Shown in pieces: positions 1 through 64,000 of a stretch of 64,000 nucleotides of DNA. The stretch is taken from the IMG/VR virus record IMGVR_UViG_3300027747_002221, positions 1 through 64,000 of that record; one strand, given 5' to 3'. The position numbers and the translations under genes are program-made. Position 1 is the stretch's first letter. The number at the start of each line of letters is the position of its first letter. The notes below the pieces were generated by a model that saw only the letters and a list, made by a program, of their open reading frames with translations, was not told the DNA's origin and ran no database searches.

Positions 1-579
1 TATGATTAGAATTTCAAACCATTTTATTATAAAATTTTCATAATCTTTAAAAGAAACATTTTTTTGATTTGCCTGGTTTGAACTATAAGGTTTTATTTCA
101 ACAGATTCTAATCTAGATAATAGATTAAAATTTAATATCATTTCATCTACGTCTTTTTTTATTAACTTATCCCCGGCCAACATTAGAACACAAAAAGGTT
201 TTTTAAGTAAAGCCATATTTTTCCATACTAATTCTGAATCTTGTCTACAATCAAAATCATAACTAACAGATGTATAGCATTCTTCATCCGTTGTTATATC
301 ATTTATCATTGATAAATTTGTAATAATATTAAATTTTACATTGGGGTTATATAATTTACATACTTGTTTTAAATCATAAAAGTATTTTTTAGGTAGTAAG
401 CCAACCTCACCCCCGTATAAATCTATTTGATCTATGGTTTCATATGTAGATATTTCTGATAATTTTTCATTCAATTTATCTAAATTTAATAATTTTTTAT
501 CTGATAATTGTTGATTATCTAAATAACAAAAATCACATCTAAAATTGCAATAGTACCACGGATTAATAGAAATATTCAT
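1..579 (-). CDS. Radical SAM protein (N-terminal part; runs off window edge)
   Basis: Not in ORF track. My translation from ATG at 579 (TAATG overlap with upstream stop): MNISINPWYYCNFRCDFCYL...IDLYGGEVGLLP, with CxxxCxxC and GGE motifs. Confidence 0.85.
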   Translation of the reverse strand, partial: MNISINPWYYCNFRCDFCYLDNQQLSDKKLLNLDKLNEKLSEISTYETIDQIDLYGGEVGLLPKKYFYDLKQVCKLYNPNVKFNIITNLSMINDITTDEECYTSVSYDFDCRQDSELVWKNMALLKKPFCVLMLAGDKLIKKDVDEMILNFNLLSRLESVEIKPYSSNQANQKNVSFKDYENFIIKWFEILII

Positions 580-1175
580 TAAATATCTAAATTTATAACT
601 ATTGCAAGTCGATCTTCATTACCAGTATAAGTATTAACTTCGTGCCAAATATAAGCAGGTGCTACAACCAATCTATTTTTTTTAGTTTCCACAGAAAATG
701 TTTCTGGGGGGTGAAAATGTAGATTAGAATGAAAAGCCGGATCTCTTAATATTAATTCCCCGCCGTATTGACTATTATCTATATCATTAAGATAAAAAAT
801 TCCAAATGCGGACGCACCAATATGATTATGTAAAGATTTATTTTCTCCAGTTTTCATGAAAGGTAACTTTCCTGAATTTTTAGATACCATAACTTTTAAC
901 ATATCTTTTGTCAAAATGTTTTCATCGTAAGATGATGCTAATTCATAAAAACCATCAAGAAATAAATTTTGCAACTCTCGCAAAATTGGAAACTTATTTA
1001 AATTATTTTCTGTAAATAGAGGTATCTCATCATCTATTAAAGATTTATTCGCATTATTTTGTGCCATATAATCTTTAAAAACAGTTAATGTTATTGTTTT
1101 TATTTTCTCATTCCAACTATCATCTAAAATATGATCCTTAATTACCACATTAACAGGGAATATCGTTTTTATCAC
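579..1175 (-). CDS. 2OG-Fe(II) oxygenase-like protein (TIGR02466-like)
   Basis: LHNH...GIFYL...GGELILRDP...PAYIWHEV...DRLAIVINL jelly-roll pattern; paralog of 1896..2534. Confidence 0.7.
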   Translation of the reverse strand: MIKTIFPVNVVIKDHILDDSWNEKIKTITLTVFKDYMAQNNANKSLIDDEIPLFTENNLNKFPILRELQNLFLDGFYELASSYDENILTKDMLKVMVSKNSGKLPFMKTGENKSLHNHIGASAFGIFYLNDIDNSQYGGELILRDPAFHSNLHFHPPETFSVETKKNRLVVAPAYIWHEVNTYTGNEDRLAIVINLDI

Positions 1176-1899
1176 AGGGTTCTCCTTTATAAACTTTTAT
1201 ATATTTATTATAGATTTCTTCAGCAATAAATTGTTGTCCAATCCCATTAGGATGATTATCTTTTTCTGATAATACAAATTTAGAATATTTGGATGAAAAA
1301 GTATATCCTCCAAGTTTTTTATCGGATGGCCAACCAATAATATTATTCATATTATCTATTTTATTGAAATATTTTGAGTTTAATAGTTGAGCAAAAAACT
1401 TAGTTTGATCTATATCTGTTCTAAAAATATTAACTAATGGAAAATGTATTATTGGAATTTGTTTCATCTGACAGAAATCATCAAGATAACAAATTAATCT
1501 AAGTGTTTGTTCTATACACTCCATATGCAATTCTTTTTTATCTATATGTTCCTTTAATTTTTTGGAAAAAGAATTCAATTCCTCTAAAAAATTCGGATCA
1601 TGATCTTCACAGTAAATGTTATTAATGTCATACTGGTCATACAATGATGTTTTTAATCCGTACGTCCATCCAACAACCACTAAATCTATTTTTTCAGGAT
1701 TTTCCAATATATTGGACATTAATTTGTCATACAAATAGATATTAGATGCACCTGTCTTTGAAATATTTTTAACAGGTAAATTTAATTTTTCGGATATTAA
1801 ATCTGGCCATTTTTTAAAATTAAAATCCACATCTAAATCATCATGGGGTTGCCATTTACCATCTGAATAACTAGTACCAGCAGTTAGAATATATTTCAT
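1150..1899 (-). CDS. SGNH/GDSL-like hydrolase or acyltransferase
   Basis: N-terminal AGTSYS, GASN block, C-terminal DNHPN (DxH) motif. Confidence 0.55.
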   Translation of the reverse strand: MKYILTAGTSYSDGKWQPHDDLDVDFNFKKWPDLISEKLNLPVKNISKTGASNIYLYDKLMSNILENPEKIDLVVVGWTYGLKTSLYDQYDINNIYCEDHDPNFLEELNSFSKKLKEHIDKKELHMECIEQTLRLICYLDDFCQMKQIPIIHFPLVNIFRTDIDQTKFFAQLLNSKYFNKIDNMNNIIGWPSDKKLGGYTFSSKYSKFVLSEKDNHPNGIGQQFIAEEIYNKYIKVYKGEPCDKNDIPC

Positions 1900-2534
1900 T
1901 TTCTATCTAAATCCACAACAGCACAAAATCGATCTTTTCCATAAAATTTACTAACTTCATGCCAAATATATGATGGCCCTATAATCATTCTATTTTTTTT
2001 AGTTTTAATTTTAATTTTTTGCTTAGGATGAAATCCTTTATTCGCATGAAATGCAGGATCATGTAAAATTAATTCACCGCCATATTGACTATTATCTACA
2101 TCTGACAAGTAAAATATAGCAAATGCTCTGGATGGGTGATTATGTAATCCCACTACCATATTCTTTTTTAATTCCGTAAAATTGCCGGAATCACTAAAAA
2201 ATATTTTTTTTATTTCATCTTTTGTTAGAATATTATTTTTAAAACTTGAAGCTAATTCATAAAAACAATCAATATACATATCTCGCAATTCTTTTATTAT
2301 AGGAAACATAGATGAGGTTTCCTCAGTAATAACATATGGTTTGGAAAGTTTGTGATAATCGTATGTCAATAAAAAAGTATTTTTATTATTTTTTAAATCT
2401 TTTCTCAAATCGCAATATTCACCATTTAACGATAGGGCCTTTAAAGTATTAATTAATTCGCAATTCCATTGTTCAGATTTTTCATAATCTTTTATTAGAA
2501 TATTAGTAAAAAATGGAGTTATTATATTATTCAT
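1896..2534 (-). CDS. 2OG-Fe(II) oxygenase-like protein (TIGR02466-like)
   Basis: LHNHP...FYL..DNSQYGGELILHDP...PSYIWHEV...DRF; near-identical C-terminal half to 579..1175. Confidence 0.7.
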   Translation of the reverse strand: MNNIITPFFTNILIKDYEKSEQWNCELINTLKALSLNGEYCDLRKDLKNNKNTFLLTYDYHKLSKPYVITEETSSMFPIIKELRDMYIDCFYELASSFKNNILTKDEIKKIFFSDSGNFTELKKNMVVGLHNHPSRAFAIFYLSDVDNSQYGGELILHDPAFHANKGFHPKQKIKIKTKKNRMIIGPSYIWHEVSKFYGKDRFCAVVDLDRK

Positions 2535-3627
2535 TTAATGTATAACATTTAAGATATTCTTTATTATGTCTATTTTCTAAAATAGATTGTATCAAATAGT
2601 GATTGACTGTACCCAAATCTATAGAGAAAAATGATCCTGCAGAATGCTCGAATGTGGCTTCTGTTTCAATTATTTTTTCTAAAAAATCATCCGTAAAATT
2701 TACAAAACAAGGCAAAAAATCTAGTTTATTAATATCAGATTTTACGTATGTATAAACGCTTTCCTCATTCCAACTGTTACCCGCAATATTGTTAAATTTT
2801 TTAAATAATTCTATATCATCTTTAGTTATATTACTAAAAGTAATCTCATTATTAAATGACGTATACATGAAAGGTTCCTGCCAAATTCTTTCACACGTAA
2901 AAAGTTTTGCATATTCCGAGTTATCTGTTATTATATCGTAAAAATTTTCAAAAGTATATTTCTTTGTTAAATTTAGTTTTTTAGTAAATCTTTCTGTAAG
3001 AATATGAACAAAAAATATTTCTTTTATTTCATACAAATATTTGATAAGATCTTTTTTAATTAGCGGCACTAAAGAATTTTTTAATTCTTTTTTATAACTG
3101 CCATCGTATAAATATGACGCAAGTAAATATTCCACACTAGCAAAAGAAAGAAATTCGTGAGTATTGAATTTATATTGTACAAGATTATTATATTTCTCAG
3201 AAAACTCGTTAAAACTAATATTATAGATATGATGACTTTTAGTAAAAACAGTTAGACGAAATAATAATGATTTATATATGTAATATATTTTATCTAAACT
3301 AGTTTTTTTTAAAATATTAACTAACCAAATAATTAATAGATCTAAAAATATATTTTCTTTGGCATATATAATAACTTTTGTATCCAAAGATTTTAAATAC
3401 AAAAACATTTTTTCAATAGTATCAAATGTTTTTTCTTTACCTATTATATCCTCTAAATCCATGCCCGCGGCAATTATTTTTCCATGATGATTTCCTGCAG
3501 CGGAAACTAACATATGTTCGGAAATTTTTTCAGAAATAACAATTCTATCTAAATTAACATCAATATGTGTATCATTAGAAATATATACATTATTAAATAA
3601 ATGAATTTTTTCTATCAAATGTAACAT
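2527..3627 (-). CDS. Hypothetical protein, paralog of 9113..10312
   Basis: 366-aa ORF; shares HLFxxVxxxxDxHID, RxVIS and SxExxLAxxxYD blocks with 9113..10312. Confidence 0.6.
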   Translation of the reverse strand: MLHLIEKIHLFNNVYISNDTHIDVNLDRIVISEKISEHMLVSAAGNHHGKIIAAGMDLEDIIGKEKTFDTIEKMFLYLKSLDTKVIIYAKENIFLDLLIIWLVNILKKTSLDKIYYIYKSLLFRLTVFTKSHHIYNISFNEFSEKYNNLVQYKFNTHEFLSFASVEYLLASYLYDGSYKKELKNSLVPLIKKDLIKYLYEIKEIFFVHILTERFTKKLNLTKKYTFENFYDIITDNSEYAKLFTCERIWQEPFMYTSFNNEITFSNITKDDIELFKKFNNIAGNSWNEESVYTYVKSDINKLDFLPCFVNFTDDFLEKIIETEATFEHSAGSFFSIDLGTVNHYLIQSILENRHNKEYLKCYTLNE

Positions 3628-4684
3628 CTTGTATTTTTATAACCTTTCTTATAAAATTTCCCTCATCTTCGTAAGGAGTAACCTCAATATCTAGTCCATT
3701 TGCTTCTATGATAGTTGCAGCAATTTGTTTCATAGATTTACAATGTTCCTCTACCAAACCAAACTTTTTCTGATCCTTCACAGTTTTTCGGCATCCATTA
3801 CATATTAAAAACATTGGGCAGGTATAACAGGCATTTTTCATAGTATTTAAATCGTAATCATTTGTCAAAGGAGTAAAAAAATCTCCAGACATTTCCGATT
3901 CAAAGTCTATTGGTTTTTCCTTGTCGTCTCCAAAGGATCCGCAAGAGTAATAATCTCCTTCAGGTTGCAATGCTCGTATGCTGGAATCGCAATTTCTAGA
4001 TTGAGGGCATGTAGTACCTTTGCCAGTCAATCTGCCCAACATTTGCGAAGTATTATGTTCCCAAGGATGCAGACCTGCTTTCCAAATATTTATATACTGT
4101 TTGTATATTTTAGAAAGTAGATACGGTTTTTCCTGATCTCCTGATGCCATTGCATAATTTATTTTACAAACCACATTCATTTTTTTCGCAAGTTCCACAG
4201 TCTTTAAAACAGTATCTTCATTTTCTTCCGTGATAACTGAAATAAATTGTGGTCTATACCCAATCTTATCCAACATCATATTAGAAACATCCCAAAAATC
4301 TTTTTCGGTAAATGGGGTATAGTCACCTTTTAATCGCCCATTACCATATTGAAAACTTGTAGAAACACCAACTCTAGGATTTAAAAATAAATCTGTCCAT
4401 TTTTTAGGTTGTTTATAAAATGGCCAAAGATTAGTAGTTAAAGATAGTGTGGTTGATAAATTATTTTTATCCAAATAATCTATTATATCCCAATAATATT
4501 TTGGTTTCATCATCAAAGGATCGCCACCATTAACAATAATAGTATTGGTATTCGGAAATCGTTTTAAAAATTTAAAAACATAGTCTAAATTTAAAACTGA
4601 AGTATGTTTTTCACTAATTTTAGTTGAAGAGCAGAAAGTACATTTGAAATTACATACCTCAGTTGGTTTTATAATTAAGTCCAT
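3593..4684 (-). CDS. Radical SAM/SPASM domain protein
   Basis: CNFKCTFC, NGGDP; C-terminal CPQSRNC...YYSCG...CYTCPMFLICNGC...HC auxiliary cluster motif. Confidence 0.88.
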   Translation of the reverse strand: MDLIIKPTEVCNFKCTFCSSTKISEKHTSVLNLDYVFKFLKRFPNTNTIIVNGGDPLMMKPKYYWDIIDYLDKNNLSTTLSLTTNLWPFYKQPKKWTDLFLNPRVGVSTSFQYGNGRLKGDYTPFTEKDFWDVSNMMLDKIGYRPQFISVITEENEDTVLKTVELAKKMNVVCKINYAMASGDQEKPYLLSKIYKQYINIWKAGLHPWEHNTSQMLGRLTGKGTTCPQSRNCDSSIRALQPEGDYYSCGSFGDDKEKPIDFESEMSGDFFTPLTNDYDLNTMKNACYTCPMFLICNGCRKTVKDQKKFGLVEEHCKSMKQIAATIIEANGLDIEVTPYEDEGNFIRKVIKIQDVTFDRKNSFI

Positions 4685-5187
4685 TACATTAATCCCGGAA
4701 TATACATTTCATAGCTTATTAGTCTTCTTGGGCCTGTAATATGTTTTGCTCTATGCTGAAAAATTTTATTTTGATTTAGCCACATAAAGTCTCCTCGTTT
4801 TGGATATATAACAAATTCTTCAGTTTGATTTTTAACTTGTATATTATTTCCATAGTTATCATCTAAATATAACAACAGATTAGAATTAAAATTTTTCTTT
4901 ACCATATAATCGGTGTGCCATTCTTTGGATTTAGTATCAACTCCCTGCCACATAGATTTTTCTAATAATTCTATGTTTGGAAATAATTTAGATAAGTGTC
5001 TATCAAATATTATATCATAAATTTCACTCAAATATTTTTGTGCTTTTTTATCTATGATAGGATTGTTATCTATAATGTCTTCATTCTCAGAACAATCTAA
5101 AAATACAAACTCAGAAAAATCATAATTATCTATTTCGGCAAAATGCCCTTGTATATACCCGTTAACAAAAAAATCATACGTATTCAT
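4684..5187 (-). CDS. 2OG-Fe(II) oxygenase
   Basis: WHTD (HxD)...FQHRA (H)...RRLISY (2OG-binding R). Confidence 0.72.
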   Translation of the reverse strand: MNTYDFFVNGYIQGHFAEIDNYDFSEFVFLDCSENEDIIDNNPIIDKKAQKYLSEIYDIIFDRHLSKLFPNIELLEKSMWQGVDTKSKEWHTDYMVKKNFNSNLLLYLDDNYGNNIQVKNQTEEFVIYPKRGDFMWLNQNKIFQHRAKHITGPRRLISYEMYIPGLM

Positions 5188-5726
5188 ATATTAAAATAGT
5201 AAGATGATACTATTCTTTTATTTTTAGACTTTTCTGCCCTATGTAAAAAATTATTTTTGCAATTTACCCCAATGAGCATTCCTTCTGTTGGATATATTTT
5301 AACTTCAGAATTTTTAGTTTTAAAATAAATTGCACCATCATCTTTCATATTGGAATGATATAATAAAAAGAAACAATTAGGTCCTTCGCGTAAATCATTA
5401 TGCCATACCGTTGCATCGGTGTTTACCCCTTCCCAAATGCGTCTTTTTTCTATAGTATAATCTTTAAAATATGGTTCCACAATATCTTTTGCAATCTGTA
5501 AATGTATTTGATGTAATATTATGTTATAAATTTTTATATCTTTTGGATGATAATCATTATTTTTACCTCCCTCATGTATCCAAATAATATCACTTAATAA
5601 AGGAGATATAATATCATGGTATTTTTTTCCGGTTGCTATAAAAAACCCATCGTGTGTAAATTTTTTAATTAGGTTTTTCGAATCCATATTTGTTATTACA
5701 TTCTCTGGTATATTCTGTTTCGCCAA
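5184..5726 (-). CDS. 2OG-Fe(II) oxygenase
   Basis: WEGVN...WHND...FLHRA...KRIVSSY; start may be Met at 5687. Confidence 0.72.
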   Translation of the reverse strand: MAKQNIPENVITNMDSKNLIKKFTHDGFFIATGKKYHDIISPLLSDIIWIHEGGKNNDYHPKDIKIYNIILHQIHLQIAKDIVEPYFKDYTIEKRRIWEGVNTDATVWHNDLREGPNCFFLLYHSNMKDDGAIYFKTKNSEVKIYPTEGMLIGVNCKNNFLHRAEKSKNKRIVSSYYFNI

Positions 5727-5958
5727 TAGATTCTACACCTTCAATCTCGCAAATTTTTCTATTAACTTCTCGTATTTCTTCTTTTAGTAAATTTGTATAT
5801 GGTTCCAAATTGAATATTAAATTTATATACATTTCATATTTTTCTTTATTATCTTGGCAATCGTATAAGCGAGTTATCCAAAGGTTATATAACTCTGCAC
5901 ATAAATCTCGTTCGTCACCTATTGTATTTTTTATTTTGAATAATTCTTCTGCTGTCAT
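5665..5958 (-). CDS. Hypothetical helical protein
   Basis: 97-aa ORF overlapping both neighbours in the operon. Confidence 0.5.
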   Translation of the reverse strand: MTAEELFKIKNTIGDERDLCAELYNLWITRLYDCQDNKEKYEMYINLIFNLEPYTNLLKEEIREVNRKICEIEGVESIGETEYTRECNNKYGFEKPN

Positions 5959-6458
5959 AATATATTAAAATCAAAAGATGCCACTCGGCGTTGTATACTA
6001 GATGGTGTTGCTTTATGCCAGAACTTTTTACCGTTATTTACTAGGAATAAATCTCCAGCAATTGGCTGAAAAGATTCTTCGCAATCCCCATATTTAAATT
6101 GGACTGCTCCGCCAGTTTCTAAATAAGTATTATCAAAATAATATAGAAAAAATAAATCGTACCCCTCAAACATATCAGTATGCCAACCTTGATTATCCTT
6201 ATCTACACCGTCCCACACGATAAATTTATTATATCTCGAATTATGCCAATTAGCATCTATATATTTTTCTTTTAAGTAATATGCAAATGTGTTTAATCTA
6301 TTAGTTAATTCCAAAGGAATATCTTTGATACCATTATCTCTAGATCTTTCTTCCACATTCAATAATTTAAAATCATTAATTTTTATTAATGATAGCGCAT
6401 CGGGTTCCAAAAATTTAAAAAATCCCTTTTCTTCTATATCTTTTACTATACTAGACAT
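5955..6458 (-). CDS. 2OG-Fe(II) oxygenase
   Basis: WDGVD...WHTD...GGAVQF...FWHKA...RRVASFDF. Confidence 0.72.
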   Translation of the reverse strand: MSSIVKDIEEKGFFKFLEPDALSLIKINDFKLLNVEERSRDNGIKDIPLELTNRLNTFAYYLKEKYIDANWHNSRYNKFIVWDGVDKDNQGWHTDMFEGYDLFFLYYFDNTYLETGGAVQFKYGDCEESFQPIAGDLFLVNNGKKFWHKATPSSIQRRVASFDFNIL

Positions 6459-8125
6459 GATGCCATTACCTCACTTTTAATAATCTCCAAATTATTTATT
6501 AATAATTCTTCAATAGTTTGTATTCTAAATTTGCCTAGTAACATTCTTATTGATCTAGGTTTAGAATTTTGGTCAAAAATATCATCAATTTCTTCTTGTA
6601 TAGGAATAAAATCATCTAGTTGCTTTATTATATTAAAACTAAGTTTGGCAAAATCTCCGGGTGTTATATATGTTTCAAATAAATGATAGCAATTTTTTAT
6701 TAAAAAATTACCTGCATTATTCATAAACCACATCTCTTTTATATCATCTTCAGTAAAAGAATAACAAGATTTTATCGTTTCAAAATAATTTACTTTATTT
6801 TTATACAATGTATTCCAACTATCAGACCCAGCTTCGTCTACTATATCGGAATAAACTTTTACAGTTTTAATGTTATACTTTTCTTTATAAACTTTATCGT
6901 TTAATCTAGAATCCGGAAGAAACATATAGTCATGTCTATAACTTCCCCATGCCTTAAAATTCCATATTATTTCCATTTCGTCGTAAAAATCTTGTATTGT
7001 TGAGCCTGGCATGCCCAATATTAATTCTAATGCAGGAACAGGAAAATTAAATTCTTCGCATCTATTTTTAATATGTTCACTTAATTTAATTTTATCTTTA
7101 AAAGAAAGATCAATCCTTTCTGCAACTTTCATTGCCTCATCTGATATACTTTGTATTGAAACTGTAGGCACTATAGAATTTCTAATTAGATCATTCCATT
7201 TATCATCTTTTTGGTTTTTTATTCTAATATCCGATCCAACTATATTAAACCAAGAATCAATTAATTTTTTTCTTCTATTTAAATCTTTGGATTTAACAGT
7301 CGAAATATCAGTCAGACTAAATTTATTATTCCATGCAAATTCAAATATTTCTAAATCTCTTTCTTCAAAAGCACCAAAATTTGCATCAGTTAAATATGCT
7401 CCAGTATACCCACATTTGATCATAGCTAAAATATCTCGTTTAACTATATCCAATGGCTTTTTGTAAATTTTTGTTCCTATTCCTCCACCCCATTCGCAGA
7501 ATACACATTTATAGGGACACCCCCGTGTTGTTTCCAAAACAATAAAAGGTTCCATTTGTTTTGTATAAGCATAATTTAAAATTTCAGTTAAATACTTTTC
7601 ATGTTCTTCATATACTGAATAGTTAATATCGAGTAAATATGTTTTATTTTTTTCAGATTGCAATTCCCACGATACATCTTTTTTATTAGGTTTGCCATTT
7701 GAGGTAAACCAGGAATCAATTAAATCTTCTACGAATACTTCTCCAGGTTTAGTGGGTTGGCATATAAAATCATAATCAATCCTTGATTCTAAAAATTTAT
7801 TGTCATTGGTACCAATATGCGGGCCACCTAATACTGTAATTTTATTTGAATTTTTATTTTTAATTGTTTTTGCTATATTATCTAATATATCGTAATTCCA
7901 GACATATGAAGAAAATAAAATTATATCTGCTGTTTGTATTTCTTCAATTACCTCATCTATAGTCTGATACATATCCCATTTATAAGGAGCTGGCAACCAT
8001 TCTACATTTTTAGAATATTTACCGTAACGTGTATAGTGACTTTGACATAGTAAATATGTCAAATTATTTACTAAAGACCAGTCAGCGTGAGGGGGATTAA
8101 TGAATGCTATTTTTAATTTCAACAT
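6446..8125 (-). CDS. Cobalamin-binding (B12-dependent) radical SAM protein
   Basis: N-terminal Rossmann-like FSSYVWN...VLGGPHI; ETTRGCPYKCVFC; LTDANFG. Likely start MLKLKIAFINPP at 8125 (ORF track extends to 8161). Confidence 0.82.
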   Translation of the reverse strand: MLKLKIAFINPPHADWSLVNNLTYLLCQSHYTRYGKYSKNVEWLPAPYKWDMYQTIDEVIEEIQTADIILFSSYVWNYDILDNIAKTIKNKNSNKITVLGGPHIGTNDNKFLESRIDYDFICQPTKPGEVFVEDLIDSWFTSNGKPNKKDVSWELQSEKNKTYLLDINYSVYEEHEKYLTEILNYAYTKQMEPFIVLETTRGCPYKCVFCEWGGGIGTKIYKKPLDIVKRDILAMIKCGYTGAYLTDANFGAFEERDLEIFEFAWNNKFSLTDISTVKSKDLNRRKKLIDSWFNIVGSDIRIKNQKDDKWNDLIRNSIVPTVSIQSISDEAMKVAERIDLSFKDKIKLSEHIKNRCEEFNFPVPALELILGMPGSTIQDFYDEMEIIWNFKAWGSYRHDYMFLPDSRLNDKVYKEKYNIKTVKVYSDIVDEAGSDSWNTLYKNKVNYFETIKSCYSFTEDDIKEMWFMNNAGNFLIKNCYHLFETYITPGDFAKLSFNIIKQLDDFIPIQEEIDDIFDQNSKPRSIRMLLGKFRIQTIEELLINNLEIIKSEVMASCLV

Positions 8126-9116
8126 ACTTAAAAGTCTCTTTAAAGACGCACTCACCCACATCTCTTACAATTTTTTTATAGTCATTTTTTATAAAACAAG
8201 TAAAAGGGCATTTTTTAAAATATTCACATTCGAAACAATTGTATTGATCAAAGAATTTTTGTATTATGATGGTAGAACCTAAATTTTTAGTGCTACTATC
8301 TCTTAATAAAACAGATCCTGAGCATCCGGCAGGATTAGTACCATCATACATAACTGTATAACTATTGCCTCTTGTACAGGACATTCTATTTTCTCTAGAA
8401 TTTTCTGTAAAATATGATATATTCAAACATAAAGGGTAATTATCAACCAAGTGTTTATAAAATTTTAATAGGTCTGATTCTTTTGGCATTAAGGTTTCAG
8501 AAATACTTATTGATGGTAGAAAAGAATCCCAATCGCATCTGAAATTATTATACAAATAATCAAAATATGAATCGCCCTTTATAACAGCTTCAATATTTTG
8601 TTTTGTCATTACCAAGGATATCATTTCAATTTTATCTTTAAAAATTTCTATATTATTTTTAAAGATATCAAACTGAGTATTAGTAAATCTACCATGGGGA
8701 TCGTATGATACTGATATTTTTAAATTATTTTTTTCAAGGAAATCTGAAACTTTTTTAGTTTCAAAAAAAACTAAATTTGTAACAAAATTAAAAACTAGTG
8801 TTTTTTCGGTATCCACCTTACTTTTTATTTTATCTATGAATCTTTGATATATACTTAAAAATTCTTCTTGAATCCAAATATCTTGAAATATTTCTCCACC
8901 CATTATATGTAATTTAAAATATGTAGATCTTTTATTATTATTGATCCATTCTACGATTCCTGGGACTTTGGAAAGTATTTCTTTTTCAGATGCACCTTGT
9001 GTATTGGTATGATCTTGAGGACAAAATACACACTTAAGATTGCAATGATCAAAAAGACAAATAACTAATTCTGCATAATCTATAATTTTTTTATCAATTA
9101 ATTCATAGGGTATCAT
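8097..9116 (-). CDS. Radical SAM protein with Cys-rich (SPASM-like) C-terminus
   Basis: CNLKCVFC, MGGE; C-terminal CTRG...GCSG...CFECEYFKKCPFTC...C. Confidence 0.82.
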   Translation of the reverse strand: MIPYELIDKKIIDYAELVICLFDHCNLKCVFCPQDHTNTQGASEKEILSKVPGIVEWINNNKRSTYFKLHIMGGEIFQDIWIQEEFLSIYQRFIDKIKSKVDTEKTLVFNFVTNLVFFETKKVSDFLEKNNLKISVSYDPHGRFTNTQFDIFKNNIEIFKDKIEMISLVMTKQNIEAVIKGDSYFDYLYNNFRCDWDSFLPSISISETLMPKESDLLKFYKHLVDNYPLCLNISYFTENSRENRMSCTRGNSYTVMYDGTNPAGCSGSVLLRDSSTKNLGSTIIIQKFFDQYNCFECEYFKKCPFTCFIKNDYKKIVRDVGECVFKETFKYVEIKNSIH

Positions 9117-10312
9117 TTTAGTGTAAATTTAAATAATTTTTCTCTCATTTTTTGCTGAGCTAAAGATTTAATATATGGTAAAAGTACAAAAAGTATTTGT
9201 TCTCTTAAATCAAGCGGAATATGAATCATTGCAATTTTTTCTTTAAGATTATCGTCTAAAACGTTATTATAATCTTCTTCCGACAAAATTTCTTTTCTTG
9301 CAGAATCCATATATTTAAAATTATAACTTGGATCACCATCATGGCCCGCATTTGTCAAATCTTTTATTATTAATGCTTTAGTGTCCTCAGACATCCACAC
9401 CGGCCAATTTCTAGAATCAGTCATCATTTTTGCAAAAGGAACGTTTGAAAAATCCACATCAGATGTCCCAGATGATCCTCCGGGATTACTATAACCCATA
9501 ATAGAAATAGCAAATTCATCGGTAACATTACATAAATCTTTTACATCTTTATCACTTATCAAAGATAAATCAAGCTTTGAATTCTTTCCAGGTTGATAAC
9601 TTTTAAAGTATGGCGCGCCGTCAAGATTTTTAAAATATGGGGCTTTATAAACTGACATTTTATCTAATTCTAAATAATTTTTAATTGTTTTAGAATGACC
9701 TCCCAATATTTTTTGTGCATCGTCATCCAATATATAGGTATCTATATGTTTTCTTACCTCTAAGATGTATAGTTCATATGTTCGTTTAATAAACCGTGCA
9801 AATAATTTTTTTAATTTTTCTTTTTTACTAAAGTTTCTATCATAGAATGCTGTTGCCAACATAAATTCTATAGAAGGCGAAAAATCTAAATCAGAAAAAT
9901 CAGACACCTCTGCAGTATCCCATAAGGATTTTATACGAGAAATTAAAGAATCGCACGGATTGCTATATACCTGCATTTTATGCCCATAGCAATCCGCAAA
10001 AGTTTCAAAAGAATCTTTATCCATATTCGTAGTGGATTTTAACCAAGATACTATTATCTTAGAAAAATTTTCTTCATCTGCAAATATAACAATTTTTTCT
10101 CCCTTTATAGCATAAAGGTTGCGTATAAAATCTGAAAAAGAAATGTCGCCCAACGCCTCATTCCAAGTTTTACCCGTGTTTAATGTTTTTGGATACACTG
10201 AAGCATCTTTAAGATCGTCCGTAGCATATTCTTTCGATATAACTACGCGATAATTAAAAGTGTCGATATGCTTATCTTGTTGTAAGAATACATCGTCAAA
10301 TAGGTGCAACAT
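9113..10312 (-). CDS. Hypothetical protein, paralog of 2527..3627
   Basis: 399-aa ORF; shared motifs as noted for 2527..3627. Confidence 0.6.
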   Translation of the reverse strand: MLHLFDDVFLQQDKHIDTFNYRVVISKEYATDDLKDASVYPKTLNTGKTWNEALGDISFSDFIRNLYAIKGEKIVIFADEENFSKIIVSWLKSTTNMDKDSFETFADCYGHKMQVYSNPCDSLISRIKSLWDTAEVSDFSDLDFSPSIEFMLATAFYDRNFSKKEKLKKLFARFIKRTYELYILEVRKHIDTYILDDDAQKILGGHSKTIKNYLELDKMSVYKAPYFKNLDGAPYFKSYQPGKNSKLDLSLISDKDVKDLCNVTDEFAISIMGYSNPGGSSGTSDVDFSNVPFAKMMTDSRNWPVWMSEDTKALIIKDLTNAGHDGDPSYNFKYMDSARKEILSEEDYNNVLDDNLKEKIAMIHIPLDLREQILFVLLPYIKSLAQQKMREKLFKFTLK

Positions 10313-11003
10313 TGGATTCCTCTTCTTTATTTTCTATTAATTGTAATCCTTCAGATATTCCAAAAGTTAACAAAAATAATGGGTTATTTTCGGTTGCCCA
10401 GTATGAGTATAAATTTTTTCCTCTAAACATATATTCACTGAAATATTTGGTATAAAACTTCAAATTTGATTCTTTAATCTTGCCATAGTAAATATAAAAA
10501 AGCTCATGCTTTAATAGAGATAAAAAATTTATGCCTGTTAGTTCTTCAGTTTCATCTACAGGAAATCCTTTTGCAAATTCTTGCATTTCCGGGGAATTCA
10601 CAATATACATATTAAATAGTGTTAAACTGTCTAGTTTACTTTCCCATTGTTTTATGATTTCCAAATTATCTTGTATAAAATTTTTATGGGGTATCAAATT
10701 TTCTATATCTATTTCTTTATATTCTAACAATAAATTTATTGTTAAAATTTCTAAACTTGGAATAGAACAAAGAACTGTAGAATTTAAATATTCCTTTAAA
10801 AGTTCTTCCTGTTCATTTTTATCATTAAAGCTAATATCGCATGGTATATCCAAATTAGAAATATACGTTAACAGTTTTGTGCCTTTAATTTTACTATTAG
10901 TATAATCTATTATAAATTCAACAGATTTATTTTCAAAATATTTTTTTAAATCTTCAATTGAAATAGGTGCAATAGTGTTAATTATAGTATTTGGTAAATT
11001 CAT
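10296..11003 (-). CDS. Hypothetical protein
   Basis: Likely start MNLPNTII at 11003 (TAATG coupling to stop of 11003..11638). Confidence 0.6.
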   Translation of the reverse strand: MNLPNTIINTIAPISIEDLKKYFENKSVEFIIDYTNSKIKGTKLLTYISNLDIPCDISFNDKNEQEELLKEYLNSTVLCSIPSLEILTINLLLEYKEIDIENLIPHKNFIQDNLEIIKQWESKLDSLTLFNMYIVNSPEMQEFAKGFPVDETEELTGINFLSLLKHELFYIYYGKIKESNLKFYTKYFSEYMFRGKNLYSYWATENNPLFLLTFGISEGLQLIENKEEESNVAPI

Positions 11004-11638
11004 TATCTTCTTCCTCTGGCAAAGTGGCATGCTGAATGGCATGATGCATGACAAACTGTGGCATCGTACACATAACTCTGATTTCTCGCATAATTTTGAT
11101 ACGCTGTTCTACATCTTTCCATAAAATTTTCCATTGAGTATGTAGATATTTGTAAATTTGTGTCTACTGCCCCGCGTGCAGGCGTTACATAATCACTCAA
11201 CCCCGTCTGCCCGGTAGAAAAGTTTAAATATGCTACAGCAATTACATCGTATACGAAACCCGCAGTAGGCTTAGTTCCGTTATTGCCACCAGTCCCATTA
11301 ACAAATAAACGAGCCTGGACACTTCTTATTTTGAGATACCGAGATGTAAAATAACTAAGATAAGTATGGATCCTCTCTGCAATAATTTGGTCACCGACAC
11401 CGGCAGGGTTGCCATCCATTTTCCCAATAAATGGGTCATTGGGTGGATAGTTAGGATTGTCATAATTATTGCCGCCCATATCACTAGTGGGTATAACTGC
11501 AGTCGCATATGCTGTTCCTGGGGCATATGTGGGCAAATTATTCGTACCCCAAGTCACACCCTGCCAATTGGTATACATATAGTCTTGGAATCTGCTTATT
11601 ATATTACGTTCGTTAACGGGATTGGTTAGTACCGCCAT
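11003..11638 (-). CDS. Gly/Asn/Thr-rich protein with C-terminal (CHxx)3 tail; candidate modification substrate
   Basis: Ends ...DATVCHASCHSACHFARGRR; lies immediately downstream of a rSAM/SPASM gene. Confidence 0.65.
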   Translation of the reverse strand: MAVLTNPVNERNIISRFQDYMYTNWQGVTWGTNNLPTYAPGTAYATAVIPTSDMGGNNYDNPNYPPNDPFIGKMDGNPAGVGDQIIAERIHTYLSYFTSRYLKIRSVQARLFVNGTGGNNGTKPTAGFVYDVIAVAYLNFSTGQTGLSDYVTPARGAVDTNLQISTYSMENFMERCRTAYQNYARNQSYVYDATVCHASCHSACHFARGRR

Positions 11639-12693
11639 GTTTCTTTCCTTATATTAATAATCTTATTTGATATAATATTTATACCTGCCAGAGATTTCAT
11701 TAAACTTTTTGGTGCACCACATACGTCATCTTGCCATGATAATTGGTGACAATCTCCACCACAATACTCAAAAACTTCGCAGGAATAACACCGGGTGTCC
11801 CCGCTTCTTTCACAGGCAATATTTTCTATGCGAGCAGGATTTGTTAAAAGCTGTTCTATACTATCAGTTATTTTTCCAAAATAGTTTTCTGGGGCGCTAT
11901 TTGGGCAACCTGCGATTGTCCCATCTGCATTAATTGTAAATAATTTTTCCTCACAATTTCTACAAAAAGTGCCAGATTTATTAAATCCGCTCTCAAACTT
12001 AATATATACATCTTCTAAAAAATCATTAGAAAACCATTTTCTTGCATCATACTGAACAGTTTGTTCATGCATTTTTAAAAACCATGCATCCTGTTCCAAA
12101 TTAGAAGGAAATATTTCCGGATGCAAATTTGCATTACCATTACCCGTCAATCTTTCAAATGATACTTCTTGTACTCCGAGTATTTTTATCCAGCTAAGTA
12201 AATGAATTGGGTCTATATTAATAGTATCTTTAGTTACACTAATAAAAAGCTTTACAGTTACGCTTTCATTGAGTAAAGTTTTTACATTTTTTAACCAAAG
12301 ATCAGATTGTTTAGTATTTGCAAATCTTATTTTTGGATCCCAACTTGTACCTACTCTATTTCCGAGTTGATTTTTTACAAAATTTATAATTTCAGAATCA
12401 AGTTTGTACGTCAAGTTTGTTGTTGCACACCAGGACATATTATTCCAAAGACCATTACAAGAATTATAAACCTTTTTCATTTCAGAAACAGGGACAAGAA
12501 AAGGTTCTCCGCCATGAAATTCAAAGTGTACGTTATCTAAATTTGGGGCGTAGGATTTTAGTCTGGTTATCCAATCTATAACTAAATCAGTATTCCAATA
12601 AACTTTGGCACCGTTAATACCATTAGTAAAACAATGTTTACAATTTAGGTTACAGGTTTCTGTTGTTTTTAAATAAACTAAAGCATTTTTCAT
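11626..12693 (-). CDS. Radical SAM/SPASM domain protein
   Basis: CNLNCKHC, FHGGEP; CRNC...IAGCP...CYSCEVFEYCGGDC...C SPASM pattern. Confidence 0.9.
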   Translation of the reverse strand: MKNALVYLKTTETCNLNCKHCFTNGINGAKVYWNTDLVIDWITRLKSYAPNLDNVHFEFHGGEPFLVPVSEMKKVYNSCNGLWNNMSWCATTNLTYKLDSEIINFVKNQLGNRVGTSWDPKIRFANTKQSDLWLKNVKTLLNESVTVKLFISVTKDTINIDPIHLLSWIKILGVQEVSFERLTGNGNANLHPEIFPSNLEQDAWFLKMHEQTVQYDARKWFSNDFLEDVYIKFESGFNKSGTFCRNCEEKLFTINADGTIAGCPNSAPENYFGKITDSIEQLLTNPARIENIACERSGDTRCYSCEVFEYCGGDCHQLSWQDDVCGAPKSLMKSLAGINIISNKIINIRKETWRY

Positions 12694-12705
12694 TAAACAA
12701 TTATA

Positions 12706-13176
12706 TTATATTTTAGGTAATTTGTCTATTAAAAATTTTTCCAAACCAAAACTTAGAATTAAAGATTCCTCATCATTAATTGCCTGATGTTTTGTATTTG
12801 CGGGTATGAATATTGTTTTGCCCTTATTAAGTATAATACTTTTACCACCAAGTATTAAATTTAGAGAACCATGTATGACCTCAACAAATACATCGTCGGG
12901 GTCGGTATGCTCTGGGAAACTTTTTGAATTTTTGAATGACCGAAAGGCATGGCAGGTCACTGGCCCATTGTGAGAAAATGATTTACAGTAATTAAAAATG
13001 TTTTCATTATATTTTTCCAAACCTTCAAGTTTTATACAATGATTATATACAGAATGTAAATGTCCTATATCATTAATAGTATTTTCTCTGCCTTCTGTAT
13101 CTATATAATACAATAAATGCTGTTGGTATATTAAATTATTTTCTATTATTTTTTCAAATTCTTGCAATGTTATCAT
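12706..13176 (-). CDS. JmjC/cupin-type 2OG oxygenase (YcfD/RoxA-like)
   Basis: FPEHTDPDDVF (HxD)...IFIPANTKHQA...LILSFG. Confidence 0.65.
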   Translation of the reverse strand: MITLQEFEKIIENNLIYQQHLLYYIDTEGRENTINDIGHLHSVYNHCIKLEGLEKYNENIFNYCKSFSHNGPVTCHAFRSFKNSKSFPEHTDPDDVFVEVIHGSLNLILGGKSIILNKGKTIFIPANTKHQAINDEESLILSFGLEKFLIDKLPKI

Positions 13177-13177
13177 A

Positions 13178-14848
13178 TTACATTAAGGCAATTTCAATTA
13201 TGCCTTCCTCATGTGTAGTTTTATCTTCCAATGCAATAAACCTAATCGGCAAATTATTAATATCTGTTCTTACCGCAATGCCGGGATTTGTAGATACGGT
13301 TAATAAATCGCCCTTACTACAAGTTCCGATTATTCTAATTGGAACGCGTCCTTTAAGTGCAACTGCTTGAGAATTTTCTAATTCCGAATTCATTAAGTAT
13401 GCAGGTTTATCAGAAATAACACCTATTATTCTATTGGGATAATGCATAGTTGCAATAGTTACTTCTTTTTCTCCACCTATCATAACTATGGTACCAACCG
13501 GATATTCTATATCGGTTAAATATTTTTCTGCCAAGTCAGCATAGTTTGCAGAAGTTGCTGTTCCTGAGAAGGTTGTGGCATATAAAGTATTAATTGCAGG
13601 ATTAAAGTAAAAATTTCCAAATCCGCTCACGCATGGAGTTTGTACACCAAATCCAGAAACAAAAACGGGATAGAAGTTTTGGTTGGCGCCAAGGCCAGTT
13701 ACAGAAATTGTGGTGCTAGATATCGATAATCCTGTTGCGCCAATCGGACCTGTTGCGCCAGTTAATCCCGTTGCGCCAGGTAGGCCCGGTGAACCAATTG
13801 ATCCTGTTGCGCCTGTTGAGCCTTTAGGACCCGTCGCTCCTGGGATAATGCTGGTTGCGCCAGTTGCGCCAATTCCTGTAGCACCTGTTGCGCCAATCGG
13901 ACCTGTTGCGCCAGTTAATCCCGTTGCGCCAGGTAGGCCAGTTGCACCCGTTGCACCCAATCCTGTTGCGCCCGTTGCACCCAATCCTGTTGCGCCTGTT
14001 GAGCCGTTCGCGCCGGTTGCACCGGTTGAACCTGTTGAGCCTTTCGCGCCGGTTGCCCCGGTGAATCCTGTAGCGCCAATCGGACCTGTTGCTCCTGTTC
14101 CGGTTGCGCCCGATGCACCCACTCCTGTTGCGCCAGTTAGACCCGTTGCGCCGGTTAAACCCGTTGCACCAGTTGGTCCTGTGCTCCCTGTTGAGCCAGT
14201 TGATCCCGTTGGTCCGGTTGTGCCGGTCGCACCCACAATGGCATTTCCCTGAGCACCAGTTGCACCCACGGGCCCTGTTGCGCCGGTTGGTCCTATAGAT
14301 CCTGTAGCACCGCGAAGACCTGTTGCGCCAGTGGGGCCTGTAACAATTACATTAGAACCCATAGGCCCAACTGGCCCAGTAGCACCAATAGGACCAGCTG
14401 GACCTTGCCCACCACCTAAAACGGGTAATATTGAAACAATATCGCCGGCTACTGTTGCAGTTGAAAGTATAACAGAATTAGATGTTACCGTATAGTCCGC
14501 TGCTTCTAAAGGACCACCTGGCGAAATTAAAACACCATTGACCCAGACTAAAACAGGATCAGTATTTGAATTAAATGTTAAATAAGTGCCCGCTAAACTA
14601 TTTGTTGTGTTATCAAATGTTGTTGTTGCATTTGCTGTTACATAATCATATCTAACTAAGGTTGAAGTATTTGCATCCAGCGGTGACCAATATCTTGTAC
14701 CATTTGGATCGCCCCGTAAATAATATCCAAGCGCACCCGGTAAACCTAAATTTGGTTCTGCCTGAGATAGCTGTAAGAAATTATATCTATCTAAAGATAT
14801 ATTGCCAGTTGCTGTGCGTACTTTGCCGCTTAAATTTTGTAGTGCCAT
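13178..14848 (-). CDS. Collagen-like tail fibre protein with C-terminal chaperone-like domain
   Basis: Long G-X-Y run ([10 protein letters not shown]); C-terminal [10 protein letters not shown]...GVIS..PAYLMN...ALKGRVP domain typical of large-phage fibres. Confidence 0.75.
13725..14410 (-). repeat. Collagen-like Gly-X-Y coding repeat (GATG[P/L/A/S]T)
   Basis: Degenerate 9/18-nt repeats (cctgttgcgcc, ccagttgcacc); locally GC-rich. Confidence 0.9.
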
Positions 14849-14849
14849 T

Positions 14850-15212
14850 TTACTGTAACGATGTCTCTAATAAACTTACAAGAATTTTTAAATGTGCGTT
14901 TGCGCCCGCTTTGGCAATAATAGATTGGGTTTCCTCTAATACAATTTTACCTACTATAACTGATGCTGCATCATTTTTATTAACCTCAAAACGTTTTACC
15001 AATTCTGTATCTGTAACTACTCTAAAACCATTTGTTAACACATTTGATCTATGAAATAATGTTACGTTAGCCGCTTGTTCAGCAATATTACTTACTTGGG
15101 CAGTCAATATAATTGTTGCAGTTTCTGAAGGTGTAGTATACAATATAGTATCATACGTATATAGGTTTGACGCAATCGTTTTAAATGTATTTAAGGGAAC
15201 TAGGGTAGCCAT
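14850..15212 (-). CDS. Small virion structural-type protein
   Basis: 120-aa beta-rich ORF between two fibre-like genes. Confidence 0.5.
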
Positions 15213-15221
15213 TTTTATCCT

Positions 15222-18128
15222 TTATTGTAATGCCAATATATATGGTGTCATAACTGCAAACAAACTCTTGTTAAATGTTCTACCATTAATAGTACCTGTT
15301 GCTCTATCTATTAGTAATTCATCACCAATTCTAAAATTACCTTTATGGTCTGTACTGGTATAATAAACAGAGCCACCATTTACGGAAACAACTTCGTATT
15401 CTTGTATTGGTTTTCCGCCATTAAATGGTAAAGCGGCTGTTAAAGAATTGCCTGCACCAACATATTCAAATGTGTGTGTACTTGTTTGTAAATAACTTGC
15501 TCTATGGAAATTGCCAGTACTGTTTGCAAGTGGTCTGTCAACAGCTAATATCTTTTCATCAAAAGTAATTATGCAACTATTTGCAATTAGATTAGTAGTT
15601 TCACCTACCGTATAGAAGTTACGAGTACCATTACTTATATCTGTCCAATTTAAATTAACATAAGCAATAACTTCTGCTCTAATAAAATCTCTATTTGCGA
15701 AAATTATTTTTGTAGCAAGATCAACATTGGAATTAGTATTTGCAGTCAACCCTATTGGCAGAATAGTGGTTTCTAATCCTTGCGGACCGTTTAAAATAAT
15801 ATCTGTAATATCATCTATTCTTGCACGAACTGTTGAAACTTCTGCAGCTGTTACGTTACCTGTGAAGTTTGTGTTTTGCACATATGCTGTTTGATAAGTA
15901 TTTGCTATTGTTTGTTTGTATAAAACTTCATCTATAAATGTTTTAATAAATGCAAATGCGCCAGCTGTCTGTGGTTTTTGGTTTTCAATCTGACTTAATT
16001 CGGAACTATATGCATAATTTAAAATTGCTTTAGTTACAGTTTGTCTATTAGTTTCGTACCCTAAATTACTAGACTTAATATCAAATGTAATTGAATCTAT
16101 AATTTGACCAACGTCCACAAATATAGATTTACCCGGCAAATATGTTGCATATGGATACAAATTACCAAAATACGCTGCAACCTCGGATTGCATGAAATTC
16201 TTGTTTTGCTGCAATAGATTCGCAGCATTTGTCCATGATGCCAATTGCGTATTACCATATCTATTTGGAATTATTTTATCGGTAACTGCAAATATCCCAT
16301 CAACAAATATGCTATTGTACGTACCAAATAGATTAGAAATTGCTCGAGCAGCTGTAGCATCGCCGGGTGCGCCACTAATAATTACCTGATTGTTTGCTGT
16401 TTGATATGGAACTAAAGCACTATTATCCCAAGAAGTACTATTAACAACAACATTCGTTGCTAAGTTCTTTAGATACGTCATTGCATTTTGTACTTCAACA
16501 GTTTGATCTATTAAATTATTTACACCTTGTGACCAATATTGTAGACCAGAAAATCTAGATTGAGTATTACCACCATATGCCAAATCCAAAGCAAAAGAAT
16601 CAACAATTAAACCGGTATCTCTAAAACACTTATCTTGATTATAATTTGCTATTAATATTTTATCATTTAATTTTGGTAAAGTATTACCTAGATATCTTAC
16701 AGTTCTACTTGTTAACTGTTCTAGAATTATACCGCCGTATACTCTAGTACCAACCCCGTCAGCATATAAACCATATGTACCAAACGATGAATTTGAATTT
16801 GTTATAGAGGCAAACCCGCCGGATTCCGCAAGTACAGCATATTGACAACAAATAGTAAATAATGAAACTAATTGCATATAGCCTTGATTCAATAAGTGTA
16901 TACCAATACCACCTTCATTGAATTGTGTAAACGCATCCAATACCATTGACTTTAAACCACCCACATATGCACCATTTACTCTAACGCCTGTGCCTGTAGT
17001 TGTAATTGATGAACAGTTCTGTATGTATGGACTAGTTGTAATATTGCCTGCTGAGCCATCTGGATTATAAGAAAATACTGCAGGACCAGCTTTAACGTTA
17101 TTTGGATTAGCTGCTTCGTGACCTCTAAATGTAAATCCATTTACATATGCGCCTGTGTTCATATAGAACATATCAGATGTTATATTCTGAGGAAATATAT
17201 CGCAAGTTCTTAAATCATTCCCTATTAGAGATACTCTTTTGGGAATAGTGACTGGGTTATTATATAGAGTATACTTACCTGGCATTACATGGACTGACCA
17301 TTTTTCAAAAGTCCTGGATAATGCAGTATGAATATTGGCAACAGCATTTGCCATTGATCTACCATCTAAAGCATCATTGCCACTTGTGGAAACATAAATT
17401 ATGTTTGCATTTTTTCTATTTAATTCTTTTACGATAGGTGAATTTGTTACTCTAGTATTAGTAAAGTATAAATTTGTGTTACCCTCGCGCAAATTATCTG
17501 TAGTTACATTAGCCAGATTAACATTGGATAATAGTTTAGTAATATCTCCAACAATTATAGTACCATTTGCCTGATTATAAACAATCGTTTCGTCGCCAGC
17601 ACTAATTGCTTGTCTAACTCGTTGAAAAGATACGTTAGCAGCTGCTAATGTTATACTAGTTTCTACGCCGGGAGACGTTCCAAGAATTAACCAACCATTT
17701 GAATAAGTGTTGCTACTGTACAGTAGCATTACACTATCGCCAGCACTCTTCAGTGATATCCAGGCATTAGGATATACATTTGAATTATCTGTAGATAGAT
17801 AGACAGAACCACCTGCTACATTTGCAAGTGTAAGTATTTTTACCAAACCATCCGTAGGGCTATTTGGTAAAATCGGTGTTACCGCATAAGGCCCTACATC
17901 AAATTCAGTTCTAGATTTAGTTAAACTAATAGTCTTATTAGTATCGGTGGCCTTAATTAATTGAACACCCTCTAACGTAAGGCCACCTTTTAAAATAGCA
18001 TCAACTATGTTTTTGAAGAAAATATTTGAACCTAACTTTTTGCTTATGCCCCCTTGAACTGCGTAAAAAAACGTGTCATCAGTTATATTGAGAGAGGAGG
18101 CTAAGTCGGATAACTTTAAATCTGCCAT
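15222..18128 (-). CDS. Large virion structural/fibre protein with pectin-lyase-like beta-helix
   Basis: 968 aa; IYVSTSGND, V.PGKY..NPVTIP, SPYIQNCSSI motifs; TDNLREGNTNLYFT motif. Confidence 0.65.
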   Translation of the reverse strand: MADLKLSDLASSLNITDDTFFYAVQGGISKKLGSNIFFKNIVDAILKGGLTLEGVQLIKATDTNKTISLTKSRTEFDVGPYAVTPILPNSPTDGLVKILTLANVAGGSVYLSTDNSNVYPNAWISLKSAGDSVMLLYSSNTYSNGWLILGTSPGVETSITLAAANVSFQRVRQAISAGDETIVYNQANGTIIVGDITKLLSNVNLANVTTDNLREGNTNLYFTNTRVTNSPIVKELNRKNANIIYVSTSGNDALDGRSMANAVANIHTALSRTFEKWSVHVMPGKYTLYNNPVTIPKRVSLIGNDLRTCDIFPQNITSDMFYMNTGAYVNGFTFRGHEAANPNNVKAGPAVFSYNPDGSAGNITTSPYIQNCSSITTTGTGVRVNGAYVGGLKSMVLDAFTQFNEGGIGIHLLNQGYMQLVSLFTICCQYAVLAESGGFASITNSNSSFGTYGLYADGVGTRVYGGIILEQLTSRTVRYLGNTLPKLNDKILIANYNQDKCFRDTGLIVDSFALDLAYGGNTQSRFSGLQYWSQGVNNLIDQTVEVQNAMTYLKNLATNVVVNSTSWDNSALVPYQTANNQVIISGAPGDATAARAISNLFGTYNSIFVDGIFAVTDKIIPNRYGNTQLASWTNAANLLQQNKNFMQSEVAAYFGNLYPYATYLPGKSIFVDVGQIIDSITFDIKSSNLGYETNRQTVTKAILNYAYSSELSQIENQKPQTAGAFAFIKTFIDEVLYKQTIANTYQTAYVQNTNFTGNVTAAEVSTVRARIDDITDIILNGPQGLETTILPIGLTANTNSNVDLATKIIFANRDFIRAEVIAYVNLNWTDISNGTRNFYTVGETTNLIANSCIITFDEKILAVDRPLANSTGNFHRASYLQTSTHTFEYVGAGNSLTAALPFNGGKPIQEYEVVSVNGGSVYYTSTDHKGNFRIGDELLIDRATGTINGRTFNKSLFAVMTPYILALQ

Positions 18129-18157
18129 TCTATATTTTCTTTAAATTAATCTATTGA

Positions 18158-18787
18158 TTAAGAGTTAGGAAGGATTCTATCTGCCGATGTGCCCATATCA
18201 AACGCATCAGTTTGATTCAATACACCTGTTGCATTAGCATTAAAGTTCTTTGACATTGCTACCAAGGGCTCTACTCTGTGACGAACGGAACCTTGACTTG
18301 TTGTCCATGTCTTATAGTGTACCCAACCTACAGAATTAAAACCATTTGCTTTATTGCCTGCGATATTAGCTTCATTTCTATCTATACCGTAAACATTACG
18401 AGCAGTGATAGTATTTTGTGATCTACCTGGAACTACTGTTGCATTGCCTTGTTTTGCGCCCAAACCAAATGTTCTAATCCATTTAGGTTGTTCTTGTATA
18501 GCAATATTAGCAACTGAGGTATTGCTACCAGAAAATACAGCGTCCAATGTTAAGGTATTGCTTGATATAATTGATGCAATAGTATATGTATTTTGATTAT
18601 ACGCAAGATTTATTACATTGGCATTTATCAGTAATTTATTACCAACAATAAAACCGTTTGCCGCAGTAAAAGGACTTGTGCTATTACCAACGTTTCCTGT
18701 ATTCAACGCTGTAATTACGTTTGAGTCGTTAAAGGCCTGAACTAGCACACCTACTTCTCTTCTATCTTTATTTCCCCATTGTGACAT
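18158..18787 (-). CDS. Putative virion structural protein
   Basis: 209-aa Asn/Thr/Gly-rich ORF; MSQWG start and GW..YKTW...RHRVEPLVAM end seen in T4-like structural proteins. Confidence 0.5.
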   Translation of the reverse strand: MSQWGNKDRREVGVLVQAFNDSNVITALNTGNVGNSTSPFTAANGFIVGNKLLINANVINLAYNQNTYTIASIISSNTLTLDAVFSGSNTSVANIAIQEQPKWIRTFGLGAKQGNATVVPGRSQNTITARNVYGIDRNEANIAGNKANGFNSVGWVHYKTWTTSQGSVRHRVEPLVAMSKNFNANATGVLNQTDAFDMGTSADRILPNS

Positions 18788-18843
18788 TGTATTCTCCTTT
18801 GAATGTCTTTGATCAAGCTATAGACCTTGAACTGTCTGTTAAA

Positions 18844-19890
18844 TTAAACTGTCTTAATTGTTCCTAAATGAACATACTGAATGGCCTTGCCATCTTTTTC
18901 TACAGTATACTCAACATAAGGCTCGCCAGAATCAACCATGTAATTTTCGCCTAAAACTTTTCCGCCAGACATACGAATATCTTCGAACTTGCTTTCAAAG
19001 ATTTTCTTGGTCTGTGATTCGATAATTACGTCTGTGTAATTTTCGTTGAATGCTTCTGTAGCAATTGTAACGATTTCTTGTTGGACGTCTTCGCTTGTTT
19101 GTCCAACCATAGATTGTAATGCTCTTAGATAGTCTCCGTATGTGGGATTATCTGTTACTTCTAAAACGAAATCATTATAATTGATAACAGTCTGAGAAAT
19201 ACCTTCCTTCATTGCTTTCTTTTTTGGAGAATGAGGAACACCGGTATCCTTGGGCTGCTTAGGTGGATTCTTAGTATATTCAACACCGGTTTTAGTTTTC
19301 TTAGCAGAATGGCCTGTCAATTCGCCAGGTGCCTTTGGAATTTGACTTGGCATGGACATATCAAATGCAGTACCTTTAGATCTAGATTCTTTTACAGATG
19401 AAGCATCCGATTTAACTTTTTTCTTACCACCCATTTGGTCTTTACCTAAACGACCAGCAATTACATCGCCTCTTGTAACTTTATCATATGGAGGATAGTT
19501 ATTTGCTAAATTACCATCATTACCTTCTTCTACGGTGTCTGCTTCTTCAATAGTTTCGCCATCTTTAATAGCATGCTCGTGCATTTTAGCTTTTTTAATT
19601 TTCATTGCTTCGGTTTGAATTCTGCGATTGCCATCAGGAAATTTAACGTTGTACCAGGAAATGTTTCCATTTTCATCCGGTGCAGCGTGATCTTCGGAGA
19701 TGCATTCACCTTCCCCATATAAAGAATGTTCTACATGAGTAGCGCAATAGTGTGCACCATCTACTCTGCCTTCTTCTACAGAAGCTTCTTCATTCTCAAC
19801 TAATTGTTGAGATTCTCCGCGTCTCACTTTATTAATAGCATCAAATAAGCTATTAGAGATTCTATGGTTTGTTGGATCTGGTAAATTCAT
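18844..19890 (-). CDS. Hypothetical (putative head-associated) protein
   Basis: 348 aa, charged, with repeated hydrophobic-x-E sites (LVE, VEE, IEE). Confidence 0.5.
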   Translation of the reverse strand: MNLPDPTNHRISNSLFDAINKVRRGESQQLVENEEASVEEGRVDGAHYCATHVEHSLYGEGECISEDHAAPDENGNISWYNVKFPDGNRRIQTEAMKIKKAKMHEHAIKDGETIEEADTVEEGNDGNLANNYPPYDKVTRGDVIAGRLGKDQMGGKKKVKSDASSVKESRSKGTAFDMSMPSQIPKAPGELTGHSAKKTKTGVEYTKNPPKQPKDTGVPHSPKKKAMKEGISQTVINYNDFVLEVTDNPTYGDYLRALQSMVGQTSEDVQQEIVTIATEAFNENYTDVIIESQTKKIFESKFEDIRMSGGKVLGENYMVDSGEPYVEYTVEKDGKAIQYVHLGTIKTV

Positions 19891-19914
19891 AATGGTTTCC
19901 TTCTATTGTTCTTT

Positions 19915-21387
19915 TTATTTATTAAGCCTAATATCGGCCTTTTGCTGGGGAGTGGGTTTGGTTGCAGTTACTTTTTTAATATTGTTAGATATTAAACTTG
20001 CAATACCTTCTTTAATTTTTTGTTCAGGTTGTGCAGTTTGCTGAGACATTTTTTTTGCAGATTCTCTTGCTGCCTGTGCTGCTTCGTGATCTTCACGTTT
20101 TTTCTTTTCATTGTTTAATGCCATTGCCAATCTATCTCTGGCACTATATGCTTCACCCATTTTTAAATTAAGCATTTTAGGTTTAGCCATTTTATTTCGT
20201 ATTCTTTTGGCTTGTGCTACTGCTGGATCTTGATTCTTATGACTATTGATGTAATATACTTGCCTCGATTCGTCGGTATGTTCTACTTCTTCAGGCACAC
20301 AATTCGGAACTTGTTTTCCACCTTTATTTTTTGTACCAATCATTTTATAATTATCCCAGCAAGGATCTTCGCCTTTCATTTTTTTGGCTTCATCTATTTC
20401 ACTCATCATATAATTAGCAACTGTACTAATATAATCTTCTGCAAGAGTAATTTTAGATTGAACCCATTCAGCAATATTAGTATTATCTTCCAACATATCA
20501 TGCACTCGTTGGGCATTGTTAATGATACTTTGTAGTTGACCGCGAGCCATGTCGCCCTCATAGTCATATTCTTCTTTGTCTTTGTCTTCAAAGAATAAAT
20601 CTATATCTTCTTTCATTTGTTGTTTCATAGCCTGACGAGCAAGATGTTTTACGCGACTCATTGGGGTGTGCACTGCACCAGACTTATCTTTTACGGTTCC
20701 ATCACCAGAAGTTTTCTTATATGGACCATCAAATGGAGTATCATTTTTCGTATGATCTTCATTAGCTGTCACGCCTTTCTTTCTGATGCTAAGTTTATCT
20801 GCAGGATTGCCTCCACCAAACATACCGCTAAAAGCATCGCGCGCCTGTTGTTTAGTATCTGTTTTCTGTTGCTTAGCTACTTCTTTTTTATTGGTAATAC
20901 CTTTAAGCATCTTATCAAATTTTACATCGCCGGTTGCTTCCGCCACACCATTCGAATATTCATCGAACTGCGTTGATTCCGCAGAAACTCTCAAAGCCTT
21001 GGCCGTAGGTGCGCCTTTGCTTCCAGGTTTACGCATACGTTCACCAGATCCAGCCTTAATTCTTTTTCTTTTAGCGTGTATATTATCCCATAATCCACGC
21101 TCACCCTCACCAATAACATTTGTATCTTCTGGGTATTCTACGGAGTCACCTGTATATTTTCTACCACCTTGGTAATCTTTACTTGCGCCTGACATTATAC
21201 GGTTAGCATCCTCGTCAGGATATTTGGCTTGTATTCTTTTGTTTTGTTTCATAGCCAAAGAATGCGCTTTGTGCATAGTAGGTAGGTCACCCTTTTTGTA
21301 TGCATCGTTAGAGCGATTGTGCAATTTTTCTTTTCTACTGAGCATATCTGCGTATGCTTCATTTCTTATTTTTGAAAATGTTTTCAT
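19915..21387 (-). CDS. Mosaic putative internal head protein
   Basis: N-terminal MKTFSKIRNEA; modules GLWDNIHAKRKR..., EYDYEGDMA..., DPCWDNYKMIG..VPNCVP. Confidence 0.55.
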   Translation of the reverse strand: MKTFSKIRNEAYADMLSRKEKLHNRSNDAYKKGDLPTMHKAHSLAMKQNKRIQAKYPDEDANRIMSGASKDYQGGRKYTGDSVEYPEDTNVIGEGERGLWDNIHAKRKRIKAGSGERMRKPGSKGAPTAKALRVSAESTQFDEYSNGVAEATGDVKFDKMLKGITNKKEVAKQQKTDTKQQARDAFSGMFGGGNPADKLSIRKKGVTANEDHTKNDTPFDGPYKKTSGDGTVKDKSGAVHTPMSRVKHLARQAMKQQMKEDIDLFFEDKDKEEYDYEGDMARGQLQSIINNAQRVHDMLEDNTNIAEWVQSKITLAEDYISTVANYMMSEIDEAKKMKGEDPCWDNYKMIGTKNKGGKQVPNCVPEEVEHTDESRQVYYINSHKNQDPAVAQAKRIRNKMAKPKMLNLKMGEAYSARDRLAMALNNEKKKREDHEAAQAARESAKKMSQQTAQPEQKIKEGIASLISNNIKKVTATKPTPQQKADIRLNK

Positions 21388-21827
21388 TTCTTACCTCTTA
21401 CTAATCTATCTCTTTGCAATTGCCTTACTTTAGGCAATAGTTTTGTTGGCAAATTATTCATCATAGTCATTACTTTAGATGTTCTTGCTTCAATTGAATT
21501 TTTCTCAGTAGCAGATAGACTTTTCTTGCTTCTACCCTTTAACATTTTTTTTATAATCATTCTTCTGGCATCTGTCTTAGTTCTATTTTTTAGTGTGCCA
21601 AGAGTTGCAGATCTTTTTAATTTGACTTTTCTGGCTAATGCCATTAAAACTTTTCTTGACTTTAATTTCTGACTCTTTTTAATTCGTTCCTTAGCAGAAA
21701 TATCTTCAATAATCATATCTTCTTCATCAAATAAATGTATCACATCTTCCCATTCGAGACTTTCAATCAAAGCATCGATTTCTTCTTCGGTTACTTCTTC
21801 TTTGATAAACTCTTTGAAGGATATCAT
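21384..21827 (-). CDS. Hypothetical basic protein with capsid-targeting-like N-terminus
   Basis: MISFKEFIKEE, then acidic and very basic halves. Confidence 0.55.
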   Translation of the reverse strand: MISFKEFIKEEVTEEEIDALIESLEWEDVIHLFDEEDMIIEDISAKERIKKSQKLKSRKVLMALARKVKLKRSATLGTLKNRTKTDARRMIIKKMLKGRSKKSLSATEKNSIEARTSKVMTMMNNLPTKLLPKVRQLQRDRLVRGKK

Positions 21828-22264
21828 TTTAATGTTGCTTTTAACATCCAGCCGTGTTTTTCGTGAGCAATAATTCTATCCTGTAAGAAATTAGATACAC
21901 CTAACGACGTTGCTTTATCTGCAGCATCGTATGCTCTGTGTAATGATAATAAAACCACATTGTTTGCATCAAGTAAATTTTGCATCATTGTTCTTGCATC
22001 AATTTCAGGATTTTCGTCTTTTGATACTATGGACAAATTATAAATTTTTAATAGATCATATGGAGCATATGCATCCAATGCTCTGAGATGCTCTGCAATG
22101 GTATCTATTACTGCATAAACCTCTGTATAAACCATTTCTAAAAAATGATGATATTGAGGATGATTGGGGCCTTCGACATTCCAATGATACGAATGCGTTT
22201 TAAAATACATTAAATAGGTATCGGCAAATACCCTGTTCATTGCATCAATTAAATCCTGATTCAT
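21824..22264 (-). CDS. dps: Dps/ferritin-like DNA protection protein
   Basis: KTHSYHWNVEGP...HHFLE..Y...DTIAEHLRAL...HEKHGWML ferroxidase signature. Confidence 0.9.
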   Translation of the reverse strand: MNQDLIDAMNRVFADTYLMYFKTHSYHWNVEGPNHPQYHHFLEMVYTEVYAVIDTIAEHLRALDAYAPYDLLKIYNLSIVSKDENPEIDARTMMQNLLDANNVVLLSLHRAYDAADKATSLGVSNFLQDRIIAHEKHGWMLKATLK

Positions 22265-23598
22265 ATATGATCCATTGCCTTGTGTTTTTTCATCTGATTA
22301 TAGGCTGATGTGTGTTGCTGTAATTTTGCCTTAGCTAATTGTGCTTCTGCTTCTTGCTCCATCTTATCTAATTCCGCTGCCTGCACTTCGGGATTGTTTA
22401 TAAATGTTTTGAAGGATACCAACCCCAATGGCTTATCAGGGTAACCCTGGTCGTCTATCGTTTTATCAATACCATTATAAACATTTTTATCAGATGTTAT
22501 ATTAATATCCCTGTGCGCAGTCCTTGGATCAGGAAGACCTCTGGCTACGTCAACAGAATTATCTGAAGATGTGTGCACACCTGTCAAATGATTTTCTGTA
22601 ATTTCAGCAATTCTTTTTCTTAAATTAGACATTGTAATGGTCTCCTTGCCATCGGTACTCTGTACCTCTTTTGAATTATCAGTTTCGTTATTTAAAATCT
22701 GTTCTACTTTTTGCTTAGGCAAAAATAAAACGGGTATTTGTTTTTCCATAATTTTTCTAACAGGTTTAATAATAACGGGAGTTGTCTTAGATGATTCTTT
22801 AATATCTTTGATCCAATGCTTAACGGTTTTTCCTTCTGCTATTTTGATAGTAACATAGGATGACCCTCTAAATACAATAGGCCCCTTGTCACCATTCATT
22901 GCCTCAACAACATCATCTATTTTGTAAATTTGATTGTTTATGTATGTTTCTCTAATAGGATCAATCTCTTCTTTTAAAGGAGCAGCTTTAATATGGCCCA
23001 TGATTTCATTAGCGCTTGCCTTCAACGCATCGGGCAATGCTGATCTAAACTTGGCAGTATTACCTTTACGAGCATATTCTCTAATTTTTGTGCCAGACAT
23101 TCCTGCAACACCTTCCGCATCTGGATCTCGACTACCTGCAGAAACAACTTTTATTGATTTAAATTTATAACTACCATGTGGATATTTTTTACCGTCATTA
23201 TATTGATTGAGCAAATCCTGGTAATCTTTTACTCTATCGCTACCAGCAACCACTACCAAATGCTTGTGGCCTTGTCTGTGCAATCTTGCTGCAGCATGTA
23301 GTATTGTTGGTTCTTCTTTGGAAGAACCCGAAAGTTCTGTACTTGGTTTAACTATATTATGTAAGTAACCAAGTTTTGCTTTTTGAGGTACAGGATTTTT
23401 TGCAGTTCCCTCACTATGGGATGCTACAATATGGGCGGTGCCGCCATGTTGTTGTGCGACTTCCTCAGTCTTATGGATCAATTTCTCATGACCAATCGTA
23501 GGTGGGTTGAAGCGACCAAACGACATTACTGCCGTTGATTCTTCTTCCTTTTCCTTGGCCTTTTTAGCGGCCTCATTTAGGTATTGTTTAAAATCCAT
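22261..23598 (-). CDS. HIGH-type (cytidylyltransferase-like) nucleotidyltransferase domain protein
   Basis: FGRFNPPTIGHEKL, VVAGSDR, MSGTKIR; likely start MDFKQYLNEAA at 23598. Confidence 0.75.
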   Translation of the reverse strand: MDFKQYLNEAAKKAKEKEEESTAVMSFGRFNPPTIGHEKLIHKTEEVAQQHGGTAHIVASHSEGTAKNPVPQKAKLGYLHNIVKPSTELSGSSKEEPTILHAAARLHRQGHKHLVVVAGSDRVKDYQDLLNQYNDGKKYPHGSYKFKSIKVVSAGSRDPDAEGVAGMSGTKIREYARKGNTAKFRSALPDALKASANEIMGHIKAAPLKEEIDPIRETYINNQIYKIDDVVEAMNGDKGPIVFRGSSYVTIKIAEGKTVKHWIKDIKESSKTTPVIIKPVRKIMEKQIPVLFLPKQKVEQILNNETDNSKEVQSTDGKETITMSNLRKRIAEITENHLTGVHTSSDNSVDVARGLPDPRTAHRDINITSDKNVYNGIDKTIDDQGYPDKPLGLVSFKTFINNPEVQAAELDKMEQEAEAQLAKAKLQQHTSAYNQMKKHKAMDHI

Positions 23599-23624
23599 TT
23601 GAATATAATGTTGATGCAACCTAT

Positions 23625-23632
23625 TATTTATA
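23625..23632 (-). promoter_or_regulatory. T4-type late promoter TATAAATA
   Basis: Exact TATAAATA on minus strand upstream of 22261..23598. Confidence 0.6.
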
Positions 23633-23647
23633 TGTTTAGGTATTTGG

Positions 23648-23764
23648 TTATTCCGTGTCTTTGGGTGATTGCTGTTGAGGTTTTGGATTACTAGGTAGCG
23701 GGGGGATAGGGTATGTTTTTTTAGTAGGAAATTTCCTGCCTGGGCGGTGCCTAAACCAACTCAT
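23648..23764 (-). CDS. Small Pro-rich basic ORF (38 aa)
   Basis: MSWFRHRPGRKFPTKKTYPIPPLPSNPKPQQQSPKDTE; GGAG upstream; not in ORF track. Confidence 0.4.
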   Translation of the reverse strand: MSWFRHRPGRKFPTKKTYPIPPLPSNPKPQQQSPKDTE

Positions 23765-23792
23765 ATACTACTCCAAAGTTATCCAAAATGTG

Positions 23793-23821
23793 TTGACTAT
23801 CTATTGACTCGATGTTATACT
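23793..23821 (+). promoter_or_regulatory. Sigma70-type promoter, plus strand (antisense to the region)
   Basis: TTGACT-17 nt-TATACT with TG extended -10. Confidence 0.5.
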
Positions 23822-23847
23822 TGCTATGTACCCTGTTAATACGAGCA

Positions 23848-24282
23848 TTAGCAATTCCACTTGCGTAGCGCTTTATTTATTCTTGAATCTGGGTCATGTG
23901 CAGTCTTCGCAGATGTTAATCTCTTCTTCATACCGCCCATGCGAGCACAAAAGGACTTGCGACGATTTGCTGCTTTACTTCCCTTCTTCAATTTAGATGG
24001 TTTAGTTGTAACAGCAGTTTGCAGATGCGATCCGGGATGTTCTCTTCTGTAGGCCATCACACCTGACTTGGTTAAGCCACCCGCTGGGTTTTTATATTTA
24101 GAATCTTGCCAATCCTCGGCTAAACCAAAAAGAATATCGTCATCCATATCTTTGTAGTGTTCCCAAAGAGCTTCGGAGTCAATACCTTGTTCTGCGGATA
24201 AAGTCTCTATATAGTCTTCTACTACATCAAACAATTCATCTAGTATTGTTTTTTCTTTAAGGTAAGATTTGAAATTTATCAT
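23848..24282 (-). CDS. Conserved phage protein (DUF6321-like) with capsid-targeting-like N-terminus
   Basis: MINFKSYLKEK; KNPAGGLT..G...RRKSFCARM...DPDSRINKALRKWNC. Confidence 0.6.
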   Translation of the reverse strand: MINFKSYLKEKTILDELFDVVEDYIETLSAEQGIDSEALWEHYKDMDDDILFGLAEDWQDSKYKNPAGGLTKSGVMAYRREHPGSHLQTAVTTKPSKLKKGSKAANRRKSFCARMGGMKKRLTSAKTAHDPDSRINKALRKWNC

Positions 24283-25457
24283 TTGTTTAGATTCTGACCA
24301 GAGAATCCCTCTTTGCTTCGGTTAACAACTTTAGATACAGAGCCATCTTTGTATCCAACGACAAACCCTTCTGGTTTAGCTTGTTTGCCGTTAATAGTAT
24401 GTTCCTGATTTTGACCGCTCATTTCTAATCTATCGAGTAATACATTCTTTGCCTTATCTAAACTCTTATGAGCATTAAATAGGTGTTGGAATTGATCCTT
24501 GTTCTCTTCTACTTCATGAACCATGCTATCATGGTGTGTTAGTTTCTTTTGCTTGGCAGCTGCAGTCTTTACCTTGTCAACGTCTTTTTGAAGTTTTTCC
24601 GATAGGTGTTTCTTATATCCTGCAGGATTTGGTTGTGTACCTTCTCTTACAGTTTTATTTATGTATGTCTGTAAATGCTCAGAGTGTCCTTCAACCAAGC
24701 CATCGTGGTCTCTTATTTTTGCAAAGGATTCTTTTGCATTATTAAAATGTTTTTTAAATTCTGCTTGATGTTCTGGGGTATAATTAATATTTCCTCTGTT
24801 TAACTTATTATTAAATACGTGCACATCAGGGCTAGCATGTTCAAATTTACTAGTATCAATATTGTATTCTCTTTGATCACCGTGTAGTCTAGTATGCAGA
24901 GCAACACTAATCTTAGCATTCTTTAATTTTTTCCCCTCGTCTGAATCTGCAGGAATAGAATATTTAATTAGTTGTTCTTTAGTGGACATTCTATTTCCTT
25001 TTTCTGGAAATATAGTCTTGTCTTTTTTACTGCCCATGAAGTCGCCTTGCACAACTCCATCTAACGGTGACATTATCTTTTTACCGTGCTCTAATAGTTG
25101 AGCCATTTTACCATGGAGACCGGGTTTGTCTCCAAACTTTTCTTTTAAATCTTTTTCATTAAAAGAATATCCTTTGGATGCACCTTTATATGCCACACCA
25201 AATTCTTTTTTGCCTGTATGAGAATTTATTACATGTCCCATTTCAAAAGAGGGGGAACCGTCTGCTTTAATACCTACTCTTGATACGTTGGATGGTTCAC
25301 CTTTGGCAAATTTATGTAGTTGTTCTAATCTATCTAAATCTGTATTTGATCTTGCTTTACCGTAGAAATGCTCTTCGCCTGCTAGATGTGTTAGATGTTT
25401 AATTGCGCCTGTTGTTGCTGCCGCGGCTTCAGCTAAAAATTCTGAAAATTCTATCAT
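24279..25457 (-). CDS. RNA-ligase-like covalent nucleotidyltransferase-fold protein (DUF6267-like)
   Basis: IKADG (KxDG motif I), VVQGDF (III), EGFVV (IV), KVVNR (V); N-terminal MIEFSEFLAEAA. Confidence 0.6.
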   Translation of the reverse strand: MIEFSEFLAEAAAATTGAIKHLTHLAGEEHFYGKARSNTDLDRLEQLHKFAKGEPSNVSRVGIKADGSPSFEMGHVINSHTGKKEFGVAYKGASKGYSFNEKDLKEKFGDKPGLHGKMAQLLEHGKKIMSPLDGVVQGDFMGSKKDKTIFPEKGNRMSTKEQLIKYSIPADSDEGKKLKNAKISVALHTRLHGDQREYNIDTSKFEHASPDVHVFNNKLNRGNINYTPEHQAEFKKHFNNAKESFAKIRDHDGLVEGHSEHLQTYINKTVREGTQPNPAGYKKHLSEKLQKDVDKVKTAAAKQKKLTHHDSMVHEVEENKDQFQHLFNAHKSLDKAKNVLLDRLEMSGQNQEHTINGKQAKPEGFVVGYKDGSVSKVVNRSKEGFSGQNLNK

Positions 25458-26644
25458 TGTGCTAGCTCTTTATTATGTTTGTCTAACAACTTCTTAACTT
25501 CTTGAGCATGATCTGCCTGAGATACATCTCTATGAAGATCTGGTAAAGTTGTAGATAGATTGGAATATTCTTTCATAACACTATGCTTTGGTCTGTGAAT
25601 AACTTGTGTCTTTCCGCTTTGTGTAGCAGCTATATTTATTTTACCATCCAATCTATCTAAATCTTTATTATCTAGATGTCCTAATGTTGTTACGCCTTTT
25701 AGATCATTATTATCACCGATAGTAAAAGTAGTTCCTTTATCTTTGTCTTTATTATGAATGTGTAGTGCATTAACTTTACTACTTTCAAGATATGCTCTTG
25801 TTGTTCCCTTAGGTGCATCTGTACTAAAACCATTTTCAATTACACCATTGGAATGATTTTCGTTTAGGTATTGTAGTATAGGTTTCCCGCCAACTTTAAC
25901 CTTAGATAAAGATTTTGCTAATGTTGGGTGCGTAAATTTCCATGTACGAGTCTTTTGATCAAAGTTTGCTGCCGATTGACCCATCTTTCCTCTATCTAAT
26001 TTTGATTCACCTTCAATTCTTGAGAACGGAGTCTTTATTTGTTCTTTCGGTGCTTCTTCTGAAACTTGTTTAACAACTCCTGAAAGTTTCTTTTTAGCTT
26101 TCTGACCTTTACCTTCATCGTGAGAAACGAAATCAATAGCAGTACCTGTAGAACCAGCAGATGCTGTTCCAAAGTTCTTTGCAATTCTTCCCTCAACATC
26201 AAAGCCACCTTTGGTGATTGGTGCTTTCTTTAATTCTTTAGGTGGTGCTAATTTTGATTGAGGTATTTCGCCGTGTTGTTCTGTAGATAATAATATTCTA
26301 CCTTGGTCATCGTGTCTCGCACCAGTAACTCGTACAGCAGTTCCTGCTTCGTGTGCGCCATGCGCACTTGCTAAAGTATGTGTAGTTGATTTTTTATCTT
26401 CATTATAATTTTCCCCGTGTTCGTTTTTGAACTCATCAGGTTTCATATATCTGGCAAAATTCGCAGTTACCTTCTTTCGTTGCTCTTTACTAAGAGTCGG
26501 CATTACGTAATTTCTGAGATGCCGAAGGCCTTTCTTTTCACTATCATTAATATTACCCGACATATTCTCGCGCTGGGCTTCTGATAGTAATGAATTTACT
26601 ATAATAGGAGATTCTTTAAGAAAAGCTTTGAAAGAATTGATCAT
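25454..26644 (-). CDS. Hypothetical protein, possible PD-(D/E)xK nuclease-like fold
   Basis: GFDVE...AIDF...EGESK..KMGQ; N-terminal MINSFKAFLKES. Confidence 0.45.
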   Translation of the reverse strand: MINSFKAFLKESPIIVNSLLSEAQRENMSGNINDSEKKGLRHLRNYVMPTLSKEQRKKVTANFARYMKPDEFKNEHGENYNEDKKSTTHTLASAHGAHEAGTAVRVTGARHDDQGRILLSTEQHGEIPQSKLAPPKELKKAPITKGGFDVEGRIAKNFGTASAGSTGTAIDFVSHDEGKGQKAKKKLSGVVKQVSEEAPKEQIKTPFSRIEGESKLDRGKMGQSAANFDQKTRTWKFTHPTLAKSLSKVKVGGKPILQYLNENHSNGVIENGFSTDAPKGTTRAYLESSKVNALHIHNKDKDKGTTFTIGDNNDLKGVTTLGHLDNKDLDRLDGKINIAATQSGKTQVIHRPKHSVMKEYSNLSTTLPDLHRDVSQADHAQEVKKLLDKHNKELAQ

Positions 26645-26673
26645 GGGTGTTCCATTCGAATTAAATTATATAA

Positions 26674-26681
26674 TATTTATA
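26674..26681 (-). promoter_or_regulatory. T4-type late promoter TATAAATA
   Basis: Exact match upstream of 25454..26644. Confidence 0.65.
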
Positions 26682-26698
26682 CCTACGTATACCGAGAC

Positions 26699-26724
26699 AA
26701 AAAAAGGGCGACCGAAGTCGCCCT
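26699..26724 (-). terminator. Intrinsic terminator with UUCG loop
   Basis: AGGGCGAC-TTCG-GTCGCCCT followed by T7 on minus strand. Confidence 0.85.
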
Positions 26725-26745
26725 GAAGTTACTTTTGGGGGAATA

Positions 26746-27309
26746 CTAAATTTTTTGTGCCCAGGCCTTAATAACCGGATGCAAAATATCGTCAGTGTAG
26801 TCCATTTTCATAGTATTCACAATTGCTAGAACAATTTGAATATTGCCTTTAACATACCCCTTACTTGAACTGATGCGATCTACGCTAGGGCGGAATGGAT
26901 TACGTTTCTTTTTGGTACCTAATTCCATACTGAAATCAATACCTGTTAGTGTACACTTGCTTTTACATTCATCAAATACCTTTTGAATATATTCAGGAGT
27001 AAGATTAAATCCCATTACTCGCCCATCTTTAGCTTTTGCTTTAACTCGATTCTTTAAGGCAGTAAATTCAAGCTTACCAAAGTTTTCAGGTAATGCTTTT
27101 TTTGCTCTTGCAACTTCTCGTACTTTTTTACGAATAGCTTCTTTTTGTGCAGGAGTAATTTTCTCTTTATTCTTTTGGTAGTTCCATTTACCAAATGCTG
27201 TTGCCATCTCAGCTTCTTTGTCGGTTAATGGACGTGCATCTAATGCTCTGATTTGATGAAAACGCTTTGCTTCTTTACGGATTGCTGGATCTTCAAAATT
27301 ATATGTCAT
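26746..27309 (-). CDS. Free-standing HNH-like (His-Me finger) endonuclease
   Basis: CTLTGIDF...PSVDRISSSKGYVKGNIQIV..IVNTMK. Confidence 0.6.
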   Translation of the reverse strand: MTYNFEDPAIRKEAKRFHQIRALDARPLTDKEAEMATAFGKWNYQKNKEKITPAQKEAIRKKVREVARAKKALPENFGKLEFTALKNRVKAKAKDGRVMGFNLTPEYIQKVFDECKSKCTLTGIDFSMELGTKKKRNPFRPSVDRISSSKGYVKGNIQIVLAIVNTMKMDYTDDILHPVIKAWAQKI

Positions 27310-27413
27310 AATGTTTTCAAAATCAAATAATATAAAAATTCCGCTTACGCCTTACGGAAACACTTTATTATCGTTGCGATAAAAGGTAGGGGGAAGTGTT
27401 CGTCAATCTTGCA

Positions 27414-27665
27414 TTAAGCGCGGCTAAATGCGTCTCCGCCCATCATTGCGTAGGCGGCAGCTACCATTTTGCGGTTAGGTGTACCGAGACGGTAAGCAGT
27501 TTTACCGTTCTTAGTTTGGTTAGTGTAAACAGCATAACCGTCTGCACGGAGTTCGCTGATACGGGGACGGATGCTGTCTTCAGACGATCCGGTTAAACCT
27601 GCCAATTGAGCAGGCGTAAAATTACGACCAGACTCAAGTACTTTCAAAACACGTTGTTTCAACAT
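27414..27665 (-). CDS. Winged helix-turn-helix protein
   Basis: FTPAQLAGL...SIRPRISELRADGYAVY; follows a perfect sigma70 promoter. Confidence 0.65.
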   Translation of the reverse strand: MLKQRVLKVLESGRNFTPAQLAGLTGSSEDSIRPRISELRADGYAVYTNQTKNGKTAYRLGTPNRKMVAAAYAMMGGDAFSRA

Positions 27666-27724
27666 TGTGTATCTCCATTCAAATTAAATTAAAAAAACAT
27701 AGTAATATTAATTACTATACACAT

Positions 27725-27753
27725 ATTATAATATAAAATTACAATCTTGTCAA
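27725..27753 (-). promoter_or_regulatory. Sigma70 early promoter
   Basis: TTGACA-17-TATAAT. Confidence 0.75.
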
Positions 27754-27761
27754 GGACTTAG

Positions 27762-28004
27762 TTATCCATTTCTATGATGTCTGCTCTGGCGGTTGCCTTT
27801 TGCATAGGTCTTCAAATACTCAATACCTACTGTACCGTCTTCAATTTCTTCCAACGCTCGCAGAATATTGCTTCTTGCATCACTATGCTTTTCCTTTTTT
27901 AGTTCTCGTGCTCTTGCAGTAGCAACCAAAACCATATCATACCGATTGCCTATTTTACGTACGGCATCTTCTGATGTATACCTACCCCGATCTAGATCTT
28001 TCAT
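27762..28004 (-). CDS. rpoZ: RNA polymerase omega subunit homolog
   Basis: TSEDAVRKIGNRYDMVLVATARAREL...ALEEIEDG vs E. coli [26 protein letters not shown]...ALREIEEG. Confidence 0.85.
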   Translation of the reverse strand: MKDLDRGRYTSEDAVRKIGNRYDMVLVATARARELKKEKHSDARSNILRALEEIEDGTVGIEYLKTYAKGNRQSRHHRNG

Positions 28005-28017
28005 AACTACCTTTATA

Positions 28018-28094
<77 letters not shown>

Positions 28095-28265
28095 AATTTA
28101 TTTAATTGTTTTCGTTACTATTAGTTTGTTGTTCGTTATATTGTTGAAGACGCATTTCAAATTGTTCTTCAGTCAAATTATGCCAACCTATACAAACTCC
28201 TGTTGGGCTACGACCACACCCGCATTGGGTATTTACTTCTGTCAAAGTATCTCTTGGATTAACTA

Positions 28266-28511
28266 TCATTCCATCTCCTTCTTTTTAATTTTCATTCCAA
28301 CAAATGTTCCAAAAAATGCACCTAGAATAGCAGGAATCATTAACCAATGATTCGTTGTATAATTTATAATAGCTATACTACCTAGCACATAGCAAGCCAC
28401 TGCCCATATACTAGCTTTTAATACTTGATTATGCTGTACATATCTTAAGTAATATGTATAAACTATATCGAGTAAAAAAATAGCTATAAATGTTGTTACA
28501 TAATCTATCAT
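28266..28511 (-). CDS. Small membrane protein
   Basis: Real start MIDYVTT at 28511 (the longer ORF overlaps tRNA-Leu); three hydrophobic segments. Confidence 0.6.
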   Translation of the reverse strand: MIDYVTTFIAIFLLDIVYTYYLRYVQHNQVLKASIWAVACYVLGSIAIINYTTNHWLMIPAILGAFFGTFVGMKIKKKEME

Positions 28512-28516
28512 ATTTT

Positions 28517-28602
28517 TGGTACCAGAGACGGGACTCGAACCCGTATGCCCTTGCGAGCGGCAGATTTTAAGTCTGCTGTGTATACCATTCCACCACTCTG
28601 GC
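28517..28602 (-). tRNA. tRNA-Leu(TAA)
   Basis: GCAGA-CTTAAAA-TCTGC, long variable arm, CCA. Confidence 0.92.
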
Positions 28603-28642
28603 ATTTGCTTATTATAAACTCTTTAGCTAAAAAGAACAATCT

Positions 28643-28933
28643 TTAGTCATCCAAAACATGATCCGCAACAGGCGAAACCTTATCCAAATAATTCTCTTTA
28701 TATCTTTTCTTTGATTCTTCCATATCAATGGAAATGCCAACTGAATCTTTTACTACAGTATAAACGGAATGCATAATCTTTTGTACCATTCTTTTTGCCA
28801 TGTCATCTATTACTTTATACGGATCGTCACCTGTTGCAATTCTTTGGAGAGCAAATCCATATTCATATTTACGAACTCGATCTACCCATTCTTCGAAAGT
28901 TTCATCTGGTTTTATTCTGATTACGTTGGACAT
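28643..28933 (-). CDS. Stand-alone glutamyl-tRNA reductase (HemA) dimerization-domain-like protein
   Basis: RVRKYEYGFALQRIATGDDPYKVIDDMAKRMVQKIMH fits the HemA C-terminal pattern RxxExxxAxxxLAxGxDPxxVLxxLxxxLxxKLxH. Confidence 0.6.
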   Translation of the reverse strand: MSNVIRIKPDETFEEWVDRVRKYEYGFALQRIATGDDPYKVIDDMAKRMVQKIMHSVYTVVKDSVGISIDMEESKKRYKENYLDKVSPVADHVLDD

Positions 28934-28939
28934 TCATTT

Positions 28940-29302
28940 TTAATCTTTAATTTGGCTATCGCCTGGCATTACTCTATAGTTATCTTCCACAGAATCTGGC
29001 GTGGAGACTTCTATAACTGTACCTGCTTCAATACACTCTAATTGGTGTGGCATACAAGGAACATTGTGCCATACCGCACCTTCATGCAATTCTTTTTCGA
29101 GAACTTCTGCTGTCATAGTATCAATCCAACGAACAATAAACTTGCCACTTTGTATGTACCAGGTTTCTTCTTTGTCTTTATGGAAGTGCATACTAAACTT
29201 AGCGCCCGCGTTGAAGTTCATAAACTTTCCGCAATATTTGTCATTGGTAGCCCAGATTAATTCTGAACCCCAACCTTTTGTAACCAAACCTGTTAATCTC
29301 AT
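28940..29302 (-). CDS. Cupin domain protein
   Basis: KGWGSELIW...FSMHFHKDKEETW...PHQL...EVST. Confidence 0.75.
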   Translation of the reverse strand: MRLTGLVTKGWGSELIWATNDKYCGKFMNFNAGAKFSMHFHKDKEETWYIQSGKFIVRWIDTMTAEVLEKELHEGAVWHNVPCMPHQLECIEAGTVIEVSTPDSVEDNYRVMPGDSQIKD

Positions 29303-29317
29303 TAAACTTCCTAACTA

Positions 29318-29391
29318 TGGAGCGGGATAGGAGAATCGAACTCCTGACTTGAACTTGGAAGGATCTCGTTTTACCACTAAACTAACCCCGC
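29318..29391 (-). tRNA. tRNA-Gly(TCC)
   Basis: Cloverleaf, CTTCCAA loop, CCA. Confidence 0.9.
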
Positions 29392-29883
29392 TTATGCTGC
29401 TAGCGCCGCCATAGCCATGACCTCTTTTAATCGGTCCGCGGCATAACTTGCGGCAAACGCATTTGGTTTAACCATAGGTACTACGTTACACATACCTTTG
29501 ATATAACCAACTGCTTGTTGAATAACTATAGAACTATTATAACATTCTTTAGGATTAATGTCAAGATGAATTTGAACTTCCTTGTCACCTATAACATCTG
29601 CTTCTAAAAGTTTGTGATATAATTCTGCAACTTTGTAAACTTCTGTCATTAGACGCATAGATGGTTTCCCCGCTTTTGCATCAAAGTCTATTTCAGTTTG
29701 TATTTCTCCAAAAATCTTACAACCATGGCATCCATCGATATGGACTACAATCGCAAGGGTATAATCTGCATACCATTTTCCATTGCGTCTATAGCGTTCG
29801 GAGTCTGCTCCTAAATATATTTTAGTTTCAGGACTTTGTTCTGCAATAAATCTTGTTACTTCAGCTATATCAATTTTTTTCAT
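29392..29883 (-). CDS. RNase H-like YkuK/DUF458 family protein
   Basis: IYLGADS...E..K...IHLDIN...KPNAFAASYAAD. Confidence 0.7.
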   Translation of the reverse strand: MKKIDIAEVTRFIAEQSPETKIYLGADSERYRRNGKWYADYTLAIVVHIDGCHGCKIFGEIQTEIDFDAKAGKPSMRLMTEVYKVAELYHKLLEADVIGDKEVQIHLDINPKECYNSSIVIQQAVGYIKGMCNVVPMVKPNAFAASYAADRLKEVMAMAALAA

Positions 29884-29897
29884 AGTAGCACCTTTTG

Positions 29898-29971
29898 TGG
29901 AGCGGGTAGCGAGAATCGAACTCGCGAATAAACCTTGGCAAGGTTTCAGGTTACCATTACATCATACCCGC
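29898..29971 (-). tRNA. tRNA-Gly(GCC)
   Basis: AAACC-TTGCCAA-GGTTT, CCA. Confidence 0.92.
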
Positions 29972-29979
29972 ATATTTAA

Positions 29980-30008
29980 ATTATAACACCAAACAAACAT
30001 TTTGTCAA
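29980..30008 (-). promoter_or_regulatory. Sigma70 early promoter
   Basis: TTGACA-17-TATAAT. Confidence 0.75.
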
Positions 30009-30016
30009 GCATTATT

Positions 30017-30090
30017 TGGTACCCCGTCACGGAGTCGAACCGCGGCCCTCAGTTTTGGAGACTGATGTGCTACCGTAACACTTACGAGAT
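30017..30090 (-). tRNA. tRNA-Trp(CCA)
   Basis: TCAGT-CTCCAAA-ACTGA, CCA. Confidence 0.88.
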
Positions 30091-30327
30091 ATTATTTTTA
30101 TACATAGCCATTAAGGCATCTTCTGTGGTCAAAATATCGTAGAACTCATCTTTGTCAGTTCCCGTATTATCAATTACGGATTTTTTTGATATGGATTTAA
30201 ACGCTTCATCTTCATTCTGTTGATCTTCAATTTCTCTTAGATCTCTGCCAAAAATAGCGTCCCATCTATTTTTGTATTCCTCATTGGTAACACTAAATGG
30301 TCTTGGGATAGAACCTTTTCCTGTCAT
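30082..30327 (-). CDS. Small hypothetical phage protein
   Basis: MTGKGSIPRPFSV...WDAIFG; TATAAATA at 30360-30367 upstream. Confidence 0.55.
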   Translation of the reverse strand: MTGKGSIPRPFSVTNEEYKNRWDAIFGRDLREIEDQQNEDEAFKSISKKSVIDNTGTDKDEFYDILTTEDALMAMYKNNIS

Positions 30328-30373
30328 TGCAATCTCCTAATAAATAAATGATAATAACATATTTATATCTACC

Positions 30374-30949
30374 ATGGATCCATACCTCGAGTTAGAAGTT
30401 TCTATCGACGCAACCGACGAAGAAATAAAAATACAATATAGAGCTATGGCTATGATTCATCATCCCGACAAAGGTGGAGATGAAGAAAAATTTAAACGTA
30501 TAAAAGAAGCGTATGAGATTTTATCTGATCCTATACGTCGTAAGGCATATGAAATATCTGGCGATGCAGAAACTAATTTACAAATTAGGAATGCTGCACT
30601 TGATCATATTGCTCAAATGATGGGACAAATTGTTCCCCAATTTAATTCTGAAGCTGATGATTTGTTTGCTATAATGAGACACGAAGTAAATAATATACGC
30701 CAGGGTATGATTGAAAATACAAACGTATGTGTTGGATATATGGCAAATCTACAAAAGGTTATGGTCAGAGTAAATGCCAAACATGATAAACATAATATCA
30801 TAATGGATATACTGCAAAAACAAATAGATTTTAGAAATCGAGAACACGCGGAATTTGCGCAACGTATTAAGGTTTGTGATCTTGAAATTGAAATTCTCAA
30901 AGACTACGAATATGGTTTAATAGAACGTATTCAATTGCCTGAGAATTAA
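30374..30949 (+). CDS. J-domain (DnaJ-like) protein
   Basis: MDPYLELEV...HHPDKGGDEEKFKRIKEAYEILSD (HPD motif), then helical C-terminus. Confidence 0.85.
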   Translation: MDPYLELEVSIDATDEEIKIQYRAMAMIHHPDKGGDEEKFKRIKEAYEILSDPIRRKAYEISGDAETNLQIRNAALDHIAQMMGQIVPQFNSEADDLFAIMRHEVNNIRQGMIENTNVCVGYMANLQKVMVRVNAKHDKHNIIMDILQKQIDFRNREHAEFAQRIKVCDLEIEILKDYEYGLIERIQLPEN

Positions 30950-30950
30950 A

Positions 30951-31024
30951 TGGATGCGGGAGATGGATTCGCACCACCCTCGAGAGAGCTTATGAGACTC
31001 TTCGGGTCACTAGACCTTCCCGCG
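30951..31024 (-). tRNA. Atypical tRNA-Met(CAT), initiator-like (C1:A72)
   Basis: CGCGGGA/TCCCGCA acceptor, 4-bp D-stem with 4-nt loop, CTCATAA loop, T-loop TGCGAAT, CCA. Confidence 0.7.
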
Positions 31025-31029
31025 CAATC

Positions 31030-31105
31030 TGGTGGTAATGAGTGGACTCGAACCACTAACACTCTGCTTATGAAGCAGGAAGACTAACCATTGTCCTACA
31101 TTACC
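31030..31105 (-). tRNA. tRNA-Met(CAT), elongator
   Basis: Cloverleaf, CTGC-TTCATAA-GCAG, CCA. Confidence 0.85.
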
Positions 31106-31124
31106 TATTACATAAAAATATAAA

Positions 31125-31214
31125 TGGCGGAGCGTCAGGGAGTCGAACCCTGTGAACCATTTTACCTGTTCTACGGTTTAGCAAACCGCTGCCTTACCAC
31201 CCGGCCCACGCTCC
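31125..31214 (-). tRNA. tRNA-Ser(GCT)
   Basis: GCGGT-TTGCTAA-ACCGT, long variable arm, GCCA. Confidence 0.92.
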
Positions 31215-31218
31215 ATTT

Positions 31219-31310
31219 TGGCGGAAGACGGAGGAGTCGAACCCCATCCCTGTTAAGAGAACCTGGTTTTCAAGGCCAGTCGCAGGACCAACCCCGCTGC
31301 ATCATCTTCC
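31219..31310 (-). tRNA. tRNA-Ser(TGA)
   Basis: CTGGC-CTTGAAA-ACCAG, long variable arm, GCCA. Confidence 0.88.
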
Positions 31311-31424
31311 AAATTTGTGTTAGGTATTTTTGTGTCAGGAACCTAACAAACCCCGTGAGCACAGCCCATCCTGTTTTCGTGTCAGCGGAGGCGGAATATG
31401 GTTACAGGTCCGCCCTGTTATTTA
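31311..31424 (-). ncRNA. Candidate structured ncRNA between tRNA-Phe and tRNA-Ser
   Basis: GC-rich non-coding spacer with several helices (see findings). Confidence 0.4.
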
Positions 31425-31500
31425 TGGTACCAAGAGACGGGATCGAACCGCCCACACCCGGATTTTCAATCCGGTGCTCTACCAACTGAGCTATCTTGGC
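31425..31500 (-). tRNA. tRNA-Phe(GAA)
   Basis: CCGGA-TTGAAAA-TCCGG, CCA. Confidence 0.93.
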
Positions 31501-31502
31501 AT

Positions 31503-31577
31503 TGGGTCGAGGTACGAGGATCGAACTCGTGATAGCGGAATCACAACCCGCGGTTTTACCACTAAACTAACCTCAAC
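31503..31577 (-). tRNA. tRNA-His(GTG)
   Basis: Encoded G-1:C73, GCGGG-TTGTGAT-TCCGC. Confidence 0.92.
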
Positions 31578-31583
31578 ATAGAT

Positions 31584-31660
31584 TGGCCGGCCCTGAGAGA
31601 CTCGAACTCCCAACCTCTAGTTTCGAAGACTAGCACTCTAATCCATTGAGTTAAGGGCCG
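31584..31660 (-). tRNA. tRNA-Arg(TCG)
   Basis: CTAGT-CTTCGAA-ACTAG, GCCA. Confidence 0.92.
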
Positions 31661-31664
31661 TTAT

Positions 31665-31756
31665 TGGTACCAGCGGTGAGACTCGAACTCACTCAAGAAC
31701 GCTAATCTGGCGCTAAAAGGTGTATAAGACCTCTCTGACTACCCAGTCTCGCTGGC
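31665..31756 (-). tRNA. Atypical tRNA with TAT anticodon and long variable arm
   Basis: GCCAGCG/CGCTGGT acceptor, GACT-GGGT-AGTC mini D-arm, GAGGT-CTTATAC-ACCTT, variable hairpin AGCGC/GCGTT, GTGAG-TTCGAGT-CTCAC, ACCA. Confidence 0.75.
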
Positions 31757-31847
31757 AATTAATACTGACTACCATATAGAAACACACTTGATATAGTAGC
31801 ATTTGCTATCACGGATGAACCCGAGTTTAATCAAATATGTTTTTATA
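31757..31847 (-). ncRNA. Candidate three-way-junction ncRNA
   Basis: 13-bp closing stem AAACATATTTGAT/ATCAAGTGTGTTT enclosing two hairpins. Confidence 0.45.
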
Positions 31848-31923
31848 TGGTACGGGCAGAGGGATTCGAACCCACGACCAATAGATTAAAAGTCTACTGC
31901 TCTACCGACTGAGCTATACCCGC
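31848..31923 (-). tRNA. tRNA-Lys(TTT)
   Basis: GTAGA-CTTTTAA-TCTAT, CCA. Confidence 0.93.
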
Positions 31924-32034
31924 GTTTATTGCTCTTCGTAATGCTTTGTTAGGCTTACGATGGCTACCCGCTTTTCTTTTTAAAGCCAAAACAACGAAGG
32001 GGTTACGTTGCCTGACGATTATCTTATGCTTCAT
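31894..32034 (-). CDS. Small very basic ORF (46 aa) running into tRNA-Lys
   Basis: AGGAG RBS; MKHKIIVRQRNPFVVLALKRKAGSHRKPNKALRRAINAGIAQSVEQ; not in ORF track. Confidence 0.55.
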   Translation of the reverse strand: MKHKIIVRQRNPFVVLALKRKAGSHRKPNKALRRAINAGIAQSVEQ

Positions 32035-32053
32035 TTTTATCTCCTAAAACACT

Positions 32054-32082
32054 ATTATAACATCTTTTTTAAAACTTGTCAA
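32054..32082 (-). promoter_or_regulatory. Sigma70 early promoter
   Basis: TTGACA-17-TATAAT. Confidence 0.75.
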
Positions 32083-32085
32083 ATT

Positions 32086-32159
32086 TGGCAGAGGGTACTG
32101 GGATCGAACCAGTGATGACAGAGTCAAAGTCTGTAGTGTTGCCTCTACACTAACCCCCA
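32086..32159 (-). tRNA. tRNA-Gln(TTG)
   Basis: ACAGA-CTTTGAC-TCTGT, GCCA. Confidence 0.9.
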
Positions 32160-32160
32160 A

Positions 32161-32250
32161 CAAAAAAATTATGGCAGGTGAGGTATCCACTACTCAGGGT
32201 CTAGCCCCCTTTCGTTGCCCATTCTCCTTTTACTTTCCTTACCATAAACT
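32161..32250 (-). ncRNA. Candidate structured ncRNA between tRNA-Arg and tRNA-Gln
   Basis: Closing stem TATGGTA/TGCCATA followed by a T-run. Confidence 0.3.
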
Positions 32251-32325
32251 TGGTCCGCCGAAGAGGAATCGAACCTCTATTAATAGCTTAGAAGGCTACT
32301 GTTCTATCCGTTGAACTATCGGCAG
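32251..32325 (-). tRNA. tRNA-Arg(TCT)
   Basis: GTAGC-CTTCTAA-GCTAT, CCA. Confidence 0.92.
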
Positions 32326-32330
32326 GTATT

Positions 32331-32594
32331 TTATTCTGCGACTGCCAATACATTATCCTCAGAAACTACACCGAGATACATATCGCCTTCTTTTACTGTC
32401 TTGATATTTTGCCATTGCAAATATACAATATCTCCAACTTTGACTTCTTCAACATCTGGTCCAATTGCAAGTACAGTTCCTGTCTTTGCTCTAGGATCAG
32501 CTAAAGTCTTGCCTACATAGATACCGCTTTCAGTTTCTTCTTGACGTTCCGTATCTTTAACTAGTATATTGTTTCTAAGTGGTTGATATTTCAT
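32331..32594 (-). CDS. groES: Co-chaperonin GroES (Cpn10)
   Basis: YQPLRNNILVK...TESGIYV...GTVLAIGP...VKVGDIV...EDNVLAV. Confidence 0.88.
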   Translation of the reverse strand: MKYQPLRNNILVKDTERQEETESGIYVGKTLADPRAKTGTVLAIGPDVEEVKVGDIVYLQWQNIKTVKEGDMYLGVVSEDNVLAVAE

Positions 32595-32614
32595 AGTTTT
32601 CTTTCAAGTTAATA

Positions 32615-32688
32615 TGGTGCCCCATGACAGAATCGAACTGCCGTAACCTGATTACAAAACAGGTGTAATACCATTATACTAATAGGGC
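32615..32688 (-). tRNA. tRNA-Thr(TGT)
   Basis: Cloverleaf, TTTGTAA loop, CCA. Confidence 0.9.
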
Positions 32689-32690
32689 AT

Positions 32691-32765
32691 TGGTACCTGG
32701 TGACAGTTTCGAACTGCCGACCCTCTCGGTGTAAACGAGACGCTCTACCACTGAGCTAACCAGGC
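32691..32765 (-). tRNA. tRNA-Val(TAC)
   Basis: TCTCG-TTTACAC-CGAGA, CCA. Confidence 0.93.
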
Positions 32766-32769
32766 AATT

Positions 32770-32854
32770 TGGTGGAGGTAGTTAGATTCGAACCAACTCA
32801 CCCGAAAGAACAGATTTACAGTCTGCCGCGCCTCTCCAACTGCGCCGTACCTCC
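32770..32854 (-). tRNA. tRNA-Tyr(GTA)
   Basis: GCAGA-CTGTAAA-TCTGT, long variable arm, CCA. Confidence 0.93.
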
Positions 32855-32858
32855 AATT

Positions 32859-32933
32859 TGGCTCCCCTGCGTGGGCTCGAACCACGGACCAAATGATTAA
32901 CAGTCATCTACTCTACCACTGAGCTACAAGGGA
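32859..32933 (-). tRNA. tRNA-Asn(GTT)
   Basis: ATGA-CTGTTAA-TCAT, GCCA. Confidence 0.92.
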
Positions 32934-32940
32934 ATATACA

Positions 32941-33017
32941 TGGTCCGTGTGACACGATTCGAACATGCGACCACCTGGTCCCAAACCAGGAGCTCTACCA
33001 GGCTGAGCTACACACGG
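32941..33017 (-). tRNA. tRNA-Pro(TGG)
   Basis: CCTGG-TTTGGGA-CCAGG, CCA. Confidence 0.93.
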
Positions 33018-33024
33018 ATAAATT

Positions 33025-33099
33025 TGGTGGAGGATAGGAGATTCGAACTCCTGACTGAAGCTTGCAAAGCTACTGCGTTCCCAATTACGCCAATCCCCC
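33025..33099 (-). tRNA. tRNA-Ala(TGC)
   Basis: G3:U70 pair, TTTGCAA loop, CCA. Confidence 0.9.
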
Positions 33100-33110
33100 G
33101 AATATTTTTT

Positions 33111-33187
33111 TGGTGCCCCAGGCGAGACTCGAACTCGCAAAATTTGGCTTCTAAGACCAACACGTATACCAATTCCGTCACCGAGGC
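33111..33187 (-). tRNA. tRNA-Leu(TAG) with short variable loop
   Basis: TTGGT-CTTAGAA-GCCAA, 5-nt variable region, ACCA. Confidence 0.85.
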
Positions 33188-33193
33188 AAATAC

Positions 33194-33269
33194 TGGCGGT
33201 CTTAGGGGGTAACGATCCCCACTCTTACGGCGTGACAAGCCGTCGTGCGTCCATGAACACTTTAAGACC
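33194..33269 (-). tRNA. tRNA-Asp(GTC)
   Basis: ACGGC-TTGTCAC-GCCGT, GCCA. Confidence 0.9.
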
Positions 33270-33270
33270 A

Positions 33271-33470
33271 TATTAGGATAAGCTACTGGTTTTCCGGGCC
33301 AGCCCTTAATTGAGCAGTTACTCTGTCCATCCCATTTATTCTGTCGTCTGTGTGCAGTTGGGATTCTGCCTATCAGAGCCTGAGTATTTCTCTCGCTAAC
33401 GGTTTTCTGCCACCGGATCTCTATCGCTAATCAAGCGCTATTTTAACGAAAATAGTAACGGGATCTTTTT
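33271..33470 (-). ncRNA. Candidate ~200-nt multi-hairpin ncRNA
   Basis: No ORF; at least 5 hairpins; directly downstream of a sigma70 promoter. Confidence 0.5.
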
Positions 33471-33480
33471 ACTTGTTTCT

Positions 33481-33508
33481 ATTATAACATCATTACAATA
33501 ATTGTCAA
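33481..33508 (-). promoter_or_regulatory. Sigma70 early promoter
   Basis: TTGACA-16-TATAAT. Confidence 0.7.
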
Positions 33509-33518
33509 GCATTAATTT

Positions 33519-33596
33519 TGGAACCTAGGGTCAGATTTGAACTGACGATTTTACGGATTTGCAATCCGGTGCATTTGACCGCTCTGCCACCTAGGC
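33519..33596 (-). tRNA. tRNA-Cys(GCA)
   Basis: CCGGA-TTGCAAA-TCCGT, TCCA. Confidence 0.9.
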
Positions 33597-33631
33597 ATAA
33601 ACCATTATTTTGTAGCCTGTACACAAAATAA

Positions 33632-33707
33632 TGGCGTCCCGTACCGGATTCGAACCGGTGTGAATAGCGTGAAAGGCTACTATCCTAGGCCTCTAGATGA
33701 ACGGGAC
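33632..33707 (-). tRNA. tRNA-Glu(TTC)
   Basis: GTAGC-CTTTCAC-GCTAT, GCCA. Confidence 0.92.
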
Positions 33708-33710
33708 ATT

Positions 33711-33784
33711 TGGTCCTCTCGGATGGTAACGATCCAACGTCTATCGATTATCAATCGATTGCTCTACCTTTGAGCTACAAGAGG
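33711..33784 (-). tRNA. tRNA-Ile(GAT)
   Basis: ATCGA-TTGATAA-TCGAT, CCA. Confidence 0.9.
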
Positions 33785-33846
33785 AAATGGCATGCAAATT
33801 TTAAATGAACTTTATTTAAATAGCGATCTATTTAAATTATGTGCTA

Positions 33847-33875
33847 ATTATAACACCTTTTAGTAACCTTGTCAA
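33847..33875 (-). promoter_or_regulatory. Sigma70 early promoter heading the tRNA array
   Basis: TTGACA-17-TATAAT. Confidence 0.75.
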
Positions 33876-33899
33876 GCACAGGGTTATTAAAAAATCTAT

Positions 33900-33940
33900 A
33901 AAAAGGAAAACCTCGGACTTTAGGGGTACCGAGGTTTGCT
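33900..33940 (-). terminator. Intrinsic terminator
   Basis: AAACCTCGG...CCGAGGTTT hairpin followed by a T-rich run on the minus strand. Confidence 0.7.
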
Positions 33941-33963
33941 AGATATTTAGTATAAACTATTAA

Positions 33964-34062
33964 CTAACGCGTCTCATATCTCTCCCATGAATTACGTGCA
34001 AAGGCATCTACCGGTTGATAACCGATACTGTGTCTGCATATAATCGTTTTGAGTGTTTGCAC
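33964..34062 (-). CDS. Small ORF (32 aa, GTG start)
   Basis: TATAAATA at 34086-34093, AAAGGA RBS, MQTLKTIICRHSIGYQPVDAFARNSWERYETR, then terminator. Confidence 0.35.
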   Translation of the reverse strand: MQTLKTIICRHSIGYQPVDAFARNSWERYETR

Positions 34063-34112
34063 TTTAGTCCTTTAGTCTATAAAAATATTTATACATCTCG
34101 GTACATCTGTAC

Positions 34113-34334
34113 TCAATTTTTAGAACTTTTTTTATCTAAAAAATCTAGCTTAACCTTAGTAACAACAATCTCATCACGACCAATGGCTTCAAGCCAAGTG
34201 TTTAGTCGATGGATAAGAACATCATCACTCTTAGGATTTTCAAAACTAACAGTACAATCCAAGATTGTATCGCTAGTATTTTGTTCTCTTGAACTGTAAA
34301 TTAGATTAAAGTTCTCATTGATCTTCGCTGTCAT
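34113..34334 (-). CDS. Hypothetical protein
   Basis: Likely start MTAKINENF at 34334. Confidence 0.5.
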   Translation of the reverse strand: MTAKINENFNLIYSSREQNTSDTILDCTVSFENPKSDDVLIHRLNTWLEAIGRDEIVVTKVKLDFLDKKSSKN

Positions 34335-34896
34335 ATGCTTCCTCTTCTTCTGAAATTTTTCGATTTTCTGAAATACAAAACATATCATCTAATTCCGCAG
34401 GAATCTTTTCCAAAATTTCTTCAACAGAATTAGGTATTTGGTATTCCTCTTCTGCACCCTCGGTTTCCCACTTACCGCAGAATCCAACACCTTCTTCGCA
34501 GTAATATGCTTCAACTTTGAAACCAATTAGGTCACTTAGTTTTTCATATGCTGCGATTGGAGGAGACCAGGCAGAGTCAAAATAAACGCATAACGAATTT
34601 TCGGACACTTCGTTGATTCCATGACTGTCACCCACATCCCATTTAGTACCCCATTCAGTAATACAAAAGTCATACCAACTATTATAACCATATTTGTCTA
34701 ATAGTTGCTCGCGTAACTTATCGTACTTTTCACGGTCATCACCACCATGGGTTGTGGTATCAGGATTAGTTAGTTCTTCAGGAACTGGGATAAACTCATT
34801 TAAGAATTTACCCTCAATAAAAGCAGACTCTGCCCTTTTGATAAACTCAGGATTCTCATGTGTAAGAGTCAATACATTATTACACCAATTAGGCAT
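34315..34896 (-). CDS. Conserved phage protein (DUF1281/ferredoxin-like fold family)
   Basis: MPNWCNN...WYDFCITEWGTKWDV...FDSAWSPP...YYCEEG. Confidence 0.6.
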   Translation of the reverse strand: MPNWCNNVLTLTHENPEFIKRAESAFIEGKFLNEFIPVPEELTNPDTTTHGGDDREKYDKLREQLLDKYGYNSWYDFCITEWGTKWDVGDSHGINEVSENSLCVYFDSAWSPPIAAYEKLSDLIGFKVEAYYCEEGVGFCGKWETEGAEEEYQIPNSVEEILEKIPAELDDMFCISENRKISEEEEAYDSEDQ

Positions 34897-34908
34897 GCTG
34901 CTCTCCTA

Positions 34909-35340
34909 TTAAACTAATGCTGGTTCTGCCATTACTTCGGCAAGAGTTTTGATCTCTGTAATCTCAAGATCATCTTCTGCTTTTACGGGCTTAGCAATTT
35001 TTGGTTGCTTTGCTGGAGCTTTTACTGGAGCCTTGGCGGGTGCCTTAGCTGGAGTTTTTGCTGGGGCTTTCTTAGCAGGCTTTGTTGCTGCTACAGTGTT
35101 GCCTTCTTTCTTACCCTGAGTCTCAATAATGAGTTCTGCCCATTGATTAAAAACACCGCCTACATCGAGAAGATGCTGACATGCTTCAGCCTTGGTCATT
35201 AGCTTGGGCAATTCGATAAGCTCAAGTGGGGAATGTCCACCTTTTGCTAAGATTTTAGTACGGGACACGATATCATTCGCGAAACGAACTTTGGTGATAC
35301 CGTGCTGAGTCGACACACCTGCTACTGTAAAATTTGACAT
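34909..35340 (-). CDS. Hypothetical protein with histone-H1-like K/A/P tail
   Basis: KPAKKAPAKTPAKAPAKAPVKAPAK repeat. Confidence 0.6.
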   Translation of the reverse strand: MSNFTVAGVSTQHGITKVRFANDIVSRTKILAKGGHSPLELIELPKLMTKAEACQHLLDVGGVFNQWAELIIETQGKKEGNTVAATKPAKKAPAKTPAKAPAKAPVKAPAKQPKIAKPVKAEDDLEITEIKTLAEVMAEPALV

Positions 35341-35397
35341 ACTTACTCCTTAATAATAAAAAATTAACTTCACCGAAAACTTCTGTTCTCAAACTCT

Positions 35398-35426
35398 ATT
35401 ATAACACCGATTCGATCCGGTGTCAA
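35398..35426 (-). promoter_or_regulatory. Sigma70 early promoter
   Basis: TTGACA-17-TATAAT. Confidence 0.75.
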
Positions 35427-35452
35427 GCATAAAGTTTGGCGTTGTTGTTCTT

Positions 35453-35821
35453 TCACAACACCGACTTAACTTTAGCAGAATGTTTACACATTCTGCGGAA
35501 TTGGAAGCCAACGCAATCGCAAGACACCTCACCATTTTCGGAAATGACATTATATGTCTTACCCGAAGATTTTGATTTGACTGCAAATATGCGCGCTATG
35601 CTTCTTGTTTCTGTAAAAGTATGCCCAACTATAAACTTCTTATGGATATAGGATATGGGATATTCCGGATTGCCTGTATGAAGAGACAAATAGTCTCTAT
35701 CTAACCATTTTGGATTAGGAACGACTTTGCCCTTGAAGGACTTAATGTCAAACTCCTGTCCTAGAATGTTGGACTTCCACTTAGTCGTCAATTCGATATT
35801 TGCACCTACAGAAAAGTTCAT
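35453..35821 (-). CDS. SWIM zinc-finger protein
   Basis: SCDCVGFQFRRMCKH (CxC...CKH). Confidence 0.7.
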   Translation of the reverse strand: MNFSVGANIELTTKWKSNILGQEFDIKSFKGKVVPNPKWLDRDYLSLHTGNPEYPISYIHKKFIVGHTFTETRSIARIFAVKSKSSGKTYNVISENGEVSCDCVGFQFRRMCKHSAKVKSVL

Positions 35822-35842
35822 AACCGTTTCTCCATTTTCTTA

Positions 35843-35871
35843 ATTATAACACCTTTTGATTTCGGAGTCAA
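35843..35871 (-). promoter_or_regulatory. Sigma70 early promoter
   Basis: TTGACT-17-TATAAT. Confidence 0.7.
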
Positions 35872-35884
35872 GCATTTTTTAGTC

Positions 35885-35913
35885 AAAAAAATACCCCAGT
35901 CCTTGCTGGGGTA
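35885..35913 (-). terminator. Intrinsic terminator
   Basis: TACCCCAG/CTGGGGTA hairpin plus T-run on the minus strand. Confidence 0.8.
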
Positions 35914-35924
35914 ATAATTTATTA

Positions 35925-36104
35925 TTAATCTTTCTTCTTGACTATTTCCATATCGTCTGTAAGTTCTATAATTCCTTTATCCTCAAAAAATCCTATTGTG
36001 TCTGATATTCCCTTTTGATATCCCAAAGCCTTACAAGCCCAACACGCTGCCAACAATAAAACAATCTGCACTATATCATAAAATGTAAATGTTAAATTTT
36101 CCAT
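35925..36104 (-). CDS. Small membrane protein (59 aa)
   Basis: MENLTFTFYDIVQIVLLLAACWACKALGYQKG...; AGGAG RBS; not in ORF track. Confidence 0.55.
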   Translation of the reverse strand: MENLTFTFYDIVQIVLLLAACWACKALGYQKGISDTIGFFEDKGIIELTDDMEIVKKKD

Positions 36105-36147
36105 TTCTTCTCCTTATAATTAAGTTTGAACTACATGATATATCCTA

Positions 36148-36660
36148 TCACTCATCTAAAACATTATCTTCTTCATACACAAACCAATTCTCCTGCTTCT
36201 GACGAAGATTCTTGAATTGATTATGCTCAATTAAAAACTTAGCAACTAAACTATTTTCTAAACCATACGCTTCTATTTCCCAAGGTTGATCCCAATAGTT
36301 AACATCGTCCTCGTATCTATCTCCCATCCAAACAGTAATGTATCTAGATTTAACATACTTGTCTTTCATTTCACCTTTTGCTATTTGTTTAAGATGAACC
36401 ATTTCATGTGCAAGTACTGAGAACATATGTATCTTCTTTTTCGTTCTGCAAATATCTATTTTAAAACTTCTAGGATTTGGCAACCCCTCTTCTTCAAAAT
36501 CGCAGAAACCGCCAGCTCCCAAATGATCATGTATTTTGATCTTTAATTGGATGTTCTTTTCTAGTTGCGGGGAAAGTAATTTATCAGCGAATGATTGTGC
36601 TGCTAATTTAAGTAACTTAGTTAATTCTCTATTTCTAGCTCCGTTTACACTTACTATCAT
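36148..36660 (-). CDS. HExxH metallopeptidase-like phage protein
   Basis: LAHEMVHLKQ...PWEIEA. Confidence 0.6.
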   Translation of the reverse strand: MIVSVNGARNRELTKLLKLAAQSFADKLLSPQLEKNIQLKIKIHDHLGAGGFCDFEEEGLPNPRSFKIDICRTKKKIHMFSVLAHEMVHLKQIAKGEMKDKYVKSRYITVWMGDRYEDDVNYWDQPWEIEAYGLENSLVAKFLIEHNQFKNLRQKQENWFVYEEDNVLDE

Positions 36661-36676
36661 AGGATCTCCCTTGTTT

Positions 36677-36865
36677 CTATAAATTATTTATATGTTTAAT
36701 ATAAGTTAAATCTACACCTTCAATGATTTGATGGGATTCAAGTTTACTTATGTCCTTCAATTCTTTAATGTTCATTGGAATAGGGCTATCTATTTCTTTC
36801 AAAACGACATTCGCTTTTAGTCTTAAATTTGTTTCGGACAATTTGGTATTCTTTAGTGATTGCAT
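36677..36865 (-). CDS. Hypothetical protein
   Basis: 62-aa ORF directly downstream of gp41; contains TATAAATA at 36685-36692. Confidence 0.4.
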   Translation of the reverse strand: MQSLKNTKLSETNLRLKANVVLKEIDSPIPMNIKELKDISKLESHQIIEGVDLTYIKHINNL

Positions 36866-36866
36866 A

Positions 36867-38270
36867 CTACACCCTTATTTTTGAGAAGTCTCGTTTGTTA
36901 TCTCCGAAGATGCCTTTTTGTCTATCAGTTTCTTTTGGTGGATCATATTTTATGTTGGAATCACTCAATCCCTTTTGTGCAGATTGTTCGAGATCATATA
37001 ATTTCATCTTCGCTCTATCTACACCTATCACGAATCTCTTATTCGTTGTAGGATCGTTATATCTATTCTTCAACTGTTTAACCATTAGTTGATTCATCTT
37101 TTCCATATCCTCTGTGGATATCAAGGCAAACATAAAGTCTACTGTCGCGGGCAAACCAAACGATTCAGAAGTATCTGTTAGTTCCACGTCTGTGTTACCA
37201 TACCCTCCTCTAGTAGTCTGAGTAGCAGAAAGAATAGGAACATTCTCTTCTACCGCCAGGCCCCTAAGTTCCTCAGCAATCGACTTAATTAACGTATAGG
37301 AATTAATATTAGAGCCACCCTTAAATCTAGATGATGCGCAAATATTCAAATAATCAATTACAATAAGATCAGGTTTAAACTGTTTCTTTAGTTGCAATTC
37401 ATTTAGTAATGCTTTAAAGTGCCCTGTATGTGCACCAGTAGTAGGATATTCTTTAATGATTAAGGTTCCCTCTGTCTTTGCTCTAATCTTTTCAATACGA
37501 TTATCGAAAATAGATTTAGGAAGATCCTTAAGCTGATCCATAGTAATGTTCATTAAATTTGCATCAATACGCTCTGCAATTCTTTCTTCAGCCATCTCTA
37601 AAGTAATATACAAAACATTCTTGCCTTGTGCTAGTACCGAGGCTGCAACGTGACACATAAACAAAGATTTACCAACACCCGTTCCTGCCAAACAAACATT
37701 CAACGTCTTATTAGGCATTCCGCCATTAGTAATTTTGTTAAAATATTCCAAGTCAAACGGAACTCTCGACTCTACACGGTGATAGAATTCATAACGCTTG
37801 TCTGCGCTCTCAATGTAATCATGCCCAACATTATTGTCGAAGCACACTCCTAGAGCATCCTGCAAAAGCTGAGGAATACCATCCTCAGACCTTGCTTTGT
37901 CTCTACCATCTATAATTGAAATAGATTGTAGAATAGCATTGTATATTGCTTTGTCCTTACAGAACTTTTCTGTTTCTTTATACAGCCAATCTTTATTATG
38001 GTCTGTAGGTTCAAGGTCATGTATAAGTTCTACAATTTCCTTATACTGATCTTCGTTTAAGCTTTTATCATTTTGAGCTGCAATAACCAAGGCATCCTTT
38101 GTCGGTATTACATTATACTCATCTATAAAATTCTTAATCTTATCATAAACTATCTTTTCGTTGTTGTCAATAAAGTAATCCCGCTTTAAGAACGGGATTA
38201 CTTTTCTCATAAAAACATCATCATTCGCCAGGTTCTGTAGGATTACCTTCTCGATTTTCGTATGCATCAA
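36867..38270 (-). CDS. 41: T4 gp41-like replicative DNA helicase
   Basis: LAGTGVGKS Walker A, ITLEMAEERIAERID, IVIDYLN, SESFGLPAT. Confidence 0.95.
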   Translation of the reverse strand: MMHTKIEKVILQNLANDDVFMRKVIPFLKRDYFIDNNEKIVYDKIKNFIDEYNVIPTKDALVIAAQNDKSLNEDQYKEIVELIHDLEPTDHNKDWLYKETEKFCKDKAIYNAILQSISIIDGRDKARSEDGIPQLLQDALGVCFDNNVGHDYIESADKRYEFYHRVESRVPFDLEYFNKITNGGMPNKTLNVCLAGTGVGKSLFMCHVAASVLAQGKNVLYITLEMAEERIAERIDANLMNITMDQLKDLPKSIFDNRIEKIRAKTEGTLIIKEYPTTGAHTGHFKALLNELQLKKQFKPDLIVIDYLNICASSRFKGGSNINSYTLIKSIAEELRGLAVEENVPILSATQTTRGGYGNTDVELTDTSESFGLPATVDFMFALISTEDMEKMNQLMVKQLKNRYNDPTTNKRFVIGVDRAKMKLYDLEQSAQKGLSDSNIKYDPPKETDRQKGIFGDNKRDFSKIRV

Positions 38271-38523
38271 TTGCCTTTTGTAAAATGTCTTGAATAATAA
38301 AATTTAGTGCTGCGTCAAAATTAGGTCCGCTAGCGTCTTCAACAGATTTATTTTCTGGAGGCTGGACTACATTATAGTCTAATATCAATTCTTTAGAACC
38401 TTCTTTTTCATCCAGTTCATTAATAGCAAATGCGCAACCTGCGAACTCACCATCTAAAATTTTCACGCCCCAGACTTCATTGTCCTCTGTTTTTAAAACC
38501 CATGGTTCATACTTCACTTGCAT
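38221..38523 (-). CDS. Hypothetical protein (positional gp40-like)
   Basis: Acidic 100-aa ORF between uvsX and 41, where T4 gene 40 lies. Confidence 0.45.
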   Translation of the reverse strand: MQVKYEPWVLKTEDNEVWGVKILDGEFAGCAFAINELDEKEGSKELILDYNVVQPPENKSVEDASGPNFDAALNFIIQDILQKAIDAYENREGNPTEPGE

Positions 38524-39586
38524 GTTCGAACTCCTCGCTTATGTCTATGTTTGTCATTTCTTTCCCAACCATATCAATAGATGCTACTTTATAGCGGCCT
38601 TCAATATAATCCCGGAATGCTTTTGATTGAAGAACAGGCATCCAGAATTCTTTTGTATATGTGTCTTTGACACGATACTTTTTATCTTCCACTTCGCCAG
38701 TCTTCATATCAACTTTAGAATACCAGCCATTGGATGGCTTGACAATAAATTTGCCTTCAATTGCTACATCTAATAGACCAGACCAAGTACTAATACCGCC
38801 TTCGAATGTTACTTCAACTGGGATCTTAGATTTTTCTCTTACGAATCTAGATTTCTCTACATTCACAATAAAATTATAACCTACAACCTCAGTACCATCT
38901 TTTTCCTGTTGGCGACCAATAATAAAGATGTTGTCCGCAGAATAATAAATGCCTGTTCCGCCAGATACAATCTGTTTAGGGAACAAACCAATTTCTGAAT
39001 AGGTATGATTAACAACAACCATTGGAATATCTTTGATCGTCAAATGCGGTGTTACCATTCTAAATAAAGACTTCATCTGTTTAGCACGGGTCATATCCGC
39101 AACAGACTTACCTTCAAGTGCATCATCAACTTCTTTCTTGGATGCAAGGTTACCTACAGAGTCAATACAAATAAGAACATGATCGCCGCGCTCAATATTA
39201 TTGATCTGACTCATAATATCAAACTTTAATTGTTCGATATCTGTTATAGGGGTATGTAGTACCCTGTTCGTATCAATCCCAAAACTATCGAAATAAGACT
39301 GAGGGCTACCAAACTCAGAATCATAAAACAATAAAATAGCATCTTCATATTTTTCCAGATAAGCTTTCGCAAGTAATAATGAAAAGGCGGTCTTAAAATG
39401 TTTAGAAGGTCCAGCAAAAACTGTTAAACCAGGTGTTAGTCCACCTTCTAAACTTCCCGACAGCGCCACATTGATCATAGGAACAGATGTTTGAATCATA
39501 TCTTTCTTTTGAAAGAATTTTGATTTATTTAAAACCTCTGTTTCCTTGATCGTCGAATTTTTCTTCAATTTGTCAAGTAAAGACAT
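38507..39586 (-). CDS. uvsX: UvsX RecA-like recombinase
   Basis: AGPSKHFKT, YDSEFG, DSVGNLASKKE, SGGTGIYYSAD. Confidence 0.95.
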   Translation of the reverse strand: MSLLDKLKKNSTIKETEVLNKSKFFQKKDMIQTSVPMINVALSGSLEGGLTPGLTVFAGPSKHFKTAFSLLLAKAYLEKYEDAILLFYDSEFGSPQSYFDSFGIDTNRVLHTPITDIEQLKFDIMSQINNIERGDHVLICIDSVGNLASKKEVDDALEGKSVADMTRAKQMKSLFRMVTPHLTIKDIPMVVVNHTYSEIGLFPKQIVSGGTGIYYSADNIFIIGRQQEKDGTEVVGYNFIVNVEKSRFVREKSKIPVEVTFEGGISTWSGLLDVAIEGKFIVKPSNGWYSKVDMKTGEVEDKKYRVKDTYTKEFWMPVLQSKAFRDYIEGRYKVASIDMVGKEMTNIDISEEFEHASEV

Positions 39587-39637
39587 AATAACTCCTTAAG
39601 TATGTTTTAATATTATATAGCATAATGTATTTTTTGT

Positions 39638-40453
39638 CTATTCATCTTTGCCGCACTTTGTCCTTTTAGCATTAGTCAATTTGCCAAAATCAACAGGCCA
39701 TTCTTTTCCTGGCTGCAATTCTTTACCATTTGGTGGCACAAGAAATCCGATCTTTGCTTCTTTTACAATAGCAGAAACTTGTGTTCTATATTTTGTTAAA
39801 TCATTTCCTAAATTTGGATATGGTGCAGTATGAGGAAACATCCATGCAGCATATTCATTTGTTTTTCTATTAATAACAATTTTATAATACGCGTGCGGGA
39901 CAACTACTCCGCTACCAATTTTTTTATTAGTATCATTATAGATACCACCGCCGTAAATAGTAAATGGCGAATCTAATTGGACTGCCCATCCGCGTACAGA
40001 TGTTTCTAACAATTTCCAAATTCCACGATTCAAAGATCCCGCTTGAGGTAACATATTTGTCATCAAGAAACTTTCAAATTCAACCTGAGTATCCCAGGAT
40101 AAATCCCCATCGGGTGATACGTGACCTTTGTCATATCCTGTTCCTGCATAGTCTGCAGGAACAGCGCCACCTTTAACAGATTGATCTGTTGCAAAAGCAT
40201 TTGTTCTTGCAACACACCCAAGAGCATTCTTTGGCTCCAATGTATATGCCACATATGCGGGAATTTTTGCAGGTGCATCATATGCCACAAAATATGCTTG
40301 TCGACAAATAGGCGAATATTTTTTAGCGCTATCAGCAAATCCGAATGGGCTATGTATTTTACATTGCTCTGTCGGCAATGGTTGACGTTGATCCCATGCT
40401 TGAGATCCTGTAGCAACTAATGCTACAAATAATGTTACTAATAATTTTTTCAT
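39638..40453 (-). CDS. DNA/RNA non-specific endonuclease (NucA-like) with signal peptide
   Basis: YDKGH motif, MTNMLPQ..LNRGIW..LE; hydrophobic N-terminus ending ..SQA. Confidence 0.85.
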   Translation of the reverse strand: MKKLLVTLFVALVATGSQAWDQRQPLPTEQCKIHSPFGFADSAKKYSPICRQAYFVAYDAPAKIPAYVAYTLEPKNALGCVARTNAFATDQSVKGGAVPADYAGTGYDKGHVSPDGDLSWDTQVEFESFLMTNMLPQAGSLNRGIWKLLETSVRGWAVQLDSPFTIYGGGIYNDTNKKIGSGVVVPHAYYKIVINRKTNEYAAWMFPHTAPYPNLGNDLTKYRTQVSAIVKEAKIGFLVPPNGKELQPGKEWPVDFGKLTNAKRTKCGKDE

Positions 40454-42942
40454 CCGAATAATCCTTCTAGGGTTGCTTGAGGTTTAGCCGACCATCCTAT
40501 TCCGTTTAATATTGTATTCATAGGTTCTAAGAATGACTTCTCGAACATAATATCATAATCTGCGAATTTTAGCAGATCAAATTCAGGCGGTATAATAGTA
40601 TTGAAAGCTATACAATTTTCACCGATAGTATTAGGTTCCTTAAGATATATGAACTTAATCTTATCGCCTTCTTTAATCTTTTCATATTTTTTACCAAGAT
40701 CATATTTGTCCAAGTAAAAATTATATAATAGTGCACCTCTGACATGCATTGGTGTAGCCTGTTTATATATGGCTGCTCTATCTGTATATTTACCTATTCC
40801 ATTAACTCCTCGAGGAAAGGAAATTAATTCAGGTTTCATTTTTCTATATTCTGATTCAAATACTCGTATATAATCTTGTAGTGTTTGCTCATCAGATGTT
40901 AGTGCAAGTTTAACTGCTTTACGCAATCCATCTCTAATTGGTTCGGGTGTAGAAGATCTAACAATTTCTAATCCCATAACCTTTAACTTAGGTTCTGAAT
41001 ATTTAACCCCTTCGTTATTATAGACATTTAAAGCATATCTTTTCTTAGCTACCCATACACCTGTTTCTGCGATTGCTTCTCTTTTAAAATAAATCTTTTT
41101 ATCAAAAGCATTAGTATAATCTGCAATTTGATTACAACTCTTATTTAGAATCTCCTGAATCTTACCCTCGCATATTTCATCAAGAATATCTACAATCTTT
41201 TCTGGATCTTTATCTTTATAGAATTTTTCTACAAGAGGAGCGAAGGTAACATAACAAGAATCAGTATCAGAATAGAATGAATAGCTGTGATCCTTTGTTC
41301 CGCAAATCTTATTTAGATATGCGTCAAGATCCCTGCCTACTTTCTGAATAATATACTGACCTGTTAGTGTGATGCCTTCGGCAATGTTCGAATCATAAAA
41401 TCTAAAATACTCATTTGCCCAAGCTCCGAATAACGAATTCATCTGAATCTTTCGAGCCATCTGAAAATTGTTATACTTCGATATCTCTTTTTGCCAAATA
41501 GGATTTTTAGTTTTCTCATATTCGGCTTGTGCATCAAGCATCAGCTTCTTATATTGTTTTCTATCGTCAAATAACTTTTGAACAATCTCGGGGAAGATGC
41601 CTTGTTTATCTCTTGTGAAACATCTACCGTTTGATGCCATACAATAATCCGCTTCTTGTAAATCAGATAAATCATCTTCACCTTTAAGAAGATCTTTAAT
41701 TTGTATATCAAAGTGTTTCGGATTATTGACAAGTGTTTCTGGAGACATATTATATTGCATAATAATACTTGGATACAGACTTGTTGCATCAAATGACACT
41801 ACCCAATTATACTTTCCAGGAATAGGTTCCTGCACATACGCACCTGCAATTTGTCTACCAGGTTTATCCTCACGCTGATGTACAATGATATTTTTCTTTA
41901 GTAGTTGATTATATAGAATACAATCCCAGGTTCTTACTGCAGAGAAAATATCAATATAGTTACATTTCGCATCATATGCCATTGTTAAGATAAGTTCAAT
42001 TAACTTCATCTTATCTTCAAGTTGGTCAACAAGTTCTACGTCTCGAATATTATACTCGACGAACTTCTGCCAATCCTTTTTATAGAAATCTGAAAATGAA
42101 CCATATTCCTCATAGGATAATTTTTCTTTACCTAATTCTACTTTAGCAATATGATCTAACTTATAAGATTCCTGTGCATTATAAGTAAACTTTTTATACA
42201 AGTCCAAATAGTCTAGAATAGCAATACCTAATACTTCAAAAGAAATATTTTCTTTCTTTAATTTTAGAATACGCTTTTCGTTTACAACCTTCCAAGGTGA
42301 TAATTTCTTTAAAGCATCTTCCCCTAAAATTTTAGTAATACGATTACACAGATAAGGAATATCGAAGAACTCCACATTCCAACCTGTAATGATGTGAGGA
42401 TGATCTTCTGAAATATATTCTAAAAACTCTTTTAATAAATCCGTTTCGTCTTCGCAATAAACATAAGTATGATTTTCTGCTACAGGATTTGCTTTATTTA
42501 ATCCAAATGTTACAAGTTGCTTTGTAACATAATCTTGTGTCGTAATTAATAAGACTTTCTCATTAGGATTCGCAACATCAGGAAAACCTAAGTCCGCAGT
42601 TGTCTCAATATCCAATGACCATATCTTCATTTGAAACATATCAAATTCTATATCATCTTTAAATGCAGATGATATGTATTGATATCCATAGTTTGTGTTT
42701 CCATATACAGGAAAGTTCTCAACTTCTTTGTACTGTTGGACATATTCTTTGGCTTCATTTATACTGCCAAACTCTATAGGAGCAAGATCCTGCCCATAAA
42801 CAGATTTAAATTTGGACTCCTTTGGGGAATTGACATAAAGAGTGGGCTTGAAAGGAATCCTATCCTGTACTTTATGCCCGTTATTTATCCCACGAACAAG
42901 GATACTGTTGCCATATTGATTTACGCTAGTATAAAACTTCAT
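40450..42942 (-). CDS. 43: T4 gp43-like family B DNA polymerase
   Basis: DIETT exonuclease I, SFDATSLYPSII, KIQMNSLFG, YSDTDS, KKRYAL. Confidence 0.97.
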   Translation of the reverse strand: MKFYTSVNQYGNSILVRGINNGHKVQDRIPFKPTLYVNSPKESKFKSVYGQDLAPIEFGSINEAKEYVQQYKEVENFPVYGNTNYGYQYISSAFKDDIEFDMFQMKIWSLDIETTADLGFPDVANPNEKVLLITTQDYVTKQLVTFGLNKANPVAENHTYVYCEDETDLLKEFLEYISEDHPHIITGWNVEFFDIPYLCNRITKILGEDALKKLSPWKVVNEKRILKLKKENISFEVLGIAILDYLDLYKKFTYNAQESYKLDHIAKVELGKEKLSYEEYGSFSDFYKKDWQKFVEYNIRDVELVDQLEDKMKLIELILTMAYDAKCNYIDIFSAVRTWDCILYNQLLKKNIIVHQREDKPGRQIAGAYVQEPIPGKYNWVVSFDATSLYPSIIMQYNMSPETLVNNPKHFDIQIKDLLKGEDDLSDLQEADYCMASNGRCFTRDKQGIFPEIVQKLFDDRKQYKKLMLDAQAEYEKTKNPIWQKEISKYNNFQMARKIQMNSLFGAWANEYFRFYDSNIAEGITLTGQYIIQKVGRDLDAYLNKICGTKDHSYSFYSDTDSCYVTFAPLVEKFYKDKDPEKIVDILDEICEGKIQEILNKSCNQIADYTNAFDKKIYFKREAIAETGVWVAKKRYALNVYNNEGVKYSEPKLKVMGLEIVRSSTPEPIRDGLRKAVKLALTSDEQTLQDYIRVFESEYRKMKPELISFPRGVNGIGKYTDRAAIYKQATPMHVRGALLYNFYLDKYDLGKKYEKIKEGDKIKFIYLKEPNTIGENCIAFNTIIPPEFDLLKFADYDIMFEKSFLEPMNTILNGIGWSAKPQATLEGLFG

Positions 42943-42975
42943 TAGAAAACCCTTAGATCATAAATATTAAGTAAC

Positions 42976-43004
42976 ATTATATTATAAAAACAAAGTTGTG
43001 TCAA
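42976..43004 (-). promoter_or_regulatory. Sigma70 promoter upstream of gene 43
   Basis: TTGACA-17-TATAAT. Confidence 0.7.
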
Positions 43005-43022
43005 TATAATAAGGAGAATAAA

Positions 43023-43571
43023 ATGGCCGAGACAATCAAACCGTTATCCAGAAGCGAAAAAGAAGCTCTAATAAAGGATAAAGCAGGGTGGGTAATTACT
43101 GTACTTGCAGCATTACTGGCAATCAATACTTTAATGGGCGGAAGTAATTCAAGTAAAGTTTTGAATAATACGATAGATGCGAATAATACATGGGCATTTT
43201 ATCAAGCAAAAAGTATTAAAGGTACATTAGCCGAAATGGCATATGAAGATGCTGAAAGAATACACGATAAAAAGAAAACCGAAGCTTTAAAATCAAAAAT
43301 ACAAAGATATGAATCCGATCCCGTAACAGGAGAAGGTAAAAAAGAATTAATGGCCAAAGCACGTAAGCTGGAAGCAGATCGTGCTGTAGCAAAAAGTCGT
43401 AGTCCATGGTATACTTATGCAGGGTCATTGTTACAAATTGCGATTGTTCTATTAACAGCAAGTATATTAGCTGTTAATAATAGATTATACTGGGCAAGCC
43501 TAGGAGTAGGCGCTTTTGCTATGTTATTGATGAGCCAAGCTGTATGGTTATGGATTCCTTTAATGCTATAA
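43023..43571 (+). CDS. DUF4337-like membrane protein
   Basis: AGWVITVLAALLAI...WAFYQAKSIK...LLQIAIVLLTASIL; two TM regions flanking a coiled coil. Confidence 0.6.
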   Translation: MAETIKPLSRSEKEALIKDKAGWVITVLAALLAINTLMGGSNSSKVLNNTIDANNTWAFYQAKSIKGTLAEMAYEDAERIHDKKKTEALKSKIQRYESDPVTGEGKKELMAKARKLEADRAVAKSRSPWYTYAGSLLQIAIVLLTASILAVNNRLYWASLGVGAFAMLLMSQAVWLWIPLML

Positions 43572-44393
43572 ATGGATCCATTAACACTATTTGCTCTTTG
43601 CAATGGTGCGGTAGCAGCGGTAAAAAAAGGATGTCAATTATATAAAGACATCAAAAGTGCTGCTGGTGATGTGAAAGGCGTACTTAAAGATCTTGATGAT
43701 CAGTTCCATAAAAAGTATGAGGGGAAAGCCGCGCCCCCTGAAGCTAAAAAACAATTGGCAGAAGAAAAAGCTCGTGTTACTGAACTAAATAAACGCAGCG
43801 AAGAAACATCAAATCTTTATGCAGAAATCGGCGACTATCTTGGACAATACTATGACAACTATTTTAAATGTCTAGCAGTACTGGAAGACGAGGAAACACG
43901 CAGTGCAACTGAAGTTTATACTGGCGGAGATAGTTTAGCAAAGCGCGCATTAAAAAGAGTTCTAATGCAAAAACAATTAGAACAAATGGGTAAAGAATTG
44001 CGCGAGCTAATGATATACCAAAGTCCTCCAGAACTAGGCGCTCTCTTTACTGAAGTAGAGGGTATGACTAGAAAATTAGGCGCACAACAAAAAATTCTAG
44101 TAACAAAAGAAATAGAAAAATCTAGACTTCGTAAACAAAGAATGACAATATATCAGTTTGAAATAGCAATTGGTGTTTTTAGTATAATATTTGTATTTTT
44201 TACGATGATGATGTTTATGTATATTGCCCATGATGCAAAACGGAGATGGGACAATCTAGATGATAAACCCTATCAAAAAAGATTAGAAGCAGTTAGACGA
44301 CAAGAATGGTACGACCATAAGCGCAAATTACAAGAATATGAGGATTACCTATATTTAAAAAATTCTCAAAAGGAAAATGAAACCAACAACTAA
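43572..44393 (+). CDS. Helical protein with C-terminal TM segment
   Basis: MDPLTLFAL.. amphipathic N-terminus, coiled coil, TM near residue 200. Confidence 0.55.
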   Translation: MDPLTLFALCNGAVAAVKKGCQLYKDIKSAAGDVKGVLKDLDDQFHKKYEGKAAPPEAKKQLAEEKARVTELNKRSEETSNLYAEIGDYLGQYYDNYFKCLAVLEDEETRSATEVYTGGDSLAKRALKRVLMQKQLEQMGKELRELMIYQSPPELGALFTEVEGMTRKLGAQQKILVTKEIEKSRLRKQRMTIYQFEIAIGVFSIIFVFFTMMMFMYIAHDAKRRWDNLDDKPYQKRLEAVRRQEWYDHKRKLQEYEDYLYLKNSQKENETNN

Positions 44394-44721
44394 AACCTTT
44401 TTAATAGTTGTGAGTTGTTTTGCAGGAATATTCATAGTCCCAGGAATTTTAGTATTATTACATAATTATATAAGTGCAATAATTTTTGCATCTGCAACTA
44501 TTGCATGCTTTGCTTTGGTTGGTTATTATGCATATCACGATTTATTACCAGTAATTAGACAACATGAAATAGAAGAAGAACAAATGCTACATAGATTTCA
44601 TAGTAACAAACAAATACTTGCAAGGTACAAAGCATTTAGAAGGTATTTTGACGGCGACATTAATTTAAAAGAATTAGAAAACTCGATTGAAAAACATAGT
44701 ATATTCAACAGTAAAAATTAA
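44377..44721 (+). CDS. Membrane protein
   Basis: Two N-terminal TM segments. Confidence 0.5.
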   Translation: MKPTTKTFLIVVSCFAGIFIVPGILVLLHNYISAIIFASATIACFALVGYYAYHDLLPVIRQHEIEEEQMLHRFHSNKQILARYKAFRRYFDGDINLKELENSIEKHSIFNSKN

Positions 44722-44738
44722 TTTTAAAGAAGGGCATC

Positions 44739-44888
44739 ATGCCAATAAAAAGCGCATCAAAATTATGGGTGTGGCTTGAAAAAGTAAATACAGTAAAATT
44801 TATGATCGGATCTGTACTTATTGCTACAATGGCAGCAGTAATAGCATTGACAATAGTTTGGTTTGTAACTGATCCAACTCGTTACTAA
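44739..44888 (+). CDS. Small single-TM protein (49 aa)
   Basis: MPIKSASKLWVWLEKVNTVKFMIGSVLIATMAAVIALTIVWFVTDPTRY; not in ORF track. Confidence 0.45.
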   Translation: MPIKSASKLWVWLEKVNTVKFMIGSVLIATMAAVIALTIVWFVTDPTRY

Positions 44889-44891
44889 ATT

Positions 44892-45185
44892 ATGATTAGT
44901 AAAAAAACACTTATGGGCATTGCTGCAGTTTCTACGGCAGTTGCTCCTTTGGTTTCAAATTTTGATTTTGATCTTAGAATGGCAGTAACATCTAAAGAAA
45001 GATCGTATGTAGTTGTGGAAACTGCATGCGATCTTACAAGTAAAAAATCCTCAGGCGGTCTTTTAGTATGCGATTATAAATGCAGGGATGGGGATAAAAG
45101 TCATGTAAATAGAACTTACTATAATAATTCTAGTTTTTGCCCTGCAACTATAACTGAACGAATAAAATTAACTAAAAGAAATTAA
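44892..45185 (+). CDS. Hypothetical Cys-containing protein
   Basis: 97 aa, hydrophobic N-terminus, 4 Cys. Confidence 0.45.
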   Translation: MISKKTLMGIAAVSTAVAPLVSNFDFDLRMAVTSKERSYVVVETACDLTSKKSSGGLLVCDYKCRDGDKSHVNRTYYNNSSFCPATITERIKLTKRN

Positions 45186-45514
45186 TTCTGTACAATATTT
45201 AGTGATGCATGATTCGGAGACATTGCAGATTGCTCCGAAACTATTTGAATACCTGATCCGAAAATAGATTGGTATTGATTGTAAACAGAATCTTCTAATT
45301 CCGCTTCCCAAATAACTGCTCTTTCATCTATTGTAATAGTATGATCTTTAGCGTAACCTGCGTATGGGATCAATGCCATGGAATGTTGATCAGGCGTAGA
45401 CTTAGATGAAATTAACATAACAGCACACGGGCGTGTTACTTCAATCTTTGTTTCTGAGTATTTTAATTGTCCGATGATTTCTTCACCAGTAACAAGTTTG
45501 AGTATTTTAATCAT
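45182..45514 (-). CDS. Conserved T4-like hypothetical protein (Sm-like fold)
   Basis: MIKILKLVTGEEIIG...MALIPYAGY...YNQYQSIFGSGI. Confidence 0.6.
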   Translation of the reverse strand: MIKILKLVTGEEIIGQLKYSETKIEVTRPCAVMLISSKSTPDQHSMALIPYAGYAKDHTITIDERAVIWEAELEDSVYNQYQSIFGSGIQIVSEQSAMSPNHASLNIVQN

Positions 45515-45515
45515 T

Positions 45516-45794
45516 TTATTTCCTATTATTTTGTTGGTAGGCATCCCAACCAGCCTGAAACCAATCTATACCAAAAGGATTATATAACTTTTCTAATTTG
45601 GTATCCATAAATGTTTTAGTCAATTCGGACGTCACTTCTAATTGCGTTTCTAGTGCACTATGTAAAAATGCACCTTGTGTATCTACATATTTTGTCCAAG
45701 ACTTTTTAAGATTTGGATTCTTTATGTATTTTTCAATAAACTGTTTCTTGCCATTTTGTATTGAGTCTATAGTTAGATTTACTGGATCTAGCAT
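45516..45794 (-). CDS. Hypothetical helical protein
   Basis: 92-aa ORF. Confidence 0.5.
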   Translation of the reverse strand: MLDPVNLTIDSIQNGKKQFIEKYIKNPNLKKSWTKYVDTQGAFLHSALETQLEVTSELTKTFMDTKLEKLYNPFGIDWFQAGWDAYQQNNRK

Positions 45795-45804
45795 TTTATT
45801 TCCT

Positions 45805-45832
45805 TTATTTTAAATGGGGCCGAAGCCCCATG
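45805..45832 (-). terminator. Intrinsic terminator with cUUCGg loop after hsp20
   Basis: ATGGGGC-TTCG-GCCCCAT then TTAAAAA/T-rich sequence. Confidence 0.65.
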
Positions 45833-45834
45833 GA

Positions 45835-46338
45835 TTATAGTACCCTAGATTCAGGATCTTCTGAAAGTAATTGTCTTTTAGCCTTAGTTTTTACTTCAGC
45901 TTCAGAATCTTTTACTTCAATTTTTTTTGGCTTCTTATGTTCAGGAATAATACGCTCCAAGAAAACTTTTAGCATGCCATTCATTATAGCTGCATCTTTT
46001 ACTTCAACGGTGTCTTCTAAAGCAAAAGTTCTTGTGAATGCGCGATTAGCAATTCCTTTAAATAAGAATGAGTCATCAGCGTCTTCATTATGTACATTAC
46101 CTTTGACAATCATCTTGCCATCAGCTAATTCAATTTCAATATCCTGTTTAGCAAAACCAGCAACAGCCAATTCGATAACGTAAGTGTTATCGCCTGTTTT
46201 CTTGATATTGTATGGAGGATAGTTTGGGATTGCCTTTGTTAGATCATCATGGATCTTTGATAGGCGATTGAATTGATCATCAAACCCTACAAAAAATCTA
46301 TCAAAATCTTTAGGCAGGTTATTTAAAAAATATGTCAT
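45835..46338 (-). CDS. Small heat-shock protein Hsp20 (IbpA-like)
   Basis: YPPYNIKK...IELAVAGF...GIANRAFTRTF...NGML...IPEHKKP; start MTYFL at 46338 after AAGGAG. Confidence 0.92.
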   Translation of the reverse strand: MTYFLNNLPKDFDRFFVGFDDQFNRLSKIHDDLTKAIPNYPPYNIKKTGDNTYVIELAVAGFAKQDIEIELADGKMIVKGNVHNEDADDSFLFKGIANRAFTRTFALEDTVEVKDAAIMNGMLKVFLERIIPEHKKPKKIEVKDSEAEVKTKAKRQLLSEDPESRVL

Positions 46339-46344
46339 TGTGTG

Positions 46345-46430
46345 CTCCTTAATTAAGCGAGTTAATAATGCTACCCCGAAGGCGTAGCGTTTAGTGACGG
46401 TTTTATTGGGATCCGTCAACCCTATCCCAT
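46345..46430 (-). promoter_or_regulatory. ROSE-like RNA thermometer in hsp20 5' UTR
   Basis: CTCGCT-TAATTA-AGGAG hairpin masking the SD, preceded by two hairpins (TGACGG/CCGTCA; GCTAC..TTCG..GTAGC). Confidence 0.55.
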
Positions 46431-46443
46431 CCCTGAGATATAA

Positions 46444-46887
46444 TTATTTATTGCCAGATGATAACTTTTTCTTACCAATGTTATACTTTGTTTCAAGCAT
46501 CCACTCATTTTTCTCTTTGTGAGAAATCACTTTGATTTGTGAAAGTGGTGCATAATCAGTAAAATAATCTGGGTCGTTAATTTTAATTAATCCCCAATCC
46601 ACTAGCAACTTAGCAATCGTGTTTCTTCTCTGTAAGTCATTATCTGATAGATCAGCGGTCTTCCCATCTAAGGCAAAGAGCTCTTTGAAATGAACTATAA
46701 AATAATGTCCTTGTTTGTGTAGTATATGGCAAGATTGAAATAGTGTTTTATCTTTTCTGGATGCCACACCGATTCGTGTTAGAGTTTCTCTTACCTTTAA
46801 AAAATCGTCGGGTTCTGTTAGTATTACTTCCAAGGGTTTATACCCCGGATAGTTTATACTTATCATTTCAGTACTCATTCCTGCCAC
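46444..46887 (-). CDS. regA: RegA translational repressor
   Basis: PDDFLKVRETLTRIGVAS...LFQSCHILHKQG.YFIVHFKELFALDG...RRNTIAKLL.DWGL. Confidence 0.95.
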   Translation of the reverse strand: MAGMSTEMISINYPGYKPLEVILTEPDDFLKVRETLTRIGVASRKDKTLFQSCHILHKQGHYFIVHFKELFALDGKTADLSDNDLQRRNTIAKLLVDWGLIKINDPDYFTDYAPLSQIKVISHKEKNEWMLETKYNIGKKKLSSGNK

Positions 46888-47311
46888 CTTTTGTTATTTT
46901 TCTTTTCATATCGTCAATAATCTTATCATCTAGAAGTGGGAGTACTTGCTTAGCTTTTTCTGTGCTGTAGCCATAGTATTCTTTTATAACTTCCAAATCA
47001 TTGATTTTCTCAGCCTTGATCCATTTATTGAATCTCTTCTTAGGCCTAATAATATTTATAAGAAAGTGAAATTGAAGGATCTTATCCAAATGGGGACGAG
47101 AGTTCATTTCATTGGCGGGGATTATTGTATCTGGCCCATAGGATAAACCCTTATTAATAATATAGGGGTTATATTGTTTCTCAGACCAATCATCTACTAT
47201 TAAATTTTCCTTACTGTGATGGATTGCATTAATAAAATCAAAGGGCGAAATCGCAGGAGCCTTATAAGGAACTTCCTCTATTTTTTCTACAGGTGTTCCA
47301 AACAAATTCAT
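46868..47311 (-). CDS. 62: gp62 clamp loader small subunit
   Basis: SPFDFINAI...YNPYIINKGLS...ANEMN...IKEYYGYSTEKA. Confidence 0.9.
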   Translation of the reverse strand: MNLFGTPVEKIEEVPYKAPAISPFDFINAIHHSKENLIVDDWSEKQYNPYIINKGLSYGPDTIIPANEMNSRPHLDKILQFHFLINIIRPKKRFNKWIKAEKINDLEVIKEYYGYSTEKAKQVLPLLDDKIIDDMKRKITKGGRNEY

Positions 47312-47595
47312 AGTACCATCCTTAATAAGCCTATGGTATCTATTGCAACTAACAATAAGTAGTTAGCCAACATTCCAAATGATTTCCTAGTATAAGCAGC
47401 CCAAGAATAGATAGCACAACCACAAATCCATATAGGATATAATATAAGCAAAGGAGGATTGGGAACCGTGAATGCCATTGTGATAGAGCACCCAATAGAT
47501 ATACCCCAAGCAAGACACTCCAGCATAAACCTATTAGAATTAGTCCGCCAGTCATCTCTTATCCATTCTAAAGTTGGTCTAAATAGTTCAATCAT
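47308..47595 (-). CDS. Small membrane protein inserted between genes 44 and 62
   Basis: Three hydrophobic segments; ATGA overlaps at both ends. Confidence 0.6.
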   Translation of the reverse strand: MIELFRPTLEWIRDDWRTNSNRFMLECLAWGISIGCSITMAFTVPNPPLLILYPIWICGCAIYSWAAYTRKSFGMLANYLLLVAIDTIGLLRMVL

Positions 47596-48533
47596 TTAAA
47601 TTCCACCGCTGCCATAATCTCAGTTAGACATGCTACAAGATTAATTTCTTGATCTGCACAAAATGCTGCCTTATACTGATAATCTGCAAGTAATAAGATT
47701 AACTGTGGAACTTGTTTAACTTGATCCGTCAATGTGTCGTACAACTTTCTAAAGATAGTTCCAGAATCATTGTCAATATTATTAACAACCCATGTACGCA
47801 TCTTTTTCCAATCTCCATCTTTTAAAGAAGAGACAAGTTCCTGCATATTGGATTCGCCTAAATTAACAAAGATACCTTCGTCAATTTTACCCGAGGCTGA
47901 GTATCTCTGCAATTCATTTAAGACACGTCTGTAATCAGGGAAATGCTTTTCAATTACCTTTGCGATTACTTTACCATCTGCCTCAATTTTTTCGATAGAC
48001 ATAATCTCAGTAACACGCTTAAAGAATGCTGCCGCAATCTTAGGCTTATCTGCTTTAGGTAATTTAAATTCAATAACCGCAGTACGAGAATGAAGCGGAG
48101 GAATTATTCTATTCTTAAAGTTACAAGTAAGAATAAATCTACAATTAGATGAGAACTCTTCTATAAATGCTCTTAATGCAGGTTGTGTGGAGTTAGGATT
48201 AAGATAGTCCGCCTCATCTAAAATTACAACCTTTGGCTTACCGCTGAATGATACGGTAGATGCAAACTGTTTAATCTTTGTACGAAGAACATCAATACCA
48301 GATTCTTCCGATCCGTTAATAATAAGATAATCTGTTTCTAATTCTTCGCATAATGCTCGAGCAACTGTGGTCTTGCCCATGCCCGCACCACCACATAATA
48401 GCATGTTCTGAATCTCACCCTTAGACAACATCTCTTGAAAGATGTTCTTTTGATCTGCGGGTAAGATGCAGTCATCTAGTTTGCGAGGGCGATATTTCTC
48501 AACCCATAAAAATTCATTTTCACGATATTCCAT
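47592..48533 (-). CDS. 44: gp44 clamp loader AAA+ subunit
   Basis: LWVEKYRP, GGAGMGKTT, ILDEAD, PLHSR. Confidence 0.95.
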   Translation of the reverse strand: MEYRENEFLWVEKYRPRKLDDCILPADQKNIFQEMLSKGEIQNMLLCGGAGMGKTTVARALCEELETDYLIINGSEESGIDVLRTKIKQFASTVSFSGKPKVVILDEADYLNPNSTQPALRAFIEEFSSNCRFILTCNFKNRIIPPLHSRTAVIEFKLPKADKPKIAAAFFKRVTEIMSIEKIEADGKVIAKVIEKHFPDYRRVLNELQRYSASGKIDEGIFVNLGESNMQELVSSLKDGDWKKMRTWVVNNIDNDSGTIFRKLYDTLTDQVKQVPQLILLLADYQYKAAFCADQEINLVACLTEIMAAVEFK

Positions 48534-48548
48534 AATAACCTCATAATA

Positions 48549-48848
48549 TTAATTTTTTTTCCACTTCATACCCAAAGACCAATAAATTAATCTTTTAATA
48601 ATATTTGGTCTGTTCTTAGATCGAATAGTTATTGGAGCTTGATCTAGATCAATAATAAAAGATGAAGTAGCAGCACTACCAATAGTATAAAATGCATTCG
48701 TACCATTAGCCCAACAATCAATTCGATTACCTACGTAAAGTGATTCTTTTCTCTTATTTTCTTCGTAATCTAAACAGGGTTTAAAATCTAACCCTAACAA
48801 AATTTGTTCCGTTAGGGGATAGAAATAGTCAATCTCAAACTGTTGCAT
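48549..48848 (-). CDS. Hypothetical protein
   Basis: Likely start MQQFEIDY at 48848. Confidence 0.45.
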   Translation of the reverse strand: MQQFEIDYFYPLTEQILLGLDFKPCLDYEENKRKESLYVGNRIDCWANGTNAFYTIGSAATSSFIIDLDQAPITIRSKNRPNIIKRLIYWSLGMKWKKN

Positions 48849-49011
48849 CTGGGACAGTAGTAATTTCTTTAATACGTTGTTCCAATACGTTAATTGCAGT
48901 ATTAAAATGTCCCGTGCCTTCTTCAGAGGGTTTGTAATACCGTCGAAGAGTTTCAATTTCATTCATTAAAACTGCAACATATTCTTCTCTAGATGTTTGA
49001 AAAGTGTTCAT
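48835..49011 (-). CDS. Small hypothetical protein (58 aa)
   Basis: MNTFQTSREEYVAVLMNEIETLRRYYKPSEEGTGHFNTAINVLEQRIKEITTVPDATV; not in ORF track. Confidence 0.55.
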   Translation of the reverse strand: MNTFQTSREEYVAVLMNEIETLRRYYKPSEEGTGHFNTAINVLEQRIKEITTVPDATV

Positions 49012-49013
49012 AA

Positions 49014-49670
49014 TTATACCACCGAATCAGGTTCCATTGCAATAAAATAACCCAATGGCTTTGTTGCGTGTTTAAATTGGAATGCTTTCTTTTTCGAGAT
49101 TGTAACATTATATGCATCAGGAACAATCTTAAAGTTTTCAACTGCCATGTGGCAATCAAATGAATGTTCGCTTTTACCAATAATTTTCTTATAGGTATTT
49201 GCGGTATCATTCTTTTTATCACCGATAGTCAATGTAACATTCTCGCCTTTGCTGGAGATTGTGATTGTCGGTGCACCTGTAATAGCAGCTGCCTTCATAA
49301 TCATATTAACATCTTCTGCTGTCAATTTAAATTCATAGTGTGAATCTATTTCGATTTCCTTTGCAGGTGCTGCTACAATTACGTTTGGTGCAGAATAGAA
49401 GTATTCAAACTTGCCGTTGTCCTTCGACATGGTTAAGCTTTTCTCACCAAATTCTACAGTCTGATTTTCCATTAGTGTTAGCAAAGCTAACAAAGAATTT
49501 AAATCGTATACTGCGACTTCCTCTGGAAAGTCTTCAGCAACTTCTGCTCTCGCATAAATGTTTTTTGCTGTGCTGATTGTGGATAATACCTTACCTTTTC
49601 GGATAAGAATGTTGCTGTTGATACTAGCAAAATTCTTTAGGATATCAATTGTTTCTTTACTGATTTGCAT
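49014..49670 (-). CDS. 45: gp45 sliding clamp
   Basis: ISKETIDILKNFASINSNIL...AVYDLNSLL...YFIAME. Confidence 0.93.
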   Translation of the reverse strand: MQISKETIDILKNFASINSNILIRKGKVLSTISTAKNIYARAEVAEDFPEEVAVYDLNSLLALLTLMENQTVEFGEKSLTMSKDNGKFEYFYSAPNVIVAAPAKEIEIDSHYEFKLTAEDVNMIMKAAAITGAPTITISSKGENVTLTIGDKKNDTANTYKKIIGKSEHSFDCHMAVENFKIVPDAYNVTISKKKAFQFKHATKPLGYFIAMEPDSVV

Positions 49671-49956
49671 TATTTAACTCCTTGGTTTCAATGTCATGTA
49701 CATATAATAACATCATGCTATAGTGTAACACCTTTAGTATGTCTTGTCTATTCCTTCCGGCTTTCTTTCCGTATCTTTGAACATATTTCATTACGTTCCC
49801 TGCGGTAAATCCGACACCGTGTCCATTATCAATAATAAATTCAGTTGCCTGAAATTTATTCATTGAATAATGTTGGCCGTAAGTGGCGTCGATATATTCT
49901 TTCAACTCGTTTAAAAGTTGATCTTCATTATATTTGTAGTTTATTTCTTTCTCCAT
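49657..49956 (-). CDS. DUF3310-like protein
   Basis: YIDATYGQHYS...GFTAGNVMKYVQRYGKK...DILKVLHY. Confidence 0.7.
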   Translation of the reverse strand: MEKEINYKYNEDQLLNELKEYIDATYGQHYSMNKFQATEFIIDNGHGVGFTAGNVMKYVQRYGKKAGRNRQDILKVLHYSMMLLYVHDIETKELNNANQ

Positions 49957-50672
49957 GGGTATCCATCCTTAAATTTCTTTTCCATCACACTATTGCCCCA
50001 TAAAAAGAAGTCAGCCTTGACCGAATCTTCTCTATTACCAACTCTATAATTCAATGAATATATTCCATTAGTATCATACGTAAACTCATGTTCGCGTAAT
50101 ACTTGCATTATGATACGATCTACTTCGGGTTGGTCGTCTGGATGCCTGGCCCTACGATACCATAAAGGAGATATTTGTATTGCGATAGATGTAGGTAAAA
50201 AGTATGCGCCCACATCCACAAAGAATTCTTGTTCGCTTAAACACGTATGCCATTTACCTAAGTTTTCACAATCGTCAAGACAAACATACTTACTATCTTT
50301 ATCAACAATTTTTCTTAATGAGAATGCCCAGTCATTAGTTTCACAAACTTTAACTAATGTTTCAATATGAGCAGGGTCAATGTAATTATCTTCGTCGAGA
50401 AACATCACATAATCAGAATCAACTAGATAAGGAAATGAACCATATATTCTATGACCATTATATTGGCTGTGCCCCGTATTGTGGGGCAAGGTAACTACCG
50501 TCGCGGAAGTTTCTAAATCTAATTGTTTAACCGCTTTTTCCTGAAACTCAGGCCCATCTATTACTATAAGATGTTCCACATTTTCATATGTCTGTTTTAC
50601 TACAGAATCTGCATTTTGTTTTAGGTAATCAGATCCTGTTGTAGGAGTGATTACCGTCACCTTTTTACTCAT
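49941..50672 (-). CDS. Glycosyltransferase family 2 (GT-A)
   Basis: VTVITPT...IVIDG...FLDEDN. Confidence 0.85.
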   Translation of the reverse strand: MSKKVTVITPTTGSDYLKQNADSVVKQTYENVEHLIVIDGPEFQEKAVKQLDLETSATVVTLPHNTGHSQYNGHRIYGSFPYLVDSDYVMFLDEDNYIDPAHIETLVKVCETNDWAFSLRKIVDKDSKYVCLDDCENLGKWHTCLSEQEFFVDVGAYFLPTSIAIQISPLWYRRARHPDDQPEVDRIIMQVLREHEFTYDTNGIYSLNYRVGNREDSVKADFFLWGNSVMEKKFKDGYPWRKK

Positions 50673-50674
50673 AA

Positions 50675-52048
50675 TTAAACCTTGTAATTTTGTAAGAAAT
50701 AATTTAAATCTTCTGGAGTACCAATGCCCCACATATTTTTAATCTCTTTTACACGAATCTTCTTTTCATCTAAAATTGCTTCATTGTATACCGGACAAAC
50801 ATAAAACTCATTATTTGTTCTAATATTCTTTTCTATCATTTGACTAGTATACTTAACATAGTCGCTTCCTCGTTTCCAATAATAAACACCGACGGTGGCG
50901 TTATTACTAATAACTTTTTTCTCCGCAACTTCTTTTACAAATCCATCCTCGCCGATTGAGGCATAACTCCATTTAGGATGACTTGCTTCAAATGTTAAAA
51001 TGCCACCTTCAATCGAATCTGCACTAAAAGCATACATACATGAATTAGAATCCCATTCCATATATTGATCGCTATTAGCAATTAACAATGGGTTATCATT
51101 ATCTATAAATTCTTTTGCCAATAGCGTTGTGCATGCCGCACCTTCAGTTACTCCCTCGACTTGTACTATTTTACAGTCTGGAGCTATTAAGTTCAATAGA
51201 TATTTTAAATTATATTTGTCATAATGTTCTTTTTGTACTATGAAGATATAATTGGCATCTATATTCAAATTATTAACAACAACCTGAATCATTGGTTTAC
51301 CATTAACCTCAATTAAAGGTTTAGGAAATGTGTATCCCGCAGTGGCAAATCTTGATCCTGCACCTGCCATTGGAATCAATACATTCAATTTATTATCACG
51401 CCAAGGTACCTTTGGACTGTTAGCTAATCCGTTTAGTAACATTAATTCTTTTCTTATTTTCTCCATAGATAAATCTTCGCAATTTTCTACAGGTAATAAA
51501 TGTGCTCCGCTAGCAATTGCTCCTGTCCTTCCGATATGACTATCCTCAATTATTAAAGTTTCTTTTGCAGTATATCCCATGGCAGTCATACATTTCCAAT
51601 ACATTTCCGGAAATGGTTTCGGTCTTTTAACATCCTCATTACTAACATAGTAATCTATGTATTCCAATATACCAATTTTTAATAAAGATAATTTTACTGT
51701 TTCTCTAATACTATTACTTGCAACAACTATTTTATATCCTATTTGCTTTAGTTCTGTGAATATGGATATTAATTTTTGGTCATGTGTAAAATGTTTAAAT
51801 GCATCTATGGTTGCAGATTGTTTATTTTGCCATACAGAATTAAATTCCGCTTTTGGTAATCCTTTTTCTGAATGTAGTAATTCTAATTTGGCAGTGGTAT
51901 TTAATCCATCATACTTACTTAGATGTTCCTCTCTGGTAATTACATACTTAGGATCAATTTTATTTAAAGCAGAATTCAATGCATCGTAATGAAGTTCTCT
52001 ACTATCAATTAGAACTCCATCCAAATCAAAAATTATTAATTTAATCAT
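50675..52048 (-). CDS. HAD phosphatase fused to sugar-nucleotidyltransferase
   Basis: N-terminal IFDLDGVL...IEDS; C-terminal IPMAGAGSRF..GY.FPKPLI. Confidence 0.85.
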   Translation of the reverse strand: MIKLIIFDLDGVLIDSRELHYDALNSALNKIDPKYVITREEHLSKYDGLNTTAKLELLHSEKGLPKAEFNSVWQNKQSATIDAFKHFTHDQKLISIFTELKQIGYKIVVASNSIRETVKLSLLKIGILEYIDYYVSNEDVKRPKPFPEMYWKCMTAMGYTAKETLIIEDSHIGRTGAIASGAHLLPVENCEDLSMEKIRKELMLLNGLANSPKVPWRDNKLNVLIPMAGAGSRFATAGYTFPKPLIEVNGKPMIQVVVNNLNIDANYIFIVQKEHYDKYNLKYLLNLIAPDCKIVQVEGVTEGAACTTLLAKEFIDNDNPLLIANSDQYMEWDSNSCMYAFSADSIEGGILTFEASHPKWSYASIGEDGFVKEVAEKKVISNNATVGVYYWKRGSDYVKYTSQMIEKNIRTNNEFYVCPVYNEAILDEKKIRVKEIKNMWGIGTPEDLNYFLQNYKV

Positions 52049-52971
52049 ACTCGGTTAGGTTTAAAAATTTCAAAAGGATTTACAGGAATAGGTGCCAGTC
52101 TTTGTAACGGCACATGTCTAATAATATTATTATAGTATTGTACAAAACAATCTTCGGGCGTGTGGTATGTTTCGTAGGAATTTAAACTTCTACTTCCCCA
52201 CTCCCTCCATCGTTCTTCTTCTAAAAGCCACACTATTTTATCTTTTAGATCAGAACAATCCATATTGTATTCTACATATTCATCAAAGAACATATGTCCT
52301 TTTGATATACTATCTAAAGGTAACTTAGGTTGTAAAATTGCTGCACCTGCACTTGCCGCTTCCCAAATTCTCCAGCTATCGTAACTGTTACCTGGATAAT
52401 TTACCACAATCTTAGATCTATTTAAAATATCTAAAGTTTTAGGAATATTTCTTTCATGCGAATACTTTATTGCCCAATTGATATTTAACTGTGGTTGTAT
52501 TTGAACTAATTTATCTACAAAAAAGTTTCGTCTTTGATTTGTAGGTGCTCCAATAAAACAAACATCCACATCTCTTTCCCTATTTAAATAATCGTTCACC
52601 GATGGAATAGGAAAGTGCATTGGATATATAGGACAATTATAATGTCTATTGGTGTTACTTGTCAATTCTCTATGCATAATTAAATCGGGTGATCTCGAGA
52701 ACCATCTACTAACATCTTCCGAATCTGTATCATCATGCTGAATAAAGAAACTATTCTTTAAAGAAGTTTCTAGCAATCTACTAATTATAGGTAAATGATG
52801 CGGGTCATGTAGATATGCAATTACAACTTTATACTCACAGTTAGGAACGAATGATTCTAGTTCAGGCTCTCCTATAAAATCACAGTCGTACCCAGTATTT
52901 TCTAATGATTTAAAAATAAAAGTACTATTAGGTACCCAATGGTAATTTAAAAATAAAATATCTTTTATCAT
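52045..52971 (-). CDS. GT-B-like glycosyltransferase
   Basis: DVCFIGA...RR...LNRSKIVVN..G...RIWEA. Confidence 0.65.
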   Translation of the reverse strand: MIKDILFLNYHWVPNSTFIFKSLENTGYDCDFIGEPELESFVPNCEYKVVIAYLHDPHHLPIISRLLETSLKNSFFIQHDDTDSEDVSRWFSRSPDLIMHRELTSNTNRHYNCPIYPMHFPIPSVNDYLNRERDVDVCFIGAPTNQRRNFFVDKLVQIQPQLNINWAIKYSHERNIPKTLDILNRSKIVVNYPGNSYDSWRIWEAASAGAAILQPKLPLDSISKGHMFFDEYVEYNMDCSDLKDKIVWLLEEERWREWGSRSLNSYETYHTPEDCFVQYYNNIIRHVPLQRLAPIPVNPFEIFKPNRV

Positions 52972-52973
52972 AG

Positions 52974-53615
52974 TTATTCCACTTCCATAAATTCATATGA
53001 TATTGCAACTTTGTCTCCGGCACCGTGTTTGCATTGAAAGACTTTAAATCCACGATCTATAAGCATATTGTCTAATACATCAGGATCCTTAACGTGTGGA
53101 AATTCGTATCTTATAAAAGATATTGGTATGTTTATAGTCCTAAAAATGTTATCAAGAACATCATATTCTAATCCTTCAATATCTATAAACAATCCATGTA
53201 TTTTAGTTAAGTTATATTTTTCAACCAAATACTTAAATTCTTCAACTTTAACAAGGTCAAAAATTTCAGAAGCTTCATATCTAACAAGACTACTTTGTAC
53301 ACCCGGTTCGCGGACATGATCCTCGTTATGGTAAATCTTTTCATACTCATTTGTTTTTGTCGGAACAACGGCAATATTTTCAAAGTATAGTGTACTATTT
53401 GCATCCTTATAATTTTCTTTACACCGCTCAAATACTTCAGGCAATGGTTCTACTAGTATAGCGTTGTGTTTTTGTTCTAGGAGAATAGATCGTAACCCAT
53501 ACCCCTCACACATTATTCCGTCATTTGCTCCTAGTTGAATAAACCATTGCGTTTCCCCTGGTTTTAATTGTTCCTGATTTATTCGAATTAGATTTTGAAA
53601 GTCTATAGTTTTCAT
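52974..53615 (-). CDS. FkbM-family methyltransferase
   Basis: IQLGANDG...LVEP...FIDIEGLEYDVL. Confidence 0.8.
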   Translation of the reverse strand: MKTIDFQNLIRINQEQLKPGETQWFIQLGANDGIMCEGYGLRSILLEQKHNAILVEPLPEVFERCKENYKDANSTLYFENIAVVPTKTNEYEKIYHNEDHVREPGVQSSLVRYEASEIFDLVKVEEFKYLVEKYNLTKIHGLFIDIEGLEYDVLDNIFRTINIPISFIRYEFPHVKDPDVLDNMLIDRGFKVFQCKHGAGDKVAISYEFMEVE

Positions 53616-54289
53616 ATTATTTTGTATGTTATGTTATTATCTATTTTATGTTCCGAAGGAGTACCATAATTTGAAATATAAAATTTAAGGAAGTTTACTG
53701 CGTGCGTTGGATCAACATTGTGTTTGTCGTATATGTCTTGCATATGTTTATAAAAGGTACAATACTTTTCCATTACAGTATGATTACCAAATGCTAAATG
53801 ATCTGAAAAATCCCAGCCACCTATATCGGCAGGTATAATGAGTTCATCACTTTTATATAATTCTATATTCTTATAAGCAATATCTAATCGGGTTCTTAAT
53901 ATTATATCGTATTCACTAATAATAGATTTGAATCCCTCATTAACAAGATACCATTGGTCTCGGCATCTGTTAGCCCAAAATGTTCCATGTTCTATTGCTC
54001 TTGGATCAGTAACCATTACGTCATCCGATCTGTCGTTTTGTATAAAAGGTATTTTATTTTTATTGTAATGCTCAAGGTCAAAAATAGAACATGACATTAG
54101 ATTAGGAACATCCTTGAATATATCTCTTGTTACCTCAGAAGATATTATTTCTTTAGTTAATCTATTGTCACTAACATCCCAAGTTGCTATATACACGTCA
54201 GCATTATATTTGCGTATAAGTTCTTCTATAGTAAAAAATACTTTTTCAAATGTTCTAGAAAATCCTGTTAATAAAATTGCTACTCGCAT
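53612..54289 (-). CDS. Putative glycan biosynthesis protein (GT-like)
   Basis: RVAILLTGFSR...YDIILRTRLD...SDHLAFG. Confidence 0.55.
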   Translation of the reverse strand: MRVAILLTGFSRTFEKVFFTIEELIRKYNADVYIATWDVSDNRLTKEIISSEVTRDIFKDVPNLMSCSIFDLEHYNKNKIPFIQNDRSDDVMVTDPRAIEHGTFWANRCRDQWYLVNEGFKSIISEYDIILRTRLDIAYKNIELYKSDELIIPADIGGWDFSDHLAFGNHTVMEKYCTFYKHMQDIYDKHNVDPTHAVNFLKFYISNYGTPSEHKIDNNITYKII

Positions 54290-55068
54290 AAGGCATTATA
54301 CTCATGTAAATATTGTTCTTCAGTTAAATAGCATCCGAGCCGTTGTGGTTGAAAAGCCCAATTTAAATTTATAGCTCTTGCAGTAGTTATAGTATTCATA
54401 ACCTCAAAATTGTCAATTAGTGCGTGCATTGCTAAATCGTCTGGCCACTCTGTTATATCCAACTCAGGATTAACATATCTTTTAAGTAACATTTTGAACC
54501 AAAGATTCTCAGTACAAATAGAACCATTATTTCTTAACTCGGTTATTCTATTTATATCTAATTTTGGTATGTCCTCAAATACACGACCCCATTTTAAAAT
54601 ATCTTCTCTGGTACCAACTTGAAACCAATCGTTTGCCCTATATGTAGATATATCGATATCCGACCCTGGCCTAATAGTCATCATATTACCTATTAGTAAT
54701 TTCTCATCAAATGCACTAATGTTTGTTTTTGTTTTTTTTGGATAAGTATTTCTTAATTCGAATAGGTCTCTAAAATGTAATATGTCTGTTCTAGTAACCA
54801 TTACTTCAGACCCTGTACTAACAGATACGCCTACATAATAACTTTGTGCTTGTCTAAGAAACTGTTGCACAGGCCCTTCGCCTGGATCATCCGAACAAAC
54901 AATTTTATCCACACCAACTAACCCTTGTGTAGCATGTTGTTGACTATTCCATGTACTTAAGATAAGTTCTCCAGTATGCCAACTACGAATACTATCAATG
55001 ACCTGTTGTATATACACACTAGGTCTCTTATCAAATGCAATACTACCTCTTATAACTACAGATCTCAT
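54280..55068 (-). CDS. WavE-like lipopolysaccharide synthesis protein
   Basis: SVVIRG...ELILSTW...DPG...RTD...NDWFQVG. Confidence 0.55.
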   Translation of the reverse strand: MRSVVIRGSIAFDKRPSVYIQQVIDSIRSWHTGELILSTWNSQQHATQGLVGVDKIVCSDDPGEGPVQQFLRQAQSYYVGVSVSTGSEVMVTRTDILHFRDLFELRNTYPKKTKTNISAFDEKLLIGNMMTIRPGSDIDISTYRANDWFQVGTREDILKWGRVFEDIPKLDINRITELRNNGSICTENLWFKMLLKRYVNPELDITEWPDDLAMHALIDNFEVMNTITTARAINLNWAFQPQRLGCYLTEEQYLHEYNALCE

Positions 55069-55505
55069 TTTAGTTTTCCTACAAAATCGCTACATACTCC
55101 GTAACAGTTTAAATCTTTTATTCCGTCAAGGGTAGGATTCTTCCACTCAGGCATAACACATACACTACGAGTGGTTAGATCTTTGCCGGGATATGTCCAT
55201 ATCCATTTATGACTAGTAATAACATAATCGTCATTCTGATGCCAAAAATAATTAAGTTGAGTATTTGTCAACCATCTTAGTGCTGATAAATTTTTGGCAT
55301 GTATCCAAAGACCAAACTGATTAAGAAAATCTTCTCTGATATGATAATCGGGCCTATCATGACCTAACCACAATTCACTATTCTCAACCCATAGATCAAT
55401 TTCACAATCAAAGCCTTCCTTGAGAGCAACTTTAATTTGTTCTGGTCTATTTTCTAAATTTACATTTGGCCCATCGAATAGGCCTCTATGAGCAATTAAT
55501 TTCAT
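55065..55505 (-). CDS. Short GDPD/PLC-like phosphodiesterase
   Basis: LIAHRG...EN...EIDLW...GHD...WIHAKN. Confidence 0.65.
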   Translation of the reverse strand: MKLIAHRGLFDGPNVNLENRPEQIKVALKEGFDCEIDLWVENSELWLGHDRPDYHIREDFLNQFGLWIHAKNLSALRWLTNTQLNYFWHQNDDYVITSHKWIWTYPGKDLTTRSVCVMPEWKNPTLDGIKDLNCYGVCSDFVGKLK

Positions 55506-56239
55506 TTTCTAATATAGATGTTGTTGCCTTCATATTCGAAACCATTAATTTCAAATCCTCCAGGCAGTTCTTCAAAGCCAAGCTTAAATAAAAATTCTTC
55601 TATTTCAGGTTTTAAACTTTGGCCTTCGTAATATTCCTTTAGCCCAACTTCTGTAAAAATAACCTTTACATTTTTTAGTGTTTGAGAACCACCCTTAAAT
55701 ACATCTAGTTCTCCACCCTGCACATCTACCCATAAGGCATCAACAGATTTGATACCATTAGTCATTGCCCAGTGATCTAAGGTAAGTGCTTCCACCATAA
55801 TTTCTTTTTGTATCCAATTCTGATTAAAGAAAGTACCATTCATACCGTCAATAAATTTATACTTACTAGCAGCACCTGGATTATATCCTACGCCCTGAGA
55901 TGTATCAATATCATAAAATGTTAGTGGTCCATTTTTATTGGACAAGGCTACATTATAAATTTGTATTCTATCTTGTACGTCCTTTGGAACGCTACTCTTC
56001 ATCTGAATACATTCTCTTAAATTTTGAGGGCTAGGTTCAAATGCATGAATTGTTGCTGTAGGAAAAGCATAAGCAAATTCAATACTTTGTTTTAAATGCC
56101 AACTACCTATATCCAATACTGTTTCTATTGTATCAAAATCAATATAGTCAGCAATCTGTAATATTTTAGGTGAAGCAATATTTTCTCTGCCCGAGTTTGC
56201 CCAGCCTTTTAGTCTTTCTATGTAGTGATCATTCGCCAT
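55502..56239 (-). CDS. FkbM-family methyltransferase
   Basis: VLDIGS...HAFEP...WVDVQGGELDVF. Confidence 0.85.
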   Translation of the reverse strand: MANDHYIERLKGWANSGRENIASPKILQIADYIDFDTIETVLDIGSWHLKQSIEFAYAFPTATIHAFEPSPQNLRECIQMKSSVPKDVQDRIQIYNVALSNKNGPLTFYDIDTSQGVGYNPGAASKYKFIDGMNGTFFNQNWIQKEIMVEALTLDHWAMTNGIKSVDALWVDVQGGELDVFKGGSQTLKNVKVIFTEVGLKEYYEGQSLKPEIEEFLFKLGFEELPGGFEINGFEYEGNNIYIRK

Positions 56240-56558
56240 GTTGTATTACCTTTTTATCATTGCCGCTAGGCGTCTTTACACAAACAACCGTAGTATCTTC
56301 CAAAAATACAGGATCAGAAATTTCCCAGGGTTCGACTATAAAGATATCGCCAGTTTTTAATTCCTTATCCTGCATTATCATTCTACCACTAACTAATAAA
56401 TTAATCTCTGTGGTTGTGGTGTGATAATGCATATCCCATTTTTGACCTGCAGGATGTGTTCTATAATTAACTTCAAAATCTTTAGTATGATATGCAGTTG
56501 GTTCAAAGCCTCCGACAAACCAACCATCATGCATATCTTTTATGTTTAGTATTTTCAT
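56229..56558 (-). CDS. Cupin-fold protein
   Basis: GWFVGGF...HYH...TEINLL..GDIFIVEP. Confidence 0.65.
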   Translation of the reverse strand: MKILNIKDMHDGWFVGGFEPTAYHTKDFEVNYRTHPAGQKWDMHYHTTTTEINLLVSGRMIMQDKELKTGDIFIVEPWEISDPVFLEDTTVVCVKTPSGNDKKVIQHGE

Positions 56559-57652
56559 AATCCGTAATCTGTCCAATTTATAGTATTAAATCCAGAGTTT
56601 GTAATTGCACTTATACCTACTGCTCTATCCATATCATCAATATTCATTTTATCATTAATGATGTATCTGGATCCGCCACCCACTCCCATTACTAACTGAT
56701 CCCAAGCTAACCCAAAAGAAGTTAATTGTTCTTCGGTTATTTTGCGTGTGCTTTCTTTTCTTGCGGTGACAAAGATAATCTTATGACCTTTGCTATCCCA
56801 TTCATTAATTTTGTCAACTACACCCGGTAATATTGTAGGGGCATTCTTATAGACACCGCTTATAGTATGTTCATGTTTTAATACCGTACCATCTATATCT
56901 ATGAATAATGTCTTAGGTTTATTAGTATCAAATTCACCAACCTTGCCTAAATATTTTGCGACATCTTCAGGTGTACCTAACGGAATATATGCATTATTAA
57001 TTATATGAAAAGGTAAAATTTTAGCGTCACGCAAATAATTGAATGTCTCACTAATATAGCATTCTGGTCTTCCGGATATTCTAAAAGTATCTAGTAATTT
57101 TTTTGCGCTGGTGACAAAGTCTTTCCCTCTTTTCCAATAATGGAATCCAATCAGGGCATTATCAGAAATAGGATCCTTCTCCACAACCTTAAAAATTCTA
57201 TTTAACTTTATTTCAGCAAAACTATTTTTTGGATCTTTACTCTTATATAAAACAAGAGCAGCATCGGGGTCTTTATCTTTGACCCAAGATAAAAATGACA
57301 TAGGATCCCATTTAATTATTTGATCGCAATTATAAACAACCAATGGATTATCGTTATCAATAAGATCCTTTGCAAACAATACTGTATCTGCTGCACCATC
57401 TGTAGTATTACTTATTCTTATTTCTGTATAGTCTATATTTTTGTATTCAAAGATATCTGTCAATTCTTTATTATGCTCGGGATCATCAAAATCTCTAGTA
57501 ATAAAAATGAACTTACCCTTAACATTAAAACTATCTATAGAATGTTCTATTAAAGTTTTACCATTAACAACAATTAACGGTTTCGGTTTATCTATTCCGA
57601 TTTTTTGAAATCTAGTTCCCAGTCCTGCCATAGGGATAACAATGTTTATCAT
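56555..57652 (-). CDS. Sugar-nucleotidyltransferase fused to HAD-like phosphatase
   Basis: N-terminal IPMAGLGTRF...KPLI; C-terminal FIDIDGTV...TAR. Confidence 0.8.
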   Translation of the reverse strand: MINIVIPMAGLGTRFQKIGIDKPKPLIVVNGKTLIEHSIDSFNVKGKFIFITRDFDDPEHNKELTDIFEYKNIDYTEIRISNTTDGAADTVLFAKDLIDNDNPLVVYNCDQIIKWDPMSFLSWVKDKDPDAALVLYKSKDPKNSFAEIKLNRIFKVVEKDPISDNALIGFHYWKRGKDFVTSAKKLLDTFRISGRPECYISETFNYLRDAKILPFHIINNAYIPLGTPEDVAKYLGKVGEFDTNKPKTLFIDIDGTVLKHEHTISGVYKNAPTILPGVVDKINEWDSKGHKIIFVTARKESTRKITEEQLTSFGLAWDQLVMGVGGGSRYIINDKMNIDDMDRAVGISAITNSGFNTINWTDYGL

Positions 57653-58344
57653 ACCCTTACCCAATCATTAATAAGATGAAATTGGCTGCCTCGACCAACA
57701 TCATGATAGTATAATTTCTCAGCAGTTAAGTCTAAACTATCTGCTAGATGAATTATGCTACTATCTATACAATGTATTTCTTTGGCGTTTTTAATTACGT
57801 CTGTCCAATCTAATATAGTATCGGTCAATCCTGATTCAACATAGTATATAGGCAAATCTGTTGTTATGTCTAAATTGTAAGAACCAGGACTACCTTGACA
57901 ATGTACTAAGCAATAGTCTTTATCTTTTATAAACTTATTAAAGAATTCTTTACTAGAAGAATCATCTTTCGGCATTTGAAATTTATCCCATCTATCCTGA
58001 AATTCAATACCCGACATACCATAGAATTCAATATCGAAAAATTCAGATCCGCCACCCGTATAAATTATATCTAAGTGCGGTATATCTGTACGATACTCGG
58101 CAACAAATTGTTGTTCTTTTTCATATGTCTCATAAGGAATAGATACAGGAATTACTATATCAGAGTCTTCGTATAGTTTATTTACTGTAGGCAAATTAAT
58201 ATCTTTAACCATAAGATATAATCGCTCTACATCATATTTTTCTATAAGTCCATAAACCATACCATTACATATGATGTGGTCACCTAAACCTAAGTGGTGG
58301 TGTAATACTAATTCTTTAAATTTTTCCATCGTATACAGGCTCAT
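57649..58344 (-). CDS. Putative glycosyltransferase-like protein
   Basis: HHHLGLGDHIICNG...IHCIDSS..HL. Confidence 0.45.
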   Translation of the reverse strand: MSLYTMEKFKELVLHHHLGLGDHIICNGMVYGLIEKYDVERLYLMVKDINLPTVNKLYEDSDIVIPVSIPYETYEKEQQFVAEYRTDIPHLDIIYTGGGSEFFDIEFYGMSGIEFQDRWDKFQMPKDDSSSKEFFNKFIKDKDYCLVHCQGSPGSYNLDITTDLPIYYVESGLTDTILDWTDVIKNAKEIHCIDSSIIHLADSLDLTAEKLYYHDVGRGSQFHLINDWVRV

Positions 58345-58957
58345 CGTTTTCTGTGTATGTTTGACCTATGAAATTGTTATTTTCAAAATCATATGTCTCT
58401 CTCATCCAATCTACTTCTTTAACTCCATATATTGCAGTATCGTTCATTATGTTTGGCCAAACTTTATCTCTCAAATAAAATTGATCTACCAAATATTGTT
58501 TAACGGAAATATATTCTTGCATAGCATCCTTAAGTGTACTATCCATTATTATATTCTTCTTACCCCACATACCTGCTAATATAGGAAATTCGTAGTGTGC
58601 GTCGTGGTCTCGAATAACCATATAATTATATTCGGATTCGAGCCAGTTGTCAATAAGTTCTTTTTCTCTTAAACTTAATCTTGAATCTGTGTCCCTAGAT
58701 AATATCACACCTGGATTATTGAACATCATTTCAAATCTCCAGAATGCACCAAAACTATCATCTGTTACTTCTTTAACTATTGTATTTTTAAATGCAGATA
58801 GTTTATCTATTGTTTCTTTTGGTACGGTTGCATCGTAGTAAAATACGCATTTCCATTCAGGAAATATTTCTTCTGCAAGTTCTGCATTTCTAATTGCGCC
58901 CTGAAGATATTTAGGATTATCGCCCCAAATACTAAATGTGAAGTATTTGTCTACCAT
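58316..58957 (-). CDS. Putative glycosyltransferase-like protein
   Basis: FSIWGDNPKY...WRF...SRDTDSR...RDH...ILAGMWG. Confidence 0.5.
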   Translation of the reverse strand: MVDKYFTFSIWGDNPKYLQGAIRNAELAEEIFPEWKCVFYYDATVPKETIDKLSAFKNTIVKEVTDDSFGAFWRFEMMFNNPGVILSRDTDSRLSLREKELIDNWLESEYNYMVIRDHDAHYEFPILAGMWGKKNIIMDSTLKDAMQEYISVKQYLVDQFYLRDKVWPNIMNDTAIYGVKEVDWMRETYDFENNNFIGQTYTENDEPVYDGKI

Positions 58958-59895
58958 ACAAAATTTGACTTGTGCCAATCCACAACTTCTTCCAAACAAG
59001 TATCAAAATCTGCTTCGCATGACCAACCTATACTTTTTAACTTACTATCATCTATAGCATAACGTACATCTTGACCCTGGCGCTTTTCCGAAAAATCCAT
59101 ATACTTGTCGTAGTCTGTTCCGGTGCCAAAATAATTATCTATAATTTTTCTTGCAACAACGATATTCTTTTCTTCATAGTTACCCGAGATATTATAAATC
59201 TCATTGGTAACATTTTGAGAAACAATTAAAGAAACTGCATTTGCCGTATCTGAAACATGAAGCCATGTTCTAATAGGTTCACCGTTATCGTGCATAACGA
59301 TTGGTCTATTTAAAGTTAAATTCTTGCATGCTCGTGGAATAAATTTTTCTACATATTGTCCTATGCCATAATTATTAGTTGGTCTAACAATTACGTAAGG
59401 AATATCATATGTTCTTGCCCAGGCAATAACTAACATATCTGCGGCAGCTTTAGTTGCGGAATATGGATTGCTTGGTTTTAATAAATCTGTTTCAGTATGA
59501 AACCCTGAGACTAAGTCACCATACACTTCATCTGTACTAAAGTGTAGCAGTGTCGGTCTTCGTGATTTTGGTTTTTGTTTGATGAGTTCTAATATCTTAT
59601 GAACTCCGTTGATGTTACTTCGCAGGAAAACATCTGAGCTGACAATACTATTGTCCACATGAGTTTCTGCGGCAGTATTAATAAAGTAATCACAATCAAC
59701 TAATCGTTCGATATTGTTTATATCGCAACCATCAAATTTAAAATTTTTATATTCTAGTAATTCATAAAGAAAGTCTCTATTACTAGCGTATGTTTTACTA
59801 TCTATACCATAAACATAATGACCTTCATCTAGGAATTTTTTGGTTACATGGTAACCTATAAATCCTAAACATCCTGTGACATAAAGTATTTTCAT
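58951..59895 (-). CDS. NDP-glucose 4,6-dehydratase (RmlB-like SDR)
   Basis: TGCLGFIG, AAETHVD, STDEVYG, PSNPYSATKA, TNNYG. Confidence 0.9.
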   Translation of the reverse strand: MKILYVTGCLGFIGYHVTKKFLDEGHYVYGIDSKTYASNRDFLYELLEYKNFKFDGCDINNIERLVDCDYFINTAAETHVDNSIVSSDVFLRSNINGVHKILELIKQKPKSRRPTLLHFSTDEVYGDLVSGFHTETDLLKPSNPYSATKAAADMLVIAWARTYDIPYVIVRPTNNYGIGQYVEKFIPRACKNLTLNRPIVMHDNGEPIRTWLHVSDTANAVSLIVSQNVTNEIYNISGNYEEKNIVVARKIIDNYFGTGTDYDKYMDFSEKRQGQDVRYAIDDSKLKSIGWSCEADFDTCLEEVVDWHKSNFVW

Positions 59896-60656
59896 TTCAT
59901 ATATTCTTTCATTCCGTACATAACACCATATAGATCAAAATCTGATAAAAGATCTAGCATAGTGGAATCGCCAATATATGGTTTATCACTTGTGGATTCA
60001 ACTATTATTTCTTTATCTATATTATTTATATCGCAGAATAGTTGTAAAAATTCACTCAATGTTCTTTTCTTTTTATACACGCAATCTATTTGCCTGTGAT
60101 GATAGTTGTTGTTTATAACATATTCTATAATTTTATAAAAATCGCCAATGTAGATATAATCAAATTTTCTATCATTAGTTAAAACGAAAGGACCATCCGA
60201 TGCTAAAAATTTTTTTAATAATCTACTTTCCTTTTCTTCGGAACCAAAACATCCAAACAATTTAAGATTGGTAAATTTACTGGGATCTAAATCCCTAGAA
60301 ATCATTCTTTTAGAAAAAGCATATGCGCTGTTATTGGAATAATCTTGTTCAATACCGGATCCTATATTAATGTATCTTCCAAATAAATCAGAATTGGATT
60401 TGAAATTATAATACATTGCTAAGTTTTTAGCAACTATACTTGGATCATTACTGTTAACATTTTCGTTGCCACCAAAAGTAAGACAATTTATAACGAAATC
60501 GGGTTGAGATAGTTCTAATACATTTCTTACAGCGGCAGCGTCAGTTACATCTATACCCGGTTTGGAGATAGACATTACTGCATTATTCTTTGCTAATCGA
60601 GGAGCTATGTATGAACCTATAAATCCTCCAGCACCTAAAATAAGAATATTCTTCAT
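59892..60656 (-). CDS. NAD-dependent sugar epimerase/reductase (SDR)
   Basis: GAGGFIG...YAFSK (YxxxK). Confidence 0.75.
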   Translation of the reverse strand: MKNILILGAGGFIGSYIAPRLAKNNAVMSISKPGIDVTDAAAVRNVLELSQPDFVINCLTFGGNENVNSNDPSIVAKNLAMYYNFKSNSDLFGRYINIGSGIEQDYSNNSAYAFSKRMISRDLDPSKFTNLKLFGCFGSEEKESRLLKKFLASDGPFVLTNDRKFDYIYIGDFYKIIEYVINNNYHHRQIDCVYKKKRTLSEFLQLFCDINNIDKEIIVESTSDKPYIGDSTMLDLLSDFDLYGVMYGMKEYMK

Positions 60657-61396
60657 TTTATTTTCACTATCATTTCTTTGGTTAATTCCTCATCTGAAAG
60701 GAACGGAGTCATATCATGCAGACCAGCTTGCTTGCCATTCTTCAATGCTTGCGCTGGTAAGATCTCCTGGTCTTCTAAACATTTACAATCTATAATCATA
60801 GGACCAACTGTTTCTAATAATCTAGGTAAATTATCAAGACTAGTTTTATTTTTAATAGGAGCATATTTCATACCAAAGGATGCAGCAATGTTTCTAAAAT
60901 CAGGAAACCATAATCCTGATTCAGAACTTGTACCGAATACTCGCCCATCAAAGTATTTAGATTGAGTATTTTTAATACTTAAGTAGCCATTGTTATTCAA
61001 TATAATAAACTTAATATTAAGATCATGGAGTTTTACCACAGCCAGTTCTTGAAGATTGCTCATAAAACTACCATCACCCATAATAGATACAACAGGTTGA
61101 TTACTAGCCATGCTTACACCGATTGCCGCCGGTAATGCCCAGCCCATATCTGCTTGTGCTGGGCTCGATATAAATCGTTGTCCCTGTTTAACATTTAATG
61201 CAACAGGACCAGCATAACTAATACTACCAGCATCCCCCATTAAAATGTCTTCGGGTCTACTGTGTTTATTAATAGCATCTAATACTGCGTATAAATTTAA
61301 TGCGTTATTTTCATTAGTTGCTTCCCACTCGGGTTGCATTACCGGCCAAATATTTTTCCAATGGTTACATTTATCTATCCAATGTTGATGCTTCAT
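60653..61396 (-). CDS. TPP-dependent enzyme, C-terminal (TPP-binding) half
   Basis: QADMGWALPAAIG...GDGSF..N...NN (GDG-x24-NN). Confidence 0.88.
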   Translation of the reverse strand: MKHQHWIDKCNHWKNIWPVMQPEWEATNENNALNLYAVLDAINKHSRPEDILMGDAGSISYAGPVALNVKQGQRFISSPAQADMGWALPAAIGVSMASNQPVVSIMGDGSFMSNLQELAVVKLHDLNIKFIILNNNGYLSIKNTQSKYFDGRVFGTSSESGLWFPDFRNIAASFGMKYAPIKNKTSLDNLPRLLETVGPMIIDCKCLEDQEILPAQALKNGKQAGLHDMTPFLSDEELTKEMIVKIK

Positions 61397-62403
61397 ATCA
61401 TTTCCTTAAAAAAGTCAGATAGCGACATACAAATCTTTTCATTGATAAATAGTACATCTTTCTTTAGTTCATTATCATCTATGTCAATTAGTATTTTATA
61501 ACTCTCAGGGCTAAACTGGGTTGGGTCATATCCAACAACACTAGAATTTAAACTACTACCCAATACTAATAAACAATCCGCATTCTGCATAGCAAAATTC
61601 CCTGCTCTGCTACCCTTAATACCTACCGCACCAATATTCAAAGGATGTGACCCAGGAAAGTAATCTCTTGCACCATATGTACTAACAAAAGGTAAATCAT
61701 ATGTTTCAATAAAATTTACAAATTCTTTAACTGTGTTACTTTGTCTGATACCGTAACCTGCCAAGACAACTGGTCTTTGTGCTGTATCTAGTATAGTCTT
61801 TATTCTAGATAAATTATTTCTCGTATAGGATGGGGCTGGGTCTACATATAAAGTATAATCCTCTGGCATTTGTGCTGTTTGTACATCTCCCGGAATATCT
61901 ATCCAAACAGGACCTCGACGACCTTCTTTAGCTAGGTGTATAGCATAACTTAATTGATATGCTACATCTTCGGGGCTAGTAATAAACTTACTATATTTAG
62001 TCATCCCGGCATATGTACTAACAATATCGTGTTCTTGGACACCATATTTTCTAAGACTAATACCCTTTTGCATATTGATCCAACTACTACAAGTATTTAA
62101 TCTAACATTGCCTGATAAAAATAAAACAGGGACACCATCTTGCCAGGCATTTAATACAGATGTAGCACAGTTAGTTCCCGCACATCCTGTTGTAGGATTG
62201 ACTACTGAGAGTTCACCTGTAAATTTACTCTCACCAATAGCAGCATGACCGGCACCTTGTTCATGATGATAACAGATATAACCTATCTTACCGTGCTTAA
62301 TAAAACCATCGTTTAATCCGCTAGCACCCCCGCCCATTAACCCATGGACTTTAGTAATACCTTGCTGGTATAAGTAATTAGCAATCCAATCGCATACTCT
62401 CAT
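61393..62403 (-). CDS. TPP-dependent enzyme, N-terminal and middle domains (acetolactate-synthase/YerE-like)
   Basis: HHEQGAGHAA...TTGCAGTN...GPVWIDIPGD...RPVVLAG. Confidence 0.88.
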   Translation of the reverse strand: MRVCDWIANYLYQQGITKVHGLMGGGASGLNDGFIKHGKIGYICYHHEQGAGHAAIGESKFTGELSVVNPTTGCAGTNCATSVLNAWQDGVPVLFLSGNVRLNTCSSWINMQKGISLRKYGVQEHDIVSTYAGMTKYSKFITSPEDVAYQLSYAIHLAKEGRRGPVWIDIPGDVQTAQMPEDYTLYVDPAPSYTRNNLSRIKTILDTAQRPVVLAGYGIRQSNTVKEFVNFIETYDLPFVSTYGARDYFPGSHPLNIGAVGIKGSRAGNFAMQNADCLLVLGSSLNSSVVGYDPTQFSPESYKILIDIDDNELKKDVLFINEKICMSLSDFFKEMI

Positions 62404-62410
62404 ATTTTTC

Positions 62411-63733
62411 CTAAGTAAATAAACCCATAAATCCATCTACAACTTCACCAATATATTCAATTTGTTCGGGTGTAATAACTGGACTTGTTCCATGGAAGAA
62501 TGTGTTTGTCATAACCATTGTTGCAATAGGGAAATTTGCTTTAGCATCTGCAGGATCCATAATATGAGAATACGCAGGTTGTAGCATAATATTACCAGCA
62601 AAATATGGCCTTGTCTGAATAAGTTTCTCTTCTAAGTATTCCACAATATCACTTCGTGTAAAAGGAGAACCTTTACGAATAGTTAAGGGGAATGCAAACC
62701 AACTGGGATCAGAATGTTCTTGTGGTCTAGGCAAATGGAAATACTCTTCATACTTACTATAGATATCAAATAACAATTTATAGTTACGTCTGCGTAGGAA
62801 ATGAATCTGATCTAATTTTTCTAGTTGAACTAATCCCATTGCTCCCTGCATTTCAATTGGTTTTAAATTATAACCAATTTCATCATACACATACTTGTGG
62901 TCAAATATTTCACCCGGCATTGTAGGAATCCATTCTTGGAATCGTTTACCGCAAGTACCACACTTTAGTTTGTTGGCTTCAGGACCTACACAATAACAAC
63001 CTCTGCCCCATTCTCTAAATGATCTAGCAATAACTTCTGTCTCATAAGTTTTACATGCTACAAATCCGCCCTCACCCATAGTCATATGATGTGCAGGATA
63101 AAAAGAACAAGATGCCATTTCACCAAATGATCCTAATGGCTTGCCGTCATAAGTACTACCTAAAGCATCACAACAATCTTCCAATAAGATTAAATCATAC
63201 TTATTAACTAATTCCATAACCCATCTCATATTAGGAGGATTGCCTAATACGTGAGCAAATGTAATTACCTTAATATTATGTTGCTTAATTAATTCTTCTG
63301 CTTTGGTTAAATCTAGATTAAGTGTGTCTAATTCAATGTCTAAAAATACAGGTTCAAACCCTAGTTGTAATGTAGGGTTTAGCGTTGTAGGAAATCCTGC
63401 GATTGGCATTAATACTTTAGTACCTTTAGGTAAATTATAACCTCTTTTAGAAGTCAATGTAGCCATCATAAGTAGATTGGAACTTGATCCTGAGTTTGTT
63501 AAGATACCGCGTTCTTTACCAAACTGTTTAGGGAATTCCTTCTCAAACTTTAATGACTTGTCCCCCATAACTAACCAACCATCGAGTAAAGTATCTATGA
63601 CAGACAAATACTCGTGTTCGTCAAAATAGGGGCCTGCGTAATTTACGAAATCTTTACCCGCAGTCCATGTCTTATTTGCTGCCTTATTCTGAAAATAAGC
63701 AGCTACACCATTAATGATATCTTGTTTATTCAT
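62411..63733 (-). CDS. rfbH: CDP-4-keto-6-deoxyglucose 3-dehydratase E1 (RfbH/DdhC)
   Basis: NSGSSSNL, EDCCDALG, SFYPAHH (His in place of the PLP Lys), GRGCYC...C.C iron-sulfur motif. Confidence 0.88.
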   Translation of the reverse strand: MNKQDIINGVAAYFQNKAANKTWTAGKDFVNYAGPYFDEHEYLSVIDTLLDGWLVMGDKSLKFEKEFPKQFGKERGILTNSGSSSNLLMMATLTSKRGYNLPKGTKVLMPIAGFPTTLNPTLQLGFEPVFLDIELDTLNLDLTKAEELIKQHNIKVITFAHVLGNPPNMRWVMELVNKYDLILLEDCCDALGSTYDGKPLGSFGEMASCSFYPAHHMTMGEGGFVACKTYETEVIARSFREWGRGCYCVGPEANKLKCGTCGKRFQEWIPTMPGEIFDHKYVYDEIGYNLKPIEMQGAMGLVQLEKLDQIHFLRRRNYKLLFDIYSKYEEYFHLPRPQEHSDPSWFAFPLTIRKGSPFTRSDIVEYLEEKLIQTRPYFAGNIMLQPAYSHIMDPADAKANFPIATMVMTNTFFHGTSPVITPEQIEYIGEVVDGFMGLFT

Positions 63734-63734
63734 A

Positions 63735-64000
63735 TTACCAGTATGCAAAATTAGTTTCTAAAAATTTATAATCCTCGCGCTTCTGCGCACTATCTATGGG
63801 CATAGGATACATCCAATGGTCATTGTACATATTATACCAACCTTTGTAACCATCAACCTTTGTCCATCTATATCCTAGTATACCAAAGAATATTTGTATA
63901 GCTCCACCCGTTTGAATACCTATTTTACCTTGTTGTTTAGCATAGTCTACATAAAAAGGAGACGATGTTGTTGCGCCAGAAAGTAAAACATCATAGTCAT
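63735..64000 (-). CDS. Glycan-related protein, C-terminal part (truncated by window edge)
   Basis: My translation ...GKIGIQTGGAIQIFFGILGYRW...HWMYP...ETNFAYW*; pattern seen in glycan-cluster hypotheticals. Confidence 0.5.
   Translation of the reverse strand, partial: DYDVLLSGATTSSPFYVDYAKQQGKIGIQTGGAIQIFFGILGYRWTKVDGYKGWYNMYNDHWMYPMPIDSAQKREDYKFLETNFAYW

What the first reader, a model, noticed from the sequence alone, without database searches (positions are those of the whole stretch)
22261..26644. Nuclease-like, RNA-ligase-like and HIGH nucleotidyltransferase trio among the predicted cargo
Seen: 24279..25457 has ligase/capping-enzyme motifs in the right order (KADG, QGDF, EGFVV, KVVNR). 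22261..23598 has a HIGH-like RFNPPTIGH and an MSGTK motif of the NMNAT/cytidylyltransferase fold. 25454..26644 has a weak E...D...ExK pattern. Inference: this could be an injected nucleic-acid repair or nucleotide-tagging module, for example tRNA repair against anticodon nucleases, NAD restoration, or protein/RNA NMPylation, active before phage gene expression. It lies just downstream of a 27-tRNA array.
Basis: inference. Interest (0 to 1): 0.7.

Follow-up and report, generated by a model that had tools for sequence, protein, structure and literature searches.

The report
Capsid-targeted enzyme cargo of T4-like phage
A marine T4-like phage carries a late operon of basic enzymes (a restriction-enzyme-like nuclease, an RNA-ligase-like enzyme and a HIGH-motif nucleotidyltransferase). 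Each starts with the ten-residue tag that phage T4 uses to load proteins into its head, so they are probably injected with the DNA, but what they do chemically is not known.

Summary
They are not chance.

- **ORF 24279-25457 (Pfam DUF6267, unstudied).** The predicted fold (pLDDT 90) matches RNA ligases best. It keeps KxDG and ligase motifs III, IV and V and has no OB domain.
- **ORF 22261-23598.** This belongs to the phage "cytidyltransferase" clade of HIGH nucleotidyltransferases. It does not qualify as NMNAT, PPAT or TagD.
- **ORF 25454-26644.** This is an SH3/Tudor-like barrel followed by a PD-(D/E)xK nuclease whose nearest structure is R.HhaI.

Three further points:

- **Packaging tag.** The genome is T4-like, with gp23 and the gp21 protease. 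Five consecutive genes at 21384-26644 begin with a copy of the T4 capsid-targeting sequence: aromatic residues at positions 4 and 7, I/L at 8 and E at 10. Both operons start at TATAAATA late-promoter motifs.
- **One unit.** DUF6267 and the nucleotidyltransferase are fused in 46 of the 149 listed family representatives.
- **Virion evidence.** The cyanophage homologue of the nucleotidyltransferase has been found in virions by mass spectrometry.

Injected enzyme cargo is well supported. tRNA repair or NAD restoration remains unproven. I rate this a new variant of a known kind, T4 internal proteins.

The parts
26705..26724 (-). Intrinsic-terminator-like hairpin (8-bp stem, 6 GC pairs, T-run) closing the upstream HNH/tRNA-side transcription unit.
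26674..26681 (-). TATAAATA, the T4-type late-promoter motif, 30 nt upstream of the ATG at 26644. Start of cargo operon 1.
   Evidence: TATAAATA as the T4 late-promoter consensus is from established knowledge.
25454..26644 (-). 396-aa basic protein (pI 9.5) with three parts: a CTS-like propeptide MINSFKAFLKE (26612-26644), an SH3/Tudor-like barrel (about residues 31-138), and a PD-(D/E)xK nuclease domain (about residues 142-386). Conserved catalytic-type residues: E151 (26192-26194), D171 (26132-26134), E213-S-K215 (26000-26008).
24279..25457 (-). 392-aa DUF6267 protein (pI 9.2), an RNA-ligase-like covalent nucleotidyltransferase. It has the CTS-like propeptide MIEFSEFLAE (25428-25457), motif I K64-A-D-G (25257-25268), a motif III-like QGDF (25038-25049), a helical insert at residues 228-345, motif IV EGFVV (24357-24371) and motif V KVVNR (24318-24332). 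Its start overlaps the stop of the nuclease gene by 4 nt.
23848..24282 (-). 144-aa DUF6321 protein (pI 9.2) with the CTS-like propeptide MINFKSYLKE (24253-24282). It overlaps the DUF6267 gene by 4 nt. In other phages DUF6321 is fused to the nucleotidyltransferase domain.
23625..23632 (-). Second TATAAATA late-promoter motif, 27 nt upstream of the ATG at 23598. Start of cargo operon 2.
22261..23598 (-). 445-aa protein (pI 9.1). It has the CTS-like propeptide MDFKQYLNE (23572-23598) and a HIGH-superfamily nucleotidyltransferase domain (about 22984-23544) with RFNPPTIGH (23488-23514) and MSGTK (23086-23100). The C-terminal half (about 230 aa) is variable and uncharacterised, and includes a small module shared with other genes of this region.
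21824..22264 (-). 146-aa Dps/ferritin-like protein with no CTS (pI 5.6). It is conserved directly after the nucleotidyltransferase in related phages.
21384..21827 (-). 147-aa very basic protein (pI 10.1) with the CTS-like propeptide MISFKEFIKE (21798-21827). Function unknown.
18844..21387 (-). Two further conserved genes of the module (490 aa and 348 aa). They are built from short modules shared with cyanophage proteins. The S-SZBM1 protein that shares a short module with the 490-aa ORF (SSZBM1_139; 41 aa, 49% identity, E 1e-8) was detected in virions.
28018..33784 (-). tRNA array upstream of the cargo operons (25 genes by ARAGORN). The layout parallels T4, where ipI, ipII and ipIII flank the tRNA cluster.

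Best explanation
The trio is part of a block of late genes in a marine T4-like myovirus (222 kb, 35.6% GC). Its products are loaded into the prohead by a T4-type capsid-targeting sequence (CTS) and delivered into the next host cell together with the DNA.

**Packaging (inferred from T4).** Five consecutive genes begin with M-x-x-[F/Y]-x-x-[F/Y]-[L/I]-x-E. By analogy with T4, this propeptide docks the protein on the scaffolding core, and the phage's gp21-type protease removes it after the glutamate. The mature basic protein then stays among the packed DNA and leaves through the tail at infection.

**The cargo here is enzymes:**
- a nuclease of the restriction-endonuclease (PD-(D/E)xK, HhaI/MspI-like) fold with an N-terminal SH3/Tudor-like barrel;
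- DUF6267, a divergent RNA-ligase-type enzyme that should form a lysyl-NMP intermediate on K64 and pass the nucleotide to a 5'-phosphate end;
- a HIGH-motif nucleotidyltransferase of a phage-only clade.

**DUF6267 and the nucleotidyltransferase form one functional unit.** In about a third of the listed family representatives they are one polypeptide, in either order. They are neighbours in cyanophages, pelagiphages and methylophages.

**Most likely role (inference).** The enzymes process nucleic-acid ends (cut, nucleotidylate, seal) in the first minutes of infection, before any phage gene is expressed. The purpose would be to counter host damage to RNA or DNA, or to disable host nucleic acids.

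**Shown here:** motifs, folds, fusions, synteny, the CTS match, promoter motifs, and presence of the protease.

**Inferred:** packaging, cleavage, injection, substrates.

**What the confidence covers.** The figure given is for the whole account. On my estimate the fold assignments are about 0.85, packaging through the tag about 0.7, and the end-processing role about 0.35.
For: **T4-like head machinery.** The genome encodes gp23 (E 4e-142) and the gp21 protease PF03420 (E 2e-35). The capsid protein is 64% identical to that of Pelagibacter phage HTVC008M.

**CTS match.**
- T4 ipII and ipIII start MKTYQEFIAE, and ipI starts MKTFKEF....
- The five window genes start MINSFKAFLKE, MIEFSEFLAE, MINFKSYLKE, MDFKQYLNE and MISFKEFIKE.
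- In T4, residues 4 and 7 carry targeting and residues 8 and 10 carry processing (PMC9026906). These are the four conserved positions here.
- Genome-wide the motif occurs at 6 of 3155 candidate starts, and 5 of those are this cluster. Shuffles give a mean of 0.68 and a maximum of 4.
- The motif is kept in 98/117, 30/37 and 88/120 homologues of three unrelated families. It is also present in Melnitz, in P-SSM4 and in the fusion proteins.

**Late operon structure.**
- TATAAATA motifs lie 27-30 nt upstream of both operon starts. A terminator lies just before the first.
- Gene overlaps of 4 nt link the genes within each operon.

**Other T4 parallels.**
- All five CTS proteins are basic, pI 9.1-10.1.
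- T4's ip genes flank its tRNA cluster, as these genes do here.

**Proteomics.**
- The cytidylyltransferase was detected in CsCl-purified virions of S-CREM2 and S-SZBM1 (PMC10665884, PMC9146016).
- In S-SZBM1 the detected cytidylyltransferase has a CTS-like start (MRFRQFIIE). The CTS-less DUF6267 next to it was not listed.

**Folds.**
- DUF6267 model pLDDT 90.4. VIA top ten are all RNA or tRNA ligases, bar one chain deposited as a putative DNA ligase (NgrRnl Z 9.2, REL1 8.0, Rnl2 7.8, Trl1 7.8, MthRnl 7.4, Rnl1 7.2).
- AFDB and BFVD matches outside the family are RNA ligases.
- Nuclease model: R.HhaI Z 9.0, then NhoI, I-Ssp6803I, Hjc, MspI and HinP1I.

**Functional link between DUF6267 and the nucleotidyltransferase.**
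- 46 of the 149 listed DUF6267 cluster representatives, and 46 of the 53 that are 470 aa or longer, also contain the nucleotidyltransferase domain.
- P0284 has the reverse domain order. In S-PM2 the two are fused.
- The two genes are adjacent in S-SZBM1 and P-SSM4, and lie one or two small genes apart in HTVC008M and Melnitz.
Against: - I have no direct evidence for this phage: no virion proteome, no N-terminal sequencing, no activity data.
- The CTS reading rests on a 10-residue motif and on analogy with T4, a distant relative.
- In S-SZBM1 a neighbouring protein without the motif (SSZBM1_139) was also found in virions. The authors of the proteome papers themselves warn that abundant late proteins can co-purify.
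- Sequence models do not place DUF6267 in any ligase family. Only 1 of 51 members gives a weak Rnl1 hit, at E 0.033. Foldseek against the PDB is not significant (best E 0.05). A VIA Z of about 9 is only modestly above that tool's stated background of 7-8.
- The genome has no DNA methyltransferase and avoids no 4-base palindrome. A packaged 4-cutter would therefore meet sites in the phage's own DNA.
- The complex prediction for DUF6267 plus the nucleotidyltransferase gave no answer (0.30 against a mark of 0.32).
- I found no kinase or phosphatase for end healing in this genome.
Confidence: 0.55

Rival explanations
1. These are ordinary late-expressed cytoplasmic enzymes that are not packaged. 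On this reading the shared N-terminal motif is an amphipathic start that helps expression or folding. The enzymes would act inside the producing cell, for example on DNA maturation or late RNA metabolism.
For: Cyanophage S-CAM1 and S-SZBM1 copies of DUF6267 lack the motif and yet are conserved. DUF6267 was not listed in the S-SZBM1 virion proteome. In cyanophages the genes sit among replication genes (gp41, MazG, gp61).
Against: The motif is shared by at least five unrelated proteins only in this gene block. It coincides residue for residue with the experimentally mapped determinants of the T4 CTS. It accompanies the one member found in virions. The genes have late-promoter motifs, and their products are basic like T4 internal proteins.
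Confidence: 0.15
2. This is an NAD+ module. The HIGH enzyme would be an NMN adenylyltransferase that restores NAD+ after host NADase defences (Thoeris, SIR2, DSR). DUF6267 would be an NAD+-using ligase-type enzyme, so that the NMN it releases is recycled by its fused partner.
For: The GRFxPxxxGH and SGTxIR motifs resemble archaeal and NadR-type NMNAT. Weak profile matches exist to MJ0541 NMNAT (E 0.03) and NadR (E 0.065) and to TIGR01526 (E 0.015). Some database records and papers call the cyanophage protein NMNAT. The nucleotidyltransferase is fused to P-loop kinases in other phages, as in NadR.
Against: Scores are far below every NMNAT threshold (14.5 against 341 bits). Matches cover only the generic nucleotide-binding motifs. 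ATP sulfurylase and the MJ0951/TmcAL-type protein score as well or better. I found no Nampt or other NAD salvage partner next to it. The NAD+ dependence of DUF6267 is pure conjecture.
Confidence: 0.12
3. This is dedicated tRNA repair, as with T4 Pnkp and Rnl1. On this reading DUF6267 reseals tRNAs cut by host anticodon nucleases, and the nucleotidyltransferase restores or tags ends.
For: The structure is closest to RNA and tRNA ligases. DUF6267 is fused to a pol-beta nucleotidyltransferase in P0316, recalling the RlaP association with RNA ligases described in PMC7824862. HTVC008M places a Zeta/AAA_33 P-loop kinase between DUF6267 and the nucleotidyltransferase. The phage also invests in 25 tRNAs.
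Against: The genome has no kinase or phosphatase for end healing, no 2H phosphoesterase was seen, and there is no Rnl1 or Rnl2. HIGH nucleotidyltransferases are not known to extend RNA ends. The pair is near-universal in phages of streamlined hosts (SAR11, picocyanobacteria), which suggests a core step of infection and not a niche counter-defence. Closeness to the tRNAs is explained by T4-type genome layout.
Confidence: 0.2
4. The HIGH enzyme is an auxiliary metabolic gene that makes CDP-glycerol or NDP-sugars (TagD-like) for cell-surface modification, and the rest is unrelated.
For: This is the usual database name, and it is the interpretation in cyanophage papers (PMC9146016, PMC7824862).
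Against: It barely passes the generic Pfam model and matches no TagD-type model. It is fused to an RNA-ligase-like domain in a third of the listed family representatives. It carries a capsid-targeting tag and is found in virions. No glycosyltransferase genes are nearby.
Confidence: 0.05

Closest known systems
Phage T4 internal proteins IPI, IPII, IPIII and Alt (CTS-directed head cargo, processed by gp21 and injected)
   Same: - The N-terminal tag is about 10 residues long and has the same four determinant positions.
- The genome has a gp21-type protease.
- The genes have late-promoter motifs and the products are basic.
- The genes lie beside the tRNA cluster.
- The slot has variable content between related phages.
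- Alt shows that an enzyme can be such cargo.
   Different: - The mature parts are unrelated to any T4 IP or to Alt.
- The cargo here is three nucleic-acid or nucleotide enzymes of 390-445 aa, not small inhibitor proteins.
- Packaging and cleavage have not been shown.
ATP-dependent RNA ligases (Rnl2/REL1, Rnl5 NgrRnl, Rnl1/Trl1, Rnl3) of the covalent nucleotidyltransferase superfamily
   Same: - The predicted nucleotidyltransferase fold is shared.
- The KxDG lysine motif and motifs III, IV and V occur in the same order.
- There is no OB domain.
   Different: - No ligase sequence model recognises it (its own Pfam family is DUF6267).
- A helical domain of about 120 residues is inserted between motifs IIIa and IV.
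- An invariant HLxHLED-like N-terminal element is present.
- Its habitual partner is a HIGH nucleotidyltransferase, not a kinase-phosphatase.
HIGH-signature nucleotidylyltransferases (archaeal/NadR NMNAT, PPAT, ATP sulfurylase, FMNAT, TagD, MJ0951/TmcAL-type)
   Same: - It has the (T/H)xGH and ISxTxxR-type motifs.
- The domain is about 190 residues.
- It passes the Pfam PF01467 cut-off.
   Different: - It is a phage-only clade (over 3500 proteins at E <= 0.001) with its own conserved AGSDR, YN and RDPD motifs.
- It reaches no equivalog model.
- It is promiscuously fused to DUF6267, Zeta-type kinases, ATP-grasp, pol-beta nucleotidyltransferase plus PAP2, DUF5824 and DUF6321.
Type IIP restriction endonucleases R.HhaI, MspI, HinP1I (PD-(D/E)xK)
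   Same: - The core fold is shared.
- The E...D...ExK catalytic signature is conserved.
   Different: - The genome has no cognate methyltransferase.
- An extra N-terminal SH3/Tudor-like barrel is present.
- A disordered 30-residue insert is present.
- It carries a capsid-targeting tag.
- Its specificity is unknown.

Membership tests
Covalent nucleotidyltransferase superfamily (polynucleotide ligases / capping enzymes) | Motif I KxDG with the nucleophilic lysine | tested here: met
   K64-A-D66-G67. K, D and G are invariant in 51 homologues and nearly invariant in 53 further distant members.
Covalent nucleotidyltransferase superfamily (polynucleotide ligases / capping enzymes) | Motifs III, IIIa, IV and V downstream of motif I, in order, on beta-strands of the nucleotidyltransferase fold | tested here: met
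   QGD139 lies in strand 135-143 and Y166 in strand 165-169. E363-G-x-V lies in strand 364-369 and K376...R380 in strand 374-378. All are invariant or nearly so. Assigning a role to each residue is inference.
Covalent nucleotidyltransferase superfamily (polynucleotide ligases / capping enzymes) | Three-dimensional similarity to solved ligase nucleotidyltransferase domains | tested here: met
   VIA-align top ten are all RNA or tRNA ligases, bar one chain deposited as a putative DNA ligase, Z 9.2-6.7, with 163-204 residues aligned. An AFDB RNA-ligase-domain protein matches at E 2.8e-4, probability 1.0. Foldseek against the PDB alone is not significant.
Covalent nucleotidyltransferase superfamily (polynucleotide ligases / capping enzymes) | Formation of a covalent enzyme-NMP intermediate | not testable with these tools
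   This needs a labelled-nucleotide adenylylation assay.
T4 Rnl1 (PF09511) or Rnl2 (PF09414) families | Recognition by the family's sequence model | tested here: not met
   No hit for the window protein. Only 1 of 51 family members gives RNA_lig_T4_1, at E 0.033. hhalign against T4 Rnl2 found nothing meaningful.
DNA ligases / mRNA capping enzymes | OB-fold domain following the nucleotidyltransferase domain | tested here: not met
   The model ends 12 residues after motif V. The only extra domain is the helical insert at 228-345.
HIGH-signature nucleotidylyltransferase superfamily (PF01467) | (H/T)xGH motif after the first strand, and an ISxTxxR-like motif near the C-terminus of the domain | tested here: met
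   GRFNPPTIGH (residues 28-37) and GMSGTKIR (166-173) are conserved. PF01467 scores 21.6 bits against a cut-off of 21. phrog_3041 gives E 2e-53.
NMN adenylyltransferase (NadR/NadM/archaeal type) | Score over the curated equivalog threshold, with a match beyond the generic nucleotide-binding motifs | tested here: not met
   TIGR01526 scores 14.5 bits against 341. The profile against the PDB gives MJ0541 E 0.03 and NadR E 0.065, on motif stretches only.
PD-(D/E)xK nuclease superfamily | Conserved acidic-acidic-lysine signature on the alpha-beta-beta-beta core | tested here: met
   E151 lies in helix 145-157, followed by D171, and E213-x-K215 lies in strand 211-216. VIA gives R.HhaI Z 9.0 over 179 residues. 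Most of the other VIA matches over this domain are nucleases of this fold.
PD-(D/E)xK nuclease superfamily | Recognition by a curated sequence family | tested here: not met
   No Pfam, PHROG or NCBIfam family matches.
T4-type CTS-directed internal (ejected) head proteins | N-terminal propeptide with aromatic residues at positions 4 and 7 (targeting) and I/L at 8 and E at 10 (gp21 processing) | tested here: met
   Five genes carry the motif, in register within one residue. T4 reference sequences were read from NC_000866. The determinants come from PMC9026906.
T4-type CTS-directed internal (ejected) head proteins | A gp21-family prohead protease and a T4-type head module in the same genome | tested here: met
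   PF03420 at E 2e-35 and gp23 at E 4e-142. Portal, core, protease, scaffold and capsid genes are in T4 order.
T4-type CTS-directed internal (ejected) head proteins | Physical presence of the processed protein in virions and its ejection into the host | not testable with these tools
   There is only indirect support: homologous cytidylyltransferases were found in the S-CREM2 and S-SZBM1 virion proteomes.

The most novel reading that the evidence does not exclude
Marine T4-like phages, including relatives of the phages of SAR11, OM43 and picocyanobacteria, load their heads with a fixed enzyme kit through the T4 capsid-targeting tag. The kit is a restriction-like nuclease plus a two-part nucleotide-transfer machine (RNA-ligase-like DUF6267 with a phage-specific HIGH nucleotidyltransferase). 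The DUF6267-nucleotidyltransferase pair would carry out a reaction not yet described, for example 5'-end nucleotidylation or capping of RNA or DNA, or a ligase fed by its own cofactor synthetase, at the moment of DNA entry.
Probability: 0.3. Interest if true: 0.8.

Novelty: new variant of a known kind. Interest (0 to 1): 0.62.

Why it matters
- **Natural cargo.** T4's capsid-targeting tag is a classic result and is used in engineering to deliver foreign proteins. Natural cargo known so far is mostly small inhibitors plus the Alt enzyme. If confirmed, this shows that a very abundant group of ocean phages uses the same tag for a set of nucleic-acid enzymes.
- **A puzzling observation explained.** It would explain why "cytidyltransferase" keeps turning up in cyanophage virion proteomes.
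- **Two large unstudied families.** DUF6267 has about 2650 cluster representatives. The phage HIGH-nucleotidyltransferase clade has over 3500 proteins. Both get a testable context, including a strong fusion link between them. The papers I found call the second an auxiliary metabolic gene for cell-wall synthesis, or an NMNAT homologue, on thin grounds.

Tried and rejected
- **DNA search.** megablast of the region against 50,697 phage records found no match.
- **Single-sequence PDB searches.** phmmer of the three proteins against PDB sequences found nothing useful.
- **DUF6267 against ligases by sequence.** hhalign of the DUF6267 profile against T4 Rnl2 gave no meaningful alignment. A Pfam scan of 51 DUF6267 members at E <= 10 gave no consistent ligase hits.
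- **Nuclease against occupants of the same slot.** hhalign of the nuclease profile against the proteins in the same slot in Melnitz and S-CAM1 aligned only the CTS. I therefore rejected a single orthologous "nuclease" family across phages, although the occupant in relative L014 also looks REase-like.
- **Complex prediction.** DUF6267 plus the nucleotidyltransferase gave no answer.
- **Packaged restriction enzyme sparing the phage genome.** No 4-mer palindrome is absent (the lowest is GGCC, at 0.61 of expectation). I found no C5, N4/N6 or Dam methyltransferase. The idea is not supported.
- **RNA-repair partners in the genome.** I found no Pnkp-type kinase domain, Rnl1 or Rnl2.
- **TATAAATA enrichment.** The motif is not enriched in the window overall (11 found against 16 expected). 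Only its position in front of the two operons counts.
- **MJ0951/TmcAL-type match.** The match of the nucleotidyltransferase profile (E 5e-6) rests partly on the N-terminal helix, so I treat it as a lead only.
- **Literature.** There are no papers on DUF6267, DUF6321 or DUF5824. Burroughs and Aravind 2016 could not be read.

Full report
**What is in the sequence**

Between 18.8 and 29.9 kb every real gene is on the minus strand. All the motifs sit at the stated places, which I checked by translation:
- KADG is residues 64-67, QGDF 137-140, EGFVV 363-367 and KVVNR 376-380 of ORF 24279-25457.
- RFNPPTIGH is residues 29-37 and MSGTK 167-171 of ORF 22261-23598.
- E151, D171 and E213-x-K215 are in ORF 25454-26644.

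None of this is chance, because each motif falls on invariant or nearly invariant columns of a large family:
- ORF 24279-25457: 540 proteins at E <= 0.001. K64, D66, G67, Q137, G138, E363, G364, V366, K376 and R380 are invariant among 51 sequences at 36-84% identity.
- ORF 22261-23598: 3526 proteins at E <= 0.001. G28, R29, N31, P32, G36, H37 and S168 are invariant down to 26% identity.
- ORF 25454-26644: 39 proteins. E151, E213 and K215 are invariant, and D171 is conserved in at least 90%.

The tRNA array holds 25 genes by ARAGORN and 23 by Rfam, not 27.

**What kind of genome this is**

- The window is the first 64 kb of a 222,055-bp virus contig with 35.6% GC.
- The contig encodes a T4 gp23 capsid protein (PF07068, E 4e-142) and a T4 gp21 prohead protease (PF03420, E 2e-35).
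- Portal, core, protease, scaffold and capsid genes are in T4 order.
- The capsid protein is at most 64% identical to any isolate. The nearest are Pelagibacter phages HTVC008M and Mosig, Methylophilales phage Melnitz and Synechococcus phage S-SKS1.
- The phage is therefore an uncultured marine T4-like myovirus related to the Kyanoviridae.

**The three proteins**

*ORF 24279-25457 (DUF6267)*
- It is Pfam DUF6267 (E 2e-45), and no paper mentions this family.
- The AlphaFold model built on 51 homologues is confident (pLDDT 90.4, pTM 0.84).
- Foldseek against the PDB gives only weak hits, though DNA ligase IV and T4 Rnl1 are among them.
- The Foldseek-independent VIA search of 48,161 chains puts RNA ligases in almost every top place:
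  - Naegleria nick-sealing ligase, Z 9.2
  - trypanosome REL1, Z 8.0
  - T4 Rnl2, Z 7.8
  - fungal Trl1, Z 7.8 and 7.4
  - archaeal Rnl3, Z 7.4
  - T4 Rnl1, Z 7.2
  - DNA ligases follow at about Z 6.
- In AlphaFold DB the first matches outside the family are an "RNA ligase domain-containing protein" (E 2.8e-4, probability 1.0) and long "cytidyltransferase-like" proteins.
- In the viral library, the family is again followed by phage and giant-virus RNA ligases.
- The motifs lie where ligase motifs I, III, IIIa, IV and V lie, on successive strands.
- A helical domain (residues 228-345) is inserted before motif IV, and there is no OB domain.
- Sequence models of Rnl1 and Rnl2 do not recognise it.
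- I therefore call it a separate, RNA-ligase-like family of the covalent nucleotidyltransferase superfamily. Catalysis through K64 is inferred.

*ORF 22261-23598 (HIGH nucleotidyltransferase)*
- It passes the generic Pfam model PF01467 narrowly (21.6 against 21 bits). It matches PHROG "cytidyltransferase" families strongly (E 2e-53).
- A family profile searched against all PDB sequences finds only the two generic nucleotide-binding motifs. These occur in MJ0951 (E 5e-6), ATP sulfurylase, archaeal NMNAT, NadR, FMNAT and PPAT.
- No NCBIfam equivalog is approached.
- It is a phage-specific clade of the HIGH superfamily with an unknown substrate. The names NMNAT, PPAT and TagD found in database records are not earned.

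*ORF 25454-26644 (nuclease)*
- It has no family in Pfam, PHROGs or NCBIfam.
- Its model (pLDDT 82.6) has an SH3/Tudor-like barrel at residues 31-138 and a C-terminal domain.
- The best structural match of the C-terminal domain is R.HhaI (Z 9.0, 179 residues aligned). NhoI, I-Ssp6803I, Hjc, MspI, D212, HinP1I, MutH and PvuII follow, all PD-(D/E)xK nucleases.
- The conserved E, D and ExK residues sit on the helix and strands where that fold carries its active site.

**The wider pattern: a capsid-targeting tag**

- Five consecutive genes start with nearly the same ten residues: MINSFKAFLKE, MIEFSEFLAE, MINFKSYLKE, MDFKQYLNE and MISFKEFIKE.
- Read from the T4 reference genome, ipII and ipIII start MKTYQEFIAE and ipI starts MKTFKEF....
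- In T4 this propeptide is the capsid-targeting sequence. Mutational work summarised in PMC9026906 places targeting at residues 4 and 7 and gp21 processing at residues 8 and 10. Those are exactly the four positions conserved here.
- Across all 3155 candidate start codons of the genome the motif occurs six times, and five of these are this block. Shuffled N-termini give 0.68 on average and never more than 4.
- The tag is kept in most homologues of the three unrelated families (98/117, 30/37, 88/120).
- It is also present in the corresponding Melnitz genes, in the P-SSM4 cytidyltransferase, and in the DUF6267-nucleotidyltransferase fusion proteins.
- Other T4 features are present too:
  - A strong terminator is followed by TATAAATA 30 nt before the first gene. 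A second TATAAATA stands 27 nt before the nucleotidyltransferase gene. Genes within each operon overlap by 4 nt.
  - All five tagged proteins have pI 9.1-10.1.
  - The block lies next to the tRNA cluster, as T4's ip genes do.

**Experimental support from the literature**

- Virion mass spectrometry of cyanophage S-CREM2 found the cytidylyltransferase and three neighbouring gene products. The authors note "frequent detection" of cytidyltransferases in cyanophage virions (PMC10665884).
- S-SZBM1 virions contained "one enzyme (cytidylyltransferase)" (PMC9146016).
- I located that locus. The detected S-SZBM1 cytidylyltransferase starts MRFRQFIIE|A, a CTS-like tag. The adjacent DUF6267 (SSZBM1_141) starts MAKNTHLEHLEDD without a tag and is not in the list.
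- That is one case only. An untagged neighbour (SSZBM1_139) was also detected, so the correlation is suggestive and not proof.

**The ligase-like and HIGH enzymes are one unit**

- Among the 149 best cluster representatives of DUF6267 (out of 2654 at E <= 0.001 in 1.84 billion proteins), 46 also contain the phage nucleotidyltransferase domain. These 46 make up almost all (46 of 53) of the proteins of 470 aa or more.
- The order is usually DUF6267 then nucleotidyltransferase, but P0284 has the reverse order. S-PM2 carries a 591-aa fusion.
- Where the two are separate genes they lie side by side or a gene or two apart, downstream of the gp41 helicase, in S-SZBM1, P-SSM4, HTVC008M and Melnitz.
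- Two related metagenomic phages show the same block, down to the Dps-like gene that follows.
- Other fusion partners:
  - of the nucleotidyltransferase: Zeta/AAA_33 kinases, ATP-grasp, pol-beta nucleotidyltransferase plus PAP2, DUF5824 and DUF6321;
  - of DUF6267: a pol-beta nucleotidyltransferase and LysM.
- A complex prediction for the two separate proteins gave no answer.

**The nuclease slot varies**

- The gene before DUF6267 is a different protein in different phages. BLAST and hhalign align only the tag.
- The 340-aa occupant in the nearest large relative nevertheless also resembles HaeIII/MspI/HinP1I-type enzymes.
- This is like the T4 ip loci, where only the tag is conserved.

**Mechanism and its limits**

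The best-supported account runs as follows:
1. The genes are expressed late.
2. The tag docks the proteins on the scaffolding core.
3. The gp21-type protease cleaves after the glutamate.
4. The mature proteins stay in the DNA-filled head.
5. They are ejected into the next host.

I cannot establish what the enzymes do there. I favour nucleic-acid end processing (cutting, nucleotidylation, sealing) before phage gene expression begins.

- tRNA repair in the T4 sense lacks its healing enzymes here.
- NAD restoration lacks any specific NMNAT signal.
- A self-sparing injected restriction enzyme is not supported, because the genome avoids no 4-base palindrome and has no DNA methyltransferase.

**Novelty**

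- CTS-directed cargo is textbook for T4, and the presence of cytidyltransferase in cyanophage virions has been noted.
- I found no earlier report of three things:
  - T4-type tags on this whole enzyme block in marine T4-like phages;
  - the assignment of DUF6267 to the RNA-ligase fold;
  - the pervasive fusion of DUF6267 with the HIGH nucleotidyltransferase.
- I rate the finding a new variant of a known kind, with interest of about 0.6.

Noticed in passing
window 3593-4684, 8097-9116, 11626-12693 (minus strand): Three paralogous radical-SAM genes (phrog_1802, E 1e-33 to 2e-65) lie among unknown ORFs, just before the tail-fibre genes. This is an unusual cluster for a T4-like phage.
   Followed up: no
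window 27762-28004 (minus strand): An 80-aa ORF lies directly after tRNA-Met. The copy of this gene in a related phage hits PF01192 (RNA polymerase omega/Rpb6). This would be a phage-encoded omega-like subunit.
   Followed up: partly
window 21824-22264 (minus strand): A Dps/ferritin-like gene (PF00210, E 3e-22) without a capsid tag is conserved directly after the nucleotidyltransferase in two related metagenomic phages (L013, L014).
   Followed up: partly
window 26746-27309 (minus strand): An HNH/endonuclease VII-like ORF (phrog_3322, E 2e-26) sits between the tRNA region and the cargo operon. A strong terminator follows at 26705-26724. The relative L014 has an 87% identical copy.
   Followed up: no
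window 28266-28604 (minus strand): This mechanical ORF overlaps tRNA-Leu (28517-28602), so its N-terminal part is an artefact of reading through the tRNA gene.
   Followed up: no
genome G000:C1:94903-95532 (minus strand), outside the window: A 209-aa ORF sits between the portal and the protease, in the position of the T4 prohead-core genes. It starts MKKFKELRE, a looser version of the same N-terminal tag.
   Followed up: partly
L005 (Pelagibacter phage HTVC008M) 5288-5950: A Zeta-toxin/AAA_33 P-loop kinase gene sits between DUF6267 and the nucleotidyltransferase in HTVC008M. This window has no counterpart.
   Followed up: partly
window 22261-22980 and 18844-21387: The C-terminal half of the nucleotidyltransferase protein and the 490-aa and 348-aa ORFs share short mobile modules (phrog_22379, phrog_4808, DUF6321-like, a CWxxYK...GGKxVPNC motif). 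The same modules occur in cyanophage proteins of the same region.
   Followed up: no

What the first reader, a model, noticed from the sequence alone, without database searches (positions are those of the whole stretch)
27762..28004. Phage-encoded RNA polymerase omega subunit
Seen: strong motif identity to RpoZ, but the segment between the conserved helices is shorter and the C-terminus is basic. Established: omega aids beta' assembly and forms part of ppGpp site 1 in proteobacterial RNAP. Inference: swapping in a phage omega could desensitise host RNAP to the stringent response. That would suit transcription of the adjacent tRNA array from its consensus sigma70 promoters.
Basis: partly seen in the sequence, partly recalled or inferred. 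Interest (0 to 1): 0.65.

Follow-up and report, generated by a model that had tools for sequence, protein, structure and literature searches.

The report
Phage-encoded RNA polymerase omega subunit
A large T4-like freshwater phage carries its own divergent copy of the smallest subunit (omega) of bacterial RNA polymerase, fused to the end of its tRNA gene array; this is one member of a widespread, apparently undescribed viral omega family that probably slots into the host enzyme.

Summary
Window 27762-28004 (- strand) is an 80-aa ORF that passes the curated cut-offs of Pfam RNA_pol_Rpb6 and NCBIfam rpoZ. Its model matches only omega chains in the PDB. It is predicted to dock on E. coli beta' at the omega site (ipSAE 0.78, best control 0.00).

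The genome is a complete 222-kb T4-like phage from lake metagenomes. It has no beta/beta' genes and 24 perfect sigma70 consensus promoters, so the protein must act on host RNA polymerase.

The gene is not a one-off. At least 134 IMG/VR contigs carry relatives, which split from proteobacterial omegas on a well-supported branch. All have basic C-terminal tails. Most lie inside or at the 3' edge of a same-strand tRNA array. dN/dS is about 0.07.

In this clade the proteobacterial N-terminal MAR motif, which marks ppGpp site 1, is buried behind a conserved 6-residue extension. Arg and Thr are kept.

The "ppGpp desensitising" idea is therefore plausible but unproven. It is weakened by AT-rich promoter discriminators, by MAR being retained in some viral relatives, and by the dominance of the DksA site.

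No isolated phage in INPHARED and no paper in the searched library describes this. I rate it a new variant of a known kind, of moderate to high interest.

The parts
27762..28004 (-). Phage rpoZ-like gene, 80 aa: N-terminal extension (res 1-6), GRYTSEDA segment (7-14), helices 12-18, 21-38, 43-56, 62-75, basic SRHHR tail (74-78)
28005..28017 (-). 13-nt junction between the CCA end of the upstream tRNA and the omega ATG; holds the AAAGG ribosome-binding site. The arrangement is conserved in relatives
28018..28094 (-). tRNA with CAT anticodon directly upstream of omega. The same pairing (7-17 nt spacing in most) is seen in most relatives
28018..33784 (-). Array of 25 tRNA genes with interspersed small ORFs; the only tRNAs of the 222-kb genome
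29536..29564 (-). Nearest upstream perfect sigma70 consensus promoter (12/12, TG extended -10); likely start of the unit that ends with omega
29980..30008 (-). Perfect sigma70 consensus promoter in the tRNA array
32054..32082 (-). Perfect sigma70 consensus promoter in the tRNA array
33481..33508 (-). Perfect sigma70 consensus promoter in the tRNA array
33847..33875 (-). Perfect sigma70 consensus promoter at the head of the tRNA array
27725..27753 (-). Perfect sigma70 consensus promoter immediately after the omega stop, in front of the wHTH gene
27414..27665 (-). 83-aa winged-helix protein, always the next gene after omega in the window's clade and its sister clades
26746..27309 (-). 187-aa endonuclease VII/HNH-like protein (weaker likeness to T4 Srd), syntenic with omega
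26705..26724 (-). First strong intrinsic-terminator-like site downstream of omega (8-bp stem, 6 GC, T run)

Best explanation
The ORF encodes a functional, virus-adapted paralogue of the bacterial RNA polymerase omega subunit.

Expression (inferred): it is made early in infection from host-sigma70-type promoters, as the last cistron of the tRNA-array transcription unit. Its ribosome-binding site starts 3-4 nt after the tRNA's CCA end.

Binding (inferred): the protein occupies the omega slot on the host beta' subunit, supplementing or replacing host omega. The phage thereby supplies its own 'latch' for the host core enzyme.

Most likely benefit: an omega-saturated, stable and processive RNAP on the long, largely untranslated tRNA array and the unidirectional phage operons. 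The altered parts give phage-specific regulation on top of that. These parts are the blocked N-terminus at ppGpp site 1, the family-specific G-x-E-Y-L motif at E. coli position 60-64, and the basic SRHHR tail.

Shown here: homology, fold, phage context, purifying selection, conserved tRNA linkage.
Inferred: binding to host beta', timing of expression, and every functional consequence.
For: - Family membership is above curated cut-offs.
- AF2 model: pLDDT 80, four helices. The first 50 of 82 Foldseek PDB matches are all omega chains, TM 0.55-0.6 to E. coli and Vibrio.
- Predicted complex with E. coli beta' 340-940 + 1131-1407: ipSAE 0.78, best of 3 controls 0.00, at least 77% contact agreement, partner pLDDT at least 67. 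That mark was reached by 51/78 solved and 2/108 mismatched pairs. Contacts fall on beta' 362-364, 417-418, 474-488, 613-619, 905-913 and 1360-1364.
- 12 of 19 invariant family residues are predicted contact residues (Fisher p 0.003).
- The phage is T4-like (gp43 49% identical to cyanophage) and has no Rpb1/Rpb2 domain.
- 24 perfect sigma70 promoters against 0.6 expected.
- dN/dS is 0.07 for unsaturated pairs.
- 134 IMG/VR contigs carry relatives. 63 of 89 omega-bearing loci have a tRNA within 500 nt, mostly 7-17 nt upstream.
- One metatranscriptome contig with 0 mismatches spans the tRNA/omega junction (X23 record 29).
- Omega-less E. coli RNAP is less processive and more prone to Rho termination (preprint PMC13192885).
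Against: - No experiment exists. Docking was tested only on E. coli beta' fragments. The pass may reflect memory of solved omega complexes, and this job differs from the calibration.
- The host is unknown, so whether host omega is limiting or displaceable is unknown. In E. coli omega changes little with growth conditions (PMC7676912).
- The RNA-library contig could be carried-over DNA.
- The tRNA linkage may be inherited synteny within a broad phage lineage rather than repeated selection. Shared small genes in the tRNA region point to common descent.
- The processivity benefit is extrapolated from one E. coli preprint.
Confidence: 0.6

Rival explanations
1. ppGpp-blind omega. The phage omega takes the omega slot. 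Its N-terminal extension (M-K-D-L-D-R before G-R-Y-T) removes or plugs ppGpp site 1, so RNAP carrying it ignores the alarmone at that site. Phage and tRNA transcription then continue in starved or stringent hosts.
For: - MAR at the extreme N-terminus predicts site 1, and omega residues 2-5 hold the ppGpp phosphates (PMC6912228, PMC7676912).
- Here that segment is internal (residues 7-10) and is predicted to lie on beta' 362-364, 417-418 and 613-619.
- The extension motif M-[KR]-D-[LI]-D-R recurs in a second, distant viral cluster (L081).
- Only a few of 55 unique viral omegas start with an exact MAR.
- The stringent response can restrict phages, and phages counter it (PMC13483052).
- A MazG-like gene is present elsewhere in the genome.
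Against: - R8 and T10 (E. coli R3, T5) are conserved.
- Some viral omegas keep MAR.
- Promoters are perfect consensus with AT-rich discriminators, many with TG extended -10. By established knowledge of stringent promoters, this class is not the one inhibited.
- Loss of site 1 has a mild phenotype in E. coli and the DksA site has stronger effects (PMC7676912).
- No DksA/TraR-like or RelA/SpoT-like gene is in the phage.
- It is unknown whether the host has site 1.
Confidence: 0.25
2. Docking platform. The phage omega is mainly an adaptor. Its free, conserved basic tail (G-N-R-x-S-R-H-H-R) or its G-x-E-Y-L surface recruits a phage factor, most obviously the 83-aa winged-helix protein encoded next to it, or recruits nucleic acid, to host RNAP. 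This would resemble the way GafA activates RcGTA genes through omega.
For: - The wHTH gene lies 4-116 nt downstream of omega in nearly all loci of clusters 7, 6 and 8 and part of cluster 3, and is highly conserved (phmmer E 1e-37 to 1e-52 for 83 aa).
- All 55 viral omegas have net positive tails (mean +3.8).
- An S-x-H-H-R/K motif recurs in separate clusters.
- Tail residues beyond residue 64 are not among the confident beta' contacts.
- Precedent: a GTA regulator acts through omega (PMC9638019, abstract).
Against:
- Many omega-bearing phages lack the wHTH next to omega.
- Adjacency alone is weak evidence.
- The wHTH gene has its own promoter.
Confidence: 0.15
3. Dominant-negative omega for host shut-off. 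The variant binds beta' and impairs or redirects host transcription, as the dominant-lethal E. coli rpoZ N60D allele does. The phage's consensus promoters or modified DNA escape the effect.
For: - The viral family's invariant G60/E62/Y63 replace E. coli N60/Q62/I63. This is the region where N60D is dominant-lethal and suppressed by beta' Y457 (preprint PMC13192885).
- The gene sits in an early 'takeover'-type region, beside an Srd-like/endonuclease gene.
Against: - Nothing in the sequence indicates toxicity.
- beta'-contact residues are conserved as in a normal omega.
- The phage itself depends on the same RNAP throughout infection.
Confidence: 0.07
4. Artefact or passenger: host rpoZ DNA mis-assembled into a viral contig, or a recently captured gene with no function.
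For: Metagenome assemblies can be chimeric. One relative sits on a 7-kb contig binned into a Lentimicrobiaceae MAG.
Against: - The same gene in the same phage synteny is found on many independent contigs and samples.
- Viral omegas are split from 9 proteobacterial omegas by a branch with 100/96 support.
- dN/dS is about 0.07.
- The MAG has its own separate omega.
- No bacterial gmk/spoT-type neighbours are present.
Confidence: 0.02

Closest known systems
Bacterial RNA polymerase omega subunit RpoZ (PF01192 / TIGR00690), nearest solved examples Vibrio cholerae and E. coli
   Same: Same family by curated profile scores and same helical fold. The beta'-contact residues are conserved (G-N-R-[FY], A-R-A-R, A-L-x-E-I). 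It is predicted to occupy the same site on beta'. A profile of the viral clade scores Vibrio 54.6 and E. coli 53 bits, against about 32 for Caulobacter, Xanthomonas and Pseudomonas and 27 for Bacillus.
   Different: - It is encoded by a phage, downstream of a tRNA rather than in a cellular context.
- A 6-residue N-terminal extension hides the MAR-equivalent.
- The loop between helices 2 and 3 is 5 residues shorter than in E. coli.
- It carries the family-specific G-x-E-Y-L motif.
- The tail is basic and His-rich, where gamma-proteobacterial tails are acidic.
- Identity is only about 41% over the core.
Phage-encoded sigma factors and small host-RNAP-binding proteins of T4-like phages (e.g. gp55, gp33, AsiA, RpbA; from general knowledge)
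   Same: The phage supplies a small protein that joins the host core RNAP to redirect or tune it. This phage also has a weak gp55-like Sigma70_r2 match.
   Different: Those proteins are sigma-like or have no cellular core-subunit homologue. This one is a paralogue of a core subunit itself.
Rpb6/RpoK-type subunits of virus-encoded multisubunit RNA polymerases (e.g. nucleocytoplasmic large DNA viruses), and the jumbo-phage split beta/beta' RNAPs (PMC7598289, PMC4666361 seen)
   Same: A virus carries a member of the omega/Rpb6 family, or parts of a multisubunit RNAP.
   Different: Those subunits serve the virus's own polymerase. Here no beta/beta' homologue is detectable, and the promoters are host sigma70 consensus.
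GafA-omega control of the Rhodobacter gene transfer agent (PMC9638019)
   Same: Omega is used as the regulatory contact point for a phage-like element. A small DNA-binding protein gene is linked to omega here.
   Different: There the omega is the host's and the regulator is the element's. Here the element supplies the omega. No interaction has been tested.

Membership tests
Bacterial RNAP omega (RpoZ; PF01192, TIGR00690) | Profile score above the curated cut-off | tested here: met
   PF01192 43.1 bits against 26; TIGR00690 34.5 bits against 23.6
Bacterial RNAP omega (RpoZ; PF01192, TIGR00690) | Omega fold (three core helices plus a C-terminal helix) | tested here: met
   AF2 pLDDT 80, helices 12-18, 21-38, 43-56, 62-75. 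Foldseek: the first 50 of 82 PDB matches are all omega chains, prob 1.00 for the best ones and TM 0.55-0.6, although the best E is 2.6e-3, which is above the tool's 1e-3 line
Bacterial RNAP omega (RpoZ; PF01192, TIGR00690) | Docks on beta' at the omega site (in silico) | tested here: met
   ipSAE 0.78 against best control 0.00; at least 77% contact agreement; partner pLDDT at least 67. The calibration was 51/78 solved and 2/108 mismatched pairs. The fragment design differs from the calibration, and the pass may come from memory of solved complexes
Bacterial RNAP omega (RpoZ; PF01192, TIGR00690) | Physically part of RNAP core in cells | not testable with these tools
   Needs pull-down or reconstitution
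Bacterial RNAP omega (RpoZ; PF01192, TIGR00690) | Cellular gene in a bacterial chromosome context | tested here: not met
   It lies in a complete 222-kb virus record between a tRNA array and phage genes
ppGpp site-1-competent omega (proteobacterial MAR type) | Met-Ala-Arg at the extreme N-terminus (PMC6912228) | tested here: not met
   The protein starts M-K-D-L-D-R. The aligned segment is G7-R8-Y9-T10
ppGpp site-1-competent omega (proteobacterial MAR type) | Arg and Thr equivalent to E. coli R3 and T5 present and placed at beta' R362/R417/K615 | tested here: met
   R8 is nearly invariant and T10 invariant. Residues 7-12 are predicted to touch beta' 362-364, 417-418 and 613-619
ppGpp site-1-competent omega (proteobacterial MAR type) | Binds ppGpp together with beta' | not testable with these tools
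   Needs DRaCALA or crosslinking and transcription assays
T4-like, host-RNAP-dependent phage | gp43-type family B DNA polymerase, no own beta/beta', host-type early promoters | tested here: met
   PolB is 49% identical to cyanophage gp43. There is no Rpb1_1 or Rpb2_6 match. 24 perfect sigma70 promoters against 0.6 expected
T4-like, host-RNAP-dependent phage | gp55-type late sigma | tested here: inconclusive
   Sigma70_r2 match of 23 bits, just under the cut-off of 24, at genome 86946-87089
Accessory subunit of a phage-encoded multisubunit RNAP (phiKZ/AR9 type) | Phage genes for beta/beta'-like polypeptides | tested here: not met
   No Pfam Rpb1_1 or Rpb2_6 match at E <= 1 in the complete genome. 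Very divergent homologues could escape these two profiles

The most novel reading that the evidence does not exclude
Large aquatic phages carry a dedicated, anciently viral omega lineage that converts host RNA polymerase into a phage-specific form. The conserved N-terminal extension would occupy or disable the ppGpp site-1 pocket. The basic S-R-H-H-R tail would recruit the adjacent winged-helix protein or nucleic acid. Together these would free stable-RNA (tRNA-array) and phage transcription from the host's starvation control and termination. That would be the first case of a phage reprogramming host RNAP by swapping a core subunit.
Probability: 0.2. Interest if true: 0.85.

Novelty: new variant of a known kind. 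Interest (0 to 1): 0.62.

Why it matters
Phages are known to add sigma factors, inhibitors and covalent modifications to host RNA polymerase. A phage-supplied paralogue of a core subunit would be a further, apparently undescribed, takeover route.

The family is common in uncultured large freshwater phages: at least 134 IMG/VR contigs, with genomes up to 354 kb. It is tied to their tRNA arrays, so it bears on why big phages carry tRNA sets and how those sets are expressed in slow-growing, nutrient-limited hosts.

The role of bacterial omega is still debated (assembly latch, sigma competition, ppGpp site 1, processivity). A natural set of variants with altered N-termini, an altered position-60 motif and basic tails gives ready-made probes for those questions.

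Tried and rejected
- Near-identity DNA search of the region in 50,697 GenBank phage records gave no match.
- tblastn of three different viral omegas against the same records returned only bacterial rpoZ in contaminated or mis-labelled records: Salmonella/E. coli sequence in 'Campylobacter phage' and short 'phage' records, 240-kb 'Acinetobacter phage MD-2021a' contigs, and one 4.4-kb unannotated human faecal 'Bacteriophage sp.' record (MT839270.1, 41% identity, E 2e-4) that I did not examine. I therefore found no isolated phage with this gene.
- The pattern scan of 185,579 species genomes found a single relative, on a short MAG contig. That MAG has its own omega elsewhere, so I treat the contig as a binned phage fragment, not as a host clue.
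- 'Relatives' cannot be drawn for a virus record, and no proteobacterial genome handle was available. The host could therefore not be identified, and the donor lineage could only be narrowed to 'proteobacterial type, nearest solved Vibrio/E. coli'. A resemblance I recall to beta-proteobacterial omegas (same loop length, G-x-x-G-x-E-x-L-K end) could not be tested.
- I looked for other stringent-response genes in the phage. There is no DksA/TraR zinc finger and no RelA/SpoT domain. Only a MazG-like match was found.
- The original site-1 structure papers (PMC3654024, PMC3677725, PMC3695517) are not held. The residue list therefore rests on PMC7676912 and PMC6912228.
- Literature searches for phage-encoded omega or rpoZ in jumbo, huge or T4-like phages, and in the freshwater phage survey whose UniProt entries resemble this protein, found no discussion of it.
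- Metatranscriptome contigs cover omega only partly, in one of four runs laid, and cannot prove transcription.
- I considered and rejected a phiKZ-like own polymerase and assembly chimerism.

Full report

Window 27762-28004 on the minus strand is an 80-codon ORF. It has an ATG start and an AAAGGT ribosome-binding site 6 nt upstream.
- It scores 43.1 bits on Pfam RNA_pol_Rpb6 (cut-off 26) and 34.5 bits on NCBIfam TIGR00690 rpoZ (cut-off 23.6).
- Against all PDB sequences, the 20 matches at E <= 0.01 are all omega subunits. E. coli is best (35 bits), with phage residues 8-73 aligned to E. coli 3-73.
- The alignment has two gaps, five residues in all, in the loop between helices 2 and 3.
- The last 15 residues carry K, R, R, H, H, R and no acidic residue. 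The 'basic C-terminus' is also correct.
- ARAGORN finds 25 tRNA genes at 28018-33784, all on the same strand. They are the only tRNAs in the genome.
- Five perfect TTGACA-N16/17-TATAAT promoters lie in or just upstream of the array, and one lies just after the omega stop codon.

**2. What genome is this?**

The window is the first 64 kb of a 222,055-bp IMG/VR virus record rated 100% complete.
- Its family B DNA polymerase is 48-49% identical to gp43 of T4-like cyanophages over its full length.
- No Rpb1 or Rpb2 domain is detectable. There is a weak gp55-like Sigma70_r2 match.
- The genome holds 24 perfect sigma70 consensus promoters, all on the coding strand, against 0.6 expected from a first-order Markov model.

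This is a T4-superfamily phage that uses host RNA polymerase with a canonical primary sigma. The DNA is found in many freshwater-lake metagenomes. The host is not known.

**3. Is it a one-off?**

No.
- The word-indexed search found 35 clusters at 48-99% identity over the aligned part, all metagenomic and 56-88 aa long. JGI had auto-named some of them omega.
- A pattern scan of IMG/VR found 134 contigs encoding relatives. The 80 kept are 43-100% identical, and several lie on genomes of 200-354 kb.
- Five such large genomes all have gp43-like polymerases, one 71% and four about 30% identical to the window's. The gene therefore sits in at least two deep lineages.
- The exhaustive search was used because the claim of a virus-specific clade rests on the absence of close cellular relatives. 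It gave 102 hits at E <= 1e-3. Apart from two truncated or chimeric fragments, none was above 57% identity outside the window's own cluster, which did not appear as a hit. True gamma-proteobacterial omegas scored only 36-42 bits.
- Three further representatives that I looked up all sit in phage-like contexts. One has the same synteny as the window.
- In a maximum-likelihood tree, nine alpha-, beta- and gamma-proteobacterial omegas are separated from all 55 viral ones by a single branch with 100/96 support. The caveats are few columns, an unrooted tree and few bacterial rows.
- BFVD holds three UniProt entries from 'uncultured Caudovirales phage' with the same fold, auto-annotated as RNA polymerase or omega.
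- No isolated phage in INPHARED has the gene. The hits are bacterial rpoZ in contaminated or mislabelled records, plus one unannotated 4.4-kb faecal 'Bacteriophage sp.' record that I did not examine.
- I found no paper that discusses it.

**4. Anatomy and conservation**

Within the window's clade the invariant residues are T10, S11, A14, G19, N20, Y22, L26, R31-E34, K36, A50, L51, E55, G57, G60, E62 and Y63. Three things set the protein apart from cellular omegas.

(a) The N-terminus.
- E. coli starts M-A-R-V-T. The phage has M-K-D-L-D-R and then G-R-Y-T.
- The extension is 6 residues in the closest relatives and 12-13 in sister groups.
- A near-identical M-R-D-I-D-R start occurs in a distant cluster.
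- Across the 55 unique viral proteins, only a few begin with an exact MAR. Others begin M-T-A-R, M-S-R or M-P-R, or lack the Arg.

(b) The motif after helix 3.
- It reads G-x-x-G-x-E-Y-L-K, where E. coli has G-L-I-N-N-Q-I-L-D.
- Phage G60 aligns with E. coli N60.

(c) The tail.
- All 55 viral proteins have a net positive tail (mean +3.8), against -6 and -7 in two gamma-proteobacterial omegas.
- An S-[RH]-H-H-[RK] motif recurs in separate clusters.

The gene is under strong purifying selection. dN/dS is 0.07 for the two unsaturated pairs and 0.1-0.25 for deeper pairs.

**5. Fold and docking**

The AF2 model, built on an 88-sequence alignment, has pLDDT 80. It shows helices at 12-18, 21-38, 43-56 and 62-75, and a poorly ordered N-terminus. 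The first 50 of 82 Foldseek PDB matches are all omega chains. Probability is 1.00 for the best and TM is 0.55-0.6 to E. coli and Vibrio. The best E-value is 2.6e-3, weaker than the tool's 1e-3 line.

A complex prediction with E. coli beta' residues 340-940 and 1131-1407 gave these results:
- ipSAE was 0.78 in all three runs, against 0.00 for the best of three controls.
- Contact agreement was at least 77% and partner pLDDT was at least 67.
- In the tool's calibration this mark was reached by 51 of 78 solved complexes and 2 of 108 mismatched pairs.
- The tool warns that the counts hold only roughly for this fragment design, and that a pass for a family with solved complexes shows likeness, not binding.

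The confident contacts are the known omega site. Phage residues 19-33 and 45-51 lie on beta' 474-488 and 905-913, with further contact to beta' 1360-1364. Phage residues 7-12 lie on beta' 362-364, 417-418 and 613-619. The last set contains R362, R417, K615 and I619, the beta' side of ppGpp site 1 (PMC7676912). Twelve of the 19 invariant residues are predicted contact residues (Fisher p = 0.003). Residues 1-6 and 65-80 are not confidently placed.

**6. Expression context**

The omega ATG lies 13 nt after the CCA end of a CAT-anticodon tRNA. No strong promoter or terminator lies between the perfect promoter at 29564-29536 and omega. The first strong terminator-like site is at 26724-26705, after the next two genes. 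The most economical reading is an early-type transcript that carries tRNAs, small ORFs and omega.

The 'tRNA-CCA, a few bases, AAAGG, ATG' junction is conserved in relatives.
- Across all fetched loci, 63 of 89 have a tRNA within 500 nt of omega, and most have one 7-17 nt upstream.
- In six of eight sequence clusters, omega lies inside or at the 3' edge of a same-strand array. In the other two clusters, tRNAs are 2-8 kb away.
- In the window's genome the array is 2.6% of the DNA.
- Part of this linkage is inherited synteny, because the same small genes (a 55-aa Cys-rich ORF, a cupin, an RNase-H-like protein) recur in these tRNA regions. The cases are therefore not independent.
- The linkage has nonetheless survived divergence down to 43% identity in omega and about 30% in the polymerase.

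Contigs from four lake metatranscriptomes were laid on 3.4 kb. One 158-nt contig with no mismatch (27916-28073) spans the tRNA/omega junction, and another covers a relative's omega. DNA carry-over cannot be excluded.

**7. How it most likely works**

Shown: it is an omega-family protein, virus-encoded, conserved and selected, in a phage that depends on host RNAP.

Inferred: it binds host beta' in the omega slot and is made early, together with the tRNAs.

The most conservative functional reading follows the established 'latch' role of omega. A 2026 preprint reports that omega-less E. coli RNAP is less processive and more sensitive to Rho and to some intrinsic terminators (PMC13192885). On that basis the phage would guarantee an omega-saturated, stable polymerase for a 5.8-kb, largely untranslated tRNA array and for long unidirectional operons. 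The phage-specific parts (blocked N-terminus, G60-E-Y-L motif, basic tail) would then add regulation of the phage's own. I put 0.6 on this package, and about 0.9 on 'is an omega that acts on host RNAP'.

**8. The ppGpp idea**

Arguments for it:
- The MAR rule is broken.
- The N-terminal segment sits at site 1 in the predicted complex.
- The extension is conserved and carries two Asp residues facing a basic pocket.
- Viral N-termini are generally unconstrained.
- The stringent response is now known to restrict some phages (PMC13483052).

Arguments against it:
- R8 and T10 are kept, and some viral omegas keep MAR.
- The phage promoters are perfect consensus with AT-rich discriminators, many with TG extended -10. 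By established knowledge this is not the class shut down by ppGpp/DksA.
- In E. coli, loss of site 1 has only mild effects, while loss of DksA (site 2) is more severe (PMC7676912).
- I do not know the host.

I rate this idea 0.25. It is compatible with the main explanation rather than exclusive of it.

**9. Other rivals**
- Adaptor role for the tail, perhaps with the winged-helix protein that follows omega in most close and sister clades: 0.15.
- Dominant-negative shut-off factor, suggested by the change at the N60 position: 0.07.
- Artefact or passenger: 0.02.

**10. Comparison with known systems and novelty**

By every sequence and fold criterion tested, it is a member of the omega/Rpb6 family. 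It is not a cellular rpoZ, and it fails the MAR criterion for site-1-competent omegas.

It works like other phage-supplied RNAP parts, such as sigma factors and small binders, but it is a core-subunit paralogue. It differs from Rpb6-type subunits of giant eukaryotic viruses and from jumbo-phage polymerases because there is no viral catalytic subunit for it to serve.

Databases already auto-label such genes as omega. The existence of the annotation is therefore not new. The viral clade, its special termini and its tRNA linkage appear undescribed in the literature I could search. My rating is a new variant of a known kind, interest 0.62.

**11. Conduct**
- Only table 11 was used.
- Read laying was given 3,401 letters, under the operators' 6,000 limit.
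- The costly exhaustive protein search was used once, for the reason stated in section 3.

Noticed in passing
whole genome G000; in the window at 58653, 52665, 43004, 35426, 33875, 33508, 32082, 30008, 29564, 27753 (- strand): There are 24 perfect TTGACA-N16-18-TATAAT promoters, all on the coding strand (0.6 expected). Many have a G-T-G-T extended -10 and a t-g-c just upstream of the -35, and all have AT-rich discriminators. This is a very uniform early-promoter class.
   Followed up: partly
window 27414-27665 (-): This 83-aa winged-helix protein has sub-threshold HTH_11/HTH_39 matches and PHROG hits to Ren-like and MarR families. It is the next gene after omega in nearly all close and sister clades and seems more conserved than omega itself. 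It is a possible partner of omega; this was not tested.
   Followed up: partly
window 26746-27309 (-): This 187-aa protein matches phage endonuclease / endonuclease VII / HNH families (E 1.7e-26). It also matches, more weakly, T4 Srd 'anti-sigma / sigma70 decoy' families (5e-8, 2.5e-5). It is syntenic with omega.
   Followed up: no
window 28018-28094 (-): ARAGORN calls the tRNA in front of omega Met(CAT). It has a G1:C72 pair and lacks the three G:C pairs of initiator anticodon stems. From memory it closely resembles the lysidine-modified tRNA-Ile2 that reads AUA, which would suit an AT-rich phage. This was not tested.
   Followed up: no
window 31665-31756 (-): ARAGORN reports a 92-nt 'tRNA-Ile(tat)', which is unusually long for an Ile tRNA. 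It may be a mis-call, a class II-like tRNA or an interrupted gene.
   Followed up: no
window 28643-28933 (-): This 96-aa ORF inside the tRNA array passes the Pfam cut-off for the glutamyl-tRNA reductase dimerisation domain (29.4 bits against 22.9). It is conserved in the tRNA regions of relatives. Its function is unknown.
   Followed up: no
window 28102-28269 (-): A 55-aa Cys-rich ORF lies between two tRNAs. Homologues recur in the tRNA regions of distantly related omega-bearing phages (E 1e-11 to 1e-37).
   Followed up: no
window 29392-29883 (-) and 29536-29564: This RNase-H-like (PF04308) gene is conserved in the tRNA region of many relatives. A perfect sigma70 promoter lies inside its coding sequence.
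   Followed up: no
window 1-12000 and 50000-64000: There are low-GC (26-31%) blocks of sugar / nucleotide-sugar type genes. They include a B12-binding radical SAM protein (6446-8161), a HAD-nucleotidyltransferase fusion (50675-52048) and a DegT/DnrJ aminotransferase (62411-63748). They may serve DNA or surface-glycan modification.
   Followed up: no
window 13178-14848 (-): This 556-aa protein has collagen triple-helix repeats and a sub-threshold match to the Peptidase_G2 / intramolecular-chaperone autocleavage domain. It is probably a tail fibre.
   Followed up: no
G000 86519-86674 and 86946-87089 (-), outside the window: A MazG-like pyrophosphohydrolase match (24 bits, cut-off 22) lies beside the gp55-like Sigma70_r2 match. 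MazG has been linked to alarmone or nucleotide-pool control in cyanophages.
   Followed up: no
L011 / L092 (MAG contig CAZEDO010000145.1) and L093: A viral-type omega sits on a 7-kb contig binned into a Lentimicrobiaceae MAG that also has its own, different omega on another contig. This is probably a phage fragment in the bin.
   Followed up: partly

Follow-up and report, generated by a model that had tools for sequence, protein, structure and literature searches.

Glutamyl-tRNA reductase (GluTR/HemA/GtrR) catalyses the first committed step of the C5 pathway, in which Glu-tRNA(Glu) is diverted from translation into heme synthesis. The enzyme forms a V-shaped homodimer that hands glutamate-1-semialdehyde to GSA aminomutase, and its C-terminal dimerisation domain (Pfam PF00745; structures 1GPJ and 4YVQ chain A) folds on its own when isolated and serves in plants as the docking site of the regulator FLU (PMC4726326). 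The phage tetrapyrrole genes known so far, namely those for heme oxygenase, bilin reductases and ALA synthase and the cobalamin genes, encode enzymes. Aquatic T4-like myoviruses carry hemO-pcyX cassettes, sometimes with a functional, heme-insensitive viral ALA synthase (valaS) that has been suggested to free Glu-tRNA for translation, whereas the role of the catabolic genes is described as enigmatic (PMC11480375). Here we report the computational analysis of a small gene of a freshwater T4-like phage, which encodes only a homologue of the GluTR dimerisation domain (hereafter GlutRd). The gene is well conserved and belongs to a large family that we found only in phages, and its distant members lie beside phage heme-breakdown genes. 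Sequence, predicted structure and genomic linkage suggest that the protein may act on host GluTR, although this function is inferred.

A stand-alone homologue of the GluTR dimerisation domain

The analysed window comprises the first 64,000 nucleotides of the 222,055-bp IMG/VR virus record IMGVR_UViG_3300027747_002221, which is estimated to be complete (hereafter G000). The phage is a T4-like myovirus that encodes UvsX, a gp41-type helicase, a family-B polymerase, gp32, gp59 and gp33. The GC content is 35.6%, and the same DNA occurs in many freshwater and lake metagenomes. The features of the locus are listed in Table 1.

Table 1 Features of the window and of the wider genome
Feature	Coordinates (strand)	Description
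GlutRd	28643-28933 (-)	ATG start, 96 aa, stop included
Cupin gene	28940-29302 (-)	120 aa; Cupin_2, phrog_7851; stop 6 nt before the GlutRd start, probably co-translated
tRNA-Gly(UCC)	29318-29391 (-)	Conserved upstream flank of GlutRd in the close clade
tRNA-Leu(UAA)	28517-28602 (-)	Conserved downstream flank of GlutRd in the close clade
tRNA array	28018-33784 (-)	25 tRNA genes, in which GlutRd is embedded
tRNA-Glu(UUC)	33632-33707 (-)	Within the array; encoded CCA end, 4-nt variable loop
tRNA-Ile(UAU)	31665-31756 (-)	ARAGORN call of 92 nt, anticodon at position 31; unusually long for a class I tRNA; conserved in several related phages (loci L005, L006, L010, L014, L019-L021)
Promoter-like site	29536-29564 (-)	Perfect sigma-70 consensus (TTGACA-17-TATAAT with an upstream TG); consensus match only; could drive tRNA-Gly(UCC), the cupin gene and GlutRd as an early transcript
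Promoter-like sites	29980-30008 and 27725-27753 (-)	Perfect 12/12 sigma-70 consensus (TTGACA-17-TATAAT), also on the coding strand; with the site above, three within 2.3 kb, one of them inside the RNaseH-like ORF
Small membrane-like protein	28266-28604 (-)	Listed 112-aa ORF overlaps tRNA-Leu(UAA); the real gene is probably the 81-aa version starting at the internal Met, hydrophobic, matching the 81-aa gene of related locus L002
RNA polymerase omega (RpoZ/Rpb6)-like gene	27762-28004 (-)	80 aa; Pfam E 4e-11; 43 bits to E. coli omega
DnaJ-domain gene	30374-30949 (+)	E 6e-19; inside the tRNA array, one of the few + strand genes
Hsp20 homologue	about 45910-46338 (-)	
Low-GC stretch	1-12000	26-31% GC
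B12-binding radical-SAM protein	6446-8161	Within the low-GC stretch
Sugar-modification genes	50-64 kb	HAD/nucleotidyltransferase, DegT aminotransferase
Probable tail fibre	13178-14848 (-)	556 aa; collagen triple-helix repeats, Peptidase_G2 intramolecular-chaperone-type C-terminus
Tetrapyrrole block, outside the window	G000 134330-136654	Locus L029, 8316-10654; rubrerythrin, ferrochelatase-like gene, hemO and FDBR in a row
FDBR	G000 134330-134893	
hemO	G000 135087-135515	

The observation in the original prediction, that an ORF within the tRNA array encodes a dimerisation domain of HemA without the catalytic or NADPH domains, is confirmed. The pattern of proteobacterial HemA C-termini that it named is present with conservative substitutions (R21..E24...A28...I32-A33.G35-D-D-P..V41...M45...M49..K52-I-M-H55). 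Pfam-A identifies GlutR_dimer (PF00745) at 29.4 bits (E 1e-6), above the curated gathering score of 22.9 bits, with residues 13-64 aligned to profile positions 29-80 of 99, and no other domain is found in the protein. A six-frame search of the genome gives 28.3 bits for the same model. The ORF yields no hit to an NADPH-binding domain, for which 96 aa leave no room. The N-terminal catalytic domain of GluTR (GlutR_N, PF05201) is absent from the protein and from the whole genomes of the two complete carriers, G000 and a 322-kb phage with terminal repeats (G001), and none of the four genomes searched has it. The name 'glutamyl-tRNA reductase', which JGI pipelines give to some homologues, is therefore an over-annotation.

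A large family under purifying selection

A word-indexed search found 24 close homologues, all about 96 aa. An exhaustive HMMER search of 1.84 billion cluster representatives (50% identity) found 142 clusters at E ≤ 1e-3, nearly all of 85-105 aa, and none is a full-length HemA. Of 91 diverse aligned members, 89 hit PF00745 on their own, with a best E of 4.6e-10, so the match is not a chance hit. The best PDB sequence found with the family profile is Methanopyrus kandleri GluTR (1GPJ, residues 338-391), and the Arabidopsis GluTR dimerisation domain (4YVQ_A) is also listed. An hhalign comparison with residues 300-418 of E. coli HemA gives E 2.7e-5. Pairwise dN/dS among close homologues is 0.14-0.28, indicating a real, selected gene. 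A 184-nt metatranscriptome contig lies inside the ORF at 100% identity, although this is weak evidence of expression, because DNA carry-over is possible.

We found the family only in viruses, all of them uncultured aquatic myoviruses. It is carried by 22 IMG/VR contigs. When viral contigs were scanned further, the diverse alignments were too variable to search with, and three single divergent members returned nothing. A pattern scan of 185,579 prokaryote species genomes found no homologue, but the patterns were phage-specific, making this weak evidence of absence. A tblastn search with four divergent members against 50,697 GenBank phage records gave no hit, a megablast search of the locus gave none, and no cultured phage is known to carry the gene.

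Predicted structure and conservation

An AlphaFold2 model based on the alignment of 91 members (pLDDT 89.6) has three helices (residues 13-33, 38-65 and 71-83), followed by a less confident, conserved non-helical tail (P88-x-A-D-H-V93). In a structure search of AlphaFold/Swiss-Prot, all 30 top matches are GluTR C-termini (residues about 346-429) from gamma- and betaproteobacteria, with probabilities of 0.97-1.0 over query residues 13-96, although the individual E-values are only about 0.1-0.3. Matches in the afdb_clusters library include short entries annotated as GluTR dimerisation domains. By contrast, Foldseek against the PDB and VIA-align against 48,161 PDB chains gave only generic helical matches, BFVD gave nothing and the ESM Atlas gave no features.

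The conserved positions fall into two groups. E24, A28, G35, V41, L42, K52, H55 and P56 are GluTR-like. Of the K-L-(L/I)-H-x-P motif in the second helix, K52 is conserved in 99%, H55 in 81% and P56 in 78% of the family, whereas the protein of the window has S56; these positions align to the corresponding motif of 1GPJ and E. coli HemA. W16, Y78, Y82 and the P88-x-A-D-H-V93 tail are family-specific, and we have no explanation for them.

Two genomic contexts

The family occurs in two contexts. In type A, which includes the window and relatives down to about 43% identity, the gene is fixed between tRNA-Gly(UCC) and tRNA-Leu(UAA). It is usually preceded by an overlapping 193-aa phosphoesterase gene (phrog_547, as in L002), a slot that holds the cupin gene in the window, and is usually followed by rubrerythrin and rubredoxin, which are replaced in the window by the small membrane-like protein. 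Next come the omega-like gene, an HTH gene and an HNH gene. The omega-like gene is conserved in 12 related loci and absent from cultured phages, and a pattern scan of the 185,579 prokaryote genomes, again with phage-specific patterns, found no homologue. In one relative (L019, 8001-8801), tRNA-Leu(UAA) is partly deleted and the GlutRd frame reads through its remnant into rubrerythrin, giving a 266-aa ORF that could be a natural fusion or an assembly or deletion artefact.

Type B comprises 12 loci at 26-37% identity, with no tRNAs nearby. Here the order is metallophosphoesterase (phrog_1649) ... GlutRd - (Hsp70) - Hsp20 - ClpS - heme oxygenase - ferredoxin-dependent bilin reductase (FDBR), on one strand with short gaps, and GlutRd lies 0.35-3.8 kb upstream of the hemO-FDBR cassette. 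Three of these loci (L022, L035 and L030) encode a full-length DnaK-type Hsp70 (863 bits), Hsp20, ClpS, ribosomal protein S21 and curli CsgF/CsgG next to the GlutRd-hemO-FDBR block. Thus, the tRNA-array position is a feature of the close clade and not of the family, the emphasis placed on it by the original prediction was misleading, and a functional tie to the tRNA array as such is rejected. A family tree of the 93-aa protein interleaves the two context types and is too weak to order events.

Linkage to tetrapyrrole genes

In G000, a rubrerythrin gene, a gene for a 208-aa protein matching the PHROG family annotated 'ferrochelatase' (phrog_2954, E 6.5e-52), hemO and FDBR lie about 105 kb from GlutRd, directly upstream of gp33, gp59 and gp32. 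The best cultured match of the FDBR is in Pelagibacter phage Mosig (40% identity). G001 and two further genomes (G002 and G005) also have hemO. An ALA-synthase-type aminotransferase was not found, as there is no Aminotran_1_2 hit in G000, G001 or four partial carrier genomes, so that host GluTR would be the only ALA source in a C5-pathway host. G000 has no psbA, ClpS or Hsp70. The SAR11 phage Mosig, whose host uses the Shemin pathway, has ferrochelatase-like, hemO and FDBR genes but no GlutRd, which counts in favour of a GluTR-directed role.

A predicted complex with GluTR

A complex prediction with full-length Pseudomonas aeruginosa GluTR (HEM1_PSEAE) scored 0.57, 0.59 and 0.51, against 0.00 for all three controls, a level rated as weak support. 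In the prediction, residues 335-387 and 412 of GluTR contact residues 13-65 of the phage protein, placing it where the dimerisation domain of the partner subunit would sit. However, likeness to the native homodimer alone can produce such a score, and the GluTR used was not that of the phage's own host. Furthermore, conservation is not significantly concentrated on the predicted interface (Mann-Whitney p = 0.11), and the most invariant family-specific residues (W16, Y78, D91 and H92) lie outside it.

Host signals

None of the markers examined points to a single host. The gp23 capsid protein is 63-64% identical to those of Pelagibacter phages HTVC008M and Mosig and of Methylophilales phage Melnitz, and 60-62% identical to cyanomyophage capsids, and thus about equidistant from SAR11, OM43 and cyanobacterial phages. 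The omega-like protein is 41% identical to enterobacterial RpoZ, but scores no better against Pseudomonas or Xanthomonas omega than against Caulobacter omega, and the phage ClpS is equally close to those of Caulobacter, Agrobacterium and E. coli. The type-B contigs carry S21 and CsgF/CsgG, as pelagimyophages do (PMC7029224). SAR11 hosts are alphaproteobacteria, which use the Shemin pathway (PMC11480375) and should lack GluTR, and the Caulobacter control genome is negative for both GluTR domains. Pelagimyophage-like phages also infect OM43 methylotrophs, which are not alphaproteobacteria (PMC9004378), so C5-pathway hosts remain possible. If the hosts of the carriers lack GluTR, as would be expected for those of the nearest cultured relatives, which infect SAR11, the GluTR-directed readings fall and recruitment to another partner becomes the preferred explanation.

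Discussion

Our analysis establishes homology to the dimerisation domain, the absence of the catalytic domains, purifying selection, a distribution found only in phages and, in the 12 type-B loci, close genomic linkage to heme genes. Binding to GluTR, the direction of any effect and the rationale based on iron and Glu-tRNA are inferred, in the absence of experimental evidence of any kind. The interpretation in the original prediction is thus partly supported: the protein is a stand-alone homologue that lacks the other domains of the enzyme, and nothing in the literature searched describes it, whereas the proposed pairing with host GluTR receives only weak computational and circumstantial support, and the alternative that it stabilises HemA to supply cobalamin has none.

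We propose, with a probability of about 0.35, that GlutRd is a phage-evolved, domain-only copy of the GluTR dimerisation domain that is made early in infection. In this model, its helices 1-2 would pack against the spinal-helix/dimerisation region of a host GluTR subunit, in the place of the second subunit, and the resulting 'capped' GluTR could no longer form the homodimer that serves GSA aminomutase. This would lower flux through the C5 pathway, sparing Glu-tRNA(Glu) and NADPH, and would stop new heme from re-binding the iron mobilised by the phage's own heme oxygenase, bilin reductase and ferrochelatase-like genes. We favour inhibition over stabilisation only at about 60:40. Several points weigh against the model: a stable host dimer may not exchange subunits once host synthesis stops, and the ALA synthase added by related phages (PMC11480375) argues that these phages want more ALA, not less. 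Whether GluTR could use the phage's own tRNA-Glu(UUC) as a substrate also bears on the idea of Glu-tRNA economy.

The same target with the opposite sign is a less likely alternative. GlutRd could bind GluTR, or soak up a factor that recognizes its dimerisation domain, and thereby stabilise or de-repress the enzyme, so that ALA and heme supply continue during a long infection and feed the phage heme oxygenase/bilin reductase pathway. This would be functionally analogous to the valaS that related phages place next to hemO-pcyX (PMC11480375): GlutRd carriers lack valaS, yet GlutRd occupies a comparable place upstream of hemO-FDBR. ClpS, an adaptor that redirects ClpAP, is encoded two genes away in type-B loci, enterobacterial HemA is turned over by Lon/ClpAP, and plant GluTR is regulated through this domain by FLU (PMC4726326). 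However, no bacterial regulator is known to bind the GluTR dimerisation domain, the known bacterial degron is N-terminal, ClpS is missing from G000, and capping the dimer interface is more likely to disrupt than to help the GluTR-GSAM channel.

Exaptation is possible, although we consider it doubtful and slightly less probable than the main reading. The three-helix module may have been borrowed from GluTR long ago and now serve as a dimerisation or adaptor subunit for another partner, such as the translationally coupled phosphoesterase, a chaperone (Hsp70, Hsp20 or DnaJ) or heme oxygenase, with no action on GluTR. A phosphoesterase gene lies immediately upstream, often overlapping, in both context types, proteostasis genes are constant neighbours (including the DnaJ-domain gene 1.4 kb away in the window), and the invariant family-specific residues (W16, Y78 and the A-D-H-V tail) are absent from GluTR; this reading would hold even if the hosts lack GluTR. 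By contrast, GluTR-family motifs are retained after deep divergence, the phosphoesterases belong to two unrelated phrogs (547 and 1649) and are replaced by a cupin in the window, so that no single neighbour is constant, and phosphoesterases of this type are widespread in phages that lack GlutRd. A small protein that binds, senses or carries heme or tetrapyrroles, using conserved Tyr, His and Asp residues to hand heme to the phage heme oxygenase, is improbable: Y78 is invariant, Y82, D91 and H92 are highly conserved and the gene lies next to hemO/FDBR in type-B loci, but H92 is Gln in several members, no similarity to any known heme-binding fold was found, and the dimerisation domain is not known to be the heme site of GluTR. 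A non-functional remnant of a captured hemA gene, as its fragmentary nature and some JGI labels might suggest, is effectively excluded by the constant length and boundaries across about 142 clusters and by purifying selection, as well as by the family's own N- and C-terminal motifs and its conserved synteny. Likewise, a split or broken hemA gene is rejected, as a genome-wide search for the catalytic domain GlutR_N found no other GluTR part.

In the most far-reaching, and unlikely, form of the model, GlutRd would be the first non-enzymatic, regulatory auxiliary gene of the tetrapyrrole pathway, a phage-made subunit mimic that poisons or reprograms host GluTR. Together with phage heme oxygenase, bilin reductase and the ferrochelatase-like protein, it would switch the infected cell from making heme to dismantling it, freeing iron and Glu-tRNA(Glu) for phage production, which would help to explain why phages of non-photosynthetic bacteria carry hemO-pcyX at all. 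A widespread, strongly conserved phage protein that is nothing but the pairing domain of the pathway's gate-keeping enzyme points to protein-level control of ALA synthesis during infection, provides a small (about 93 aa), easily expressed handle on that idea, and links the Glu-tRNA pool, shared between translation and heme synthesis, to phage takeover. In practice, virome surveys could miscount these genes as catalytic hemA auxiliary genes.

Comparison with known systems

No paper in the library searched combines GluTR, a dimerisation domain and phages, or lists GluTR among auxiliary metabolic genes beyond the ALA synthase study, which does not mention GluTR fragments (PMC11480375). GlutRd shares with the hemO-pcyX/pcyA cassettes of that study, and with Mosig, the same kind of aquatic T4-like myovirus, the association with hemO-FDBR in 12 loci, the presence of ferrochelatase-like, hemO and FDBR genes in G000 as in Mosig, and a concern with the ALA-forming step and the Glu-tRNA economy. 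However, those genes encode enzymes, whereas GlutRd has no catalytic domain and can act only by binding. Compared with the GluTR dimerisation domain itself, GlutRd matches the profile, the predicted three-helix fold, the K-L-x-H-x-P motif and the G-x-D turn, but it is stand-alone, phage-encoded and without the full spinal helix, and it has W16, Y78 and a P-x-A-D-H-V tail that GluTR lacks. Among the protein regulators of GluTR (plant FLU and GBP), FLU shows that the dimerisation domain is a proven regulatory handle, but FLU is a TPR membrane protein of plants and algae, unrelated in sequence, and GlutRd would act by mimicking the domain rather than by recognizing it from outside. The concept that a virus keeps only an interaction domain of a host protein to interfere with its assembly is shared with the phage 'decoy of host sigma70'/Srd-type proteins (phrog_4592, phrog_1400) and with the CARD- or PYD-only decoys of eukaryotic viruses, whereas the target proposed here would be the oligomerisation interface of a metabolic enzyme.
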